A DNA stretch of 62,935 bases, the filler included, from Rhabdomonas costata (Eukaryota), in the NCBI GenBank assembly GCA_019059605.1. It is 51 parts of 51 records of this genome, joined end to end, with 100 filler letters (N's around TTAATTAATTAA, not from the genome) between each part and the next. Parts side by side here need not be neighbours in the genome. Positions count along the whole stretch, not along the records: positions 28,434 to 29,569 come from JAHMHO010026836.1; positions 29,670 to 30,805 come from JAHMHO010026837.1; 49 more parts are not named here. One strand, written 5' to 3'. Under the pieces are notes generated by a model. That model searched no databases. It saw only the letters and a program-made list of their open reading frames with translations, and was not told where the DNA came from. A program made the translations under genes and the position numbers. The number at the start of each line of letters is the position of its first letter. Within the stretch, counting starts at the first letter, position 1. Positions 1 through 62,935 of the stretch are shown in pieces.

Positions 1-47
1 TGTGTTACGTGTGTTTGGGGGTTGTGTGGGAATAAAGTAATTTTAGT

Positions 48-286
48 ATGTCCTCCACAATGCAGGATAAAACTAAAAAATATTATAGTTCGTTAATATA
101 AGGTGGGAGCACTGCACACTTTGTGATAAAGCTTTTAACTTATTTAAGAATGAACAAATTGTATGTGAGTACTGTAAAAACAATTTTTGTAGTCCTGAAT
201 GCGTTAATAATCATCTATGCAGAGAATGCACAGACCATCTCGTTGATATGTGCAAAGTGTTTTTGTTTTTAATGAGACAAAAATAA
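48..286 (+). pseudogene. Frameshifted small Cys-rich (CxxC) protein, virus-like
   Basis: The frame of 101 reads WEHCTLCDKAF...VCEYCKNNFCSPECVNNHLCRECTDH...RQK* (TAA 284-286). ATG 48 is in another frame and a TAG lies at 86-88 in the Cys-rich frame. Confidence 0.5.
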
Positions 287-325
287 ACATTCAAATATAT
301 AAAATAAAAATATATAATTATTATA

Positions 326-647
326 ATGGAAATTTATGATAAAAATTCAAATTGCCTTAACATATGAATTTAAAAGGGAGCAAAAAAAAAGAATGATTGA
401 TAAGGAACTGTATTATCAAAAATTTACTGTAAAAATTGAGGACATTTGAACAGATCAAGACATTGAAGATTATGTTCATCAATTGAACCGTGATATTGCA
501 TATGATGCAATGCGACGAATTAACAACACAAACTTTAAAGCGAAAGAGTTTATTAAGGACAAATAACAGAAGACAGAGCAAATAACAGGCGTTTCTATGG
601 GTATTTGTAAATGTTCATATGAATTTATCCAACAAGTTGAAGCTTAA
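326..647 (+). pseudogene. Disrupted small AT-rich viral-type gene
   Basis: ATG 326 follows AAAATAAAAATATATAATTATTATA. Removing one A from the 341-345 run gives MEIYDKIQIALTYEFKREQKKRMIDKELYY..., with in-frame TGA 447 and TAA 564 and final TAA 645-647. Confidence 0.55.
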
Positions 648-681
648 AAAATTAAAATAAAAAATATTGTATTATTATATA

Positions 682-944
682 ATGTTAGTAATTCATTGCC
701 CAGACTGTAACAAATGCTGCAACATAAACGACAGCTTTATTGCACAACATGTAAAGTAAGATACTGTTTTCATTGTACATCGGTCTATATGATCGATAAT
801 AAAGAATTTAAAATATTTTCAGATAAACATGCATCAGAAGATAGCCAAATAATCGGTTATAATTATAGACGACCTCCAACATCTGATTCAGTGAGAAGAT
901 TTGAACAATATGAGCGTGAATACACCGTTTTAAAAGAAAATTGA
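682..944 (+). pseudogene. Frameshifted zinc-finger-like small protein, virus-like
   Basis: MLVIHCPDCNKCCNINDSF from ATG 682 joins YCTTCKVRYCFHCTS...KEN* through a 1-nt shift near 735. Upstream motif is the same AT-rich ...TATAATG type as the 326 gene. Confidence 0.6.
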
Positions 945-1013
945 AGCGTTAATGAGCAGATTTATAAAAAAGTTTGATGATCTGAATAATTTATAAAATG
1001 TAATATCAAATAT

Positions 1014-1136
1014 TTATAATTTAATTTTTCAACAACCATTACAACAGTTAGTACAGTTAGTACATTTATTCATTAGGGTATAGCTATAAGGTTCTCGCGA
1101 TATGTAAGTTGTGTCTTTAACTCGTTTATCACACAA
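1014..1136 (-). pseudogene. 3' end of a convergent Cys-rich small gene
   Basis: Reads LCDKRVKDTTYISREPYSYTLMNKCTNCTNCCNGC*KIKL*; truncated by the contig end. Confidence 0.35.
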
Positions 1137-1236
1137 NNNNNNNNNNNNNNNNNNNNNNNNNNNNNNNNNNNNNNNNNNNNTTAATTAATTAANNNNNNNN
1201 NNNNNNNNNNNNNNNNNNNNNNNNNNNNNNNNNNNN
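1137..1236. other. Artificial contig linker (first of about 50, roughly every 1,236 nt)
   Basis: 44 N + TTAATTAATTAA (stops in all six frames) + 44 N, repeated identically through the window. Confidence 0.99.
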
Positions 1237-1863
1237 AGCAGCCGCAGCCACACGACCCGTTCCCGGGTTTGAGTTGTCGAGTGGGGTGACAGACGGCGGT
1301 TCTTTGCTGCGGAGTGGAGGAGGGACGAATGCGGGGGCAATTGGACCAGGTACAGCAGCGGCCTTCTTTCCCTTCCTCTTGACTGGAGGGTCCTGCTGCG
1401 TCTCTGGCACTGTGTCGGTGAGAAGAGCTGTTGTCGCCGCCAGAGGGGAGGAGACTGCGGCAGCAGCGGTTACACGGGCACCTCCCTCGTCGAAGGCCGA
1501 ATTTGAGCCAGAATTCGTTGCGCTGTCAGGTTTAGGCCAAGCAGCTTCCTGAACAGTACCCCACTGATTTTCTGTTCCCTTGCCGCTCGAAGTTGAGGAA
1601 GTGGGGGTTGGCACACTTCCGCAGGACTTCTGTGTCCACTGCATCTGGGGACAAGAATCAAATGAACTGGAGTTGGGCGTCCAGCGGGAAGGTTTGCCAG
1701 AATCTGCTGCCATTCCAATCGCAGAGACAGAAGGATTCCTGTGAAAAGATGGCAATTCTTGCCTCGACAGTTTACAAGTGTTGCGTGACAGTGGCATGAG
1801 CAAGAGACACACCCAGACGCTTTTGGAGGCACAATTTCCGGAGCAACTGCCTGGAAAAAGCAT
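1237..1863 (-). CDS. Possible low-complexity Ser/Pro/Ala-rich protein fragment
   Basis: Open for over 200 codons to the contig edge, with a KRKGKK basic patch; no domain recognised. Confidence 0.3.
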
Positions 1864-3919
1864 TCAGAGCATCGCCAATGAGATAGAAAAAGAAAGACAA
1901 CGAAAATTAGTGAAACAAACCGCCGGCGTTCCAGTAGAAGAAACTTCGGAAACACAGTAGGCCGTTGGCCAACTTTGTGGCCGACCAGTGATCTTCTGTT
2001 AAAGGAAACAACAAGAAATATGGTAATGGTATGCAAGCAAACAAGTTGGGGGCTTATTTTTTGAAAGCTCGCCATTGCACCCCCCGTTCTTATTGCTCAA
2101 AAGAATCGCGCTGGTAACTGAAACGCGAAAGAAAGGTGAAGAAAGACGTCTTCCAATAACAACTTGAAAAAACCTAAAATGCACCTAAAGAGGCAAATCA
2201 TTCGCATCTTTGACTCCTATCCCCCTCGTGGGTCAAACAAAAACTGCGCACGTACCGTGCGCCTATCTCAACATCGACCGAAGGGAGGGGGGGGGCGACC
2301 CAAAAGTAATTTCATGAATTCTGCCTAATTTGCCCCCCCCCCTTCCTATTTTGGGCTACTACCACCAAAAAANNNNNNNNNNNNNNNNNNNNNNNNNNNN
2401 NNNNNNNNNNNNNNNNTTAATTAATTAANNNNNNNNNNNNNNNNNNNNNNNNNNNNNNNNNNNNNNNNNNNNAAGTCACAGTGAAGAGGAAGCCCATATC
2501 TGGCCTTTTAGCATTGCTTCTCTAAAGGAAATGTGCTGTGGGATTTGCGAGTAATGCTGACCTTATTTTTTTATGGCCAAGTTTGTGCCTCGACTTGGCG
2601 TCTGCAAGTACTCGATTCGAAATTGCAGTTAAATACATCGGACAGGCTGAAAATGCGTGGCTTTCAGGATTTTTTCTCATGGTTTGGGAGGGATCGCGTA
2701 ATTCCCTCTTCGCAATTGGGACGCGCAAAAGCGCGTCGATTTTTGTGCGTTCTGTTATCCTATTCGTCACGAGCGAAATACTCCCGACTTAGGTGATTAT
2801 GTGCTTCTGAGGACTCAATAACGACACTTAATTATGAGCCCAAAGTGGAAAGATCTCAGTGAGCAGCAGCCTTGTGGCGGCCTGGCATCTGGGCAATGAG
2901 TTTATGGGGTGAGGCTTTTGGGGTAATCGTTCTCTGATCATTTTGGAAGGGTTGGTTTGCAAAAGGGAGCAAATTAGCAAAGAAGGGACTTACACACGCA
3001 CAGCACCTGGGCTGGCCCATTTCCGGATCCTGGCTGATAATCTAGGGCGAGGCTTCTGTTGGATCACTCTGCCTTCATACAAAATGGATTCCTTCTGGGG
3101 ATTCCAGCTTGCATTCACGCTCAATTTTCGGCTCAAGAGTCGGCTGCGGTGGACAAAAATGAAGTAAGATGGGAAGGGTTTTGTATGAGAAGGCGCTTCC
3201 CCTTTCCCGTCCATCTTTCCTTTGTGGAGGAAACGATCAAGTACTTGCACTTGCGGAAGTCGGCTTGTGCGTGGAGGTAGGGCACAGATGTCTGTAGGTT
3301 TGAGTGTCGGGGCCCGTGTCCCTTTATCTTCTCCCTTTCCCAATTTCACAGCCTTTTCTTCCTCTTGTGCGCGCACAATCACCTCCTCCCCTTTGTACAA
3401 GTTTACGCTCATACAAGCCATCTCCCCCCTCAGCCCTTCTCGTCACCCCCTTCGACACCGTCGCTGCGAGTGTGCCTTGGAGTGTGCCCTGAGACTTTGT
3501 ACTTTTCCACTTTAGCTACTTCTCGTACTGAGGGGATTCTCACCGATGGCAGCAACCTACGTCTCCCCTAACTATCATCAGGTGAATCCCCCCCCTGCCC
3601 GCCCTCCCNNNNNNNNNNNNNNNNNNNNNNNNNNNNNNNNNNNNNNNNNNNNTTAATTAATTAANNNNNNNNNNNNNNNNNNNNNNNNNNNNNNNNNNNN
3701 NNNNNNNNCTCACACCCGCCCTTGGAGGGTCTTGTCGTGCTCCCCTCTTGAGGCGGTGGGCGATGTTCCGTCGGGCTTGCGACCTGCCAGGAGGGAGACC
3801 ACTGCGCGAGGAGGGCGCCAAACGATGGCGGGTGGCGTGACCAGCACATCGGGTTCATCGCCACCGAAGTCGAAGGCATCTCTGAAAAGTGGTCAATTTT
3901 CTATTTCGACGCAATTCCC

Positions 3920-3988
3920 CTAATTCTAGTCTAATTCTAATTCACCTAATTCTAGTCTAATTCTAATTCCCCTAATTCTAATCCTAGT
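3920..3988. repeat. Short tandem repeat, 26-bp unit x about 2.5
   Basis: CTAATTCTAGTCTAATTCTAATTC(A/C)C repeated. Confidence 0.85.
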
Positions 3989-5579
3989 GGTAACCATTTT
4001 CAACAAGTGTTTAAAGAGCAGCTTCCACAAAATCAACCAATCATAAACTCATTAACATTCACACATCATTAACATCATTTGACCATTAACCTTGCCAAAC
4101 TTTGCTAAGAATGGTTTATTTCATGTGACCCCTTACCAGTGGTTTCCGTTCGCATGCGGAGATGTCAGAAGCTTTGTAAGAGTGACACAGAGACTGGCAG
4201 ACAAAGTCTTATCAGATGTAAGACCAATGAGACAAAAACGCACAAGATGCACGTAATACAGAAAGTGAGATGAGATACGAGCGAAGCGAGAGGAGTCGTT
4301 GCACGGCTGCGTGGATCGGCTGCCGTTTTCGCCGTCACCCCACTTCTCAAAATCGTATCAAACGGTTTCAGTCGATTTTACAGCCCCAACATGTATTAGT
4401 CTTTCCAGGCTCCAGATGCGACCCCCTCCGCGACCTCAGATAGGGGGGTTAGGGAAAAAGGCCGCAGAATCCTTAATCCAAAGGTGTGTCCTATAATCTG
4501 ATGACTTTATGGGTTCGCTGTATGCTTGGCCATTTCATTCCCTGGCATAGGGCCAGCAGGAAAATCATGAGCCACTCCCAAGAGTAACCAGCAACTGTCC
4601 TGGCACTTTGGCCTCTTGTGTTGCACCAGAGAGACAGATAGTGGCAATTCTCTACAAGTCCAACAACTAACAACAATTCTATGTGGCATCGTCAACCGCA
4701 TCCATTTTCAAAAATCAGGTGTGCATTTGGTGAGTGCTTTACACGCCATTCGACGGTCACAACCCTCTTCCTCTATACCGGTACGCCGCTGTCCATTCGT
4801 GCTCTGTGATGAATCGCTTTCTTCCGTTTCAGCTAACACACAACNNNNNNNNNNNNNNNNNNNNNNNNNNNNNNNNNNNNNNNNNNNNTTAATTAATTAA
4901 NNNNNNNNNNNNNNNNNNNNNNNNNNNNNNNNNNNNNNNNNNNNTATGAGCAATGCATCCCCAAAAAGGGCCTTCTTATTGGCAGTGTGATATGCAGTAG
5001 CGAGCTTGCTGGCATTTGCAAATTTGCTTTTTGCAAGCGCTCTGATTTTTTTTCACTTCATGTGATGTGTCGAAAACTTGCACAAGTAACCTCCTTTTCC
5101 CTCTTTCCCTTTTAAACTCAGACATGACCATACCATAAAGGTCACTTCAGAGACCATAGTTCACGGGGGGTGAGAGCGACACGGCGCAGCGAGAAATATT
5201 GATAGAAAAGGGCGTGCGGGTGGGGAGCCCATTTGTGATTTGAGTCTTCCTGAGAAAAGCTGACCCTTGCAAAATGCACCGTATAAGTGTGCAACGGCCA
5301 TTGCCACCTTCGGTCTGTGGCCTGGCAACTGGCGCACTGGCTCTGCATCTGCCTGTTGCATATGAAAGCAGGAATTGCATTTTCACTTTTTGGATCCCAT
5401 CTCTGTAACCCCTCCATCCGTTGCATCTCGTCTTTTCTCCTGCTTTGGCTTCTTTGCCTCCACCCCTGTGGCCTTTTCTTTCATCTGTAAACTCCACACA
5501 CACCATGACATGAGTCTCATGCGCGCGCTTGTGTGTGTGGCATGGGTGCGGTGTGTGGTGTGCTTAGTACGTGAGAGAG

Positions 5580-5896
5580 GCTCCTCCGTGGCCCCTTCCC
5601 CGGAGTCCTCAGTGCAGCTCACCACCGCTGCGGCGCAGTGCTACCTGGTGTTTGCTGTGGTGACTCTTGTCGGGATGTACTTCCTGGTCAAGCTGTACCC
5701 CCACCTAGTGGTGCTGGTGCTGATCGGGGTGTTCTGCGTTGCCGGCGCCACCAGTGCTCAGATTGTGATGATGGAGCCCGTGGTGAGCTGGGCCCTGCCC
5801 CGCTTGGCAACCGCGAAGACTACCCTGCTGGGGCTGTTCCAGGACAGCCCGGTGTCTTGGTCCTCTTTGGTGGCTTTGGTCTTCTCTGTCTCCCTG
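5580..5896 (+). CDS. Exon of signal peptide peptidase-like (SPPL, peptidase A22B) membrane protein
   Basis: GC3-rich exon VQLTTAAAQCYLVFAVVTLVGMYFLVKLYPHLVVLVLIGVFCVAGATS... resembles the N-terminal TM helices of SPPL2; GT donor at 5897. Confidence 0.6.
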
Positions 5897-6810
5897 GTGT
5901 GTGATGCGCGTGGGTGCATGTGGGTGGGCGCGCGCATGATTCTGCAAGAAAACGCAAGAGGCACATCAATACGGGTGTCCTGTGGCATTTATTTAGAATT
6001 GCCTGAAAGAAAGAAGTTCATCAGGTGTGCATAAGATGACCGTTACCCAAAAGCAGGCCGCAAGTTGTAGAACCACCAACNNNNNNNNNNNNNNNNNNNN
6101 NNNNNNNNNNNNNNNNNNNNNNNNTTAATTAATTAANNNNNNNNNNNNNNNNNNNNNNNNNNNNNNNNNNNNNNNNNNNNGGGGGGGTGTGGTTAAAAAC
6201 TCTCAGTGTACGGTGTAGCCTGCTATATTTAATTTATTATAAAAATAGTATTTAATATTCTAATTAGTTAACTGTTAATTATTTTTCAAAGGTGAGATGT
6301 AAAGGATACCTCTTCCGACGCAATCCCGCACGGGGGAACGTTAAACGTTTGGCAGTGCTACACGGTCATAATTTTTACAACCCTACCCCCTATAAATATA
6401 AGTCGCAAATTCCATTCCCCCATAATGTCTGTCTAGCGGGGGGGACAGCAGTATGTCGATTCGCAATAACCCGAACCCAAAACGCATCAAGCCCTCAAGC
6501 GACCGATTCGGTGAAGCTTGGCACCCCATGGCACGTCCCTTGGCACCCGCACAGGCCGTACCGCGAACTGGCATCCTCCCCTGAAAGAATCCTGTCCCCC
6601 TGGTATGTCAATGCCTTGTTCCGCAATTCCAAACATCCAAAAATGCTATATAAAAAAAGAGCACAGCAGCGCTGAACGTTAAGCTGCGAATGTCTGACGC
6701 CCCCCCCTACCCTAAAGAATTCACGTGGCTCCGGTCAGCTTCTGTAAGCGCTAAAGTCTCAACGGTCTGGCCCACTCACAAAAAAAACGAGCAGGGGAGA
6801 GGCACTGTAC

Positions 6811-6957
6811 CGGGTCCACAGGGACGTTGATCCCGCGGTAGAGCTGTCCACTGAGGGCAACCGGAGGAAGCCGCGCCAGGGTTTGGTCCAAGTGCACCAC
6901 GAAGTCTTGAAAGTACACCAGCTCCTCCTTCGTGTTCGTCCGCAGGGCCAAGTTGGC
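6811..6957 (-). CDS. Exon of an ADP-ribosyltransferase (ART)-like domain
   Basis: AG/GT-bounded 147-nt exon ANLALRTNTKEELVYFQDFVVHLDQTLARLPPVALSGQLYRGINVPVDP, with N-x-x-LR helix and LYRG strand of R-S-E-type ARTs. Confidence 0.7.
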
Positions 6958-8651
6958 CTGTTCGGTGAGTTAAAGCTGACTGAGTGGAAGCTAGGGTGAA
7001 CTTTGAGTTGAGCCGCTGACTGCTCTGACGTTTGTAAATCGTTCAAAAGCTGAATTGCATGCCTCTCGAATCTTGGGAAAGTGCCCCCCCCCGGCCAACC
7101 ACAACCCCGCACTATGTGGTCTAACCTTCGTAGTTCAGGGTTGCAGGTGCTTTAGAGGGTGGCGCTGGCGATGCAAGATCGAAGCGTGCTTCACCAGGAG
7201 TCCATTCGCTGCTTTTCTCAAAAACCACCACATATACAGACACCTAACCACCCACCCATTGACCCACACCCACACAGGCATCCACAGGACCCACACCTAC
7301 ATCCACGCACCCTCTNNNNNNNNNNNNNNNNNNNNNNNNNNNNNNNNNNNNNNNNNNNNTTAATTAATTAANNNNNNNNNNNNNNNNNNNNNNNNNNNNN
7401 NNNNNNNNNNNNNNNGGGGTGGTGGGCAGGGAGATCCGTGACAGGTTGCAGACACCCAAAGACCTGACTCTGGGGTGAAGATCTTCTGTTGAACTCCCGC
7501 GATGGAGCGCGGCAAAAGAAAAACCCCACAAAAAAGGACAAAAGAATGCACAAAAAGTGACACAAGGAGGATTTGTGTATGTATTTTTTTTTGTGTGTGT
7601 GTGTGTTGTGTGCGGGTGGGGGTGCGTTCACCACAGAGGGTGAATGGTGGGTCCTGGGCTTTTCCTGTGGGAGTTGCATAACAGTTCCGAAAGGTCGCTG
7701 TTGCCAAGGAACTAATGCAAAATGAAGACGGGGATGCCCAGCAGCAGTATGGTATGGTTTTCGTCACAGCAAGCGGTAAGCGGTGACGGAGGTTTTTTGC
7801 CTTTGAAAGTTCTTCACATGAGCATATGCATTTCGTCGGGTTTCTTCCGAGAAAAACCAGAAAAACTGAAGAAAAAAAAGGGGGGGGGGCAACATACACG
7901 GGAGAGAGGAGAGAGAACAGAAACGGTGACGACTGGCAGGGACAAGCTCAGAGATCACGACACAAGCGCCTGCAAGGACTAAAGCGGACAAGTTTCCTGG
8001 GCACATGTGCGCTGGACGGAAGCAGCGAAATGGCGGTAATCCGCCGCATCGGGGATGGGGGGCATCACTGCGGGCAGTAGGGATGCTATACGGATACACA
8101 AGGGTGCGCACACAATAATCCAGGGTACTCGTAGCGCAGGTACAGCGGAGGACAAATATAACAAAGGAGCAGCAGCAGTGGGAAGCACTATGACGGTTAC
8201 TACAGCAAGTGGTGAACTACGTTTGTTCGCATTTGACTGTTTTCCATCTCTAGGAGCCCCACAACATTTCCATTTCCTCGGAATTCTTCCGCAAACGTGA
8301 AAAATGGAAAACGTACAGGGCAGAGAGGACAAAGCGGAAAAAGCACGGGAAGACAGGCACCGTGCAGAGCGCTGTACACTGCAGAGACACCTGGGCCAGA
8401 AAACACCTGGAAAAAACTTTTCACAGCCATACGCAAAACACAAAATATCAGTGCAATGGTGCAGACAAGGGGTTGTGGCGTCAGTTTTTTTTCGCTATTC
8501 AACTGGCGACCAACCCCACGACAACGGAACGGGAGAAATTCCCCACACACCNNNNNNNNNNNNNNNNNNNNNNNNNNNNNNNNNNNNNNNNNNNNTTAAT
8601 TAATTAANNNNNNNNNNNNNNNNNNNNNNNNNNNNNNNNNNNNNNNNNNNN

Positions 8652-9787
8652 GCCCGGTCGTAGATAACTTTTCCCTCCTTGAACGTTCTCACTATCTGGA
8701 TTTCGCTGATTTGGTCGGGTGCGACATTGAGGGGATTCCGGTCAAGCATAACAAGGTCAGCCAACTTTCCGATCTCCAGGCTGCCTTTAGTCTTCTCCTC
8801 TTTAAGCTCGTGCGCGGCGTGGATGGTCACTGCCTTCAGAGCGTCGTAGACTGACACCCGCTGGTCAGGCCCGATGACACGGCCGGAGCGAGTGGTGCGG
8901 TTTACTCCAGCACTGACCAAGAGCATACTGGACGGAGTGGCAGAGATTGGCGCATCGTGGTTGAAGGTGAAGGGCAAGCCTCTCGACACAAGCCACTGGA
9001 TTGGCATGGCATCCCTGGCTCGGTCCTCGCCCCACAGATTCACTGCAGTGTCCCCACCTGAAACAAGGCTTGGAGTGGTGAATGATGGGATCCCGCGAAG
9101 TTTCCCCAGCTCATCCACCTGGTCCGCTCTGAGACAGGACGCATGGGCGAACACAGGGCGATGGTCCCACATTCCATGCTTCTTTATCACCTTGTGGAAG
9201 GCCTTCAAGGCCTGGTCGGCGGCCGCATCCCCATTTATGTTCAGATGAATCTGGAGATTGCTCGTCCAGAACTGCTCAAAGCCCCGGTCCAGAACCTCAT
9301 CAGAGATTTGTTGGACTCCAGAGTACTCACCCTCCTGCCCTGTGGGGTTGTGCGCATAGGGTTGGGTCATCCACGCATTTTCAAGGCACCCGTCAAGCCA
9401 GAACTTCACACCCCCTAGTCTGACGCGATTGATGTACCTCTTGTCCAGGTCAGGGTGAAGGGCAAGCAGCCTACGGGAGGTGGCACTTGCCCCAGAGTCG
9501 ACCGCCTGTGTCGCTGTTTCTGCAACCGCGCAGACATACAAGTCCAGGGGAAGGAGGTTTTTGTTGATTGCATTCACCACAATGTCCACATCCTCCGCAT
9601 CGAGCCCCATCCCGCACTCCATGGCAGTGGTGTGTCCATGACTTGTCCACAGGTGACTGCTTTGCTGAACTACACGGTCAGCCAACGCTCCTGCGAATGG
9701 CGGCCGCTTAGCTTGGACAATGCTGAGCGCCGATTGCTCCATTGGCCCGGTGAGCGTTTTGGTATCAGGGCCACGAGCAAACCACAC
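8652..9787 (-). CDS. Amidohydrolase-3 / YtcJ-like metal-dependent hydrolase (partial, intronless)
   Basis: Open across the whole contig; motifs GVKFWLDG, NGDAAAD, DHRPVFAH, HDAP, ALKAVTIHAA, KGSLEIGKLADLVMLDRNPL, TFKEGKVIY. Confidence 0.92.
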
Positions 9788-10034
9788 NNNNNNNNNNNNN
9801 NNNNNNNNNNNNNNNNNNNNNNNNNNNNNNNTTAATTAATTAANNNNNNNNNNNNNNNNNNNNNNNNNNNNNNNNNNNNNNNNNNNNGTGGGGTTGGGTT
9901 TTGGCCTTTGGTTGGGAGTTTGGAGGTATTTAGGGGAGGTTTTGCGGACTGGTGGGGAGGTCATGGTGCAGCGCACAGCGTGATCGACAAGGCCGAAGAA
10001 TTGGTTGGTAATGACCTTTTTTTTTTGCCCACAG

Positions 10035-10303
10035 GTACTTCGCGCAGGACTTGGTGGTTATTCTGGTGTGTCTGTGTGTACGTGTGTTCGTGCCAGGGTG
10101 TTTCCGCTTCTCAATTGGAAGGGATGATGAGGTTTGGTCTGGGGGCCTGGAGTTAGAGGGTACACCCCCTTGGCACATCTCTGCCAGCGATGCAAGTGCC
10201 AACAACAAGTGCATGAACCTGCTCGTGAAGAGATAGATAAAATGTGCAGAAAGGGGCTTGTGGAAGCTTGCCCATGCACGACGCACCGTCACACCCGGCA
10301 GGC

Positions 10304-10348
<45 letters not shown>

Positions 10349-10544
10349 TGTGTGTGTGGCCGACGCACAGGTGTGGCAGGTGCCGTACTGGACGCAGTTC
10401 GCGGTGCACCACACCGTGGCGGCGCTGCCGTACTGCGTGTACCTGCTGGCGGACTGCCCGTTTGGCACGGACGTGCTGGCGCTGTTCCTGTGCGTCGAGC
10501 TCTCCACGCTGCCCCTCAACGCGCAGGCCTTCCTGGAGCAGACC
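10035..10544 (+). CDS. TLC (TRAM/LAG1/CLN8) domain membrane protein; exons 10035-10065 and 10371-10544
   Basis: Spliced YFAQDLVVIL|VWQVPYWTQFAVHHTVAAL...FLCVELSTLPLN carries the YF-x-x-D, HH and E-x-ST-x-x-x-N TLC motifs; phase-compatible GT-AG intron. Confidence 0.8.
10308..10358. repeat. (GT)n microsatellite in intron
   Basis: Directly visible dinucleotide run. Confidence 0.95.
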
Positions 10545-11458
10545 GTATGCCCGTGAAGACCCCCACCCCACAACCACCACTCAAATACTCCCACATTCGC
10601 CAGCCAACGCCAGCGACCCAAGCATTAAACGGATGAGCAGCACCTCGTGGCACGCCCGTGACAGTGGACTGGAAAGTAAAGCGTATACCCCTATAAAGCT
10701 ACCATCGATATCAACCGGCGCCGTGCCGCATGTGCTCTTTTGATAGGGTCTTGATAGAGGATTGGAGTCCTTTTCCTAGGGAATCCTGCACTGCCTCGTA
10801 ACCCATGGTGCCACTACTATTCTCCCCAAAAATATCGAAGACAGTAAAGTTGTCTGTAGCAAACCACGCGCAGGGCTACCTGTCATCAGCTCAACGTAGG
10901 ACAAGTCCAGAAATCTTCGCATCCTGTTGCGAGTCGAGGTCGGCACGTGATCGCAAGCATTGTCTCCGTTGCGGAGGCGGCTCTGGGTTACCTGCCACAG
11001 CCCTCCCCCGGTTACCTCCCCCAACCACANNNNNNNNNNNNNNNNNNNNNNNNNNNNNNNNNNNNNNNNNNNNTTAATTAATTAANNNNNNNNNNNNNNN
11101 NNNNNNNNNNNNNNNNNNNNNNNNNNNNNGTGGTGGGTGTGTTTGGTGGGGGGTTGTCCTTTTTGCCGAGAGTTGCCTTTATTCTAACGCTAATAGAGAG
11201 CAGTGGTAGACCGTGATGTGGATTCCAACCGGTTTTGGGTTACTCCTGACATTGTTTACCATTGTTTACCCTTCACACCTAGCTCAGAATGAGGGTGGGG
11301 TGACTTTCCAACTTTTTCATTGTTTTGGTGTTCCAGCGCGCTTGAGCATTTACACTGTATGGTGTGCCCCCTATCAGCTCATCTCTCTCACATATCTTTC
11401 GTAGTAGGAAGTGGGAAGGGCCCCCCAAAGGTCTTTAAAACGTGACTGTTCACCCCAG

Positions 11459-11558
11459 ATCACCACTGTGGATCTCTTCATGGCGGCGGAAAAACTCGGC
11501 ACCCTGGCCATGCTTGTGGTTGACCGCGGCGATGGCTCCATTTCCAACGTGCTTTTCG
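11459..11558 (+). CDS. Internal exon, unknown protein
   Basis: AG/GT-bounded GC3-rich ITTVDLFMAAEKLGTLAMLVVDRGDGSISNVLF. Confidence 0.5.
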
Positions 11559-13087
11559 GTCCGAAGGGAAAAGGAGGAAAGACGGGTGGCAGGGGTGGGG
11601 GTGATAATGCTCCGCTACGCTCCCCGCTTTCTGCGCGCTTAATTGATGGGGATGAGCGGCACATTGACCGGACATTTCAGGAGTCCTAGTACACCACGAA
11701 ATATGAGCCGAACAGCCACCCTAGCTCGAGTTCTGGTGTTAATGTTACTTTCTTTGTACGGTCCGGCCAGGCCCGGGTTTCGGTTTTCAAGTTGAGTGAA
11801 GTGCATGTAAAATGCTTGGCGGTGTGCTCTTGGTTTCTGTTTCAACCGAGATTACCCACCCGATTATGGTATACACGTGTTAACTGGAGTTTTTTTCGAG
11901 GAGTGTGTGACGTGCTTTCTTCCACTTTTTAATGGAACGCAAACTTCCAGAGCATATCTAGAGTTCAGGAGTGCCTCCACAGCAGGGTGGAAAAAGGAGA
12001 CATTATCTTCCAGAAAGGGGAACTTTCGGGGGGCTGATTCGGGAGGAGGACATATAATTCAGGATCACCTGGAATTGGCCGACCCTGATTGAACCCTGAC
12101 CGCTCCTTATCGCGATTGGTATGTCAGCACGGACCATCCCACTTGTGCTGGTGTACTGCGGACGATGCTTTGGGAGGCGGCCCCACTTTTCTAGTGATTT
12201 CCCAACGTCAACAAGTCAAAACGTCAAGCGTTTTACTTGCACTTCACTCAACTTGAAAACCAACANNNNNNNNNNNNNNNNNNNNNNNNNNNNNNNNNNN
12301 NNNNNNNNNTTAATTAATTAANNNNNNNNNNNNNNNNNNNNNNNNNNNNNNNNNNNNNNNNNNNNGGTGGGGAGGGGGGCGACCTCTGAACAGTGAAATT
12401 CGAGGTCACCGGGAGGCAAATAAAGGGATGTTTTGAAAGAAATAAAACACCTACGGAGATATTAATATGTGACATTTACGATGTATCTTGATACACCTTG
12501 TAACTAACGGTATAAATGCAACACTGTGCATGTGTTGGGAAGGGAGCAACAAACACATGTGCTGAGGAAAATAATATAACTAAAATGACTAAAAACAGAA
12601 AACCAACCAAATCCAACGCGAGACAATTACTGGGGCGCAGCTGGCGTTCCAGCAAAAAATGCAGTGTTCGGACTTTGGGTTTTAGCAAGGCTGGAAGGTT
12701 TCCATCTCACCTCCCCTGTAAAAATTGAGCTTGGTGGAGCGGATGGCGATAGGCGGTGCTGTTTGCTGGATAGATGGTTGGAAGAAAGCGATCCAAAAGA
12801 ACCTTTTTTCTCAAACATGTTGAATCGAGAGTATGGGAAAGAGGTGGAACGTAAGGGCGACCCCCACGTCGCCGACTGTTTCTTAAACTGCGGTTCTAGC
12901 AGTGTCCTTCCGGTGGAGTGCCAGCGTGCGAGGATACAGGAGCGGCAGCGTGGTGCCACCATGTTCTTTTAGACAGACAGTGTGGTTCAGTCTTACTTTG
13001 CTGAATCACAGCTGAATCAGAAACAGTCGTTCGGGTGCGCTGGCACACTTTTCACAGAAGGAATATTTGTTTCATTTCAGCTGTCAG

Positions 13088-13235
13088 TTGCTTGGCGGTC
13101 TGGTCTATACTGCTATCACCCCCTGCAAGCAGGGGCCAGCTATCGGCGACTATTTCAATACCGTGAAGCTCAACGGGGCCAAGGGCATTGGGAACGTTGT
13201 CGTGAGCTGTTTCGGCAGAATGGAACCCAGCCAGG
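13088..13235 (+). CDS. Internal exon, unknown protein
   Basis: AG/GT-bounded LLGGLVYTAITPCKQGPAIGDYFNTVKLNGAKGIGNVVVSCFGRMEPSQ; the acceptor could instead be at 13080. Confidence 0.45.
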
Positions 13236-13702
13236 GTAGTCCTGGGCTTGCCGAACTGATACAAGTCCCTTTTCTATTACGGCGATTATATCAGAAAATG
13301 ATATTGAAGCGGACTCGATAGGCCGATGATTCAGGCGGGCAATTTCCATTCCCAGCAAAGCAATCAAGAGACCGCCTCCAGTGTTGGGCTGCGTCACCGC
13401 AAACGTTGCAGAGGAACGGCGGTGCGCAAGGGTGGGGAAGGGCGGGCGAGGGTGAATGATATGTCATTAGAAACAAGATGGAAAATGGGCAAACAAAACA
13501 ANNNNNNNNNNNNNNNNNNNNNNNNNNNNNNNNNNNNNNNNNNNNTTAATTAATTAANNNNNNNNNNNNNNNNNNNNNNNNNNNNNNNNNNNNNNNNNNN
13601 NGTTGTTTTGTATTTTTCTTGTTGTGCAGTGCATTGCGAATTTTCCCGTTTCTTGTCACATCTGACCTGTTTGCCGCGGCGTCTCGTGGGAGTCATTTAG
13701 GA

Positions 13703-14606
13703 ATGGCTGTGGTAGCCAAACCAGGACCGGCAAAATTTGGCCCCCAGCGCATTCCCGCTGAAATTTTGGAAGATGCCGAGCTGAACCGCTGCATCGCCAA
13801 GCTCCCGCAGAACTACAACTTTGAGATTCACAAGACGATTTTTCGGATCAGGCAGGTCCAACCGAGAGAGAGATTGTGCCTGTGTATGTATCGGTGTCAT
13901 CTGAGTTGGTTACAAAGCGAACGCAATTGACGTAACAGCTTCTGCGGACAGGCAGACGAAGCCATACCCTGGAGGGCCTTGTGCCCAACATTGTGCCCTT
14001 GTTGGTTCAAAAAAAGCGCGACGACGTAATCTGAAAATTCCTCTTATATTGTGCTCATTTTCAACCCCAGCTTTTTTGGTTCCCCTGTCTCTCCAGTTCT
14101 GCAGGTATTCCCATTACCTCATTGGCTGAGACAGCACTGTGCATCTTTCACTAGGGTTAGCTGGCGAGGCTGTAGCAATGCACTTTGGACTGGGGGTATT
14201 CTGCGGGTGAACCGTTTCCGTACCTGGCCATCTCCTGCAGCCACTAGACGCAAAACTCTCGTGCAGTGTCTCCATCTCCGCGTCAACTTGGCCCATGTCG
14301 TCTCAGGTCGTTTTGGAGACCACCGTTCGCCGACCGCTGTAGGCTCCAGGGCAGCGTGTCCGCATGTCAAAGTTTTTGCAAGTGGCGTGCGTGTGTCTCA
14401 GGCTGGAGCGAAGCGCGTTGCGCTGCAGTTTCCGGAGGGGTTGCAGCTGTTTGCGCTGCCCATCAGTGACATTCTGAACCACTTCAGTGGAGCCACAGAA
14501 ACCGTGGTGCTGGGCGATGTGACGTACGGCGCATGCTGCGTGGACGACTTCACCGCAGAGGCCCTGGGATGCGACTTCCTGGTGCACTACGGGCATAGCT
14601 GTCTAG
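13703..14606 (+). CDS. DPH1: Diphthamide biosynthesis protein 1; exons 13703-13855 and 14402-14606 (partial)
   Basis: IPAEILED...[32 protein letters not shown]...[32 protein letters not shown]; phase-0 GT-AG intron 13856-14401. Confidence 0.96.
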
Positions 14607-14724
14607 GTCCTCCGGGAAAACGCGTGCCTTGCGGGATGGGAGTGGGGCGGGGGCTGCAGCAATGCACTTTGGACTGGGGGTATTCTGCGGGTGAACCGTT
14701 TCCGTACCTGGCCATCTCCTGCAG
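14174..14724 (+). repeat. Identical 67-bp direct repeat in two successive DPH1 introns (14174-14240, 14658-14724)
   Basis: AGCAATGCACTTTGGACTGGGGGTATTCTGCGGGTGAACCGTTTCCGTACCTGGCCATCTCCTGCAG occurs twice. Confidence 0.92.
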
Positions 14725-15284
14725 AATACCACCCAACNNNNNNNNNNNNNNNNNNNNNNNNNNNNNNNNNNNNNNNNNNNNTTAATTAATTAANNNNNNN
14801 NNNNNNNNNNNNNNNNNNNNNNNNNNNNNNNNNNNNNGTGTTGGGTGTGGTTGGGTGGGTTTGTCATTTGCCATCCAGGGAGCTGCTTGGTTGGTCATCA
14901 TTGGTGGTGGGTAATATTCTTCGCTGCACTTCAAATGTTAAAAGCGTCCATCAAAAGAGCGTGCCGAGCAGCGAAAACTGTTGAGAAATGAAAATTGAAC
15001 TAATTCCAATTTGAATGTCGAAAAGTTTTCCTCATGTGAAGCAGGCAAAGTCGCGATTTGGTTTGCTTGCGTCCACTTTAAGTGCGCATATGACAGATGT
15101 CAGGTGTGATGTTTACAGAAGAGTTTTTTTGGCTGGCGAAAAGCATCCGCCCCTTCTCGTCTCCGTCGTAGTTGCTCATCCTACTTGCTTGAACCCATCT
15201 CGGAGCCCGCATATGCCGCGCAGCCGATACACCGGGAAACAGTGCGACAAATGGCACGGATTTCCCTGGTTTCCTTCCTTCCAG

Positions 15285-15490
15285 GAGGAGGCATCGTGTG
15301 ATTCCGCTGCTTGTGGAACTCTTCCGCGACGTCGGGGCTCTGTCCGGGTTTGGGCTGGACGAGGACACCCTGTTCCGGTTCCTGGTGTGCGTAATGAAGC
15401 TGTACCGCGCCGTGCCCTACCACAACTTCTTCCACGCCGTGGACGTGGCACAGTTCGTGTACCTCTTCATGAAGTTCATCGAAAACACAG
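15285..15490 (+). CDS. Exon of class I cyclic-nucleotide phosphodiesterase catalytic domain
   Basis: LFRFLVCVMKLYRAVPYHNFFHAVDVAQFVY contains the YHN-x-x-HA-x-DV-x-Q signature; AG/GT bounded. Confidence 0.92.
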
Positions 15491-17743
15491 GTGTGCATGT
15501 GTGTGTGTTTCAGCGTACTTGCCCTCACCTCGACCCCGTCGAGTTGTCCAGTCAACCATCCGCATCGACCACGCAAAAGCAAGAAGATGTGCGAGACAGG
15601 AAGACGCATCGGCCGCCGGACAAGTGGACTTCATCAGACGTCCGTGGCTGTCAGTCGGCTTCTGGCGATGCTTCCCTTCTTTTTATTTTGCCTCGTTCTG
15701 CTATCGTTTGTATCACCCCCGGATCCAGAATAGCCCTCCCCACCACCGCGCGCGCACACACACACACCTACACAGACTCCAATGCGACGAGGGCTGTATC
15801 ATAACCACGACCCAAGACACAAACACGGAAGAGGAGCCAAGCATCGATCCAGAGTACCAACATTTGAAAAAGCACCACCAGCCCAGAGAGACACAGCGGA
15901 CCCAGTACCGCTTTTTTCTGGTACTTTGGATTCAGCAAAGCCCCTTGGTGTGTCTTAAAAGAAACCCCCCACCNNNNNNNNNNNNNNNNNNNNNNNNNNN
16001 NNNNNNNNNNNNNNNNNTTAATTAATTAANNNNNNNNNNNNNNNNNNNNNNNNNNNNNNNNNNNNNNNNNNNNTTTTGTTTTTCAGATCAGTGAAAAATG
16101 ATTAAGGTGTCGCTTCTTCCAAATGTACCCCTTTCCAACTTTTCCGCGCTCCCAACCTCCCAGCGCTGCTCTGGGGACTGCCCGTTCCTGATTGTCCTTT
16201 TACGCTTGAGGCGGGAAGTTCGCCGTGTCCTCGGGCGTCACACGTGATTCTGCTGTTTGTGCATTTTTTCCAAAGTGCTACGTCCTCACGGTTTGGCAGC
16301 TGCTTTGCGTTTTTGCTGTGTTTTTTCGTTATTGCGCAGTGCAGTGCAGTGCAACTGTGGTCCAGTCGCCCTGCACTGCAGCCTGGGCTGCTGCAGCTCC
16401 CTCCGCGCGCGTGCTTTTGTGCTGGTGCGTGGGTGGGTGCAAAGCGCGGGCTTCTCGCCAGGCCTTCGCCTGTCTGAACACGTACATTATCAGGCAGTGT
16501 GCCGTCGGGCTGAGCTTTTGTGGTCATCTCTGCCCAACGCTTTGGTTTCTTTCCTGGCTGCGTTGTTCTTTGCGGTTTCATCGCTCAGGCTTTTTTTGTG
16601 GTTGTGTCATGACTTGAAAAACAAGCGTTGGACCACCTATTTCACCGAGTAGTGACCGCACTCATGACTACTCTGCTCCCCTACCTATTCCACCCAACAT
16701 ATTGTTTCGTTCTTTTGTTGCCCTCCCCCCTCCCTTGGATGCAAACTTGGGGTCCTTCCCCGGGGTGCCGAACCCTTGAACGACTTGGGAGCAAAGAGAA
16801 GTTTCGATGGAAACGTAAGCCCTATGAGGAAACTGCCTAAAGACCTCAGGGTGCACTCATTCGTGGTGGCGGAGGTTCAGGATTTTCGTTCCCCGCACTG
16901 CCCCCATCCCGTTAAAATCGCGACAGGGTCCCGACTGTCTGGATATCTCGTGTTTCGTCTCCACAGCGTTGTGTTTTGGTTTTCTATTTTGATTCATCGT
17001 GCCTTTTTTCTATATGTCCAGAAGCTCTATGGCCTTCAGGAATACCGTTGCTTCCCCATCCGAGTCCCGGTCAGTGGATACCTCCGACAATCTGTGTGTA
17101 ATTATGGACAGGTATTTATGAGGGGGCGGGGATGGGGAAGCAACGGTATTCCTGAAGGCCATAGAGCTTCTGGACATATAGAAAAAAGGCACGATGAATC
17201 AAAACACAANNNNNNNNNNNNNNNNNNNNNNNNNNNNNNNNNNNNNNNNNNNNTTAATTAATTAANNNNNNNNNNNNNNNNNNNNNNNNNNNNNNNNNNN
17301 NNNNNNNNNGTGGGTTTTTGTGCGGGCCACTTTCTTCCTCTTTGTGTGTCTTCGCAGCCCTCGGCCGCCACGCAATTGTTTCGTTTTCCTCCTCTCTTTC
17401 TCTTCACTTCTCTTCCCCATTCTCCAGCTATCACCCTTCCTCCGTCCCCACTACCCTTTCCTGTTTATCCCCCTTTGCGACACCACGCCCTCTTTTGTCC
17501 CCTTCTTCGCAACCTCCGATTTTTCTTCCCAGTTCAGTTTTTGTTTTTTGCGTCCCCCCTTCACATCTTTTCGCTTCCTTGTTACAGAGTGTCTGTTTGT
17601 TGCTGAACTCCGCTGCAAATACTACTGTGCCCATATAGAACGTCATAGGGCAAACACGTGGCAATCGCACCTTTTCTAGGAGTATATTGGAGGACTGCAG
17701 TACATTGGGGCGAACAGGGGGTCGGTTCTGATCCAGAGCGCAC

Positions 17744-17861
17744 CTGAGGCGAGGGTGCAGTCAAAGACGTGCAGCAACGCCGTCAGTCCCACCAAAGAGT
17801 TTTCCGTGAAAACGTCTGCCTTCGTGAAGTTGTCCACGCAAAGGAAGTCCAGCACAAATCC
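17744..17861 (-). CDS. Internal exon, unknown protein
   Basis: AG/GT-bounded GFVLDFLCVDNFTKADVFTENSLVGLTALLHVFDCTLAS. Confidence 0.45.
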
Positions 17862-18898
17862 CTGTTGGTATCGGCGAGTCAGAAGTCTCCAAGCAGCTCA
17901 TTCCCCTCAAAAGGACGGAGATAACGATGAGGACTGTTATAGAAGTTCCGCCAAAGGGAGCACTATTCTGATCAAAAAGTCTCTAAAATTAAAAAAACAC
18001 ATTGAAGAAGGATGGAAACATACTCATTCCGAATTTTGGTCGCAGCCCATTTTGAGAAGGAATGCCTCCAACGTAAAAAAAAAGAAGAATCGCAAAAAAG
18101 TCCCCAACGTTCATGAACCTGTGATTCGGCAGCTCGCCCCCCCCCGCCACTCCCATTCAACTCCCGTTCCCGTTCCAATTTCCCGTGTCAATTAACACGG
18201 GGCTATGCCTGATCTTTCAATCAGATGAAAAAAATAAACTATATGCCCGACATTCATATGTTAACGAGGATCATAACGAGATGCACTAACAGCCAAAAAA
18301 AAACCACCAAGTTGTCACGGAAAGAAATAAGCACACCACGCCCCAGTCAAGGTCAGCCTTGCAGATGACCAACAAAATATCCACTAGCACAGCGCACTGA
18401 GCCACGTTCAACGGAAGGGTCAGCGCTACCTAACGCACAAACCACANNNNNNNNNNNNNNNNNNNNNNNNNNNNNNNNNNNNNNNNNNNNTTAATTAATT
18501 AANNNNNNNNNNNNNNNNNNNNNNNNNNNNNNNNNNNNNNNNNNNNGTGGGGGGGGGTGGATTGCGGAGCATAACCGAAAACGAATTCACCACAGTGGTT
18601 GGTTGTCCCCACAGGGCTCCGGGGCTACCCTGTTAGGCTGTCCCAGTGTGTCTCTTTTGCTGCTGAGGCTTGAGCCTTTGAGTAATTTAAGTTCAATCCG
18701 CGAGCAAACGCTGAAAAAGATAAAAAGATGGACAAAAAATGTTCAGCTTAGAGGAGAGGGAACGATGCCTCATGCCATCAAGTATTTGCTCACGTTGCGA
18801 AGGGAACCCAGCCATTCTTCGTCTGCGTGGCACGGGCACAAAAATCAATAGCAAACAGGGGTTTGCGCGGTTTTATCTTCTTGTTTTTCGCGGCCCAG

Positions 18899-19041
18899 GC
18901 CCGTCCATATATACCCCCAACACCATCTCGACGGGTTCTGACGTGGCCTTCATGTTCTTCGGGCAGAACCTGAACGACACCGGCGACTCGGTCCTGGTTG
19001 TCTACAACAGCTCCTGCACTGGAGCCGGGGCGTTCAGCCAG
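18899..19041 (+). CDS. Exon of probable extracellular beta-rich repeat protein
   Basis: PSIYTPNTISTGSDVAFMFFGQNLNDTGDSVLVVYNSSCTGAGAFSQ, GC3-rich with N-glycosylation sequons; followed by GCACGC (GC donor). Confidence 0.55.
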
Positions 19042-19436
19042 GCACGCACCTCTTGCACCACTTGTTCTTTTTGTCCCTTTGTTGCCACAATTTCAGGGTT
19101 GCTGCGAGAAGGCAGTTGCCAACTTACAAAAGAAAGATCACAAAAAGCACAACGTCAACAGGTCGCGACAACCTGTGAGACAGATATAGAAAGGGTTCGG
19201 TTTCTGTTATGCAGGCAACCCTACAAAAGAATCAAAAATCACCAGGGGTAACGGCTCACTGCCACCACCACGGCCGCCGCCGGTATCCGCAAACGCAGTG
19301 CGCCATTTCAAAGCGGTAGCTGAGCGCAGCGCCCGCGGCAAGCTCCCAAAATCGGCTCCTTGCCGCAGCAAGTGCCAGTGGGTGACGCCACCATTTGGAG
19401 GGGTAACCGCGTCGTTTGACAAAGCAATGAGCTCGC

Positions 19437-19596
19437 CTCCAAGATGTAAATGCGGACGTTCCTGTCCATCCGGATCTTGGCGGCAAGCCCCGACAGCAGG
19501 GAGTGAAGCAGCTGCTTCAGCCGGGGATCGTCCCATCCCGGCGAAGTGACGTCCACCGACTCGTCTTGTCGATCGAAATCGTCGTGAAAGGCCAGT
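19437..19596 (-). CDS. Internal exon, unknown protein
   Basis: LAFHDDFDRQDESVDVTSPGWDDPRLKQLLHSLLSGLAAKIRMDRNVRIYILE, GC3-rich; AG acceptor and GCGAG donor. Confidence 0.5.
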
Positions 19597-20090
19597 CTGC
19601 ATTTCAGCGAAGGACCAGCCAGATTTGACAGCAGCGCAACAAGCTCTACCAGAGCAGCAATGAGATGCCCTCCCAACACAACNNNNNNNNNNNNNNNNNN
19701 NNNNNNNNNNNNNNNNNNNNNNNNNNTTAATTAATTAANNNNNNNNNNNNNNNNNNNNNNNNNNNNNNNNNNNNNNNNNNNNTTTTTTTATAGCACGTAC
19801 ACCGTAAACTCAGAACACGTGCTTTTAGCCTTACTATCGTGAAAACGTTTAAAACATATCGTATGCATACACACCGGCCCAGCGGCATTTTATAGCGTTC
19901 CCAGGACTTCAATTGGAAACTCGTAACATACGAAATTCTGAGTTTCGGTAAGTAACTTACCTTAGCAAGAAGAACAAACAGGGGAAAGAGAGAAAAAGAG
20001 GGGAAAGAGAATTTCTAAACAGAAAGAACAACACCCTTTTCGGGGACGGGTACGTTTTTGTCCCAAATCCGGAAATCCGGTGTTCTCAAG

Positions 20091-20836
20091 GCTCTGAAGC
20101 GCGCGGAGGCCTACCGCGTGGCGGGCGCCGACGCGGTTCTGATCCACAGCAAGCGGAAGGACCCCTCGGAGATTGTGGCGTTCATGCAGGCGTGGGGTGG
20201 GCGGCACCCCGTGGTGATCGTGCCCACGGCCTACCCCAACGTCCCTGCGGAGGACTTCGCGAAGATGGGGGTCAGCCTGGTGATCTGGGCTAACCACAAC
20301 CTCAGGGTAGATCCCCCAAGCGGGAGAGTGGGAGAGTTTTAAACTTGGCTCCTCATGAGATATCGCTGAGTGCCATGTCCTTTTTCCCCATCACACCGTC
20401 ACGTGTATCTTGGTGCCTTATTATTCTGCTGTCCCAAACCATTCGCCCGCTCCGGCCGCCGCGGCACTGGCCTTCGCACCTAAAATAATCTTGTCCCATC
20501 TTTCTGCCAAAGCCCAGCAACGACAATTCCAGAAATCTGCAAAATCCAGAAACGTTTGGTGGTGCTAAACTTTTAACGCCACCACCACCACCCTAAAAAT
20601 ACTAATGTCCACATATACGTACCCCGCTTCCAGATTGGCCTCTCATCCTCCTGCTCCCCACCGTCCCACCCACGCAGGCCTCCATCGCAGCGATGCAGGC
20701 CACCTCGAAAGAGATCTTCCAGCGCCGCTCCGTGGCCTCTGTGGAGGCCAAGGTGGTGCCCGTCAACGAGGTCTTCCGCCTGCAGAACCAGGACGAGTAC
20801 CTCCGCTCCGAGGAGGTCTACCTCCCAAAAGTATGA
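20091..20836 (+). CDS. pepM: Phosphoenolpyruvate mutase, C-terminal part; exons 20091-20306 and 20678-20836
   Basis: [21 protein letters not shown]...PVVIVPT...[20 protein letters not shown]...[23 protein letters not shown] matches the PEP mutase C-terminus ([16 protein letters not shown]); phase-0 GT-AG intron. Confidence 0.92.
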
Positions 20837-21038
20837 GCTGGGGAAGGCCGCTCAGGGCGACCCTTACACTGCCTGCGTGTGTTTGTGTGGGTATGCTGGA
20901 AGGCAGACCAACCCCACCNNNNNNNNNNNNNNNNNNNNNNNNNNNNNNNNNNNNNNNNNNNNTTAATTAATTAANNNNNNNNNNNNNNNNNNNNNNNNNN
21001 NNNNNNNNNNNNNNNNNNCTATGGGGTGTGTGGGACAG

Positions 21039-21808
21039 GTCTCCCAATTGATGGCCGTTGTGGGGGCGGTAGCCGCGCTTGAGCTGGGGTCGCCTGGGCA
21101 GCTTCCCCCGCAGTACTTGCAGACCGGGGGGTTCATCCTGGAGTTCCCCCCTGGCGATGTCCCCCCGATGCAGGCACGTGTGTGCGTGTGTCAGTCGTGC
21201 CATTCGCCTGCACAATTAGGCGTCGGTCCTGAGAGACAATGGAGAGTAGTGCGATGCAGCGAGGCGCACAGCGAATAGCAAAGGGGGGCCCATGCCAGGT
21301 CGGGAGCCCAGGGGAGAAGAGAAGTGCAAGTTGCCGTCTTCAAAGCTCAGTGTGGTTGCGATCGTGTGGGGCATTGCATGGTGCTTGGTGTTGGTGCCCA
21401 AGCGTCGCGGTTGCCTCTGAAAATCCAACCCTGCCAGGTCGGACAACAGCACACAACCCACGGATCCGGATTCACCAGCGTCTAATTCACTCAACTCACA
21501 ACTCAACGCACTGATGCCGTCCCACTGCGAATTCTGGACAACGATTTTGCCCTCTGCTTTGTGCAAAAAAAAAATCTCAGAACCCCTACCAGCAGCGCGT
21601 GGAGCAGCTCCGGGCGCTCGCGGACTTCGCCGCGTTCTCGATGGTGCAGAGCCTGCTGCCCACGGAGGGGGGCTGCGTCTCCAGTGGGGGCTCGGCCACG
21701 TCACCCTACCTGCGGACCTGCGTCCGCCGCACCCCCGCCGGGGTTTCCGCGGTGCAGGGTCTCACCATGGCCGTGGATTCCTACCCTGGGCAGCCCTCCG
21801 CCCTGCAG
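21039..21808 (+). CDS. Unknown protein; exons 21039-21173 and 21581-21808
   Basis: Two GC3-rich phase-0 exons, each followed by CAG|GCACG. Confidence 0.6.
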
Positions 21809-22259
21809 GCACGCCACTTCCACTGCCACTACTCTCCAACTCTGAAGAAGTCCCCCCGAAACTATGAGCTTTAGTGCAGATGCTTGCGGGGCATGGACCC
21901 CGAACTCTCTGGAGGCTAGTGCCAGTCGGGCAAGGTCGGACAAAGATGGCATGTGCGGTGTAGTGTATGCTATGCTCGTTACTTCACTTCGATTCAACAT
22001 TCCTTGGATTCCCCGACTTGCCTCCCCCTCCCTCCTTTTCTTGTGCAATTTTGACTGCTTGATAACATCGCAGCAGAGGGATAAAGGAAAAAAACATTTG
22101 TGTGCGAAACGGGTGATATGATTTGTTGTTGAGGATTTGCCGGTCCACACACCCNNNNNNNNNNNNNNNNNNNNNNNNNNNNNNNNNNNNNNNNNNNNTT
22201 AATTAATTAANNNNNNNNNNNNNNNNNNNNNNNNNNNNNNNNNNNNNNNNNNNNGGTTT

Positions 22260-22560
22260 TTGGTGAAATGTGCGTGCAAGTGTAACTTCAAAAATCAGTT
22301 AGCTTTTCATGCATGATCGATGATCTCTTCCATCCGTGTGGTACTAATCAGTGAAAGTAATTGCATTTGGCGATCTGTAGTCAACAAACAATCTCAATTT
22401 GCAGTTGGCTTTTGTCACTCCAGTTACGTTAGAGTTTCTGGCTCTATAAAACCCAGTTCATGCAAAATGTTTCGATGATTTTTCAGCTGTTTGTCTCATC
22501 TAGGGACATACTGCTGGAGTGTGGAATCCATACGGGAACTGAAGCTGGTAAAATTGTTGC
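22260..22560 (-). mobile_element. Highly degenerate Ty3/Gypsy LTR-retrotransposon reverse transcriptase relic
   Basis: Across frames: ELGFIEP ... VTKANCKLRLFVDYRSPNAITFTD*Y ... RMEEIIDHA*KAN*FLKLHL ... FHQ, equivalent to the gypsy motifs LRLCVDYRxLN, PRIDELL, FSKLDL and FHQ, with stops and frameshifts. Confidence 0.75.
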
Positions 22561-23830
22561 AAACTACAAATTTAGCCTTTCATTATCTGTTTATGTTGCT
22601 ATTGCATCACAGGGTGGCCACAGGTGTGTGGTCAACTTTCATTTATCAGTTTCACTACCTCTTTCCTGGGCAAATTCAGTAACTTCCACTTAGATTCTAA
22701 CGCCTTTTCTATAGAAAGCTCATATTTTGTTTTGGTTGGCGTGACTTCTTTAGGCTCAATTGCGGAAACTACACCCGCTGTCACGGTCTTAGACCCACTG
22801 ATACCACGTCATATTTATCAACAACCTGTTTCCATCCTACTGCTAATCTTTCAATTAAAGCGCGCTCACCAAAGGAGTGTCGCGATTCTCCGGTGGCCTG
22901 TAGCTAGCATGTCTGGTGCCTCTCTCCTCCTCCAACACGCTCGTAGTGGGAAGTGATGCCGAAAGAATATATAGCTGGTAAAGGATGAATCTCATATGTC
23001 CGTCCTTTTCTCCACACTTTAACAAAACGGCGTTTACAGTCAATCTGGTTCTGCATCAGAGTCAAAAACGGGTTTCTATGTACCACATGGATTGCCGTCA
23101 CTATCACTCTTATAGCTTTACCGTAACTGTACACAACGAGGAGACCATATAAACCCGTTCACTAATTGAAGGACAGAACAAAAAGCGGTACCTGGCAACT
23201 TACTTTTCCAAGGCGGATGCGGCTGAAGGCTATTTACTGCCGTTCTTCTAACCAATCATTTTCCGAAATCTCTTCTGCCACAAAACTCCATCCACAAAGC
23301 AAAGCTTTATCTTGAGTACAGGAGTCATAACGTCTACATGAGAACTTACATTTAGAAGGGCCATCACTTTGATTCTTTACCACAAAAAANNNNNNNNNNN
23401 NNNNNNNNNNNNNNNNNNNNNNNNNNNNNNNNNTTAATTAATTAANNNNNNNNNNNNNNNNNNNNNNNNNNNNNNNNNNNNNNNNNNNNGGTGGGGGTGC
23501 TGCAGAAGGGCAGCTAATGAGTGGGGCGGGAGGGTGCTCTGCTGTGGGGTACGGTGGTTGCACTTCCCTTCAACAAGGACACGCCCCACAGATCAAGCAT
23601 GGGTGTAGACCTTCGCGTTTGACTAAAGGACTTGACACTTGTTTGTTGCCGTCGGTGTGCGTTTGCTAAATGAAAAGATGGAAAGGAAACACCACGAGCA
23701 CATGTGAAGGAGAGCGTGAATAAGAAAAGCTGCCCCTAACCTACGACTCGCACGGGGTCCTACAGCGATGTTGTCAAACGGGGTTCCTGCTGACCACACA
23801 GCATACAACAGGCAGCACAAAAAACGATAC

Positions 23831-24303
23831 CTTTTCCGGCGGGAGTGACCAGCCCCAGCTCACTGACATTAACCTGCGAGAGGTCAACGGAACGCACGCA
23901 CACGCACACGCCACATGCACACGCATACGCACACCCACACCCACACTCACACCACTTGCACCCACACGCACACGCTCGCGCACGCTCTGCAAAAAAAAAA
24001 AAGCAAGTAGAACTAAGGGGCCTCCACACCATGTAGCATTAACAGAGGTTATGATCATCATCATCAAGGTCCAAAATAAAACCGATTTTTCCAACAACAG
24101 CCACAAAAAGGTGACCATAATACTCAAGTCGCAAGACCACGGGGTTTCGGGGATCACCATAAAGAAACCGGCAGAACGCAAGCAGAGCTCTTCCCGAGCT
24201 CCAGGGAAATGAGGGGGCCCACCTGAACCGCTGAGTGTGGCAAGGCACTGCGAGAACTCACCCAGGACCTCCCGCCGCTTCATCTCTTGGCGCTCCAAAG
24301 CCA
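23831..24303 (-). CDS. Unknown protein; exons 24303-24116 and 23873-23831
   Basis: ...CLRSAGFFMVIPETPWSCDLSIM|VNVSELGLVTPAGK joined by a phase-0 GT-AG intron. Confidence 0.45.
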
Positions 24304-25191
24304 CTGGGCGGAAAGCAACGGTCAGTTGGCCAAATGCTCCCCCTACTTACTTTCACAAATCGGAAAAAAAGAACAGATAGTGTTGACGTCAGTGGTAGTT
24401 ACTCAAAAAATTGCGAGTAGGTGAAGCAACTAATGCGCATTTCTTCTCCACCTCCGCTTGACGTCGCCTGGGGTTGGAATTTTGGTCTTGCGTGACATTG
24501 CACCACAAAAACATGCAAGTTTGGGAAGGAAATGGGATGGCGGAGGCTGGTTTCACTTTTTGGCGTATAACGACTTTATACCGTAAAACGTTACTACCCC
24601 ACCCCATCCCCCAAACGTGACCCGGNNNNNNNNNNNNNNNNNNNNNNNNNNNNNNNNNNNNNNNNNNNNTTAATTAATTAANNNNNNNNNNNNNNNNNNN
24701 NNNNNNNNNNNNNNNNNNNNNNNNNTTGTGGTGTGGAGCACAGTCACATAGGCGAATTTCAGCGGCGGCGGCGGCGACGACTCCAGCTCCACGGAGAGCT
24801 GATGACATCCATCACAACATACGATTTTTGGTTCGTAGATGAGCAAATTTCCCTGCTGCCTCATGGCAAGCCGAGATTCCATTGCGCTTCTCTAATTTCA
24901 ATGACTTTCCACGTGAAACCACCAACTTAGAAACCAGAACCAAGTTCACATGAGAGATGACCCTTTCAAATGTATAACTGAAACTCATGTCAACTCCAAA
25001 AACTATTGGCAAGTCCAAAACACAGCAACAATCCACGGCACATAAGGAAAAAGAGAAAAGCCCGGGTAACAGTTGTTTTTACCTTCCTTCCTTTCCTTTG
25101 TCCCAAAGAGGCCTAAAAAACAGAACGTAACAGATTGTGGCGTGGGCGTTGGAGAGAGGTCAAAGTTCGGAAGAGGACAGTGCACAACCAC

Positions 25192-25348
25192 TTCGGAGTC
25201 CTGCCTTGGGTGAAACGAGCGTAGCCGCAGCCATTTCCGGCGGCGCACAAACCGCCCTACTCGGGGTTTGGGGTAGAAATTCAGGTACCACTCGCGGGCG
25301 TACATCCACCCCTCCGGGTCCGTCGCGTCTTTGTCAACGACAACATCC
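25192..25348 (-). CDS. Exon of dysferlin (DysF) domain protein
   Basis: TDPEGWMYAREW...RFVRRRKWLRLR is the D-x-EGW-x-YA / VRRR-x-W-x-R-x-R DysF signature. Confidence 0.85.
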
Positions 25349-26187
25349 CTGGGGCAGGGAGACAATGCGAAGACACATTACTGAGTCAAGCCAGGCATTC
25401 CCACGTACCCTCCACCATGCCGACGATGCCCCCCACCTCCAAAAAAGAGTGAGTGAAGTGGAGTTCTGACTAGACACAATTATTGTTCAGAAAACACCAG
25501 GCAATGCCCCAAGGTCCAATCAGGCAGGAAAGAGCGAGACAGAAAGGGGGTGTGCAGCACAAGTTGAGAGGTTTCCTTTTTCTTAGACGGCTTGCACGCC
25601 GCCCAAGAAAAAGCAGAAAAATAGCATAGCTTCGGGCAAAGAAAGAGAGGGCAGGATGAATGCGAATGGTGGATAAGGTGACAGACGTCGAAAACCGGGC
25701 GCGGTGCAGGGGGGGGTAAAATAAGCAACTTGACACAAAACATTTGATGCAAAGAAAAAAGAAAAATTTGCAAAAAAAAAAAAGAAAAGAAAAGAAATGC
25801 GCCTTCAGCAGAAAGCGTACATGGAGAGAGGGCGGCACACCACGGCCCGTCCCCAAACACCNNNNNNNNNNNNNNNNNNNNNNNNNNNNNNNNNNNNNNN
25901 NNNNNTTAATTAATTAANNNNNNNNNNNNNNNNNNNNNNNNNNNNNNNNNNNNNNNNNNNNGTTTGGGGTGGGCAGTGTGCAGTTGTGGTTCTCTCACTG
26001 CACAGCTTGGATGTCTTCGCGCCTCTGCGGATGCCGCAGCAGCAGCTGTTGGTCGAGACCCCCTGACACTCACTGAAAGCAGACACCGATCACACACCAC
26101 ACGCAAACCGCAGAAAGAGTGACAGCGACAGTCAGAAGCCATCGCACTCCCGCAGGGCATATGTGCCGATGCTGTTCCATGGCTCAG

Positions 26188-26870
26188 GTGAGCTCCTTGG
26201 AGCGGTTGGAGCAGCAAGTGAAGCGACTGCAGGCGCTGGAGCAGAGCTGCCCCGAGGGCTTTTCCTCAGACGACGACACCAATGACGCAGAGCGCCAGCC
26301 TCCCCAGGCACGTGCCTGTTCTTGTGCATTTCTTCCCCTTCCATGTTCTCCCAGGCACAGTATTGCTCGGAGATTTGCGCTAAGCGCCTCACTGGTACTG
26401 CATGCCTTCCCAATTATGTCAAGTATTCTTCCGTAGCATGTGCTGCCACCGCTGAGATTTGATGAATCTGGGGGTCTTGCATGGATTGTGTACCGGTACT
26501 GCAATGGATTGTTGGCCTCCGGTTGACCTGTTGAGGAGTTTATGTTTGCGCTGACCGATAATTTTGCAGTCTCTTTGGTCGTGTCGTTTGACTAGTCTCT
26601 TGAGCACTCTTGTGGCTGAGTGAACCGCATTGACCCGTCACATTGTGGTTGTTGTGGTGGTGGGGCATTCCGAAGGGTCAGCTGGGTTTTAGGGGATGTT
26701 GTGAGGGAAGGAGAGGGACATTGGGGCATGATTCGTGGGCGCTACAGGAGCTTTCTCCAAAGGGCCCCTGCGCCGGGGTGGATCTGCTGGGGTTTCTGAA
26801 GACCCACGAGGCTCACAGCCGGGAACTTCTGGAACTGGCCGTGCACTACGCGTGGCAGTCCATTTCTCAG
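26188..26870 (+). CDS. Unknown protein; exons 26188-26307 and 26748-26870
   Basis: Coiled-coil exon VSSLERLEQQVKRLQALEQ... and exon ELSPKGPCAGVDLLGFLKTHEAHSRELLELAVHYAWQSISQ; both phase 0 and both followed by GC. Confidence 0.55.
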
Positions 26871-27657
26871 GCCTAATTCTTATTTTTTTATTTGGAAAAG
26901 AACTGCCCCACATAAACGTACAGGAGGGGTACAGTGGCCCAAGATTTTCACGTAGCTCACCAAGACGTTTACGCATCTGTGGCAAGGCTGTTCTTTCGTG
27001 TGCGGCTTTGAGATCTTCTGTCTGTGAACCCGCCCCGTTCCCCTTTAGGCGGGTAACAATGGGCCAGGAAGGGAATGGGACGGGTTCACACACAAAANNN
27101 NNNNNNNNNNNNNNNNNNNNNNNNNNNNNNNNNNNNNNNNNTTAATTAATTAANNNNNNNNNNNNNNNNNNNNNNNNNNNNNNNNNNNNNNNNNNNNGTG
27201 TGTGCAACTCAAAGGAAAGTTCAACAGGTTAAAACAGGAGGTGCGCTCAGTTGTCTTCCGAAATTCTTCATGTTGACAAGACTTCGTCATTTCTCAATTT
27301 GGAATTTCGGAAGACAACTGAGCGCACCTCCTGTTTTAACCTGTTGAACTTTCCTTTGAGTTGCACGTACCTCTTCCACTTTTACCCCGGTCCAGCTTCA
27401 GCTACATCTTCCTCTCCAGAGGCCCAGCCTGTTGCTTAAATAAATGGAGCTCAGAGAATGCTGGACCATATTAACAAGCTTTCCCTGCGTAATGCTGCAC
27501 AAAGGCTGCAGGGAGTAGAGTTCCAATTCCGTTCTATCATCCGATGATCCAGAAAAGAATCGTCTTTGACTGCAACCGGGCATGGAGCAAGCAGGAGCAC
27601 TGTCTTCAGCACTGCTTGAACAAGACACTTGGGCAAGAGAGTGCCCAAGTGTCCCAG

Positions 27658-27794
27658 AAGGTCCGGGCCGCGGCGAGCGTCGATTGCCTGGCCGCCATCC
27701 GAGCCTTCACTGGCACCGTGATGTGCTACGTACTGTGGGAGCTCATGACCATCCGAGATGCGCGGTTCACCGACGTCCTCCCCTTCCGAAGCTG
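27658..27794 (+). CDS. Exon, possibly N-terminal helical part of an ART-like domain
   Basis: LAAIRAFTGTVMCYVLWELMTIRDARFTDVLPFRSW weakly resembles the AI-x-x-YT...Y-x-x-LN-x-x-LR helix pattern. Confidence 0.4.
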
Positions 27795-28121
27795 GTGCTG
27801 GTTGATACGTGGATCTCAAAAAACTCGGAATGCTGAAAAAAAAACTAACATCCACACTGGTTATCACTCCCCTGTAAGTTATCGAAAATCAAGCTATCAA
27901 CCAAACACGTGAAGTTAGAATACTCTGATCCCGATATATCTGAAACGATGGAGTTTCCTTTCCCAACAAAGCTAAGCACTGAATCGGAAAAACATCCACC
28001 TGTCCAAAACGTTTTCTCAGGAACTCATATATAATCAAACCGCTGCATTCACAAAATGTGTGCCGTCGCGTATGTCGGCTGGGGTCCGCTGCCAATCCCT
28101 CACCACCGCTGCCACTTCACA

Positions 28122-28333
28122 CTAAAGCCCTATGGACAGCACATGCCGCAGCAGCTTTTCCACCGCGCTGATGCCCCGCTCTCGTGCCCACTCCAATGCC
28201 GTGAGACCATGGGGGCCCTTCGCCGCCAGAGACGCGCGGCACTCCGCCAGCAGCCCCACAACCCCTGCGTGGCCGAAATAGGCTGCGACGAGCAGAGGTG
28301 TGAATCCAGGGGTCGTACCATCCCCCACCACAA
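28122..28333 (-). CDS. C-terminal exon of ankyrin-repeat protein
   Basis: GFTPLLVAAYFGHAGVVGLLAECRA...GLTALEWARERGISAVEKLL. Confidence 0.88.
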
Positions 28334-28433
28334 NNNNNNNNNNNNNNNNNNNNNNNNNNNNNNNNNNNNNNNNNNNNTTAATTAATTAANNNNNNNNNNN
28401 NNNNNNNNNNNNNNNNNNNNNNNNNNNNNNNNN

Positions 28434-29435
28434 TGTGGTTTGTGTTACAATCATTGAACCAGCATATGTATCATTTATATTATCTGGTACAGCATTTCTT
28501 TCAATTACTACCCATAAATCATTTTTGATCTTGTGTGAATGGAAAAATATTATTCACATTTATCATTATTGTATCACATAATATTGTATTGTTGCCATTT
28601 TCAGCTATTGTTATTGATTTAGATATTATGTTTGTCGTTGTATCTTGTGCTGGCGCATCAGATGCATTTAAAAATACTGATTTCCCGAATACTGTAAAAT
28701 TATAATATATCTGCAATTCAATATTTCCACTTGTTGCATTATCTACCATGTAATATATCGTCGCTTTTATTGGAAAAGATATATCAAGATCATATGGTAA
28801 TGTAAAATTTGTTACTCCTTTATGTGCTCCACCACTTACAAATTTATTGTTCTTTTTTGCTATACTTACTTTTATTTTTACTTTTCTTATCTATAAATAC
28901 TTCTTGATTTACAGCTGCACAATTTGATGGTTCTATATCAACAAGACTTAATGGTATGTAACCAACTGGTCTTGATTTACCGTAGTATTCAACAAATCCA
29001 TCATGATTTACTCTACAATTATTTGTATGTATTTTCACATATTTAGCTTTAGGTATATTTGATAATTGTTCCATGTATCCTCTTCTAAATTGTTATTTGT
29101 TAAACAAATCGTATTTACATAATCATATTTTCCTTCACCAATAGATAATGTTACTGGTTGTACTGCATTTCCAAGACGTACATCTCCTAAAATAGCATGG
29201 TAGGTTTTTAAATCTTTATAAATAGTTGAACATAAACTAAAATTTACACCGTTTGGATTATTTATTTTTATCATCTAAATCACATGCTGTTGTATTTAAA
29301 TGAGCGTCTGTTGCCAATATATATCATAATTATGTGATGAAGTTATATTTGCACTATTTGCATTGAATGTTGATTTCGATCCCGTTGGTCCTACAACTAA
29401 TGTATTATCATTGTCTTCTGTTTGGAAATTATTTT
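28434..29435 (-). pseudogene. Multiply frameshifted large AT-rich gene resembling giant-virus virion/fibre-type proteins
   Basis: Protein-like text continues across at least five frame changes: NNFQTEDNDNTLVVGPTG / LATDAHLNTTACDL / IKINNPNGV...GEGKYDYVNTICLTNNNLEEDTW / KIHTNNCRVNHDGFVEYYGKSRP / KFVSGG...FTLPYDLDISFPI / LWVVIERNAVPDNINDTYAGSM. Confidence 0.65.
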
Positions 29436-30292
29436 GTGCTGTCTCGCAAAGAGACGTTGCTTCACGGTAAGCACGCAGAGCTTCAACGTAAGAGGCGTTC
29501 GCACTATCTCTTTCACCTGTGAAGTCAGCTCCTCGTTGCGAGACAGCACAAAATAATTTCCAACAAAACNNNNNNNNNNNNNNNNNNNNNNNNNNNNNNN
29601 NNNNNNNNNNNNNTTAATTAATTAANNNNNNNNNNNNNNNNNNNNNNNNNNNNNNNNNNNNNNNNNNNNGGTTGTGGTGAGGGATGGCAAGCCCCGCCTT
29701 GAAAAGAATGATCCGCCGCTTGCGGCGCCAAGGCCGTAAGGGGAAATGCAAAAGATTATGTCCTTGGCATTGGCAGAGTCTTCGACTGTCAGTGGTCTTT
29801 TTTGAAATAGAACTCCCTGCCAGAGTGTATATTCCTCCTGACTTGAAGTCAACCTGAGGGGGGTGCGGTTTTTCCCTTCATAGTTCTTTCAACTTGGGTT
29901 TTACGTCACAGATTTGTCTCCGTGCTCTTTCTGGGGCAGCCGGACCTACAGTGCAGCTCTCCGGAACACGTCAGGACTTTCGGTTCTGCCGCCCTGGAGG
30001 TCCAACCCCAACCCAACTAACAATTACGGCATATCCCTGTTAACGCGGGTGTGTTGGGTCTGGTTTGAATGCTGATCCTCTACTGCTTTCGTTTAGCCGT
30101 TTACCCGCTAGCGCATCTCCTCTGCCACCAATACACTGCTCTTCTTCCATTGTCCTCCCACGGCATCGCCTCCCGGCTCATTCGATTGGTATTGTCGCTG
30201 TGTGCCTATCCGTCCTTTCTTCCCAAAACAAGCCGCGTTCCCTTGCGTGTCAACCATACTTTTCTTTCACCGTGTGGCCTTTCCGCCCTCAG

Positions 30293-30467
30293 ATCATTGG
30301 ACGCCACGAGGGAGAGGTGCTGCAGCTGCTGCAGGATGACAAGGGCCTGCACCTCATCGCAGTGTTTGGGCTGCAGAGCCAGACCACGCCCTCGGTGCCT
30401 GCGGTGCAGGCCGTGCTTGACCTTCTGGGGTGTCCCGAGGTGACGCTGAATCTGGCCTGCCGGATCG
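30293..30467 (+). CDS. Internal exon, unknown protein
   Basis: AG/GT-bounded GC3-rich IIGRHEGEVLQLLQDDKGLHLIAVFGLQSQ...LNLACRI. Confidence 0.6.
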
Positions 30468-32140
30468 GTATGGAATGAGTGTGTTTCACAAACCATTTCT
30501 GCGTTTCTTGCCGGTGCGAATGTGTTTTAGGGCCACGGGGTCACAAGCAGCACCAGTTTTTTTTCATCTGCAGGACTCATGTTTTCAGGTGCCGGATATT
30601 CAACAGGACTTCCCCTTGTGAGCGTGCATGTCCTTTCCTTCCCTCACCGCAGGGCTCGGCAGCATCAGCGGTGTAAAACCAACACATCAAATGACGTCCC
30701 TCTGTATTTCGTCGCAGGGGTGGCCACGGGGAACGCGGCTTGTTTTGAGAAGAAAGGACGGATAGGCACACAGCGACAATACCAATCGAATGAGCCGGGA
30801 GGCGANNNNNNNNNNNNNNNNNNNNNNNNNNNNNNNNNNNNNNNNNNNNTTAATTAATTAANNNNNNNNNNNNNNNNNNNNNNNNNNNNNNNNNNNNNNN
30901 NNNNNGGTTGGTGGGGACGGGAAGGCGGCGCTGGCCGTCTCCCTTTCCATCAGTGAGGTGGAGGTGCCACTGATGGACGTTCAGCTCGCCTTTCTGCGAC
31001 GCGTCCTGGAGGACAACCTGGGCCGCCGCCGCCTTCCCGTCCCCGGCACCACTAATACGGTCCCCTGCAGGTTGCTTCCGTCCCTGTATGGGTTGTATTT
31101 TTTCATTGTTAGCAACTGGTCTGGTTACCGTCTATCCTAGAGTGTTCCAAATCCCGTTCAAAACCGTGCGGGGTGCTGTTCAATTGATGTGCTCTGGGTT
31201 AGGGAAGGAAACATGTTGTGTTGTCGTTGGCGGTTGCTTTATTCTGTTGTTTGGGATTGCTAGTGTGAGGCTTCACGCCTTATTTTTCGCTCCAGCGCGC
31301 AGGTAGCAGCGGTAACTCCAGGTAGCAGCGGTAGCAGCGGTAACTCTTCTCACCACGAGTGACAGGGTTGCTTTTTGTTGAGGGTGATCTCTGAATGTGC
31401 AGCGATGGCAATGCGGTGTCATGCGGGACCTCCTCGCCATCCACGAGTCCCGTGGCTCCTTCTTCCCGGCTGAGGCCGGTGCCCCACCCCCCTCTGTGAC
31501 GGCCAGCCCAGGAGGCCTGCGGCCCGCACGCGCGCCAGGCTTACCCTCCCCAAGGCTCTACCCCGTGGCTCTCTCCGCTTCCTCAGCAAGCCCGGACCGG
31601 TGTGTTTCCCCAATGGATCCTTTTGCGTGTTCTTCAGCGTGCTTCCGCCCTTCCCTAACCTTTTGCTTCAGCCATACTAATGGCAAAATGAGAGCTGTGG
31701 GTTGGAGCCGGGGAGGGTCAGCCTACTATACTAAAAAGAGAAAAAAAATTGCCGTTTGCCCTGTTACCTGCGGGGGCCGGGGAGGTTGCCACTTCCCCAA
31801 ACGGTTGCAGTTCGATGTCGTTGTGGGCCCACACTGACTTCCTGTCCAACACAAGGTACGAGGTGCACTTCCCGTGCTTCCGGCTGCGATTGCTGTCCAC
31901 CTCCTCCTCTGGCTCTTCCTCCTCCGTGGCCCCCACTCTGCTGCCTCATTCCTTGCCTGTGGCTTCCCTCGTGATGAGCGACCTCAGCTTGCGCCACCAA
32001 GGTTGTTATGCTGTAATCCCTACCAACAACAACCTTCTTTNNNNNNNNNNNNNNNNNNNNNNNNNNNNNNNNNNNNNNNNNNNNTTAATTAATTAANNNN
32101 NNNNNNNNNNNNNNNNNNNNNNNNNNNNNNNNNNNNNNNN

Positions 32141-32422
32141 GGGTTGGGGTACCGGAAGTCCTTGTCCGCCGCAAGCTTTTGTAGAGCGACCGCTGGCCCA
32201 TCCCCAACCCAAAGCGTCTCCGGCATGAACTTCCGGTACTCCAACAGGCACCCGCATAGCTGCTGGAACGATGCCATCAGCTCATTCACTTCGGAGATGC
32301 ACGACCCTGGGAAGGCCGGCGGCTGGGAGAGCCGCATCCGGCTCAGAAGCCACATGTCCCGCACCAGCTGCCGAATGGGGTGGGTCAGCAGCCGCACCAG
32401 GGCCACCGTGAGGAGGCAGGTG
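32141..32422 (-). CDS. TM plus HAMP-like linker of a receptor adenylate cyclase or sensor protein (partial)
   Basis: LLTVALVRLLTHPIRQLVRDM...ISEVNELMASFQQLCGCLLEYRKFMPE: TM helix, P-x-x-x-L, EV-x-x-L-x-x-x-F, then the Y-x-x-F-x-P linker seen before class III cyclase domains. Confidence 0.7.
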
Positions 32423-33843
32423 CTGCCCAAAAAGGTTAGGTTGGAAACGAGATGCGATTGTTGAGTGCAATAGAAAATTGGGGAAGTGGGTTATGGTTCC
32501 ACTGGTATTGGTTCCCAACGGTGACGAAAACGGACCACAATTCCTGTTGGTATTTCAACTTGACAAAGATCGCATAACTGACGCGAGAGCCTGAGAAATG
32601 ATTTTTGTTGCTGCTACCAAGGGTAGTTAGCTAGTCCAAGTGTTCGTCGAAACGTCTGCTTGCTAACTAACGTCAAAACTGAAGCTGGCTAAGAGCAAAG
32701 CTGTAGGACAGCATTAGTTTAGCGGTGGCTGGGGGGGGGGTATTAGAGACTTTCATTGTTTCAATATGAAAAGTGGTAACAATACTTACGGTTCACAGTG
32801 GCAACCGTTCACCCCCCACCAACAACAACAACTTAGGCTGCAACAACGACTGTTGTGACTGTGAAGGGTGCCTGAATACTCTGAAAGTCCTTCTCGCATA
32901 GAAAAGAGATGGTCTCGATGAGAGTGCCTAGAATAGCAGAGGCTTCACTGTGAAAGACTTTGGAGAGTCTGTTCTCCGTTAACTCATGACGGTTATTTCG
33001 CCCCCGGTGGCCCTTAGACTGGTTGCCGCTCGCTTGCAGACGCGAGCTTTCAGCGAATTTGTGTGCAGCGATGTGAAACCCTGTATCTTTCACGCGTCAT
33101 CGTCCTCCGCCACCTTTCAGAACAACAAATGCACGCAGTAATCTGGAACGCTCGGTGATAAAACCCGTTAAAAGTCCTCTTCCAAAAGTGACATCAAAGG
33201 ATCCCGTGCCACACAGAACGCTCTACAAAACCGGGGAAAAACGGATTCAGAAGCGAAAAGACAAACCCAACACACANNNNNNNNNNNNNNNNNNNNNNNN
33301 NNNNNNNNNNNNNNNNNNNNTTAATTAATTAANNNNNNNNNNNNNNNNNNNNNNNNNNNNNNNNNNNNNNNNNNNNGTGGTTTGTTGATGAGACCATACA
33401 GACCTATTAAAAATGGTCGGAGAGAAAAAAGAGCTGATATCGTGTGTATACAGAATTGTTTTGAAATTACTACTTATATTAAGACCAGGAAGACCTCCTA
33501 AAATGTTCGGAGAGATAGAGAGAGCGGCTATGATCTGTTCGCAGTTTTTTTTGAATGTGCGGCATGGTATGGATATATATATATAAATAATAATATAAAT
33601 AATAATATAAATATATTTATAAATTTAATATAAATATTACATATACGTAGTAGTAGTATATATACGTAGTAGTAGTATAGTAATATGTGAGCACCGTCCC
33701 ATTTTTACGAAGCCTGCGGCTTCTTCAAACTGGGACGTTGCGCACATATTACGTTCACTTTCAATCGCCGCCGCGCCGCCACCATTAGACTATCTGTTTG
33801 AGAGAGAGCCGCTAAACTGACTGTTCTGTACAAGTTAAATATT

Positions 33844-33931
33844 ACCCAGCCCATCCATAATATCCAGCACATAATACCACCCAGTCCATCCATAATATCC
33901 AGCACATAATACCACCCAGTCCAGCCATAAT
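33844..33931. repeat. 35-bp tandem repeat x about 2.5
   Basis: Unit ACCCAG(C/T)CCATCCATAATATCCAGCACATAATACC starting at 33844, 33879 and 33914. Confidence 0.92.
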
Positions 33932-34016
33932 CTATAGTGCATACTAGGGTATTTTTGTATAATTTATTAAAAAAATTATATAATAATTATATAAATGGAA
34001 CCATTAGAAGTGTGGA

Positions 34017-34290
34017 TATATATAAATAATAATTATAATATATAATTATAATATATAATTATAATATATAATTATAATATATATTAAAAATAAAATTTTT
34101 TTAATAAAAATTATTATATATATAATTATAATATATAATTAATTATTATATTAATTATAATTATATAATTATAATTATATTTAATAATTAATAATTATAT
34201 TTTTAATTATATTTAATAATTAATATATAATTATAATTATATTAATTATTAACTATATAATTATATAATTAATTATATATATAATTTATA
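34017..34290. repeat. Near-pure A/T low-complexity tract
   Basis: About 270 nt of TATAAT/TAATTA variants with almost no G or C. Confidence 0.95.
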
Positions 34291-35585
34291 TGAATATTTA
34301 CATGTACGAAAAAATGTCAAATTAATGAATATTTTTTAGCATGATAAATTGTCAAAGTAATGAATATTTAATATTGAATTCGCGAAAAAAACAATATGAA
34401 TATTTCGCGGATTAAATTTTAGTGTGAAAAAGTAAAAAACTTAGGTAGTGCGACCAGGCCGGCCATTACGTCGAAGACGTAATACTATGTTGTAGCATGT
34501 CTAATATGCAAANNNNNNNNNNNNNNNNNNNNNNNNNNNNNNNNNNNNNNNNNNNNTTAATTAATTAANNNNNNNNNNNNNNNNNNNNNNNNNNNNNNNN
34601 NNNNNNNNNNNNGGTTGTGTGGCGGTCTTTCTGTGCCCTGTGCCCGATGCACTTTCAGTTTTTGGCATTCAATCTTTTATTTCGTCATTTGGTTCCAGAA
34701 CATCGGAGCATTCCGCGGCGCGGGCACTGCTGATCAATGAAAGATGTAGTTTGTATGGATTGCAGCGCGGCATTTTTCCCGTTTTTACGAAGTGCGCGCT
34801 TCCTGTGCGCAGAGCGTGTCCCCCGTCTCGCGGACCGACCCCAACTTGAGCCCTGGGGCACGATCGTGTGTTGTTTTACTGCTGTGTCTCTCTCTTTCTC
34901 AGTTGGGAAAGCTCAGGACTGTGGAAGGATTGTCGGACGACAAAACAGTTTGCAACAGAAAACGTAAGGTCAACTAAGTGACAGGGGGATGAGCGTGAGA
35001 AGAGGCCGTGTGAAGGGTTTGGAAAGAGTGAACGTGAACAGCATGGGAATGAACGAGAGCGAGGGAATCGGCGTGCGGAGGGATGGCGAAAGGACGGGAA
35101 AGAGAATGAAGAGGAAGAGGGAGCAACGGCTGTGACGAAGTGTGAACGGTCAAAAATTGGAAGGAAGAGGGATGATGCTACGGGATGTCGATTCGCACAG
35201 AGTTCCTGGGTATGACGGCGAAATCTAAGAGGGAGGGAGAGAGGGAGGGAAGAGGGGGGATTGAGTTCTATGCAGCTCTTGCTGGTTGCCGTCCCCATTG
35301 CTGTGTGCCTGTCTATTTTGTCATCTTTGGACTCGCCTGGTTTTACCCAGCTCGCCAAGTTCGGAAGAGGACGACTGCCTGTGAGACACTTCTCCAATTG
35401 ACCCCCCCCCCCATGCTGTTCCCTGGAATTATTTAACTGTGTTTCTCCCACTCAGGGAAGCCCGCAAGCTTTCGCCTCGCTCGTACAAAACTATGCTGGA
35501 AAGGCTAGCATCGGTGCCTTGTTCTCTCCTCCTTCTCTTCCTCTATTCTCCTTCCTTTGTGCTGGTACTCGTTTTGCAGTGGGCA

Positions 35586-35746
35586 TGGGGACCTTCAGCA
35601 GCGTAGAATGACGAAACGATTCACGTCCTTGACTCCGTCCTCTAAATTCTGGAACGCATCTTTTCAAGCTGCGTTCCCTGTGGAAGAAGTATGCCGGAGC
35701 CAAGGACGTGAATCGTTTCGTTATTCTACGCTGCTAAAGGTCCCCC
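35586..35746. repeat. Imperfect inverted repeat with about 50-bp arms (MITE-like hairpin)
   Basis: 35586-35636 is the reverse complement of 35696-35746 with 3 mismatches. Confidence 0.8.
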
Positions 35747-38123
35747 AANNNNNNNNNNNNNNNNNNNNNNNNNNNNNNNNNNNNNNNNNNNNTTAATTAA
35801 TTAANNNNNNNNNNNNNNNNNNNNNNNNNNNNNNNNNNNNNNNNNNNNACGGTCTCCGCCCTGTTTTCCGACCTCCCGCGGTACCCCCGAGGAGCAGAGA
35901 CAGACTGGAGAACGGTGCTGTTTTGGCGGAACTTTCGTCTTGCAAGCTGGTTTTTTTGTTGAAAATTTCATGAAATTGTCCTGACTGGTGACATCAAGAT
36001 GTGTACACCAGTTTTGTTGTATTGTGGGGTCTCCTCTGGGCCCATGCTGGCTGCAGGGCGTCGTTCGTGTGAACGTCCATGCCTGCGGGAAATGACTTAT
36101 TTCTGCTTGAATGCACCTTTTTTTTTGGCGGTTTGGTTTTTTGTGGAGCGTCCGAGGCTTGAATGGCGTTGTTGTTCGGCTGCCTGTCATTTGTCTCCAT
36201 TCAAACGTTTCAAACGTGTTGCGGATAAATGTCTGGGACGGTGCCGCAGGTGATCCACTCTGCAAACCCAGCCTTCTTTGACTACATGGCTGGGTTCACT
36301 CATTACGATGAGAAGATCCGATTCCTGGTTCTTCGACGTGCGCGTGTAATTTTCTTATGGGTGTTATCCCGCATTTTGCTTTTGAGAAATCATCCTGATC
36401 GAGCGAAGCATGGAGAGGCTTTTTGTCACTTTAAAGAGTGAATCTGAATTTGCAATGATACGAATGGCCTCAAGCGCGCGAAAAAATAAATGTCTGGTTT
36501 CCGTTGTTCAAACCACCGTTGCGGAGAACTGGAGAAGGTACGATGTCACATACAGCATCGCATCTTAACTTTGGCTGCATACCGCAGGTCAAATGTGGTA
36601 AGCCAAAGTCCCGCGCCTACTCACAGCACAGTCCTGAACCTGTTTTGTTGCGACCTGTTGGACCACCACCCGCAGATGCGGCTCTTGTGCGTCACCCTAA
36701 CTAGTAACCTGTCCATGAGGACACCTTCAACCCAACCCCCTGTGAGGCCAAGAACCCCTCCTGGAGTATAAGTGCATCGTCACTTAACCTCCTAAGAGGC
36801 CAAGCACCTCTCCTGTCTCGCCCATTGCCCACAACCTCCAGCACCTCGGAACTTGGGCCGCTGAGTTCCGCGGCTGACGGCATCCTCGATCGCTGAAAAA
36901 AAACTATTTTATTACCCCACCCGAATGTCATACGTCCTTTGAGGTTCCCGCATTTGAGGTGGCATTGACTTTTCACCCACACCCNNNNNNNNNNNNNNNN
37001 NNNNNNNNNNNNNNNNNNNNNNNNNNNNTTAATTAATTAANNNNNNNNNNNNNNNNNNNNNNNNNNNNNNNNNNNNNNNNNNNNGGTGTTTGTTATAGTT
37101 CTTTTAGCCTTTAGAAGCAATACAAAGAAGCAATAAATCAGTGCTGGTATATCGGCGTGTAGGTCGGCGGACGGTGCACCAGCCTTCCAAGCATTCTAAA
37201 GGCTAAAAGAACTATAAAAAACACCCCAAAATGGCCCTTAAGTGGCCTCTCGCGTGGCTCAAAACAAAAACATTTCGGCCCACTCCAGTGCCAGCGTTCT
37301 CCTGAGCCCTGCCCTTAGGTACTTTAGGTATGCTAATCAGGCCCGGCCGAAAGCTCAGGCTCAGTGTGCAGGCCTGCAACCGCCCGAAAAGCACCCCAGG
37401 CCCTTGAAAAGTATTTTTTTTAATTTCTAAATCGAAAAGGGCCCAAAAGGGACCTTGAAGGGGCGATATTTCGGCGTATAGAAGGTGTCCGAGGCGGGGA
37501 AGCGGCCAACCAACTCATCTCTGGAGTACTACCATCCCACCAAAGATGATCCCCAACCTTTCCCTCTAGCTTCAGACGCCCATGTTCGGTCTCCGGTCCA
37601 GTTCGGTTTAGTCGGGGAGTGAATGGCAAATGTCACTCAGCGAATAGGGGGACATTCGGCATTCACTTCCGGAGGCCGGCTGAACAGGCTAGATAGGCCC
37701 ATGTGGTAGGACCCCCAGAGCAGCGGTAATCAACGAACTGTAATGCTAGCACGCAAAATCCAATTTTTTTCCCCACCCTCTTAGCTTCAGTCAGAACCTA
37801 GAAACAGGGAACAGGTATTGGTTGACTTGCGCCTAAGACAGCACCCTATTCCTTTTAAGTGCCCGTATTGCCTTCTCACAGCTGGAATGCCCCAAATCGT
37901 TTTTTCGAATTCCTATACATCCCCAACAAAACTAGAAAGTTGTATGTGTACACTTTGCAGACGCAGTTCCATGATTGCAGGTCGAAGACTAGACTCAGTC
38001 TCTCTGCGATCCCACCACCACCCGCAGCATTTTGGGACTGAGAGTGGCGCCAAAGCTATGAAGCTTCCATTGTGCCTGTTGTGTGGATTGGTCAGCTTTT
38101 CGGGGCATGTGCTGATCTCTCAG

Positions 38124-38220
38124 GGCGAGTCTCTCGACGGAGCGATGGAGGAGCTGGCGCAGGAGCACAAGTACCAGGCCCTGGGGCGGGACGCCCGGTT
38201 CTGCTCCACAGTGATGCGGC
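38124..38220 (+). CDS. Start of internal exon, unknown protein
   Basis: CTCTCAG|GESLDGAMEELAQEHKYQALGRDARFCSTVMR, very GC3-rich, truncated by the contig end. Confidence 0.5.
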
Positions 38221-40140
38221 NNNNNNNNNNNNNNNNNNNNNNNNNNNNNNNNNNNNNNNNNNNNTTAATTAATTAANNNNNNNNNNNNNNNNNNNNNNNN
38301 NNNNNNNNNNNNNNNNNNNNGGGTGGTTGAGTGAGAATGATTGACAGAGCATCTATACACTATTGACTCTATGCACTTAACCACTAATGCCATACCAATT
38401 GGTGCCCATTCCTACCACCTCCACAGATGTCAATATCTACTGCTAATGTTGGAGTATATTCTGAGATCTATTGTGGGATACATTTTTGATAATAATAATC
38501 ACCGATGTGACTTAGATGAAAGAGTGTGAGCACAGAAAAACTGAAAAAACAACGTCCAGTTAAGGCTAAAATTGCGGATGCAGTAATCACTAGATGCAAG
38601 AACACCAATGTTGATGTATATACATTCCACTGCTGGTACACGAATGAATGTTACTGCATCCAATTAGATGCATGAAGCCAATAACTACTTTAACTTTAAC
38701 CATAACTGATAGCATGAATGAGACCAATCCCACTTATTATGTCAAGATGCCGACATGGCTTCTGAACATTGATGTGAGGCCAATATTACAATGTAGAAGA
38801 TGTCGCATGATTTTAATGTTGCCGATGCCGACACATCACATTACGTTCAATATAGCCAAATAAGAATAAAAAAAGAAAGTGCTTAATTACCTTAAATTCA
38901 CGCAAAGAAAGTTCAATGGCGAGAAAGTGCCGTTGCACAACATTCAGTACATCATGATTACAGCAGCGCAGCAGGGAAAAGGCTCAAGTATGTGGTGAGT
39001 TTTTAGAATGTCACCAATGAGCTGATCCAGAACTTCAATGCCAGTTTTTATTGCAGATGATAATGTTTGTTCCACAATTAATGGAAAGTTCTTTTGTGCC
39101 AAGTAAATGACAACAAGAAAATTGCACGTAAAACGTACTTGCGTAAAAATAGCATACGTATTTATTATTGTATTCTTGGTTTTTAAAAACGTTTTCGAAA
39201 TCTTGCGTGTCAAAATGAACCAATGTTAGAAAGACTCACACTTGCATACAATTTTAGGATATGTCTATACGGCTCAACTCCAAAAGCGAAACACATGGTA
39301 CGGCTGTAGAGCCGCCGCGCAATTCTGCCTGGCAATCAGTGAAAGGTCCACTAGGACATTTTATTGATATTCAAGTGGGTTAAGTCGACTTTGCCACCAC
39401 CACCTATGACAGTCACCACCACGTCTTTCCTGCAGCTTTGTGCATTTTCCTTTTCNNNNNNNNNNNNNNNNNNNNNNNNNNNNNNNNNNNNNNNNNNNNT
39501 TAATTAATTAANNNNNNNNNNNNNNNNNNNNNNNNNNNNNNNNNNNNNNNNNNNNGTGTGGGTGTGTGCCTTGACCTCTTTAGCTCATCTGATGCGCAAG
39601 TGTAAAACGTGGGGGCATTTGCGATCGAAAGGATGCACTGAAGTGCGAACGAACATGAGGGAAATTTCCACTGCGGTGTGAGCGTAGCAAATCATGTCGG
39701 GACATGTGCTTGCACCCGACCGACGATTGTTGAGGACTTGTGAGCCCTTTCAGAGCAGCTTAATCTCACGAAAAACTTGTCTTCAAGGTGCGCGATCACC
39801 GCGATCACGAAAACCATCGTCTCTTCTTTTCTTTAGGTTACCGGCGTTACTTGGGAAGCATGTTCATGTCTTGGGAAGGTCGCCGTCCCGATGTGCTCTA
39901 ATCGATTGTGGTCCTTGCGCCCTCGGACCCTTGTCTAGTCGGGAGCGCACCAGCAGCGCTGATGTATGGTGTGGGACTTCAGTGTAGCGACTGAATGGGA
40001 TGCAACATAAGACATTAGAGGACATGTTTGGCCAGGCTAGCGATAACGACACATGAAATGGCGGAACCCAGGATTCCAGCCATTGCGCTTCCCACGGGCA
40101 GCGATTAAGCTTTTCGTCATTTTGGGAAAAGAAAACATAC

Positions 40141-40261
40141 CTCGATGGGCACAGGGGCGATGTTCTCCCCACCAGCGGAAATCAGCAGCTCCTTGATCCG
40201 CCCGGTGATGTACAAAAAGCCCTGGTCGTCGAGCCGGCCCACATCACCGCTGTGCAGCCAC
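40141..40261 (-). CDS. Exon of long-chain acyl-CoA synthetase (ACSBG/bubblegum-like)
   Basis: [44 protein letters not shown] bounded; absent from the ORF track. Confidence 0.93.
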
Positions 40262-41111
40262 CTTTAAAAAATAGGGAAGAAACAAACCAACAGAAACAGA
40301 CTAAAACACCCAAGGAATGGCAAAACGTCACCGTCGCGGCGAAAGGCGCGGCACGCCAAGGAGAAGGGAACCAGGGTCAAGATAAAATCACATTTAGCGG
40401 CATTGACAACAACAATGTCCAGATGTTTATTCAACTGAGGGCGTAAGGGAAAATGGGAAAACCGAAGGGGGACGCAGAGGGATAAACGTTTAAGCAAAGC
40501 AATGAATTCGTGGGGTGAGAGGTGAAGCAATGCGTAAGCGTACAAAAACGTGTGCGTTGGTGTGCGAGGCATTGGGGAGCAGATAGGGGAGGAAAACGAT
40601 GAGCGAGGTTAGGAAAGGTGTCTTCAGGAGAACGAGATTATGGATGGGTTCGATAAATAGCGGCATTCTGACTGAGGACTGACACAACAAANNNNNNNNN
40701 NNNNNNNNNNNNNNNNNNNNNNNNNNNNNNNNNNNTTAATTAATTAANNNNNNNNNNNNNNNNNNNNNNNNNNNNNNNNNNNNNNNNNNNNTGTTTTTGG
40801 TCATACCTTCAGCAGTGTACCTTTTTTTTAGGGGACACGTGCATCGCTTCCTAACCCCCTGAGAGATGAATAAAAGGATGCTGCAGAGCTCCAGGACATC
40901 ATAAAGTGTCAACATGAGCAATGAAAGAGCCTTAAAAAAAAGTACACTGCTGAAGGAGTGCCGTTTGAATGAAGAACTTCACAGAAGACCTGGGCAACCT
41001 CCAGCCATTCATGGTTGGTACTTGGCGAAAAAAACTGGTTTAAAATGTTTAATTGCTAGCACTTAGAAAAACAAATGTTGGCCAGGCTCGCCTCCTTCGC
41101 TCCACGTGCAA

Positions 41112-41163
<52 letters not shown>
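41112..41163. repeat. (CT)n microsatellite
   Basis: Directly visible dinucleotide run. Confidence 0.95.
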
Positions 41164-41165
<2 letters not shown>

Positions 41166-44100
41166 TCGCTCAAAAATACCCTAAAACAAGTGACAGAGCT
41201 CGATTTTAAAATGGTCCATCATAAAGCTAAACGGAATTCTTTCCTCAATTCGTTTTTTTGGGAAGAAATTTTTGTACTGCTGAAACCTTGTCCCTTTCAT
41301 CAATGATGAACAAAACAAAAATACCAAAGAAGACTCATTGCCCAAATGCCACTTTAAAACAGTTAAAATATGAAAACCACCGCTTTAAAACGGCTGTGAA
41401 AATCCCCTCCAAATCTGAAAGTCTGAAAGTCTCCTTTTCTGGAAACGTTTTTTCCATCTCTCCCATATAGAGCAATATAATTAAAAGTTTCAGCGGAGCG
41501 CGGGACCCCAAATTTCTTTCGGTGAATGATTCATTGGAGTGTAGCATATAAACCATGACAACCGTAGATCACAACCAACCAGGTTTATTTGCTGCAGAAT
41601 GGTGAAGAGAACGACTATGCTTAACTCTTTTTCTGCGGTGGTTGCTCTTTCATCTTTCTTAAACATGCACGCAGGCGAAAAAGAAGAAAAAAAAAGGAAA
41701 CGTCATCAGTGAAACAAAGTAAAAGTATGCTTCCCTCGGTTCTCCTCTCCCCGCTCCCCGAACTTCTAACCACTTATCCTTTTATTTTTGTCCCCTTCCC
41801 CCACATTTGGTGGACCCCTCTTTCAATTTAGTTTTTCTCCTGCTTGTATCTTTTGCGATTGTATCGACTATTCTTACAGCGTCCGCCCTTTCCGTAAAGG
41901 GCTGCTTTTCAGTTTTAAGTTTCTTTTCCNNNNNNNNNNNNNNNNNNNNNNNNNNNNNNNNNNNNNNNNNNNNTTAATTAATTAANNNNNNNNNNNNNNN
42001 NNNNNNNNNNNNNNNNNNNNNNNNNNNNNGGGCAGGAGCGATCTCTCTTGGGCTGTCCGAGGAAAGCAGCAGCCCTACTTGCAGGCCTATTGCAGGGATT
42101 TGCGAGGCGAGGATAAGGCCAAGCCTTTCTTCACTGCGATGCGAATCTGGTGGTGTACGAGGAGTAGCGAGGCGAATCCCGTCACCACTGCTACCATCGC
42201 ACACAAAAGATTGGTCGCAAGAACGTACGGAGCAACCTTTCCACCGCTGGATTGTCGCTGGAATGGCGTGAGCTGCCGCGAAGCAAACGTACCAGGCACC
42301 CAAAACACTCGCGCTAACACAGGCGCACACGAGTAGAAGATACATTCTCAAACAAAACCAAGAGGATGAAGGTGAAGAGACCTGTGACCAAATGAAGGTG
42401 GAAGTTAAACCTCAGCTGCGGAGCAGGGTAACCCAGCGCCGCACCTAACGTCACGCGTTTCCTCTCCGTATGCGCGTGCCAGCGATGGTGTGTTTCTGTT
42501 CTTCAAAGATTTTGGTCATGACAGCCTTTTTTGTGCCTGAGAGACCGATTTTTGCACGCAGTCCATAGGGTGGGGTGGGGGCCCCGGAACAAACGCTGCA
42601 TGCACGGCAGCTGCGAATGTTGCTTCCAGAAACCTTTTCAGAAGCCTGTAGCTGATGCGAAAACCGAGGTGGAGCCCGGTTGAGAGTTTATACCGGTCCA
42701 GCGCATCCAAGGGGGGGGGGCGCAAATACTGCTTGGTCGTTGAACTCTCAAATCTTAAGCACGGCTCTAATTAGTATCCTCCGCTTCATGCCACAGCGGC
42801 AAAAAAACGGATCGCCTGAAAAGCAAACAGGCATCAAAACAAACTCGCACAGGAGCACATACCGTAACGCCACCACGAAGCCGAGGGGTCCTTCCCCTTT
42901 CCACTTGCACACAGCACCACACAGCAGATAGGCCACCAAACCGGAATTGCAGCAGTGCCTGCCTCCTTCCCAAGGGACACACAAGGGCTGCACTACAACC
43001 CCATAAGCAAAGCACGCTGCAGTGCACGGGACCAAAAGCAAATTGAGCAAGAGCCCAGACAAGTGGAGAGGTGGGCTCAAAGCTTCCGCAGCCCACCGTT
43101 ATTCTCCCATCTGCGTGATGAACCTCGACCTTCACTCGTCTTAATTTCAAACTAAACACACAAAANNNNNNNNNNNNNNNNNNNNNNNNNNNNNNNNNNN
43201 NNNNNNNNNTTAATTAATTAANNNNNNNNNNNNNNNNNNNNNNNNNNNNNNNNNNNNNNNNNNNNATCATGGGATACACCCCACGTTCGGCTTAATCATC
43301 TTCAAGGCAGTGGGGGAAAACAAGCTGTAGTTGAGTTTGGCTTCATCTACTTAACCATATGTGCTACGCACCACACCGCGTCATTGTATACCTAGGTGTA
43401 CTGAACAACTTTGGACACACTTACAGCATTTCCTTAGTCAACACCGCTCCGGTGTCTTAGAGGTCGTCAACACTGACCAGTCTAGCGTTATCGATCCAAT
43501 CCTCCACATCTTCCAATACATTGTCTATAAAAGACGTGTAGCCACGTCTGTGCGCAATGCTACCGGAATAATAGAAGCATTCAGCAGCCTCGTTGATCTC
43601 ATCAAAGCCTCGTTTCGCGGACAAATGGGACGTGGCTTCCGCATTTGACGAGTAATGGTACAAAACCTAGCTTCAAAGGTTTTGGTCTTTCTTCCAGTGA
43701 CAGTTGTAGAAGAACACTTTAATTATCTTGACTCTTGTGCTTATGAATAGTTCATCATAGCCTAAGTTGCGCTTGAAGCATGCTATAAATTAGTACATTT
43801 GAAGTAAAATATTCAGTTGAAGGTAGCAAATTGTATGGCCTGGCAGTGGCGCACTATTTTTGTTTTATTTTAGTATAGTGGAGTTTTCAGGTGAGGATTT
43901 TCTTTTGTGTAATTTAAAATCAACTTTTCATTGCGTTTGGCTATCATCTCCTGCATCAATTCAACACTTTGATTAAATGAGTGGAGCTAAAGTTCACATT
44001 AGGACGTGAAAGAAGCTTACTCGTGTTTCTGCTTCTAATTATCCATCACGCCAGAAAAACTGCACAACAGGAAACTGAATTCCACTGATACCACTCCAGA

Positions 44101-45765
44101 TTGTGGAGCTCAGAAACTGTGTTTGGAGACTGATTCATACCATATCAAAGAAAACGTGGGCGTCAGAGGCGGTTAAATGCCTGCTGGTGATGGCGTGATG
44201 CTGTTTTTCCGCACAGATGCATATATTTTGTGAAATACGTAGTTACACCACATGGCAGGTGAACGTGTGGCATCATCAATTTTTGCCTCTCATGAATATG
44301 AGAATGCTTCTACTAAAAGCTTGCGCAGTTTGACCTTCCTACAGTCAATATGTAAGCTAACATTTCTTGAAAGCAAGGCATATGCTCCGCCTTTTGTTAT
44401 NNNNNNNNNNNNNNNNNNNNNNNNNNNNNNNNNNNNNNNNNNNNTTAATTAATTAANNNNNNNNNNNNNNNNNNNNNNNNNNNNNNNNNNNNNNNNNNNN
44501 TTGTTGTTTGGGGACGTAGCTGACCAATCCGGTTGATTAATGTCCAGATAATTCTTGATGATCGAAAAATCGGCAGAATGTAGGCAACCGCTTAACTGGA
44601 TAAAACTGCACGTTGAGGCGCCAACATATGTAGCCAACTGTCTTCTTGTGGATCAATTGATTAGGCCATCAAATCAAACCTGATTAAGCCATCAAAGTGG
44701 GCGCTGTTTTCCCCTCAGGGTTAAGTGATTTGCCGCTCATATGCGCCACTTCACGGCCAATTAATGGTATCAATTCCGTCTGGATGGTGCCTTTTGCGGC
44801 AATTCCAGCCGAAAAATAGCCCACGTGTTGGTGGACTGAGCAGGTTTTATGGCAAAATGGCGTGATATTTGCCAATAAATGTCGGGACAAGACCTTTCGG
44901 AGGCAGTTCCTGAGGACAATTGCTCACAGGATGTGCTGAATGCACTTTTCTTGTACCAGATTTGCTCTCAGGACCATCAGGCTCTGAAAAAATACCGCAC
45001 GATGAAAGCACCCAGAATGTCCAAATCCTTACCTGGACCATCATGTCTGTGCTGCTCATCCTCATCTAGAAATGCAGTCTGCTTTCTCGTATAAGAATAT
45101 TGTTTTCATCATGGTTTGTTGCCAAGGGGGTGGAGGGACACCTCGGGCGAGGCAACTCCGAAGCCCGAGTTCACCACACACCTCAACAGGGTGGCCTACA
45201 GCTTGAAATCTTAGGCCCGCAGCAGCATCCAAGAAGCCACAGGTAGCGGCGCCACGGCCACACAAACAATCAGGAGCCATCTGGGTGTGGCTGGTGGCCA
45301 AACGGGGCACTATCTGCCCAAGACAAACTCAGCAGCGTACACAAAAAGGATCACATTTAAACCTGAAAAATATTTTTGTAAAAGTTTAGTGTCGTAAAGC
45401 CACTCCTTCCCAATCCGGTTCGAACGACGTTATCTATGTCAAGAACTATGAATGTTGTGGATGTCAAGAACTGGCTACCGTGATGGCTGTTTCGCACAGA
45501 AATACGGAAACAAAGACCGAGTGATTAGGACCGCTGCCGCAAATCCTTATCAAGAATAAAATCCACACAGCTTTGCCAAACGGATGAAGCCGCTCTTCAA
45601 TCCAGGCTGCCGCTGAGGAGCACATTGCAAACAAACANNNNNNNNNNNNNNNNNNNNNNNNNNNNNNNNNNNNNNNNNNNNTTAATTAATTAANNNNNNN
45701 NNNNNNNNNNNNNNNNNNNNNNNNNNNNNNNNNNNNNGGGGTGTGTTTGGGGGTGTGTGGGTGGG

Positions 45766-46538
45766 CTGCAGGCCCGGGCGAGGGCGATGAGGGAGCTGTT
45801 TTCGCACTTCAGCTCGCTTGTGGTGCTGTTCTCGGCGGCCTCGGAGGTTCCGGCGTTCCGGCTGGCCACGTTCTCGCTTCTGGTGGTGGTGCCCCCGGCC
45901 ACCCCGAGCGCTGGCCTGAGGAGAAGGCCGCGCTGACGGAGCTACTCCCCGCGGCGCCCGAGAACATGCGGTTGGTGGGCTTTGTGGCGATGGATGAGCT
46001 GCAGAAGGCGGAGGAGTTCTTTGGCTTCCCGATGCTCCCGAAGCCTCCGACGGTGTCCCAGATGCAGGAGTTCCTGGAGCACGCCCGGGGCGAGACTTCA
46101 GAGGTCGTCTCGGTTTCGGCGACCTCTGGTGTCGGGGTTTCGGATCCGTCCTCGAGTTCCTCCTCGCGTCCTCCCCGGCGAGTTCTTGTTGCCGAGGACA
46201 TCATGCTGAACCGGATGATGTTTGTGCAGATGCTGAAGCACTGGAACGTCGACGCGGACACCGCAGAGAACGGGCTTGTGGCGGTGTCGATGTGCACGAG
46301 CCAGGAGTACGACGCGGTGTTCATGGACGCGCACATGCCGTTGTGCGACGGGGTGGAGGCGACTCGTCGGATTCGGCAGTTGGCGGGGTACCGCCACGTG
46401 CCGATCATTGCGCTTACGGCGGCGACGGCGGAGGAGCACCGCGCGGCGTACCGAGAGTGCGGGATGAGCCACTTTCTGGGGGAGCCTGTGACGCTGAGCT
46501 CGCTGCGGGCGGTTCTGGAGCAAGCCTCGGTGCTGTAA
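45766..46538 (+). CDS. C-terminus of a hybrid two-component sensor with receiver domain; apparent frameshift near 45893
   Basis: RVLVAEDIMLNRM...AENGLVAV...YDAVFMDAHMPLCDGVEATRRIR...VPIIALTA...GMSHFLGEPV, preceded by a pseudo-receiver ending LPKPPTVSQMQEFL. Confidence 0.9.
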
Positions 46539-47764
46539 TGAGCGTTTGGCGCGTCGAGAATTCGTATGCTGGGTGAAGTAGTATTTCCTGGGCAGTTTAA
46601 CATGATGGTGTGTTGGGATTGAGATTTGTGGGCGCCCCTTGTTTAGTCTTTGCAAGGGGGAGAGAGGGGGGAGAAGTTCACGTTGCAGCGACTTTCGGGT
46701 TTGTTTTCGGTTAAGAATGTTTATTAGGTGAGCAGTTGAGAAGGTAGGTTTTAAAAGGATATTGTTTTCCTGGGGTGCTGCGAAGTGAGCGATTGGGAAG
46801 CCAACGCTGTCGCAGCAGGATACAGCTTGTTGTGATCTGTGCTTGTTTCTGGTTTTTGACTGGGACAGAGAGANNNNNNNNNNNNNNNNNNNNNNNNNNN
46901 NNNNNNNNNNNNNNNNNTTAATTAATTAANNNNNNNNNNNNNNNNNNNNNNNNNNNNNNNNNNNNNNNNNNNNGGGGTGGTGGGGGCGATGCAGTTTGAG
47001 ATATGCCTGCAAATTAAGCACTTGGGAACGATTCCCTATCTCCAGAATAAGAGCGCTCTGTGGACTGATTCAGTTCTCGCTTGCTGTAGGCTTGGTGTGT
47101 GCATTTCTCAGATGCAACTGCTACCCCAGATTTCAGACTCTGTGGTCAGCCGCCTCTCCCGGTGTGCCCCTGCCTTTGCTAACAGTGCCAGATTCGTTTT
47201 GTTTTCTTTTTCTTCGCGGTTTTAACCCAGAGCATACATTACATTATTGTGATGCAACCGGTAATCGACGTGTTAATTTGCCTTGCAATGTGGCGGAAAT
47301 CGGTAATCGAGCGGGCGCGAACATGGCGGAAATCGGCAGTCGCGAAATCAATCGATTAGTGAGCAGTAATCAGCGACTGTGGGTAACACAACCCCTGGTG
47401 TTGGACAAGAGTGGAAACTTTCGCCGACCACCCACTTTAGTTCAATGATAGGCGTTTTGACTGACCCATGGTAAGTATGCGGTAATTGAATGCAGACGGA
47501 ATATTCCCAGATCGTCGTCGACTTTGCGTTGCACCCTCGGGTTTTTATTTGTTACCCAGGGTTGGCCGTTTTGAAACGCGTTTTTATATTTCAAACGGTT
47601 TAAAGCAATTGAAAACATGGAGGTAACCGGGGCCCGCTTCAGTTCGACGCACTGTGAGCCAGGGGGCCGTCTGGACTTTTCCGGTGTGACTTTTCCTGCT
47701 TCTGGCGGGGACACCAGTCGGCCGACATGGGCGGGGATATGAGCAGGTTTTTTTACATACGTAG

Positions 47765-48100
47765 TGGATGCGCTGCGCTGGGGAAAGATGCGGCACAAGA
47801 TTGCCAAGGGGCACGGGTGGGTACCGGCCAACGGGTGCAAGGACCGGCCTACGCAGCGTTTTGGGAGGCCCACTGTGTATACAAAAACAAAAACACAGGG
47901 TCCTGTTGGAGCTCATTCCCCCCTCTTATCTCGCCTAAAAACTACACTCAGCCGGGGACGCGGTACTGCTAACGCGTTAACCTTGAAACGACAAGGATGA
48001 ACACCGTTTGAGTTTCAGTGTGTTTCCTTTTTGAAGGGCTGAGACCCTGGTGCAAGTCAACAAGGAGCTGTGGCACCGCGGGTCGTACTCCCTGGACCCC
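47765..48100 (+). CDS. Unknown protein; exons 47765-47810 and 48037-about 48100
   Basis: DALRWGKMRHKIAKG|AETLVQVNKELWHRGSYSLDP joined by a phase-2 GC-AG intron (GCACG donor). Confidence 0.45.
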
Positions 48101-48677
48101 CACCACACANNNNNNNNNNNNNNNNNNNNNNNNNNNNNNNNNNNNNNNNNNNNTTAATTAATTAANNNNNNNNNNNNNNNNNNNNNNNNNNNNNNNNNNN
48201 NNNNNNNNNGTTGGGGGCTTTGCACAGGAGTCCAAGACGCCCGCCCGCGCTTCTTCCTCTCCGTCCGCAGCGGTATGATTGTGGGTGCCAAAACAACCCC
48301 CCTTCCCCCTTTCCTTTTCCTCTTTTGGTTTTCTAGGAAACTAGGAGAACCTTCGAAAATACCTTCTGCTTCGCCCATGATGGTGCGCGTTTTCGCCGCT
48401 TTGGCACTTCGAATGATTCCCTACCAAAAACACGGGGTTATAGGATACAAGCAGTCGGCTTCCTTGTGAAAAACAGAGGGTAATAAGGCTCCGGTTCACT
48501 TTACAATCATCAAATGGGGAGACCTTTCTTTTTAAAAAGATGTCCTTTGGGTTTTGACAAGTCTTTTCGTTGGAGCGTCGATTCCTATGTTTCATAACAT
48601 TGGCTGTTAGAACTTCTCAGAGTCATCAGAGTCAAGAGATCAATTGGAATGATGTTTGTTTGTGTTGGTGAACGCAG

Positions 48678-48773
48678 AAGACGCCTTTGTCCGAGCTGAC
48701 CAAGCTCACCGCACTGGACAAGGAGTGGACGCTGCTGATCTTCAAGGACCGGCAGTGGCTTCAGGATGATGGG
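48678..48773 (+). CDS. Internal exon, unknown protein
   Basis: AG/GT-bounded KTPLSELTKLTALDKEWTLLIFKDRQWLQDDG. Confidence 0.55.
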
Positions 48774-49445
48774 GTGCGTGGCCTCTGCGCGCGCATGCAT
48801 GCACACGCGCACTGCCACCAAAGCAGAAAGCAAGACCAACTCTTGGACTTCTTCATTTTCCTTTCGCCTTCCGTGGTCGTCTGTATCTTTCGCCGTTGTC
48901 ACCCGTCGTTCTTCGGTTCCATCGAGGGCAATGAGAACACTTTTTCACAACCGTCAGTTCAGCAGTAGACAGGTTGGGACCGTTGGGACCGTTTAACCCC
49001 GTTAAACGGTCGAAATTTGACTGAAAAAATTGCCATCTAGGGGGCAGTAGACAATATAAAATGTTTGTGCAGCTTTTGTGGAAAAAAACTTCATCGGAAA
49101 ATAACCTTTGTTTAAGGGGGCTTCTCCCCCCCCCTTTTTTTGAGCTCGCTTTGGGTCGTGGCACACTCGGCCCTAATTACTGCGAGCTTGGTGGTGGCAC
49201 CTGGAATAAAAAACGAGGAAGGAATTAAACGCACAGAATCACATAATAACCTTTTTGAACAGCAAAATTGTTTTGTTAAAACGTTTAACACCTTTAAAAC
49301 CGTTAAACAGCGAAAAGTAGATTTTTTGCAAGACCCCCCACCACCNNNNNNNNNNNNNNNNNNNNNNNNNNNNNNNNNNNNNNNNNNNNTTAATTAATTA
49401 ANNNNNNNNNNNNNNNNNNNNNNNNNNNNNNNNNNNNNNNNNNNN

Positions 49446-49772
49446 TTTTTGTTGTTCATATATAAAATACATGAGTATTGTATATATGAACAACATAAAG
49501 CAATAAAATACGTTTATACATATGGTAAACTTTTACAATTAATTAGCGAATTTAAAAAAAGTCATACTATAGAAAAAAAAGTAAATATAATTATATATAT
49601 ACTAAATGTGATTACTGAAAATAATGGAGTATTTTTGCATGAAAATACAAATTTAGAAAATGTTTTAAGTAAGAAAATAAAAGAATTTATAGTAGATGAT
49701 TACACAGGTAAAATAAAAAAATATATTAAAAATAATTTTTTTCTCAACAAATATATGAATAAAAGTTTTTAA
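49446..49772 (+). CDS. 3' part of AT-rich hypothetical protein, giant-virus-like
   Basis: Intronless K/N/I/Y-rich open frame of over 100 codons in very AT-rich DNA. Confidence 0.7.
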   Translation, partial: FLLFIYKIHEYCIYEQHKAIKYVYTYGKLLQLISEFKKSHTIEKKVNIIIYILNVITENNGVFLHENTNLENVLSKKIKEFIVDDYTGKIKKYIKNNFFLNKYMNKSF

Positions 49773-50004
49773 ATATGTTATATAAATAAGAATTTAATAA
49801 ATGAAATATTTATTTCCACATCTCCGATGTTCTTGTACAATATCATATACAATAAATAGGTAATTTATTAATTAAATTTAAAAGATAATTCATTTAACAT
49901 GATATAATTGTTTATTTATATTCTTTTTATAAAAGAATGTAAATAAAATTAAATATCCATTGTATATATTTTTACTATGAAATAAAATTTATTATAGTAA
50001 ATAT

Positions 50005-50581
50005 ATGCATAATTACTACTACAAATACAAAAAATATCAATTAAAATATAATAAATTATATAATGAACTTATTGGTGGTTACTATGGATATATAGCAACA
50101 ACAAATGGAAATTTTGAACTGGTAAAAAATCCCGAACTTGTAAAAAATCCCGAAGATCCACCCAAAAAATCACTTATAAGACGACTAATAAATTTAATAA
50201 AACCAAAAAAAAAATCTAGTAGTTATGATGTATCTTCTGATGTATATATATGTAAAGAAAATGAACAAATATGTACATTTACAGCTGGTGAAAAAACATT
50301 TATGGATAATGTATTACAAGTTGTAATGCCAAGGATTTTTAATTCTTTATATGGTATGAAATTCACAGAAGTATCAAATTTTGAGTATTTAAATAAAGGA
50401 TCTTATAGTCTTATATATGTATATAATAACAGTAAAATAATTCGTATTGTTCGTAAAGCCAACAAATTATTACATGTACGTGAATTTACAGTAACATGTT
50501 ATATTAAAAAATGGTTGAAAACAGATAAATCACCACATATATATTATTATGATTTTATATTTACCTATTCACAACCAACAC
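50005..50581 (+). CDS. Giant-virus-like protein with N-terminal YKYKKYxLKY...GG motif and start of a kinase-like fold (partial)
   Basis: MHNYYYKYKKYQLKYNKLYNELIGG, an ELVKNP duplication, then YLNKGSYSLIYVYNNSKIIRIV...HVREF resembling kinase subdomains I-III; AT-rich ...ATATATG start. Confidence 0.78.
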
Positions 50582-51218
50582 NNNNNNNNNNNNNNNNNNN
50601 NNNNNNNNNNNNNNNNNNNNNNNNNTTAATTAATTAANNNNNNNNNNNNNNNNNNNNNNNNNNNNNNNNNNNNNNNNNNNNGGGGTTGGGTGTGTTGGGT
50701 GTGCTTGCCCCTGTTGAATACATCCCTTCATCACCATTCTGTCGCACGTACACACATACCCTTCCCATTACATACACTCGTTTTGGTTTCGGCTCTCCTC
50801 CTTCCTCGCCTTTCATTTTTCATCAGATGCCCACCAGTTGACACCACTGTCCCGTTGGCACCGTAATAATTGTGTGCATCCGCTCCCCAGTACCCCTCAC
50901 TGTTGCAGCGTGCCAGAACTTGATCCTGTTTGCCGGCATTTTTTTTTTGTGCCAATTGCTCCTCGTTCCCTCATCAAAGTGTTCTCTGGATAAGTCAGTT
51001 CAACAGATCCATGCCACAGTGGACGAATTGCTCTTTTGGTGCACGCGGTTGCCCAAAGACACCTTGGCTGGTTTGAGGTGATTTGACTATAATCATTGTC
51101 CTTACCGCTCGTGGCGGATCGCAAACCGTTTCGTGACTCCATTTTTTGCCTCCAAGGAATCACGGCTTTCCCTTTCCTCATTACCCGTTACTCACGCGAT
51201 TCCCGAGATTCACAGCCA

Positions 51219-51817
51219 ATGACTTGCACGATCATCAAAGTCCTCGCTCTGTTGCTGCTGAGAAGCTCCTTGCCTCACCTCGGGGTCGCCGCCGGCGTGC
51301 TGCAGGGCTCGGGCTCCACCATGGTCGCCCCTCTGGAGCAGCAGCTGGCGTTCGCCTTCCCTTGGTTCAAAGTGAGCTATACGGGCACGGGCAGTGGTGC
51401 GGGCAAGGCGGCGGTGGCCAGCGGAGACGCCGACTTCGCATGCTCGGAGTCCAGCCTGTCCAGCTCCGAGCAGGCCAGCACGGCGGACATCGTGCAGCTG
51501 CCTCTGTTCGTGATTGGGGTTGCGGTGATCTACAACATCCCTGGGATGACCATCAGCAGCCCCCCGCTGAACCTCACCGCGGAGCTTCTGGTGGGGATCT
51601 ACGCGGAGCGTGTGACACAATGGAACGACCCTCGGATCGTGGCGCTGAATCCAGCGATTGCTGGGCAGCTTCCGAGCATGCCGATCACTCGGTTTGTTCG
51701 GCAGGACTCGAGCGGCACGACCAGCGTGTTCACCAGCGCCCTGAAGGCGTTCAGCTCGAACGGGTACGTGGGCTCGGACTCCACGATGCAATACAGCCTG
51801 CCCCCTGCCCAAACCCC
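51219..51817 (+). CDS. Secreted PstS-like phosphate-binding (PBP2) domain protein (partial)
   Basis: Signal peptide, then LQGSGST, YTGTGSGAGK, DFACSE, QLP, IYNIPG, GIY...WNDPRIVALNP, RQDSSGTTSVFT. Confidence 0.92.
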
Positions 51818-53011
51818 NNNNNNNNNNNNNNNNNNNNNNNNNNNNNNNNNNNNNNNNNNNNTTAATTAATTAANNNNNNNNNNNNNNNNNNNNNNNNNNN
51901 NNNNNNNNNNNNNNNNNGTTGGTGGTGGAGGCGGAGTGGCGGCAGGGCGGGGGCCGAACCCCAGCGGTATGTGTACATTCGTAGACCTCTCTGCTGCTTT
52001 TTTGGGTAGCCGCGTACCCAAGTAGCCCTGAATCCTGTGTCTGAAGTCATTGCTAAGCAGAATTATGATGATCACTTCGTCCAAGGCTTTGGCGCGGCAC
52101 GTGTTCTCGCGGATTCTTCGGAGTATTCTCCTTGGTCACTTACTTTGCCCCAGTGAAGATTTGTGCAGACTTCCCGTTCTCAATGTACCCTCATGTGAAA
52201 TAAGTTTTTTCCTGTTTGCTGAATCTCGAAAAGAAAAAGTATGCGATCTAAGGACCAAGATGTTCGTATTCTTGGCTGCATGCTTTATTTTCTGACCTGC
52301 AGGAAATGTGTCATACATACTTCTGGAGGTCATACGTAGGTGACGCAGGCATACCTTCATTTTGCTAGCTTCTCCAGTGCTGTTCCTCGTCCCACAGGTC
52401 AGCCTCAAGCGGAGGCCGCGGGCACCTGCCCGAGGACCTTCTGCTGTCACCAGCGACCGAGGTGTGCTTCTGAGCCCCAGATTGCGCACCCCACACGCAC
52501 AGGCTTGCCCCAGATTCCCACATTAGAACAAAAAGCTCCGAAATCCTTAGCCTAACCCTCCCACAAACTTTCGTATGTCTTGGGTTTGCTTGGTCTTGAA
52601 ACAAAAATGTATGTTTTTCATGTTCTATATGCAGTTGTGTTGTAATCAAATCCATTGCAGTAGTTGAGCAACCCTCTTTGGTTGATGTCGACAAGGAAGA
52701 AAAAACGACCGACTGAAAGCAATCGTGACAATTTACTGCCTTTCTTTTTCTGGCTTTTTTGATAGGTTGCCCGATGTTGCCAAACGCAATGGTGCCTGTC
52801 ATCAGCTAACCTTGGCAAAAGGACGAAAGCAGTGTGCACCTTTCTCTTTGAATCATCTGTGGTCGGGGGGAACGTTCACCTCCTTGTAACTCAATGTCAA
52901 CCAACACACATATATACCACCACTCACTTGTACTGGGGTCAGCCCCCCCCCTTTCGGCGATGAACCAGTCCAGTACCTTGCGCCGGCCAACAACATCCGG
53001 CGCGCGCGCGC

Positions 53012-53053
53012 GCACACACACACACGCACACACACACACACACACACAACACA
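53012..53053. repeat. (CA)n microsatellite preceded by a (CG)n run
   Basis: Directly visible at the contig end. Confidence 0.9.
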
Positions 53054-53250
53054 NNNNNNNNNNNNNNNNNNNNNNNNNNNNNNNNNNNNNNNNNNNNTTA
53101 ATTAATTAANNNNNNNNNNNNNNNNNNNNNNNNNNNNNNNNNNNNNNNNNNNNTGTGGTTTTTTGACACTGCTGATTCTAAGAACTGCCTCTGCTTTGAA
53201 TTTCTTGAAGAGGGCCACCCACACATAAAAGCGATCTATTGTGTGTGGGG

Positions 53251-53409
53251 ATGTCGTGCGGAAGCGACACGCAGTACCTTGTGCAGCATGGGGTTCCCCG
53301 AATCGTGGACCACATGCTGAGGCAGATGCTGCAGGAAAAGCCTGATGACCCTTTGAAATTTATGAAGGAGTACACGGAGAAACAGCTGAGGGCATCTGAA
53401 AATGGGTGA
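53251..53409 (+). CDS. N-terminal dimerisation/docking (RIIa/Dpy-30-like) domain; first exon or small protein
   Basis: QYLVQHGVPRIVDHMLRQMLQEKPDDPLKFMKEY fits YL-x-x-H-x-V...L-x-EKP-x-DP-x-x-F. Confidence 0.8.
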   Translation: MSCGSDTQYLVQHGVPRIVDHMLRQMLQEKPDDPLKFMKEYTEKQLRASENG

Positions 53410-54163
53410 CGAGTTGTCTGTTTATTCTTGTGTTTTTTTTGGGAGGGTCAATGTAAGCGGGGTATCCATGCAGTAGAACCACTTCTGCTCCGCAGCGTTC
53501 AAGAGAGTCCAATACTATCAGGAAGTCCGGCAATGATTTGCAGCATATTTCCTTCGACATGTCAAATCAGCTGGGTTAAGTGTATTGAAAACGGAGGTGC
53601 TCTATTCTCCTGATACTTCCCAGAGTGAGACTGTTATTTGAGCTCACGCAGGACTGCTAAATTATCGCACTGTGAACCTGCGATTTCCTTTCAGGGGCTC
53701 GGTGGGCGCCAACCAAGCGGTGCGTCTACTCGAGAAAGAGAAAGAGGTGGAGGCTGGGGAATCGTTTGTTTTAGGGATAGTGTGGTTCTTTGGGTGCTTC
53801 GAATTCGCAGCTCGGAAACCCATCGGTAACCGGCTGCGCTGCGTGCGGTCGACGGGCAGGCGGTCGAGGTCTGTGTCCTATGGCGTTATAAGGCACATAA
53901 CTCATATGCCGGCATGCAGTCAGTCCCAAACCCAAACCAAGTGTTGCAGTCTCTGTGCTTGTTTTGGGCAGGCATACGCCAACTTTTGTGATGCATATTG
54001 ATGTGCTCTTGTGCGTTTGGATCAGGGCGGAGGCCTGCAGAGAACGCTGTCCTTTTCGCGGCCATCGCATTTCAGACCTGCACTGGTGCACATCATGACT
54101 GGTTTGTGCGCCCCCCCCCTTCAGGTGAATGGCTCGACCTTTGCTCTTGTCCTCTGTTGTTCA

Positions 54164-54289
54164 TTCAAGACAGTAATTTGTCCGGGTTGCTGATAACCTA
54201 TCCACTGAGTTCGACGTCGCTCGATATATCGAGCGACGTCGAACTCAGTGGATAGGTTATCAGCAACCCGGACAAATTACTGTCTTGAA
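54164..54289. repeat. Perfect 126-bp palindrome at contig end
   Basis: Arms are exact reverse complements around GATA|TATC (54226/54227), with no loop. Confidence 0.93.
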
Positions 54290-56116
54290 NNNNNNNNNNN
54301 NNNNNNNNNNNNNNNNNNNNNNNNNNNNNNNNNTTAATTAATTAANNNNNNNNNNNNNNNNNNNNNNNNNNNNNNNNNNNNNNNNNNNNGCCTTTGTGGG
54401 GGTGGGCTTTTTCGCAATTCCTGCGTGTCTTATGCAGCGGGACATGTTTCTGGAGGAGGGCGTCACGAACAATTCTCCTCCGAAGAGGTGTGCACGCGTC
54501 AATGTGCGCTTTTTCGCAGGAGCGGGTGAGCCGTGATCATATGCTTGAGTATACCAGCTCAGGTTAACAGGAAGAGGGGTGGGTGAGGGTTGTGTGAGAT
54601 ATGCATTGTTTGGTATTAAGTGGTGGGAGGTCGGGAATTGTTGGCTTTGTAGTGAGTAGTACAAACATATGATCACCAGAAAAGAGGTGCTGCTGCCTTC
54701 TCAGATAAATTGTGGAGGGCGGGGTACCTTTTTCGGTGCAGCCTGTCGGTGCGTGCTCGCTCCTGGACTGCCGTTGAGTCTTGCTAAGCGCAGTAGCTAG
54801 ATGCGATTTTGAGGAACGGTATTGAGTCTGGAGAGATTATTCTTAAAGAGGGGCACGTGCTACTGATAGGATGTTACTTGGCTTGCTTGTGTCTCTGATG
54901 AAATTATTGGCACCCGTAGATAGGGCTCGACGATGGGCACCCCGATCTTGGCTTCCTGCTGTTTCTTTCGCAGGATGTGAGGAGGCGCGGTGAGGATTGC
55001 GTAGAGTACACTCCGGAGCAAGCTTCTCTGGCTGCCCTTCGCCGCGAACAGCACTACCAAGCGCAACCCCAGCTGCAACCTGGGGGGCACCACCTCCACC
55101 TCCACCGCCACCGGCAGCACCGCGACCGCCCAAGCACGGTATCCGCCCGAGTTGACATTTGAGCTGAACAAATCCCAGGGGCAATGGGACTCAACGGAGG
55201 AGGGAAACGCGTCATCCCATGCTTCTTTTTCTTTTTTTGGAGTCGAGCGTCAAACCGTCGCCTCCGCTTGCAAAGCGTTCGTCTCGAATGCTGCTCCCCT
55301 GTTTTGTGTGGGTCCAGATCGGATTATTCCAATTCCTTATCTGGGGGCCCTGACACTTGGCTTTTCTTCCATAGTTCTGCTACATCGTGTGCGCAAAGCT
55401 TTTCTTCTGCTTATTCTTCCTCTATTCTTCTTGTCCTGCCGGCTCCTCAGGTAGTCCCCCCAACTACCCAGCACAATCCCCGGCTGTCCCCACCGTGCGC
55501 CGCGGCGCCTCAGGACCCCCACACANNNNNNNNNNNNNNNNNNNNNNNNNNNNNNNNNNNNNNNNNNNNTTAATTAATTAANNNNNNNNNNNNNNNNNNN
55601 NNNNNNNNNNNNNNNNNNNNNNNNNTGTCTTCTTCTTCCTCATTCTACTTCGCCTCGCCCCCTTGCAGCGGTCTGCTTTGTTTGTTAATGGGATGTCATT
55701 GAGCTCCCCTTTGTTCGGCATTACCTTGACTTCCTCTTCCATCCCTTTGCTTTTTGTGTGGCATTGGTGCGGACGAGTGTTGTCCTCCCTCGTTCTGAGG
55801 TGCGCACCTTTTTCTGTTAACTCCAAAGTAATGGCCAATGATGTTGAGATCGGCATTGGAGGGAACATCCCCCCCCCGTTTGAGACAGACGGGCGCATCA
55901 AGGTTGAAGACAGGATTGAGGTTGGTAATTGTCCACCTGCCTCGGTCCCCAAGGGGGACAATACATTGAACAAGATAGCGCGAGGAGTTCCTTTGGGCGC
56001 GGTATGGAAGGGCCTCCCTGCCTCCCATCGGTTTATGTTTGTTCATGCAGTACGCTGTGAGCGCTTGCGTTTTGCATGTGGTCCCACGCCTGAGCCCCAA
56101 CGCGCTTCCCCTGCAG

Positions 56117-56342
56117 GTGCCGGATCGCGGACGCTCTGCTCTCGCGGACCTTCTACACGGAGGCCGTGGTGGTGCTGAGCTCGCGGACTCTGGTGTGCAT
56201 GTTCCCGGCGCTGGCGAGGCCGTCGCTGAGCCCCAGCTTCCTGGAGGTCAGCCTGGACGGCACGTGGTACTCCGCCAACATGGTGCCCTACGCCGTGGTG
56301 GGCCACCCCACGTACATCCGCGCCAGCCCAGACACCCTGCAG
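56117..56342 (+). CDS. Exon of IPT/TIG (Ig-like) domain protein
   Basis: CRI...AVVVLSSRTLVCMFPAL...FLEVSLDGTWYSANMVPY; AG/GT bounded. Confidence 0.72.
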
Positions 56343-57786
56343 GTCACTCACTGGGGTGGGATACATCGCTTGTTTTTTTTGTTTCCGGGGACATTGCTGT
56401 ATCCAGAACATTCCGGCGTCGGGGTCTGTGGATTCCGTGGGAAAATTTGGCACGTCCTTGATAAACTTGTACCTTATTCGGGTTTCAAAATGCTCTCAAA
56501 ATCCGCGCAGCCCGTGCAGCGGGGATTTCAGAGTTTTTTGAGGCGTGACTCGGGGCTCTCAGCATCCTCAGCCTTCCCCACTTTGTGGGAGTGCACTGGG
56601 TCACCATTTTCTATTTGTTGAATAACAGAAAGTGAATCACGCAATACATTAAAGCGTAAATCGGGTTGGTCAAAGAATGTTTTCATTTCAAGAGGCAGAG
56701 GTAAAGAGTCCCGTGGACCGTTCACCAATGTCGGGGTGCGTGCGCGATACCAACCACACANNNNNNNNNNNNNNNNNNNNNNNNNNNNNNNNNNNNNNNN
56801 NNNNTTAATTAATTAANNNNNNNNNNNNNNNNNNNNNNNNNNNNNNNNNNNNNNNNNNNNAGAAGATGGTGCACAAGGAGAGAAGCAGTGATCCGAGGGT
56901 CCCTGGGGACAATAAGGGCGAAAACCCTGGCGCAGGTGCAGGGCCTGACAAGCCCGCATCCCCCGGAGCCACGAGAACCGGAATAATCGTTACTCATGAC
57001 AAAACGGAGATTACCGCCTCGGCGTTCCGTCAAGGGGGTGGGAGCAGAGTGAGACAGCCGCAGCCAGTAAACCGACGATCCAGAATAACCCTGCAATGAC
57101 GGCCGCATCCGCCATCTGACCCGCAAACGTGATATCGGGGCAAGCATCCGGGCTGGGACGCATGTTTAGAGGTGGGCTGACTGGACAGAAGAGCTTGAGA
57201 TCGAGCGGGCTCTGGGAAGGGACGGTGAGCACATGCACAACGGGCCGGATGCAGAGGAATGGTTAGAATGGACGGTGGAGCGCGAGATGGAGAGAACCAC
57301 AGAACCCGGTGTGAGGGCAGTCTGGATCAGGCGAGAATAGGAGCCCCCAATAAGTGGTGAGTGGCAGCGAGAAGCGGATAACCTGCGGTGGGACAGGAGC
57401 AGCTCGCTTCAGCACGACAGAAGGGGAGAATGACAGCGAGAGGTGAGAGACCAGAGAGGGAGTGAGGAAGCAATACGGAGGGCCCACAAGGCACGAAGGG
57501 ATGCCCGGGCAAGTGGAGAGTGGAAAGAAGTGAGGTCCGGATGGCAGCGGGGACAGAGTAAGGTAACCAAGCCCGTCCACCAGGAGAACGGGTCTATGCC
57601 CGGAGTGGGATGGAGGAACCAAACCCACAAGGGCAATAGGGCCCAAGGGGAAGTGTACGAGCGCGCAAGGTTGGGTACCCACAAAGAGATCTCTAAACGC
57701 GCCAATCGGGGTTTCCAAGGCCCCGCGTACACTGTGGATTGGGAGTCACATGAGGTTAGCCAACCCCAAGTGACAAGACAACGGGA

Positions 57787-57880
57787 CAAGGTACCGTGGG
57801 CCGACAAGGTGTGAGGCCCGATGGGCCCATGCCCCATCGAAAGGTAGGAGGAGTCCAGGTGGGAAGTGGACCTCGAGTCC
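57787..57880 (-). repeat. Interspersed repeat segment homologous to 61980-62057
   Basis: The reverse complement aligns with 61980-62057 (GGACTCGAG..CTTCCC.CCTGG.CTCC..ACCTTTCGATG.GGCA.GGGCCCATCGG..GTCGGCCCACGGT). Confidence 0.85.
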
Positions 57881-59659
57881 TCCCCAGAAAAAAATCATCC
57901 TTGCCAAATGCACCAAGTTTGTGTGTATGTACGAGGACACTAGCCTGTGATTTCAGACATTGTGAAGAACTGCTAGTGTCCTCGTACAACCACACCNNNN
58001 NNNNNNNNNNNNNNNNNNNNNNNNNNNNNNNNNNNNNNNNTTAATTAATTAANNNNNNNNNNNNNNNNNNNNNNNNNNNNNNNNNNNNNNNNNNNNGAAG
58101 GAAGGAAGTCAAAGAAGAAACCCAGAACACAGATCGACAAGATTGACACTGTTCATCTACGTCTAAACAAACAAGAGCAGTTATTCGCTTTTTGTTTCTG
58201 CTCAAGAAGTTGCTCTAGTCATTTTTTCTGTTTTTTTTTTTCGTGGTACCAGGTGGGACGTTTGCGCCCCTGCAGGACTTCCACACTTCTCCTGCCTTTC
58301 CGGTGGTTCCTTTACCTGCGACACTCGTAAGGGTTGTCAGGGGATTCCCTCATGTCCCGCGTCCTCCAGCGCCTGCGCGGGTCCCTGAACCACCGCCTCA
58401 TACCGGTGCGAGCATACCCACACGGTGCGCGTGACTAAGGACAAAGCGAAACGGAAGAAAAAGCACGTGTGACGCCAGTCAGTATCCAGGCTTGCCTGCA
58501 AGGGATCAGCGGATAGGTTCACCTTTCCATCTTGCGGGCGACTATATGTATACAGTGCAGTTTACTGGTGTGAGCAAGAGCGAGACCCACTGTGCTTGGT
58601 TCTAGCAAAGCGGGATTTTGACACCCTTTGACCACTTACTTATCTCAATGCCTCGGGGACGATGGGGGTGGTTCGAGTACAGCCGCCGGTGGAGATTCTG
58701 TGCAGGATTTGCCCACAGTTGCACTCCTTTGAGTGCTTCTATCAATCAGACCGAACGCTGAATCTAAATGCTCTCTGTCATTTTGCCTGAAAAAATTAGC
58801 GTCAGCTCGGAGTTTACACGGCTCTACTCTTCTCAGGGCTTCTTCGTCCCGCGCCTGCTGCCCTGCTGCCTCCTGCCCCAGTTCCGTCGGTGCCGTCACC
58901 GGCACCCACCCAGCTGTCCACAGGGGCCTTGGCAGCCGCCCTGTCCTTCCTGCCACAGTCAGAATGACGGCCAGGTGCACTGCCCCCCCCCCCCTGCGCT
59001 CCTTTGGCTGTGAGTGGCCCCAGTCTAATATTAGCAGGCCCACGAAAACTTTTCGACAATGCATTGCTCATTTTGTATTTTTTGCTGGTGGGTCGCCATG
59101 CAAAATCGGGAAATGAACAATACTTTTAACTGTTTTGGTCTCCTCACCGAAACCCTTTGTTTCACCTTTGCGCATGGTATTGCTGAAAACTCGGTTTCAG
59201 CTCCTCTCCACTGTTGTATACACAAACACAANNNNNNNNNNNNNNNNNNNNNNNNNNNNNNNNNNNNNNNNNNNNTTAATTAATTAANNNNNNNNNNNNN
59301 NNNNNNNNNNNNNNNNNNNNNNNNNNNNNNNGTTGGGGGTGCATGTCACCTTTCGGCTGTACTGCTTTGCAAGGAAGAGGCCGAAATTGCTCCGTTTTTT
59401 TCCTGGCCTTTTGGGGGGGGGGCCATTTCAGTCATTTTTGCAATTCCGCAATTTGCAATACCGTCTCTTCCCTTCTTCCTTCTGTGCTGTCATTTTTGGT
59501 GCACAGGTGATTGACCCCGTGGGGCAGCTGTCTGGCAGCTACAGCCTGCTCGTTCCATGGGAGGCAATTGAGGAGACAGAGTTTTTTGTTCTGTCTTGAA
59601 GGTTTTGGTTATAAATGAATATAAACGACCACACACATACACACACAGAGACGCAAAGC

Positions 59660-60320
59660 ATGGAGCATCCAGGGAGAACAGAGACGCAGAGCAGGAGAGG
59701 CCAACGGCAGGAAAGAGACCCCCGACACTCCCAGGGGCGAGACGTGGAAGCCGCAGCCGAAAGCAGGAGGAAGACGAGCACGTGTGCCCCAGGAGTGCGA
59801 TGCTGGCACGGAATATCATGCAAGTTCCAACGGTGTCCCTTTGTGCACCCGAGGGAGGAGCACCTAGAACAGACCCGCGCAGAGACGGACCCAGTGCGCA
59901 GAACTAAAAGCGTACCATCGAGCATCGCAAGAAAACAAACCCCTTATGCTAGGGTCAACGGGAAGCCAAAGTACTCGCAGACGCACCAGGACAAGGAGTC
60001 AGTGAGGCAACCTCGAGGTACCGGAGGCTCAGCGGAAGAGGGCAGGAATAGCCCGCAACGCAACGATAGAGTGAGGTGCTAGCAAGGCGACGCCTGTAGA
60101 CCGGTGCTGCCCGTTCACCCATCCGAAAGAAAAGCCCCATGGGGCGTTCCCGCGAGAAAAGGCCCCAGCCCCGCAAGGAAGGAGTGTGGAGTCGCAGAGA
60201 CCTGAGCCGCAATGGAGCAATGCAGGTAGCCGCTGGAAAAGAGCAGCTGCGCGACAAAGGCCCGGGACCCGTGGGACTGAAGGGAGGTTACGTTCGGCGG
60301 TGAGCCGGTTTCGGTTCCCC
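59660..60320 (+). pseudogene. Degenerate purine-rich ORF with two CCCH zinc fingers, possibly retroelement ORF1/Gag
   Basis: RCWHGISCKFQRCPFVHP (59801-59848) and a second copy RC*QGDACR/RCCPFTHP (60077-60122) with TAG and a frameshift. Confidence 0.55.
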
Positions 60321-61061
60321 ACGGCACCGTTCGCTCCAACGGCACCGCTCGCGAGCACCCGTGGCCAACAGCGCGTGCGCCAGTTAGTCCACAGTGGTCG
60401 CCAACAAACACCAGTCAACCAGTCAACCAGGCAACATCCAGCGCGCAATGCGCCCAACACACACAGNNNNNNNNNNNNNNNNNNNNNNNNNNNNNNNNNN
60501 NNNNNNNNNNTTAATTAATTAANNNNNNNNNNNNNNNNNNNNNNNNNNNNNNNNNNNNNNNNNNNNGTGTGTGGGTGACGTGCACACAAAAGTATTTCGG
60601 GACAAGGTAACCTCACTCGCTCGCTACTATTTTTCCGCAAAGTGATCAACCAGAAAGGTTTTGTCTCCTCTTTGCTTGCACATCATCTTCGTTTGTCATC
60701 TTTACCTTGCGACTGTTTCAGCTCTTTCGGAGCGTCTTATCATCACGCCTGTGTGGAGCGAAACTGGTGCTGGCGCAGTGCGGTACAGCAAGTTTCAGCA
60801 GAACCTGTGAGTTTAAGAAACCTGTCACCAGTGGTGGTGGTGTCGCCCTCCGCTTCGTTCTGCTTATCCTTTGTGCAAGTTCCGGGGTGAGGGCAAGAGT
60901 ACGATTGTCATTCACCTCCAGTTAAGATCAGCATAGGAAGCGATTTCCTTTTCGTCAGGAGCAACTAAACAAGCGAATCCCCTTTCGAACCCCGTTGGCT
61001 GTCAGCACTTGTTCGTTCTTTCTGAGGTGTTTTCACCCCTTGTTCTCGGGATGGGCAAAAG

Positions 61062-61653
61062 GATGGTACGGAGGGCCCCCTGCTGAACCTCGCCGTGCAC
61101 CACGACCATGGCCACGTTGTGTCATTCCTGTTTGAGCAGCTGAAGAACGCCTGCGGGGGATCCGCTAAAGCCGCCTCGGAGAAAAGCCTGTGCACCTTCT
61201 TCGCCTTCCAGGAGGGCCGTCACCGGATGGTTTGTGTATCTGTGTAACACGGTCGTCTGCAGAACTTGTACTTGATGTACAGAACAACACACCCCACACC
61301 AGAAAGGCTTGGCGGTGGAAAGTCACCGCGGAATGCTCTTTATCGGAATATTTTGGCATTTCTCTTTCAAAAGAGATTCAGTTTATGATTGGAAGGTTCA
61401 CCCGTTTCTGATAGAGTTTGGGATGGTACTAACCCAAACAAAAAAATGCCATAAAACAGGTGGAGCATCTGCTTGCGATGGGCGCGAACACCAACCTCAA
61501 ACGCCCCTCCGATGGCAACACCCTTCTGCACCTCTGCTGTGACCGCCGCAAGCCGCTAGTGCGGCTGGCCCGGGCGGTGCTGCAGGCCAAGGGCTGCGAC
61601 CCCAACATCCCCAACGCCAACGGCGACATGCCCGTGCACCTTCTCGCAATGAA
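61062..61653 (+). CDS. Ankyrin-repeat protein; exons 61062-61229 and 61460-61653
   Basis: PLLNLAVHHDHGHVVSFLF...|VEHLLAMGANTN...DGNTLLHLCC...GCDPNIPNANGDMPVHL; phase-0 GT-AG intron. Confidence 0.88.
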
Positions 61654-61979
61654 GTAAGCTCTTTAGCTGCCCCTTCAAGCTTCCCGGAGGCTTGATGTCA
61701 ANNNNNNNNNNNNNNNNNNNNNNNNNNNNNNNNNNNNNNNNNNNNTTAATTAATTAANNNNNNNNNNNNNNNNNNNNNNNNNNNNNNNNNNNNNNNNNNN
61801 NGTGGGTTGGTAACAGTGTTTGCACAAGTTTGTGGGTTTAAAATCGGAGAGGAAACACACAGGGGTGATGAAGTGTGTTTGTATGAAAACGTAAAAATAC
61901 CCTTAAGATGCGTTCTTTGGGGGGGGGGGCTTATTTCTCTTTAAATACAAAAAACTCCCTATTCAAACACATGGCTCAT

Positions 61980-62057
61980 GGACTCGAGATCTACTTCCCC
62001 CCTGGGCTCCCACCTTTCGATGAGGCAAGGGCCCATCGGTCGGCCCACGGTGCTTTG
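61980..62057 (+). repeat. Second copy of the interspersed repeat at 57787-57880
   Basis: Shared nucleotide blocks with an internal deletion of about 13 nt. Confidence 0.85.
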
Positions 62058-62259
62058 CACTCCCCCCTCCCTCTCTATTTCCCATTTTTGACCTTGTCAC
62101 CACAAGTGCAGCATACCCCAACTCGGAGTCTCGGGGATGGGGGTAGGATAGGTATCTCCGCAAATGTGAAGAGTCCAGTCATCAATGGTTTTTCAATGGT
62201 CAGATTGACCCGCGAAAAAAAAAACAGAAGACTAACAAAAGCGAAAAGTGGACAAACCT

Positions 62260-62935
62260 CCACGACGAAAAGGGGCACGGCTGCTGCTCCTCAGCTGCGC
62301 GGGTGAGACTCCACCACTTCCGAAGTCCTTCCAGCACAACTAAGACGCACACCCCAACCGCATGTCCAACACAACACTTTGGGCACCGCGGGCACTGCAT
62401 GAGCGCCACCGGGCTAAGCGCCAGCGCCACGTACACCGCAAAAAGGCACGCACAGGCCCACGCCACCGTGAGGTCGTGGACTCGGGACAACAACCCCCCG
62501 GGTGCCTCAACCCCTTGTCCCGCGAACAACGCCATAAAGACGAACCGAACCCAGAAAGGAAACTCCACGTGAAGCCCCGCCACAAGCAGCAGCAACAAGC
62601 GCAGAGGTTTCACGCTGTGTGTCAGAAAGGAAAGAAGCCTTTGTGCCACACGGACTGAAGGGCAGGAGGCCCATTCCGGGCACGGAAGGGCCATCTCCCC
62701 GGCAGTGGGGAGGTCCTCCTCCCACTCCTCCCGAGCGTGGACAAAGTGGCCTACAAACAGCGCAATTTTAGTGTGCACCAGGAGGTGCACAAATGCCCAG
62801 TGCAGGCGAGGAAACCCAATCACCACCATCACTTGGGCCCACGGCCGGCCCACCACCACACCAGGGAACACCAAGAGCTTCGTTGTACCCTCCCACTCCC
62901 CGCTCGGTCCCAGCAGCTGTGCCGCCGTGATGGGT
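62260..62935 (-). CDS. Probable multi-pass membrane protein exon, unknown family
   Basis: Open for over 220 codons from the contig edge, GC3-biased, several hydrophobic segments; possible GT donor near 62257. Confidence 0.5.

Follow-up and report, generated by a model that had tools for sequence, protein, structure and literature searches.

The window analysed here is a 62,935-nt stretch made of 51 blocks of 1134-1142 bp each with N/TTAATTAATTAA linkers between them, and its positions 1-1136 are one whole, separate short contig and no part of a chromosome. The best explanation of this contig is three small head-to-tail genes and, converging on them, the 3′ end of a fourth, and the ORF pieces of such an arrangement are present on the strands on which they had been predicted. 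The features are as follows.

1-30, plus strand: G/T-rich tail, probably derived from an amplification primer rather than from the source genome
48-101, plus strand: N-terminal piece of gene 1, 17 codons, from ATG 48 to TAA 99-101
89-286, plus strand: Cys-rich frame of gene 1, 65 aa, with no ATG of its own and ending at TAA 284-286
287-325, plus strand: spacer 1, almost pure A/T, with the originally predicted motif at 301-325
326-367, plus strand: short frame of 13 codons, from the motif-adjacent ATG 326 to TGA 365-367
336-647, plus strand: long frame of gene 2, from ATG 336, with in-frame TGA 447-449 and TAA 564-566 and a final TAA 645-647
648-681, plus strand: spacer 2, A/T-rich, with the originally predicted motif at 654-681
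682-759, plus strand: N-terminal piece of gene 3, including CPDC, from the motif-adjacent ATG 682 to TAA 757-759
711-944, plus strand: main frame of gene 3, 77 aa, open from 711, with ATG 714 and TGA 942-944
945-1028, no strand assigned: A/T-rich spacer, flanked by the 3′ ends of the convergent genes 3 and 4
1029-1129, minus strand: gene 4, 3′ end only, with stop TGA 1031-1029 and a start beyond the contig
1130-1136, plus strand: A/C-only tail, probably derived from an amplification primer

Counted over all six frames, CxxC motifs number 18, against 1.2 expected from mononucleotide shuffles and 2.6 from Markov-1 shuffles, and none of the 2000 shuffles of each type reached 18. The Cys-rich frame of gene 1 has 9 Cys in the layout C-x2-C-x13-C-x2-C-x4-C-x3-C-x5-C-x2-C, and the main frame of gene 3 holds CTTC and CFHC as C-x2-C-x4-C-x2-C. 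The original prediction described three of the four genes as Cys-rich; in gene 4 the Cys run falls on a 9-nt tandem repeat (1044-1068) that partly makes it, and its first Cys is inside the primer-like tail. Genes 1 and 3 are predicted to encode short Cys-pair modules of zinc-binding type, in cross-brace or treble-clef style and loosely FYVE-like and IBR/B-box-like, respectively, and such modules might act as small protein-binding adaptors. The gene 2 product is charged and probably helical, and it has no recognisable family match. Its frame carries an excess of G at the first codon position (P=0.0016 for the whole frame) that persists after the first in-frame stop (P=0.002 for 450-644); genes 1, 3 and 4 show no significant periodicity. 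A further point for coding is the stop count by plus-strand phase, 17, 30 and 47. ORF lengths are not above chance, since the longest ORF has 85 aa and P(max≥85) is 0.13-0.24 against shuffles; that ORF lies antisense to gene 2.

The intergenic spacers between the head-to-tail genes are 34-42 nt long and A/T-only. Two starts had been described as following near-identical motifs; the strings are exact (301-328 at ATG 326 and 654-684 at ATG 682), but the likeness is marginal, with P=0.038 against shuffles and 0.07 against other AT-rich windows. Each gene may be transcribed from a short A/T-rich promoter directly before its ATG, an arrangement found in cytoplasmic DNA viruses. The generic AAAAT is found in both spacers, and is expected by chance in DNA this rich in A and T. 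No promoter motif known from NCLDVs lies in the spacers: AAAATTGA is absent from them, its sole two copies (432-439 and 937-944) both lying inside coding frames, and TAAATG stands at none of the gene starts, with copies at 608 (plus strand) and 1063 (minus strand) only. Spacer 945-1028 forms no hairpin to speak of (fold z-score +0.76, with 157 of 200 shuffles folding at least as well), and hairpin signals of Mimivirus type are absent between the genes (fold z-scores +0.76, +1.02 and -0.93). A search of the DNA for RNA genes gave 0 Rfam matches and 0 tRNAs.

Homology searches returned little. No ORF of the contig matched a Pfam family at its cut-off. Gene 1 gave weak Pfam matches below the cut-offs (FYVE_2, E=0.03; FYVE, E=0.08) and weak alignments to rabphilin-3A (E=0.015) and ZAR1 (E=0.017), and gene 3 likewise gave IBR_1 (E=0.0049) and B-box (E=0.027) below the cut-offs. 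In bits, the FYVE comparison (PF01363 and PF02318) scored 13.5 and 14.9 against cut-offs of 27.8 and 27.2, and gene 3 scored 17.2 against 27 for IBR (PF22191) and 15.1 against 24.1 for B-box (PF00643); an IBR/B-box-type query from gene 3 found no match in PDB at E≤10. PHROGs, NCBIfam and PDB held nothing at or near cut-off. Genes 3, 1 and 2 (the stops of gene 2 read as X) had no match in a word-index search of 5.8 billion proteins, and these large-database searches needed shared exact 5-residue words and so pass over relatives below ~50% identity. Viral contigs of IMG/VR type held no relative of gene 3 or gene 1, one search giving a 12-residue match only, and no relatives of the contig's ORFs were found in metagenome contigs, in prokaryote genomes (one per species, 185,579 species) or in 50,697 phage records. 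Single-sequence AlphaFold models were poor, with pLDDT of 64.8 for gene 1 and 44.2 for gene 3.

The ends of the contigs bear on how any of them should be read. A G/T-only start of at least 6 nt occurs in 38 of the 51 contigs of the window, against 0 of 51 for the opposite-composition control, and an A/C-only end of at least 6 nt occurs in 36 of 51, the contig at 1-1136 having 7 nt of A/C. At least one such primer-like tail is present on 49 of 51 contigs (opposite-composition control 0 of 51), and therefore each contig looks like a single amplicon. Non-self-complementary primers for whole-genome amplification are G/T-only. The use of non-self-complementary primers in whole-genome amplification is described in a review (PMC9102663). 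Bases 9-30 are 95% identical to the beginning of contig 45738, and the only repeats common to 1-1136 and the rest of the window are low-complexity A/T and the primer tail. As a practical caution, the contig ends probably carry primer-derived sequence. Bacterial-type domains, PBP_like_2 and Response_reg among them, are encoded on some contigs of the window. As a chain of unrelated amplicon contigs from a mixed sample, the window gives no meaning to adjacency.

The contig at 1-1136 is foreign in composition to the main ~52% GC, intron-bearing eukaryote of the assembly. Its GC content is 27-28% (0.283), against ~52% for most of the window, and it lies 0.166 from the host pool in dinucleotide distance, where the maximum among 43 host-like contigs is 0.161. 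There are four AT-rich contigs in the window with at least three different dinucleotide signatures among them, and one of the four is a near match to 1-1136, at a distance of 0.059.

28434-29569, minus strand: probable sister contig, 30.5% GC, with orphan ORFs that are small, packed and on one strand

The two contigs probably share one source genome. Searches of viral contigs and protein families gave no relatives for the ORFs of the sister contig. By frame tracking its coding frame changes twice, and the change at 28850-28890 falls in runs of 4-6 A. One end of it carries a 32-nt fold-back repeat (29422-29453 and 29532-29563, 97% complementary) that directly adjoins the primer tail and is a typical amplification chimera. 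Another AT-rich contig, 49446-50581, lies at a signature distance of 0.205 from 1-1136 and probably does not come from the same source; an exhaustive HMMER search of 1.84 billion proteins with its 200-aa ORF gave 0 matches, and since the contig is probably of other origin this result has no bearing on 1-1136.

The frames had each been described as damaged. The in-frame stops of gene 2, TGA 447 and TAA 564, are where they were predicted to be. Of three proposed 1-nt slips, two are optional and the third, near 90, is needed only to supply the zinc-finger frame of gene 1 with an ATG; the change from the ATG 48 frame must then fall within 89-98. The slip near 343 is unneeded, as the long frame of gene 2 already includes ATG 336. 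The 13-codon frame at 326-367 matters only on the assumption that gene 2 truly starts at ATG 326. The slip near 735, for which the possible window is 711-756, is optional in that ATG 714 opens a frame of 76 aa, and it is plausible because the out-of-frame CPDC sits at IBR-like spacing. A further internal stop had been proposed at TGA 1031. Nothing coding-like lies beyond this codon, and it is therefore most simply, and probably, gene 4's own stop.

It had also been argued that the stops are each one transition from CGA/TGG or CAA, which is uninformative, being true by definition of every TGA and TAA. Two substitution-made stops in gene 2 would arise by error with P=0.004 at 0.5% per site and 0.014 at 1%, and two in 101 codons become likely only at a per-site error of 2-5%. 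Ordinary error rates are thus unlikely to have made them, and real mutations are favoured; on the other side stand the single amplicon-like sequence of the contig and the fold-back chimera of its sister. Overall, we hold it possible, short of an even chance, that the frame breaks are real inactivating mutations; that they are amplification or consensus artefacts, or that they reflect a wrong gene model or non-standard decoding, we regard as two somewhat unlikely explanations of equal standing. Sequence alone cannot separate real decay from artefact in these breaks, and broken frames in 1-kb single-amplicon contigs are, without reads, not readable as pseudogenisation. Tiny spliceosomal introns (18-25 nt, GT-AG) were rejected by eye, with no pair of the needed length spanning TGA 447, TAA 564 or 89-98.

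Based on the tails, the composition and the near match to 28434-29569, we tentatively favour, at less than even confidence, a stand-alone amplicon-type piece of an unsampled compact AT-rich replicon, with 28434-29569 as its probable sister. Such a replicon would have been in the sample alongside the main organism. Our best guess as to its kind, and the single most likely one, is a large DNA virus or virus-like element. A viral origin of 1-1136 is itself a guess to which only the architecture speaks, in the fit of small head-to-tail genes with 34-42-nt A/T-only spacers. No NCLDV core, hallmark or homologous protein was matched by searches that miss distant relatives, and a stretch of 1.1 kb from a genuine giant virus would often be hallmark-free. 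On a hallmark-free piece of this length, a virus is not distinguishable from an AT-rich protist, a microsporidian, a plasmid or an odd bacterium. A kinetoplast minicircle, at ~1 kb and AT-rich, was also considered. Kinetoplast minicircles have a conserved 12-mer replication block, and this candidate was rejected on finding no such block in 1-1136 at up to 2 mismatches; the whole window has 7 matches against 5.3 expected.

That the source genes are intact and every break is an artefact of single-molecule PCR-type amplification and low-coverage consensus is possible, though on the unlikely side. In its favour are the single-amplicon nature of each contig, the 97% fold-back repeat beside the primer tail of the sister, its frame change in runs of 4-6 A and the fact that two of the three proposed slips are not required; on a post hoc comparison, the middle third of the respective clones takes in both stops (447 and 564) as well as the windows 711-756, 478-532 and 680-720. 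However, the two stops in 101 codons would need the 2-5% per-site error given above, homopolymers in the slip window 89-98 are no longer than 2, and other contigs hold long unbroken Pfam-aligned frames of 372, 112 and 155 residues.

The fuller claim that 1-1136 and 28434-29569 belong to an undescribed AT-rich large DNA virus, or to an endogenous remnant of one, associated with the eukaryote of the assembly and with zinc-finger genes that are genuinely inactivated, is unlikely in our estimate. If true, it would show an encounter between virus and host in the course of decay, and should the AT-rich contigs come from an unknown virus of this eukaryote or from a remnant of such a virus, the assembly would contain a new virus-host pair.

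A source in an AT-rich cellular organism (a protist, a microsporidian or an endosymbiont), or in its plasmid or phage, and not in a eukaryotic virus, is a distinctly unlikely alternative. The mixed window with its several AT-rich signatures and the bacterial-type domains on other contigs (PBP_like_2, Response_reg) speak for it, and the missing homologues are equally compatible with an unsampled cellular lineage. However, spacers of 34-42 nt and genes of 65-100 aa are unusually compact for a eukaryote, and for a prokaryotic source the expression signals are wanting: no Shine-Dalgarno-like sequence precedes the ATGs, sigma-70-like sites on 1-1136 are not enriched (4 against 8.6 expected), and terminator-like sites number 0. 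Together with the absence of matches in prokaryote genomes and phages, these counts of promoter-like and terminator-like sites led us to reject a bacterial or phage operon; NCBIfam had no match either.

The original prediction saw a giant-virus piece that had entered the host genome, been silenced and was decaying neutrally, its stops possibly made by deamination of methylated cytosines, and we consider this improbable. Small packed genes with A/T-rich spacers are as it would have them, as are two in-frame stops within a frame that keeps its codon periodicity, stops that errors of 0.5-1% per site would seldom produce (P=0.004-0.014), and a slip window at 89-98 with no long homopolymer; moreover, an amidohydrolase frame of 378 codons runs unbroken through another contig of this pipeline. 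The methylation step is contradicted by the composition, since CpG is not depleted (observed/expected 0.93, 19 against 20.4, where host-like contigs have a median of 0.80), and TG (1.31) and CA (1.33) are raised without any CpG loss. RIP-like mutation was rejected as well, the dinucleotide signature being the opposite, with TpA under-represented and CpA/TpG over-represented. Nor does the contig contain host sequence or a junction with host DNA, its two ends being the primer-like tails at 1-30 and 1130-1136. The viral contig searches yielded no viral homologue, and the transition argument, holding for every TGA or TAA, lends no help.

It is very improbable that the "stops" are sense codons under a different decoding, whether TGA as Trp (code 4), TAA/TAG as Gln (ciliate) or TGA as Cys with frameshifting (Euplotes). 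The in-frame TGA and TAA do sit in a frame with continuing periodicity, gene 2 would be lesion-free if TGA were read as a residue and TAA 564 were the true stop, TAA 564 has the context AAA-TAA, and phase 0 has no TAG until 1074, but TAA is concentrated where the proposed genes end (270-324, 645, 708) rather than within genes, both gene 1 and the sister contig use TGG for Trp, and the data are far too few for establishing a code. The ciliate code was rejected on this clustering and on frame tracking in the sister contig, where first-position G follows frame 0 over 29074-28850 and not the frame that is open under the ciliate code. Euplotes-type +1 frameshifting at AAA-TAA was rejected as fitting the context of TAA 564 only, while the shift required in genes 1 and 3 is the opposite one (-1/+2).

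Returning to a piece of a compact AT-rich replicon, we compared it with known systems. The predicted modules of genes 1 and 3 share paired CxxC knuckles, compatible spacing and weak alignments with zinc fingers of FYVE/rabphilin type and IBR/B-box type. They differ from these in scoring 13.5-17.2 bits where curated cut-offs are 24-28, in having RWEHC in gene 1 in place of the basic motif of FYVE, and in the first knuckle of gene 3 lying in another frame. The basic motif of FYVE domains is R(R/K)HHCR. Draft-assembly artefacts offer the same primer-like tails (49 of 51), the fold-back repeat of the sister and the frame change in A-runs, whereas the substitution-type stops of gene 2, in a periodic frame, are not their usual product. 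With GEVE-like insertions in protist genomes the contig shares a block of foreign composition and broken small genes; unlike them, it is a free-standing amplicon and has no host junction, no CpG depletion and no virus-derived homology.

Compared with Nucleocytoviricota, the contig has no hallmark gene and no homologue in viral contigs of IMG/VR type, its copies of AAAATTGA are inside coding frames only, no TAAATG stands at its starts, and there is no intergenic hairpin signal. The ORFan regions of AT-rich Nucleocytoviricota (pox-, irido- and mimivirus-like) nevertheless have the same small head-to-tail genes with short A/T spacers and the same many small Cys-rich orphan proteins. AAAAT is described in a review as essential in an IIV-6 promoter (PMC5294985), and one spacer of the contig has TATATAAAAT, which equals the opening 10 bases of the proposed 13-base "MEGA-box", TATATAAAATTGA, given there (PMC5294985).

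The window is made up of 51 blocks of 1134-1142 bp each, separated by 100-base linkers (N, TTAATTAATTAA, N), and because positions 48-1136 fall in the first block (1-1136), contig 1, the AT-rich contig under study, is a complete, separate short contig. Non-self-complementary degenerate amplification primers are typically composed of G and T only. A G/T-only start of at least 6 bases (typically 10-13) was found in 38 of the 51 contigs and an A/C-only end of at least 6 bases in 36; a tail was present at one end or the other in 49 and at both ends in 25, and the opposite composition, used as a control, occurred at either end in 0 of 51. The G/T share of the first 15 bases was 77% across the 51 contigs, compared with 49% at an internal control position. 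These primer-like tails, G/T-only at the 5′ end or A/C-only at the 3′ end, measure ~10-13 nt and reach 28. They match the expectation that each contig is one product of amplification with primers of this kind, whose non-self-complementary design is described in a review (PMC9102663).

Features of contig 1, including genes 1-4, the small ORF sets of the original prediction
1-30, contig start: primer-like tail of G/T composition
48-99 (ATG to TAA), plus strand: gene 1, with an overlapping 65-aa frame open at 89-283 that carries 9 Cys in a regular layout
336-645 (ATG 336 to TAA 645), plus strand: gene 2, ORF reading, with in-frame TGA 447 and TAA 564
682-757 (ATG to TAA; CPDC), plus strand: gene 3, ORF reading, with a frame open at 711-941 (CTTC-x4-CFHC)
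Contig end to TGA 1031-1029, minus strand: gene 4, ORF reading
1130-1136, contig end: primer-like tail of A/C composition

Since contig 1 carries tails at both ends, its source DNA spans ~31-1129 and comes without flanking context; the gene 1 upstream region and the 5′ part of gene 4 are lost beyond the ends. Bases 9-30 are 95% identical to the start of contig 45738 (contigs are named by first position). The contigs are unrelated and proximity within the window is biologically meaningless. Their ends are not genomic sequence.

The GC content of contig 1 is 28.3%, compared with >47% in 43 of the 51 contigs, which derive from a eukaryote with introns and, perhaps, from some bacteria. Pfam matches in the latter include Diphthamide_syn, Peptidase_A22B, Amidohydro_3, Response_reg, PBP_like_2 and PEP_mutase, and a PDB search found a phosphodiesterase exon among them. 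By symmetrised dinucleotide signature, the distance of contig 1 from the pool of host-like contigs, those resembling the main organism, is 0.166; for individual host-like contigs the distance to the rest has a median of 0.072 and a maximum of 0.161 (n = 43). Contig 1 lies only 0.059 from its sister contig 28434-29569 (30.5% GC), and 0.205 and 0.382 from the remaining two AT-rich contigs. GC and dinucleotide distances together indicate a mixed sample, and contig 1 and its sister probably share a source other than the main organism.

Several other contigs were also distinctive. Contigs 8652-9787, 45738-46873 and 51093-51817 (57-60% GC) carry long unbroken frames: a 378-codon Amidohydro_3 frame that fills its whole contig, a receiver domain of the Response_reg family and a phosphate-binding-type domain of the PBP_like_2 family. 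These contigs may stem from bacteria in the sample and not from the eukaryote itself. Contig 49446-50581 (19.9% GC) has a 200-aa open frame (49981-50580) with a glycine-rich stretch that runs off the contig; exhaustive HMMER comparison with 1.84 billion representative proteins gave 0 matches at E ≤ 0.001, and Pfam, PHROGs, NCBIfam and PDB gave nothing. Its dinucleotide signature is unlike that of contig 1, and it probably comes from a different source. Long palindromic, low-complexity DNA of the TATAAT type makes up most of contig 33377-34512 (25% GC), which additionally contains three tandem copies of a 35-nt unit (33838-33942) and a GC-rich hairpin of 35 nt (33680-33752); the signature of this contig is unlike that of every other (0.44 to the host pool).

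We found that ORF length on contig 1 is uninformative: its longest ORF, of 85 aa, runs antisense to gene 2, and 13-24% of shuffles contain one at least as long. The six frames contain 18 CxxC motifs compared with 1.2-2.6 expected, a number that none of 2000 shuffles reached with either shuffling method. First-position G excess is typical of genes, and the gene 2 frame shows it (P = 0.0016), including in the 65 codons past its first stop (P = 0.002). We conclude that the CxxC number and the gene 2 G excess are real coding signals. Plus-strand stops number 17, 30 and 47 by phase; the periodicity of genes 1, 3 and 4 taken singly is not significant, and a 9-nt tandem repeat accounts for part of the gene 4 Cys run.

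The original prediction described four damaged genes, and its observations were borne out in part: both motif strings, the ORF pieces and every ATG and stop lie where claimed, and the in-frame TGA 447 and TAA 564 of gene 2 were left standing after recheck. Two of the three proposed 1-nt slips are not required. No slip is needed near 343, given that the long frame of gene 2 already has ATG 336. That near 735 is optional, as ATG 714 opens a 76-aa frame, although the CPDC knuckle, placed in the other frame but at the spacing that an IBR-like finger requires, makes a frame change between 711 and 756 plausible. Near 90, the zinc-finger frame of gene 1 lacks an ATG and could use ATG 48 only through a frame change at 89-98. 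TGA 1031, with A/T-rich sequence devoid of coding signal beyond it, is most simply gene 4's normal stop, and the remark that the stops are one transition from CGA/TGG or CAA is no evidence, being true by definition for any TGA or TAA.

Real lesions are our tentative reading of the frame breaks, at somewhat short of an even chance. In gene 2, 5.8% of all single-base changes create a stop. For two new stops to arise within 101 codons, P is 0.004 if the error per site is 0.5% and 0.014 if it is 1%; such a pair becomes likely only at 5-10%. The 10-base window 89-98 has no homopolymer (longest run two), and the 378-codon amidohydrolase frame is intact in a contig from the same pipeline. An artefact is possible but rather unlikely. 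Contig 1 is a single amplicon, and the sister contig, which has packed ORFs (79-123 aa, minus strand), contains an inverted repeat beside a primer-like tail (29422-29453 and 29532-29563; 32 nt, 97% complementary, arms 78 nt apart), typical of an amplification chimera. This is probably a fold-back chimera, so the ORF at that end begins with spurious residues. By first-position G the sister's coding frame also shifts twice, running 1, 0, 1, the second time within runs of 4-6 A (28850-28890). A wrong gene model or decoding we judge similarly doubtful: alternative decoding has little support, as TAA clusters at the ends of genes and TGG serves for Trp, and Euplotes-type shifting is opposed by frame changes in the wrong direction. 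Tiny introns across the breaks, judged by eye on the sequence, do not fit.

Methylation-driven deamination after host silencing, originally proposed as the cause of decay, is contradicted by contig 1, where CpG is not depleted (19 observed, 20.4 expected, ratio 0.93; host-like median 0.80); nor does any host junction lend it support. TpA is under-represented and CpA/TpG over-represented, skews opposite to a RIP-like process.

Relatives of the ORFs were sought in protein, profile, viral, metagenome, prokaryote and phage searches and none was found; the large searches need shared exact words or 8-residue patterns and therefore reach fairly close relatives only. Pfam gave sub-threshold zinc-finger hints (FYVE_2 0.03, FYVE 0.08, IBR_1 0.0049, B-box 0.027), and PDB gave rabphilin-3A (0.015) and ZAR1 (0.017) for gene 1 and no match for gene 3. 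PHROGs and NCBIfam held nothing meaningful, an exact-word-dependent search of 5.8 billion proteins returned no candidate for genes 1, 2 or 3, and viral, metagenome and prokaryote contig scans with phage records produced one trivial 12-residue match. The sister's ORFs are equally orphan, and AlphaFold models made without an alignment were unusable. None of the comparisons that could be made with NCLDV, FYVE, IBR/B-box, minicircle and bacterial operon placed contig 1 among them, so it should not be assigned to any of these groups.

Most likely, contig 1 is part of an unsampled replicon, compact and AT-rich, that accompanied the main organism in the sample, and it encodes very small proteins, two of them with paired Cys knuckles resembling cross-brace zinc fingers. 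The viral origin originally claimed is a guess; we tentatively favor a large DNA virus as the single most likely kind of source because of the tight head-to-tail packing, A/T-only spacers, absence of bacterial signals and orphan status. For now contig 1 is an orphan piece of an assembly that is mixed, amplified and highly fragmented, and its importance is low unless further contigs of the same source show what it belongs to.

If the source is such a virus, each ATG would have a short A/T-rich promoter directly upstream from which transcription starts, and the zinc modules may act as small binding adaptors. The shared upstream motif is real to the eye, with 27 of 33 positions aligning between spacers 284-325 and 648-681 (two gaps), but marginal statistically: 3.8% of composition-matched shuffles reach the alignment score, as do 7% of pairs drawn at random from other stretches of ≤15% GC. 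Contig 1 showed no hairpins marking gene ends, no enrichment of bacterial promoter or terminator patterns and no TAAATG at its starts. Two exact copies of AAAATTGA, the mimivirus early-promoter octamer, lie only within coding frames (432-439 and 937-944, the second overlapping the gene 3 stop codon), and the whole window has 7 copies compared with 4.5 expected. Among the NCLDV motifs compared, which are listed in a review (PMC5294985), AAAAT is present in both contig 1 spacers and TATATAAAAT in one.

What the first reader, a model, noticed from the sequence alone, without database searches (positions are those of the whole stretch)
28434..29569. Shattered giant-virus-type structural gene: candidate endogenous giant virus in a euglenid-like host
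Seen: the three short ORFs in the track are pieces of one long AT-rich minus-strand gene broken by at least five frame changes, several in A/T runs. Composition turns more GC-rich near 29436. Recalled, not searched: the blocks GEG...LTNNNLE..TW, KIHTN...NHDGFVEYYGKSRP, LPYDLDISFPI and W...R...DTY.G resemble large beta-rich proteins of Mimiviridae-related viruses. Inference: a replicating virus would not tolerate this damage, so together with contigs 1-1136 and 49446-50581 this may be a decaying integrated giant virus.
Basis: partly seen in the sequence, partly recalled or inferred. Interest (0 to 1): 0.8.

Follow-up and report, generated by a model that had tools for sequence, protein, structure and literature searches.

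The report
Broken giant-virus tailspike-like gene fragment
This 1.1-kb stand-alone contig is a damaged piece of a giant-virus gene for a phage-tailspike-like protein, but nothing here shows that it is integrated in the host genome, and the assembly it comes from is rich in amplification artefacts.

Summary
The finding is one whole 1136-nt contig (30.5% GC) among 51 unrelated contigs of about 1136 nt. Its minus strand carries residues ~324-768 of a ~785-aa viral protein family, in collinear pieces separated by five frame changes. Three lie on A/T runs of 5, one in a (TA)4 repeat, and one is a junction where about 124 codons are missing.

The family has no Pfam, PHROG or NCBIfam name. It is a right-handed beta-helix followed by a conserved ~410-aa double beta-sandwich module. 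It splits into a tailed-phage clade and a giant-virus clade, and the contig falls in the giant-virus clade.

Integration is not shown. Most contigs begin with G/T-only and end with A/C-only bases, the mark of K10NN-primed whole-genome amplification, so this contig is a single amplicon. Its GC-rich right end is a fold-back of a kind seen in 9 of 51 contigs.

The small frameshifts are probably real, because 0 of 23 comparable runs are shifted in five control ORFs. All covered invariant residues are kept and there is no in-frame stop. Reads and the rest of the genome were not available.

Verdict: a dead giant-virus gene copy, possibly endogenous. This is a known kind of thing.

The parts
28434..28446 (.). 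G/T-only contig start (13 nt), primer-derived end of the amplicon
   Evidence: 38 of 51 contigs start with at least 10 of 12 G/T, against 3.9% of interior windows. Primer with a K10NN tail found in paper passages.
28434..28529 (-). Gene piece 6 (frame -3): family residues ~740-768, the block LW..ER....NDTY.G. The contig end cuts off the last ~17 residues.
   Evidence: tblastn; alignment (R749, D758, T759, G762 kept).
28522..28526 (.). Frame change 5, on a T5 (sense A5) run
28531..28869 (-). Gene piece 5 (frame -2): family residues ~626-740, the second beta-sandwich (CBM-like), with the block LP.D.D.SFPIK
   Evidence: phmmer (25 hits); tblastn; fold.
28870..28888 (.). Frame change 4, in the A4/A5/A4 stretch (T5 at 28875-28879)
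28886..29065 (-). Gene piece 4 (frame -1): family residues ~561-625, the block YVKIHTNN...NHDGFVEYYGKSRP
   Evidence: tblastn; K574, G586, G592, R595 kept.
29066..29073 (.). Deletion junction with a frame change: about 124 family codons (P0008 ~437-560) absent. This is the core of the first beta-sandwich, with invariant E496, W503, W555, R557, R559.
   Evidence: All 19 full-length relatives have this segment.
29077..29265 (-). Gene piece 3 (frame -2): family residues ~376-437, the blocks INNPN and GEGKY...LTNNNLE..TW
   Evidence: G401, G406, G417, G419 kept.
29265..29269 (.). Frame change 2, on a T5 (sense A5) run; compensates frame change 1
29267..29320 (-). Gene piece 2 (frame -1, about 18 codons) between the two compensating shifts
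   Evidence: (frame 0: ILATDAHLNTTACDLDDK) compared with the family rows.
29317..29324 (.). Frame change 1, in a (TA)4 repeat
   Evidence: Sequence; frames; family alignment.
29320..29433 (-). Gene piece 1 (frame -2): family residues ~324-355, the last turns of the beta-helix
   Evidence: tblastn.
29422..29453 (.). Left arm of the inverted repeat. The AT-rich to GC-rich junction lies inside it at about 29438/29439.
29454..29531 (.). GC-rich 78-nt loop of unknown origin
   Evidence: No match in phages, plasmids, genome contigs or metagenome contigs.
29532..29563 (.). Right arm of the inverted repeat (a fold-back copy)
   Evidence: Terminal fold-backs in 9 of 51 contigs.
29560..29569 (.). A/C-only contig end (10 nt), primer-derived
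   Evidence: 35 of 51 contigs end with at least 10 of 12 A/C.

Best explanation
The contig is a single whole-genome-amplification amplicon. It carries the 3' part (family residues ~324-768 of ~785) of a giant-virus-clade member of an unnamed viral protein family.

Intact members are built as an N-terminal variable part, a right-handed parallel beta-helix like phage tailspikes and depolymerases, and a conserved ~410-aa pair of beta-sandwiches. By analogy they are virion-surface proteins that bind or cut glycans.

This copy cannot make that protein:
- it lacks the first ~320 residues;
- it has lost about 124 codons from the core of the first sandwich;
- it carries four small frameshifts at short A/T or TA repeats.

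I take the small frameshifts to be real in the template DNA. That makes it a dead copy whose substitutions have not yet accumulated, most likely a young viral remnant lying in the DNA of the sampled eukaryote.

Shown: homology, clade, lesions, amplicon nature. Inferred: function, reality of the indels, endogenous location.

Sub-odds: viral family member 0.97; giant-virus clade 0.85; small indels real 0.65; integrated in a eukaryotic genome 0.45.
For: Homology:
- phmmer of one 107-aa piece against 1.84 billion proteins gave 25 hits at E <= 1e-3. Most are proteins of ~720-790 aa matched near their C-terminus.
- 19 of 19 full-length relatives align collinearly by tblastn.

Clade:
- The tree has 41 rows. 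A 100* split separates 17 rows, which include all 3 records with a large terminase, from 24 rows. The 24 include L002 (Pox_VLTF3 59 bits, Pox_A32 33 bits nearby), L001 (collagen-repeat neighbours, 22-30% GC) and the contig.
- P0008 is 47% identical to an uncharacterised protein of Mimivirus LCMiAC01.
- A 97%-like sequence lies on a 369,604-bp contig.

Fold:
- Full-length model, pLDDT 88: tailspikes and depolymerases at E 1e-8 to 1e-4.
- C-terminal module model, pLDDT 72: first sandwich Z 15.9 to chain M of the LME-1 phage portal-tail complex; second sandwich CBM35/CBM6-like at Z 7-8.5.
- The phage-clade gene in L004 sits among head-closure, portal, protease, scaffold and major-head genes.

Indels probably real:
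- 3 of the contig's 7 runs of at least 5 carry a shift. 0 of 23 such runs (up to A10) do in five open ORFs of other contigs of the same assembly. My Fisher-type count from these numbers gives p about 0.009.

Dead copy:
- The deletion removes five invariant residues.

A junction to GC-rich DNA exists at about 29439.
Against: - No read support could be checked and no genome is held.
- The assembly is artefact-prone. It has K10NN primer ends and terminal fold-backs in 9 of 51 contigs. The deletion and the GC-rich junction could therefore both be template-switch chimeras.
- All 14 covered invariant columns and 12 of 13 covered near-invariant columns are kept, and there is no in-frame stop. Five indels with no visible substitution damage is unusual for neutral decay, and is what technical indels would give.
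- The control ORFs were chosen because they are open, and may have higher coverage.
- Giant viruses themselves carry some pseudogenes, so a broken gene does not prove endogenisation.
- The 27-nt probe from the GC-rich loop matched nothing, so its host origin is unshown.
Confidence: 0.45

Rival explanations
1. The gene is intact in nature. The contig comes from a free or infecting giant virus, or viral DNA taken up by the cell, sampled at very low copy. All lesions (small indels, deletion, GC-rich fold-back end) were made by amplification, sequencing or assembly.
For: - The library is K10NN-primed whole-genome amplification.
- 9 of 51 contigs carry terminal fold-backs.
- All covered invariant residues are kept and there is no in-frame stop.
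- The shifts sit on slippage-prone repeats.
Against: - 0 of 23 runs of at least 5, including A7-A10, are shifted in five other ORFs of the same assembly, against 3 of 7 here.
- In-vitro slippage should hit the longer runs first.
- Four independent small indels in one 1.1-kb amplicon is far above ordinary polymerase error. This rests on established knowledge and was not measured here.
Confidence: 0.27
2. The lesions are real, but the copy lies in a replicating giant-virus genome, or that of an associated virophage or polinton-like virus, as a pseudogene of a dispensable surface protein. It is not in host chromosomes.
For: - The contig shows no demonstrable host flank.
- The family occurs on very different viral records. 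Members of the phage-side clade lie on 21-kb (inverted terminal repeats, 100% complete) and 36-kb (98% complete) records.
- Loss of surface-fibre genes in cultured mimivirus is recalled from the literature and was not looked up here.
Against: - Five lesions plus a 5' truncation in one gene is heavy for a compact replicating genome.
- The gene runs into GC-rich DNA at about 29439, which an AT-rich viral genome would not be expected to hold.
Confidence: 0.18
3. The contig derives from a tailed phage or a bacterium in the non-axenic sample.
For: - The family has a tailed-phage clade. L003, L004 and L010 lie on records with a Terminase_6N hit, and L004 lies in a head/portal module.
- Bacterial-type contigs are present in the window: an unbroken 378-aa amidohydrolase, a response regulator and a PBP_like_2 protein.
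Against: - The contig lies on the other side of a 100* split from all three terminase-bearing records.
- It has 35-39% identity to giant-virus-clade members. The IMG/VR loci that fall in the phage clade are 23-30% identical to the family query.
- No PHROG hit for the contig's pieces and no match in 50,697 phage records beyond the beta-helix of P0008.
Confidence: 0.04

Closest known systems
Uncharacterized protein A0A481Z030 of 'Mimivirus LCMiAC01' (BFVD entry) and its unnamed metagenomic relatives (P0008, P0013, P0024 ...; IMG/VR loci L001, L002)
   Same: Same family. The alignment is collinear over residues ~324-768 at 35-39% identity, and all covered invariant residues are kept. The contig lies within this clade.
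   Different: Those are intact ~720-790-aa ORFs. The contig lacks the first ~320 residues and about 124 internal codons, and is frame-shifted four more times.
Phage tailspike / capsule depolymerase proteins (K2-2 TSP 8IQE, Sf6 tailspike 2VBK, CBA120 TSP2/4, Depo32 7VZ3) and pectin methylesterase 1GQ8
   Same: The N-terminal half of intact family members models as a right-handed parallel beta-helix that matches these (Foldseek E 1.4e-8 to 1.6e-4). There is a weak profile match to pectinesterase (E 0.036).
   Different: Sequence identity is 9-14%, and catalytic residues were not examined. The contig keeps only the last turns of the helix. The conserved C-terminal module is not that of these tailspikes.
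Chain M (817 aa) of the Legionella phage LME-1 portal-tail complex, 9EFK; baseplate chains of contractile injection systems (9GTP, 7B5H, 7AEB, 6J0N)
   Same: The first beta-sandwich of the conserved module matches 9EFK chain M at Z 15.9, rmsd 2.3 A over 144 residues, and the injection-system chains at Z 7.8-10.9.
   Different: Identity is 15% and there is no sequence-level hit. I did not establish which of the entry's proteins chain M is; the paper's passages list portal, adaptor, nozzle and tail fibre. In the contig this domain is the one gutted by the deletion.
Giant endogenous viral elements (GEVEs), e.g. the eight eroded elements of Euglena gracilis (PMC12455990, abstract read)
   Same: Eroded giant-virus-derived coding DNA in an assembly of a eukaryote.
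   Different: Per the abstract, GEVEs carry viral marker genes and are integrated in the host genome, and those of E. gracilis are Asfuvirales. Here there is one 1.1-kb amplicon, no marker gene, no proven host flank, and a Mimiviridae-like affinity.
Bodo saltans virus, a Mimiviridae member infecting a kinetoplastid (passage of PMC8061765)
   Same: It shows that Mimiviridae infect Euglenozoa, so a free-virus source is plausible if the host is euglenozoan.
   Different: No close match was found. The best relatives of the contig anywhere are 35-39% identical.

Membership tests
Unnamed viral beta-helix + double beta-sandwich family (LCMiAC01 A0A481Z030-like; alignments A1, A2, A3) | Significant collinear sequence similarity over the conserved ~410-aa C-terminal module | tested here: met
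   25 hits at E <= 1e-3; 19 of 19 relatives, group E down to 1.7e-31.
Unnamed viral beta-helix + double beta-sandwich family (LCMiAC01 A0A481Z030-like; alignments A1, A2, A3) | Family-invariant residues present | tested here: met
   14 of 14 covered invariant columns kept (one of them, E143, is a mis-placed residue); 12 of 13 covered near-invariant columns kept. Six invariant columns are not covered.
Unnamed viral beta-helix + double beta-sandwich family (LCMiAC01 A0A481Z030-like; alignments A1, A2, A3) | Complete module, including the first-sandwich core (E496, W503, W555, R557, R559), in one open frame | tested here: not met
   about 124 codons absent and five frame changes. It is a gene remnant, not a functional member.
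Unnamed viral beta-helix + double beta-sandwich family (LCMiAC01 A0A481Z030-like; alignments A1, A2, A3) | N-terminal right-handed beta-helix | not testable with these tools
   The contig turns into foreign GC-rich DNA at family residue ~320. The rest of the assembly is not held.
Giant-virus (Nucleocytoviricota) origin | Groups with homologues that lie next to hallmark genes of that phylum, apart from phage homologues | tested here: met
   100* split; the contig is on the side of L002; Pox_VLTF3 and Pox_A32 beside L002; other side: terminase, portal, major head; LCMiAC01.
Endogenous viral element / GEVE | Physical continuity with host chromosomal DNA | tested here: inconclusive
   Only about 106 nt of GC-rich DNA, inside a fold-back. 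Fold-backs occur in 9 of 51 contigs. The origin of the piece is unknown.
Endogenous viral element / GEVE | Erosion (frameshifts, deletions) supported by reads | not testable with these tools
An internal control favours real indels.
Endogenous viral element / GEVE | Other viral genes (MCP, PolB, A32, VLTF3) in the same region or assembly | not testable with these tools
   No genome is held. Within the window, no other contig matches the family or the neighbours of L001 and L002.
Phage tailspike / depolymerase | Right-handed parallel beta-helix with a glycan-cleaving site; virion attachment | tested here: inconclusive
   Fold similarity holds for intact relatives only. The active site was not examined. 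A virion role is inferred from the gene's place in a phage structural module.

The most novel reading that the evidence does not exclude
The AT-to-GC junction at about 29439 is a true virus-host junction. On this reading a Mimiviridae-like (Imitervirales-type) tailspike-like gene fragment sits, recently inactivated, in the nuclear DNA of the sampled protist. It would also point to a past or ongoing mimivirid infection of that lineage.
Probability: 0.35. Interest if true: 0.45.

Novelty: new member of a known kind. Interest (0 to 1): 0.3.

Why it matters
If the copy is endogenous, it is a small footprint of a mimivirid-like virus in a protist lineage for which few virus-host links exist. The rest of the assembly should then be screened for hallmark genes.

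As it stands, the main value is cautionary. The assembly is made of K10NN-primed amplicons with frequent fold-back chimeras, so composition breaks and odd contig ends in it should not be read as biology without reads.

There is also a side result that stands on its own. An unnamed ~410-aa double beta-sandwich module, with a phage-tail-like first domain, is shared by tailed phages and giant viruses. It sits in virion gene modules in the phages and beside collagen-repeat genes in one giant-virus-type locus.

Tried and rejected
Searches that gave nothing for the contig:
- Pfam and PHROGs on the four contig pieces: nothing, apart from one PHROG row at E 0.19.
- Close relatives of three pieces in IMG/VR: none.
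- Word-indexed search of piece P0002 among longer proteins: none.
- Rfam on the whole window: 0 matches.
- Pfam on 8 full-length relatives, PHROGs on 4 giant-virus-clade members and NCBIfam on 4: no family.
- PDB by sequence: only pectinesterase at E 0.036-0.16 for A1, and nothing for A3.

The GC-rich loop:
- blastn against phages and plasmids: no match.
- Exact 27-mer in genome contigs and metagenome contigs: 0.

Rows left out:
- P0007, the top row (E 1.8e-16, 12 short stretches in a 1674-aa tandem-repeat protein), was set aside as a repeat or composition match.
- P0019-P0021, and hits under 500 aa, were left out.
- L009, L016, L017, L019, L022-L024, P0007, P0019-P0021 and P0033-P0035 were left out of the tree.

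Readings considered and rejected:
- Another genetic code. The stops in the single long frame are many, and the homologous residues lie in other frames.
- A poxvirus-like hairpin telomere. The same kind of end occurs in 9 of 51 contigs.
- Transcriptional slippage or RNA editing as rescue. The runs are only A5, and a 124-codon deletion remains.
- A MITE insertion. The flanks are inverted, not direct.

The other AT-rich contigs:
- P0005 and P0006 (49446-50581): no IMG/VR relative for P0005, no significant Pfam family for either (one row, Glycogen_syn, E 0.053, below cut-off), and no word-indexed hit for P0005. The only lead is a weak Atlas match to Nucleocytoviricota clusters (0.92, 112 shared features).
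- Contig 1-1136: only sub-threshold zinc-finger rows.

- No whole genome is held.
Full report
WHAT THE WINDOW IS

The window is not a continuous locus. It is 51 separate contigs of 1134-1142 nt joined by N/TTAATTAATTAA spacers, so it looks like a length-sorted slice of a fragmented assembly. The finding, 28434-29569, is exactly one contig. Its GC is 30.5%, while 43 of the 51 contigs lie at 47.6-60.5%. No whole genome is held for the window. Nothing outside these 63 kb could therefore be examined for this organism.

THE OBSERVATION

It holds. The minus strand has four stop-to-stop open frames of at least 76 codons and the plus strand has none. Three or more on one strand appeared in 4 of 2000 shuffles.

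The pieces had no Pfam or PHROG family and no close IMG/VR relative. An exhaustive phmmer search of the 107-aa piece P0001 against 1.84 billion representatives gave 25 hits at E <= 1e-3. Most are proteins of ~720-790 aa matched at residues ~640-740. I set aside the top row, P0007, a 1674-aa tandem-repeat protein matched in 12 short stretches, as a composition match.

tblastn of 19 full-length relatives against the contig gave hits for 19 of 19. The hits are collinear. Family residues ~324-447 fall in frame -2, ~557-633 in frame -1, ~626-740 in frame -2 and ~740-768 in frame -3. Group E-values go down to 1.7e-31 and identity is 31-48% per piece.

Inside the first block the homologous residues run for about 18 codons in frame -1, between two compensating shifts.

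The five frame changes are:
- a (TA)4 repeat at 29317-29324;
- a T5 run at 29265-29269;
- a junction at 29066-29073 where about 124 codons present in all 19 relatives are missing;
- the A4/A5/A4 stretch at 28870-28888, which includes T5 at 28875-28879;
- a T5 run at 28522-28526.

The contig has only seven runs of at least 5. With three of the four small shifts falling on them, my rough estimate from interval lengths is p about 0.01.

WHAT THE GENE IS

Thirteen relatives align over ~785 columns at 45% mean column identity (A1). A scan of IMG/VR with that alignment gave 24 loci.

The C-terminal ~410 residues keep their length in 31 of 32 aligned sequences (379-437 residues; the exception, L007, has 593). 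The N-terminal part varies from 158 to 889 residues.

An AlphaFold model of P0008 with 32 sequences has mean pLDDT 88.4. It shows a right-handed beta-helix at about residues 100-370, followed by two beta-sandwiches.

Foldseek against the PDB returns phage tailspikes and capsule depolymerases: K2-2 TSP at E 1.4e-8, then Sf6, CBA120, Depo32 and phiAB6. It also returns pectin methylesterase. Against BFVD the first hit is a 784-aa 'Uncharacterized protein [Mimivirus LCMiAC01]' at 47% identity and E 8.4e-84. It is followed by phage tail fibres and tailspikes and a few giant-virus beta-helix proteins.

A separate model of the C-terminal module (15 sequences, pLDDT 72.4) was compared with 48,161 PDB representatives. 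The first sandwich matches chain M of the Legionella phage LME-1 portal-tail complex at Z 15.9, rmsd 2.3 A over 144 residues. It also matches baseplate chains of contractile injection systems at Z 7.8-10.9. The second sandwich resembles CBM35/CBM6-type carbohydrate-binding modules at Z 7-8.5, a range the tool itself calls common. Passages of PMC12407071 list portal, adaptor, nozzle and tail fibre in that entry. I did not establish which one chain M is.

No Pfam, PHROG or NCBIfam model names the giant-virus-clade members.

WHOSE GENE IT IS

The records behind L004 (224 kb) and L010 (347 kb), judged 91% and 94% complete, have no NCLDV capsid or A32 match. They do have a Terminase_6N match in 531-540-aa frames. 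L003's record has one too. In L004 the gene lies co-directionally among head-closure, portal (E 3e-116), prohead protease, scaffold and major-head PHROGs. These are tailed phages.

L002, in contrast, is full-length at E 5e-101 on an 89-kb contig. It lies with mixed-strand, spaced genes beside Pox_VLTF3 (59.4 bits, cut-off 25), Pox_A32 (33 bits, cut-off 22.8) and F-box/DUF4116 repeat proteins. L001 sits on a 200-kb contig at 22-30% GC, beside 780- and 2446-aa collagen-repeat proteins. One near-copy of P0008 is on a 369,604-bp contig.

The tree has 41 rows and used the quick method. The contig entered as a read-through with X at every break. A 100* split puts all three terminase-bearing records among 17 rows on one side. 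L002, L001, P0008 and the contig are among 24 rows on the other. The contig sits with P0024 and P0009 at 97*.

The caveat is that the family also has a phage branch.

WHY INTEGRATION IS NOT SHOWN

Of the 51 contigs, 38 start with at least 10 of 12 G/T and 35 end with at least 10 of 12 A/C. Only 3.9% of interior 12-mers do so. Several contigs begin with part of an 18-nt G/T motif. Passages of PMC10781638 and PMC6961581 give that motif as a universal whole-genome-amplification primer with a K10NN tail. This contig has both signatures: 13 G/T bases at 28434-28446 and 10 A/C bases at 29560-29569. It is therefore one amplicon, and its ends are primer sites.

The GC-rich right end is a fold-back. 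The arms are 29422-29453 and 29532-29563, at 97% complementarity, around a 78-nt loop. The AT-to-GC junction lies inside the arm. The junction therefore predates a snap-back on a 12-15-nt inverted repeat of the GC-rich piece. Nine of 51 contigs carry such terminal inverted duplications.

The hairpin is thus an artefact class of this assembly. The junction itself could be a true virus-host boundary or an earlier chimera. The loop matched nothing in phages, plasmids, 596 Gb of prokaryote contigs or the metagenome collection. The deletion junction could likewise be template switching.

ARE THE SMALL FRAMESHIFTS REAL?

In favour: in the same assembly, the two open ORFs of the 20%-GC contig 49446-50581 hold 15 runs of at least 5, up to A10. 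Three bacterial-type ORFs hold 8 more, including a 378-aa amidohydrolase that fills its contig. None of these 23 runs breaks a frame, against 3 of 7 here. My count from these numbers gives p about 0.009. In-vitro slippage or homopolymer miscalls should hit A7-A10 first.

Against: the controls were picked because they are open, and coverage may differ. All 14 covered invariant columns and 12 of 13 covered near-invariant columns are kept, with no in-frame stop. One of the 14, E143, is a mis-placed residue. Five indels with no visible substitution damage fits either a very young pseudogene or technical indels.

I put the small indels at 0.65 real.

THE OTHER AT-RICH CONTIGS

Contig 49446-50581 has two intact ORFs with no detectable relatives and only a weak Atlas lead to Nucleocytoviricota clusters. 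Contig 1-1136 has zinc-finger-like ORFs in different frames, with only sub-threshold Pfam rows. Contig 33377-34512 is a mosaic of GC-normal DNA and pure AT repeats.

No window contig other than the finding matches the family or the neighbours of L001 and L002. Shared low GC is the only link among them.

COMPARISON WITH WHAT IS KNOWN, AND VERDICT

Eroded giant-virus DNA in eukaryote genomes is well known. In Euglenozoa the abstract of PMC12455990 reports eight eroded Asfuvirales-type elements in Euglena gracilis. A passage of PMC8061765 notes the mimivirid Bodo saltans virus as the only documented DNA virus of kinetoplastids.

The present contig is at best a small new example with a Mimiviridae-like affinity. 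It fails the functional-member test of its family, because the module is incomplete and the frame is broken. It cannot be tested for the defining feature of an endogenous element, continuity with host DNA.

My best reading, at 0.45, is a dead giant-virus gene copy that probably lies in the sampled eukaryote's DNA. The rivals are an intact co-sampled virus with technical lesions (0.27), a pseudogene within a replicating viral genome (0.18) and a phage or bacterial source (0.04).

Interest is modest. The most useful outcomes are the identification of the family and the warning about amplification artefacts in this assembly.

Noticed in passing
whole window (all 51 contigs): 38 of 51 contigs start with at least 10 of 12 G/T and 35 of 51 end with at least 10 of 12 A/C. 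Several start with part of the universal primer of K10NN-type whole-genome amplification. The assembly therefore still carries primer-derived ends, and contig ends are priming sites.
   Followed up: yes
window 16987-17204, 27202-27366, 30166-30805, 54164-54289, 11782-12261, 30913-31044, 37093-37217, 57928-57988: Terminal inverted duplications (fold-backs) with exact arms of 17-75 nt in eight further contigs. This is the same artefact class as the right end of the finding.
   Followed up: partly
window 49446-50581: A 20%-GC contig with two unbroken same-strand ORFs (108 aa open at the 5' end, 200 aa open at the 3' end) separated by a ~210-nt spacer at 10-16% GC. No relative in IMG/VR, Pfam or the word-indexed protein search. 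There is only a weak Atlas lead to Nucleocytoviricota clusters.
   Followed up: partly
window 1-1136: A 28%-GC contig with cysteine-rich, zinc-finger-like ORFs in different frames, possibly also frame-shifted. Only sub-threshold FYVE, IBR and B-box rows were found.
   Followed up: partly
window 8654-9787, 45738-46535, 51093-51815: Bacterial-type genes: Amidohydro_3 filling a whole contig, a response-regulator receiver and PBP_like_2. The sample therefore holds bacterial DNA beside the eukaryote.
   Followed up: no
window 14030-14737 and 15193-15801: Diphthamide_syn and PDEase_I domains match only their first 59 and 19 profile positions and then break off within open frames. This is consistent with introns in host-type contigs. 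It was not examined further.
   Followed up: no
L001-L024 (IMG/VR), alignments A2 and A3: A conserved ~410-aa double beta-sandwich module behind variable N-termini is shared by tailed phages and giant viruses, with a 100* split between the two clades. It sits in a head/portal module in L004. Members of the phage-side clade also lie on a 21-kb record with inverted terminal repeats (100% complete) and a 36-kb record (98% complete). No Pfam, PHROG or NCBIfam model covers the module.
   Followed up: partly
L001:180-9974: Two collagen-triple-helix repeat proteins (780 and 2446 aa) lie directly upstream of the family gene in the closest IMG/VR locus, and a caspase-domain ORF lies downstream. This may be a surface-fibre gene cluster.
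   Followed up: no
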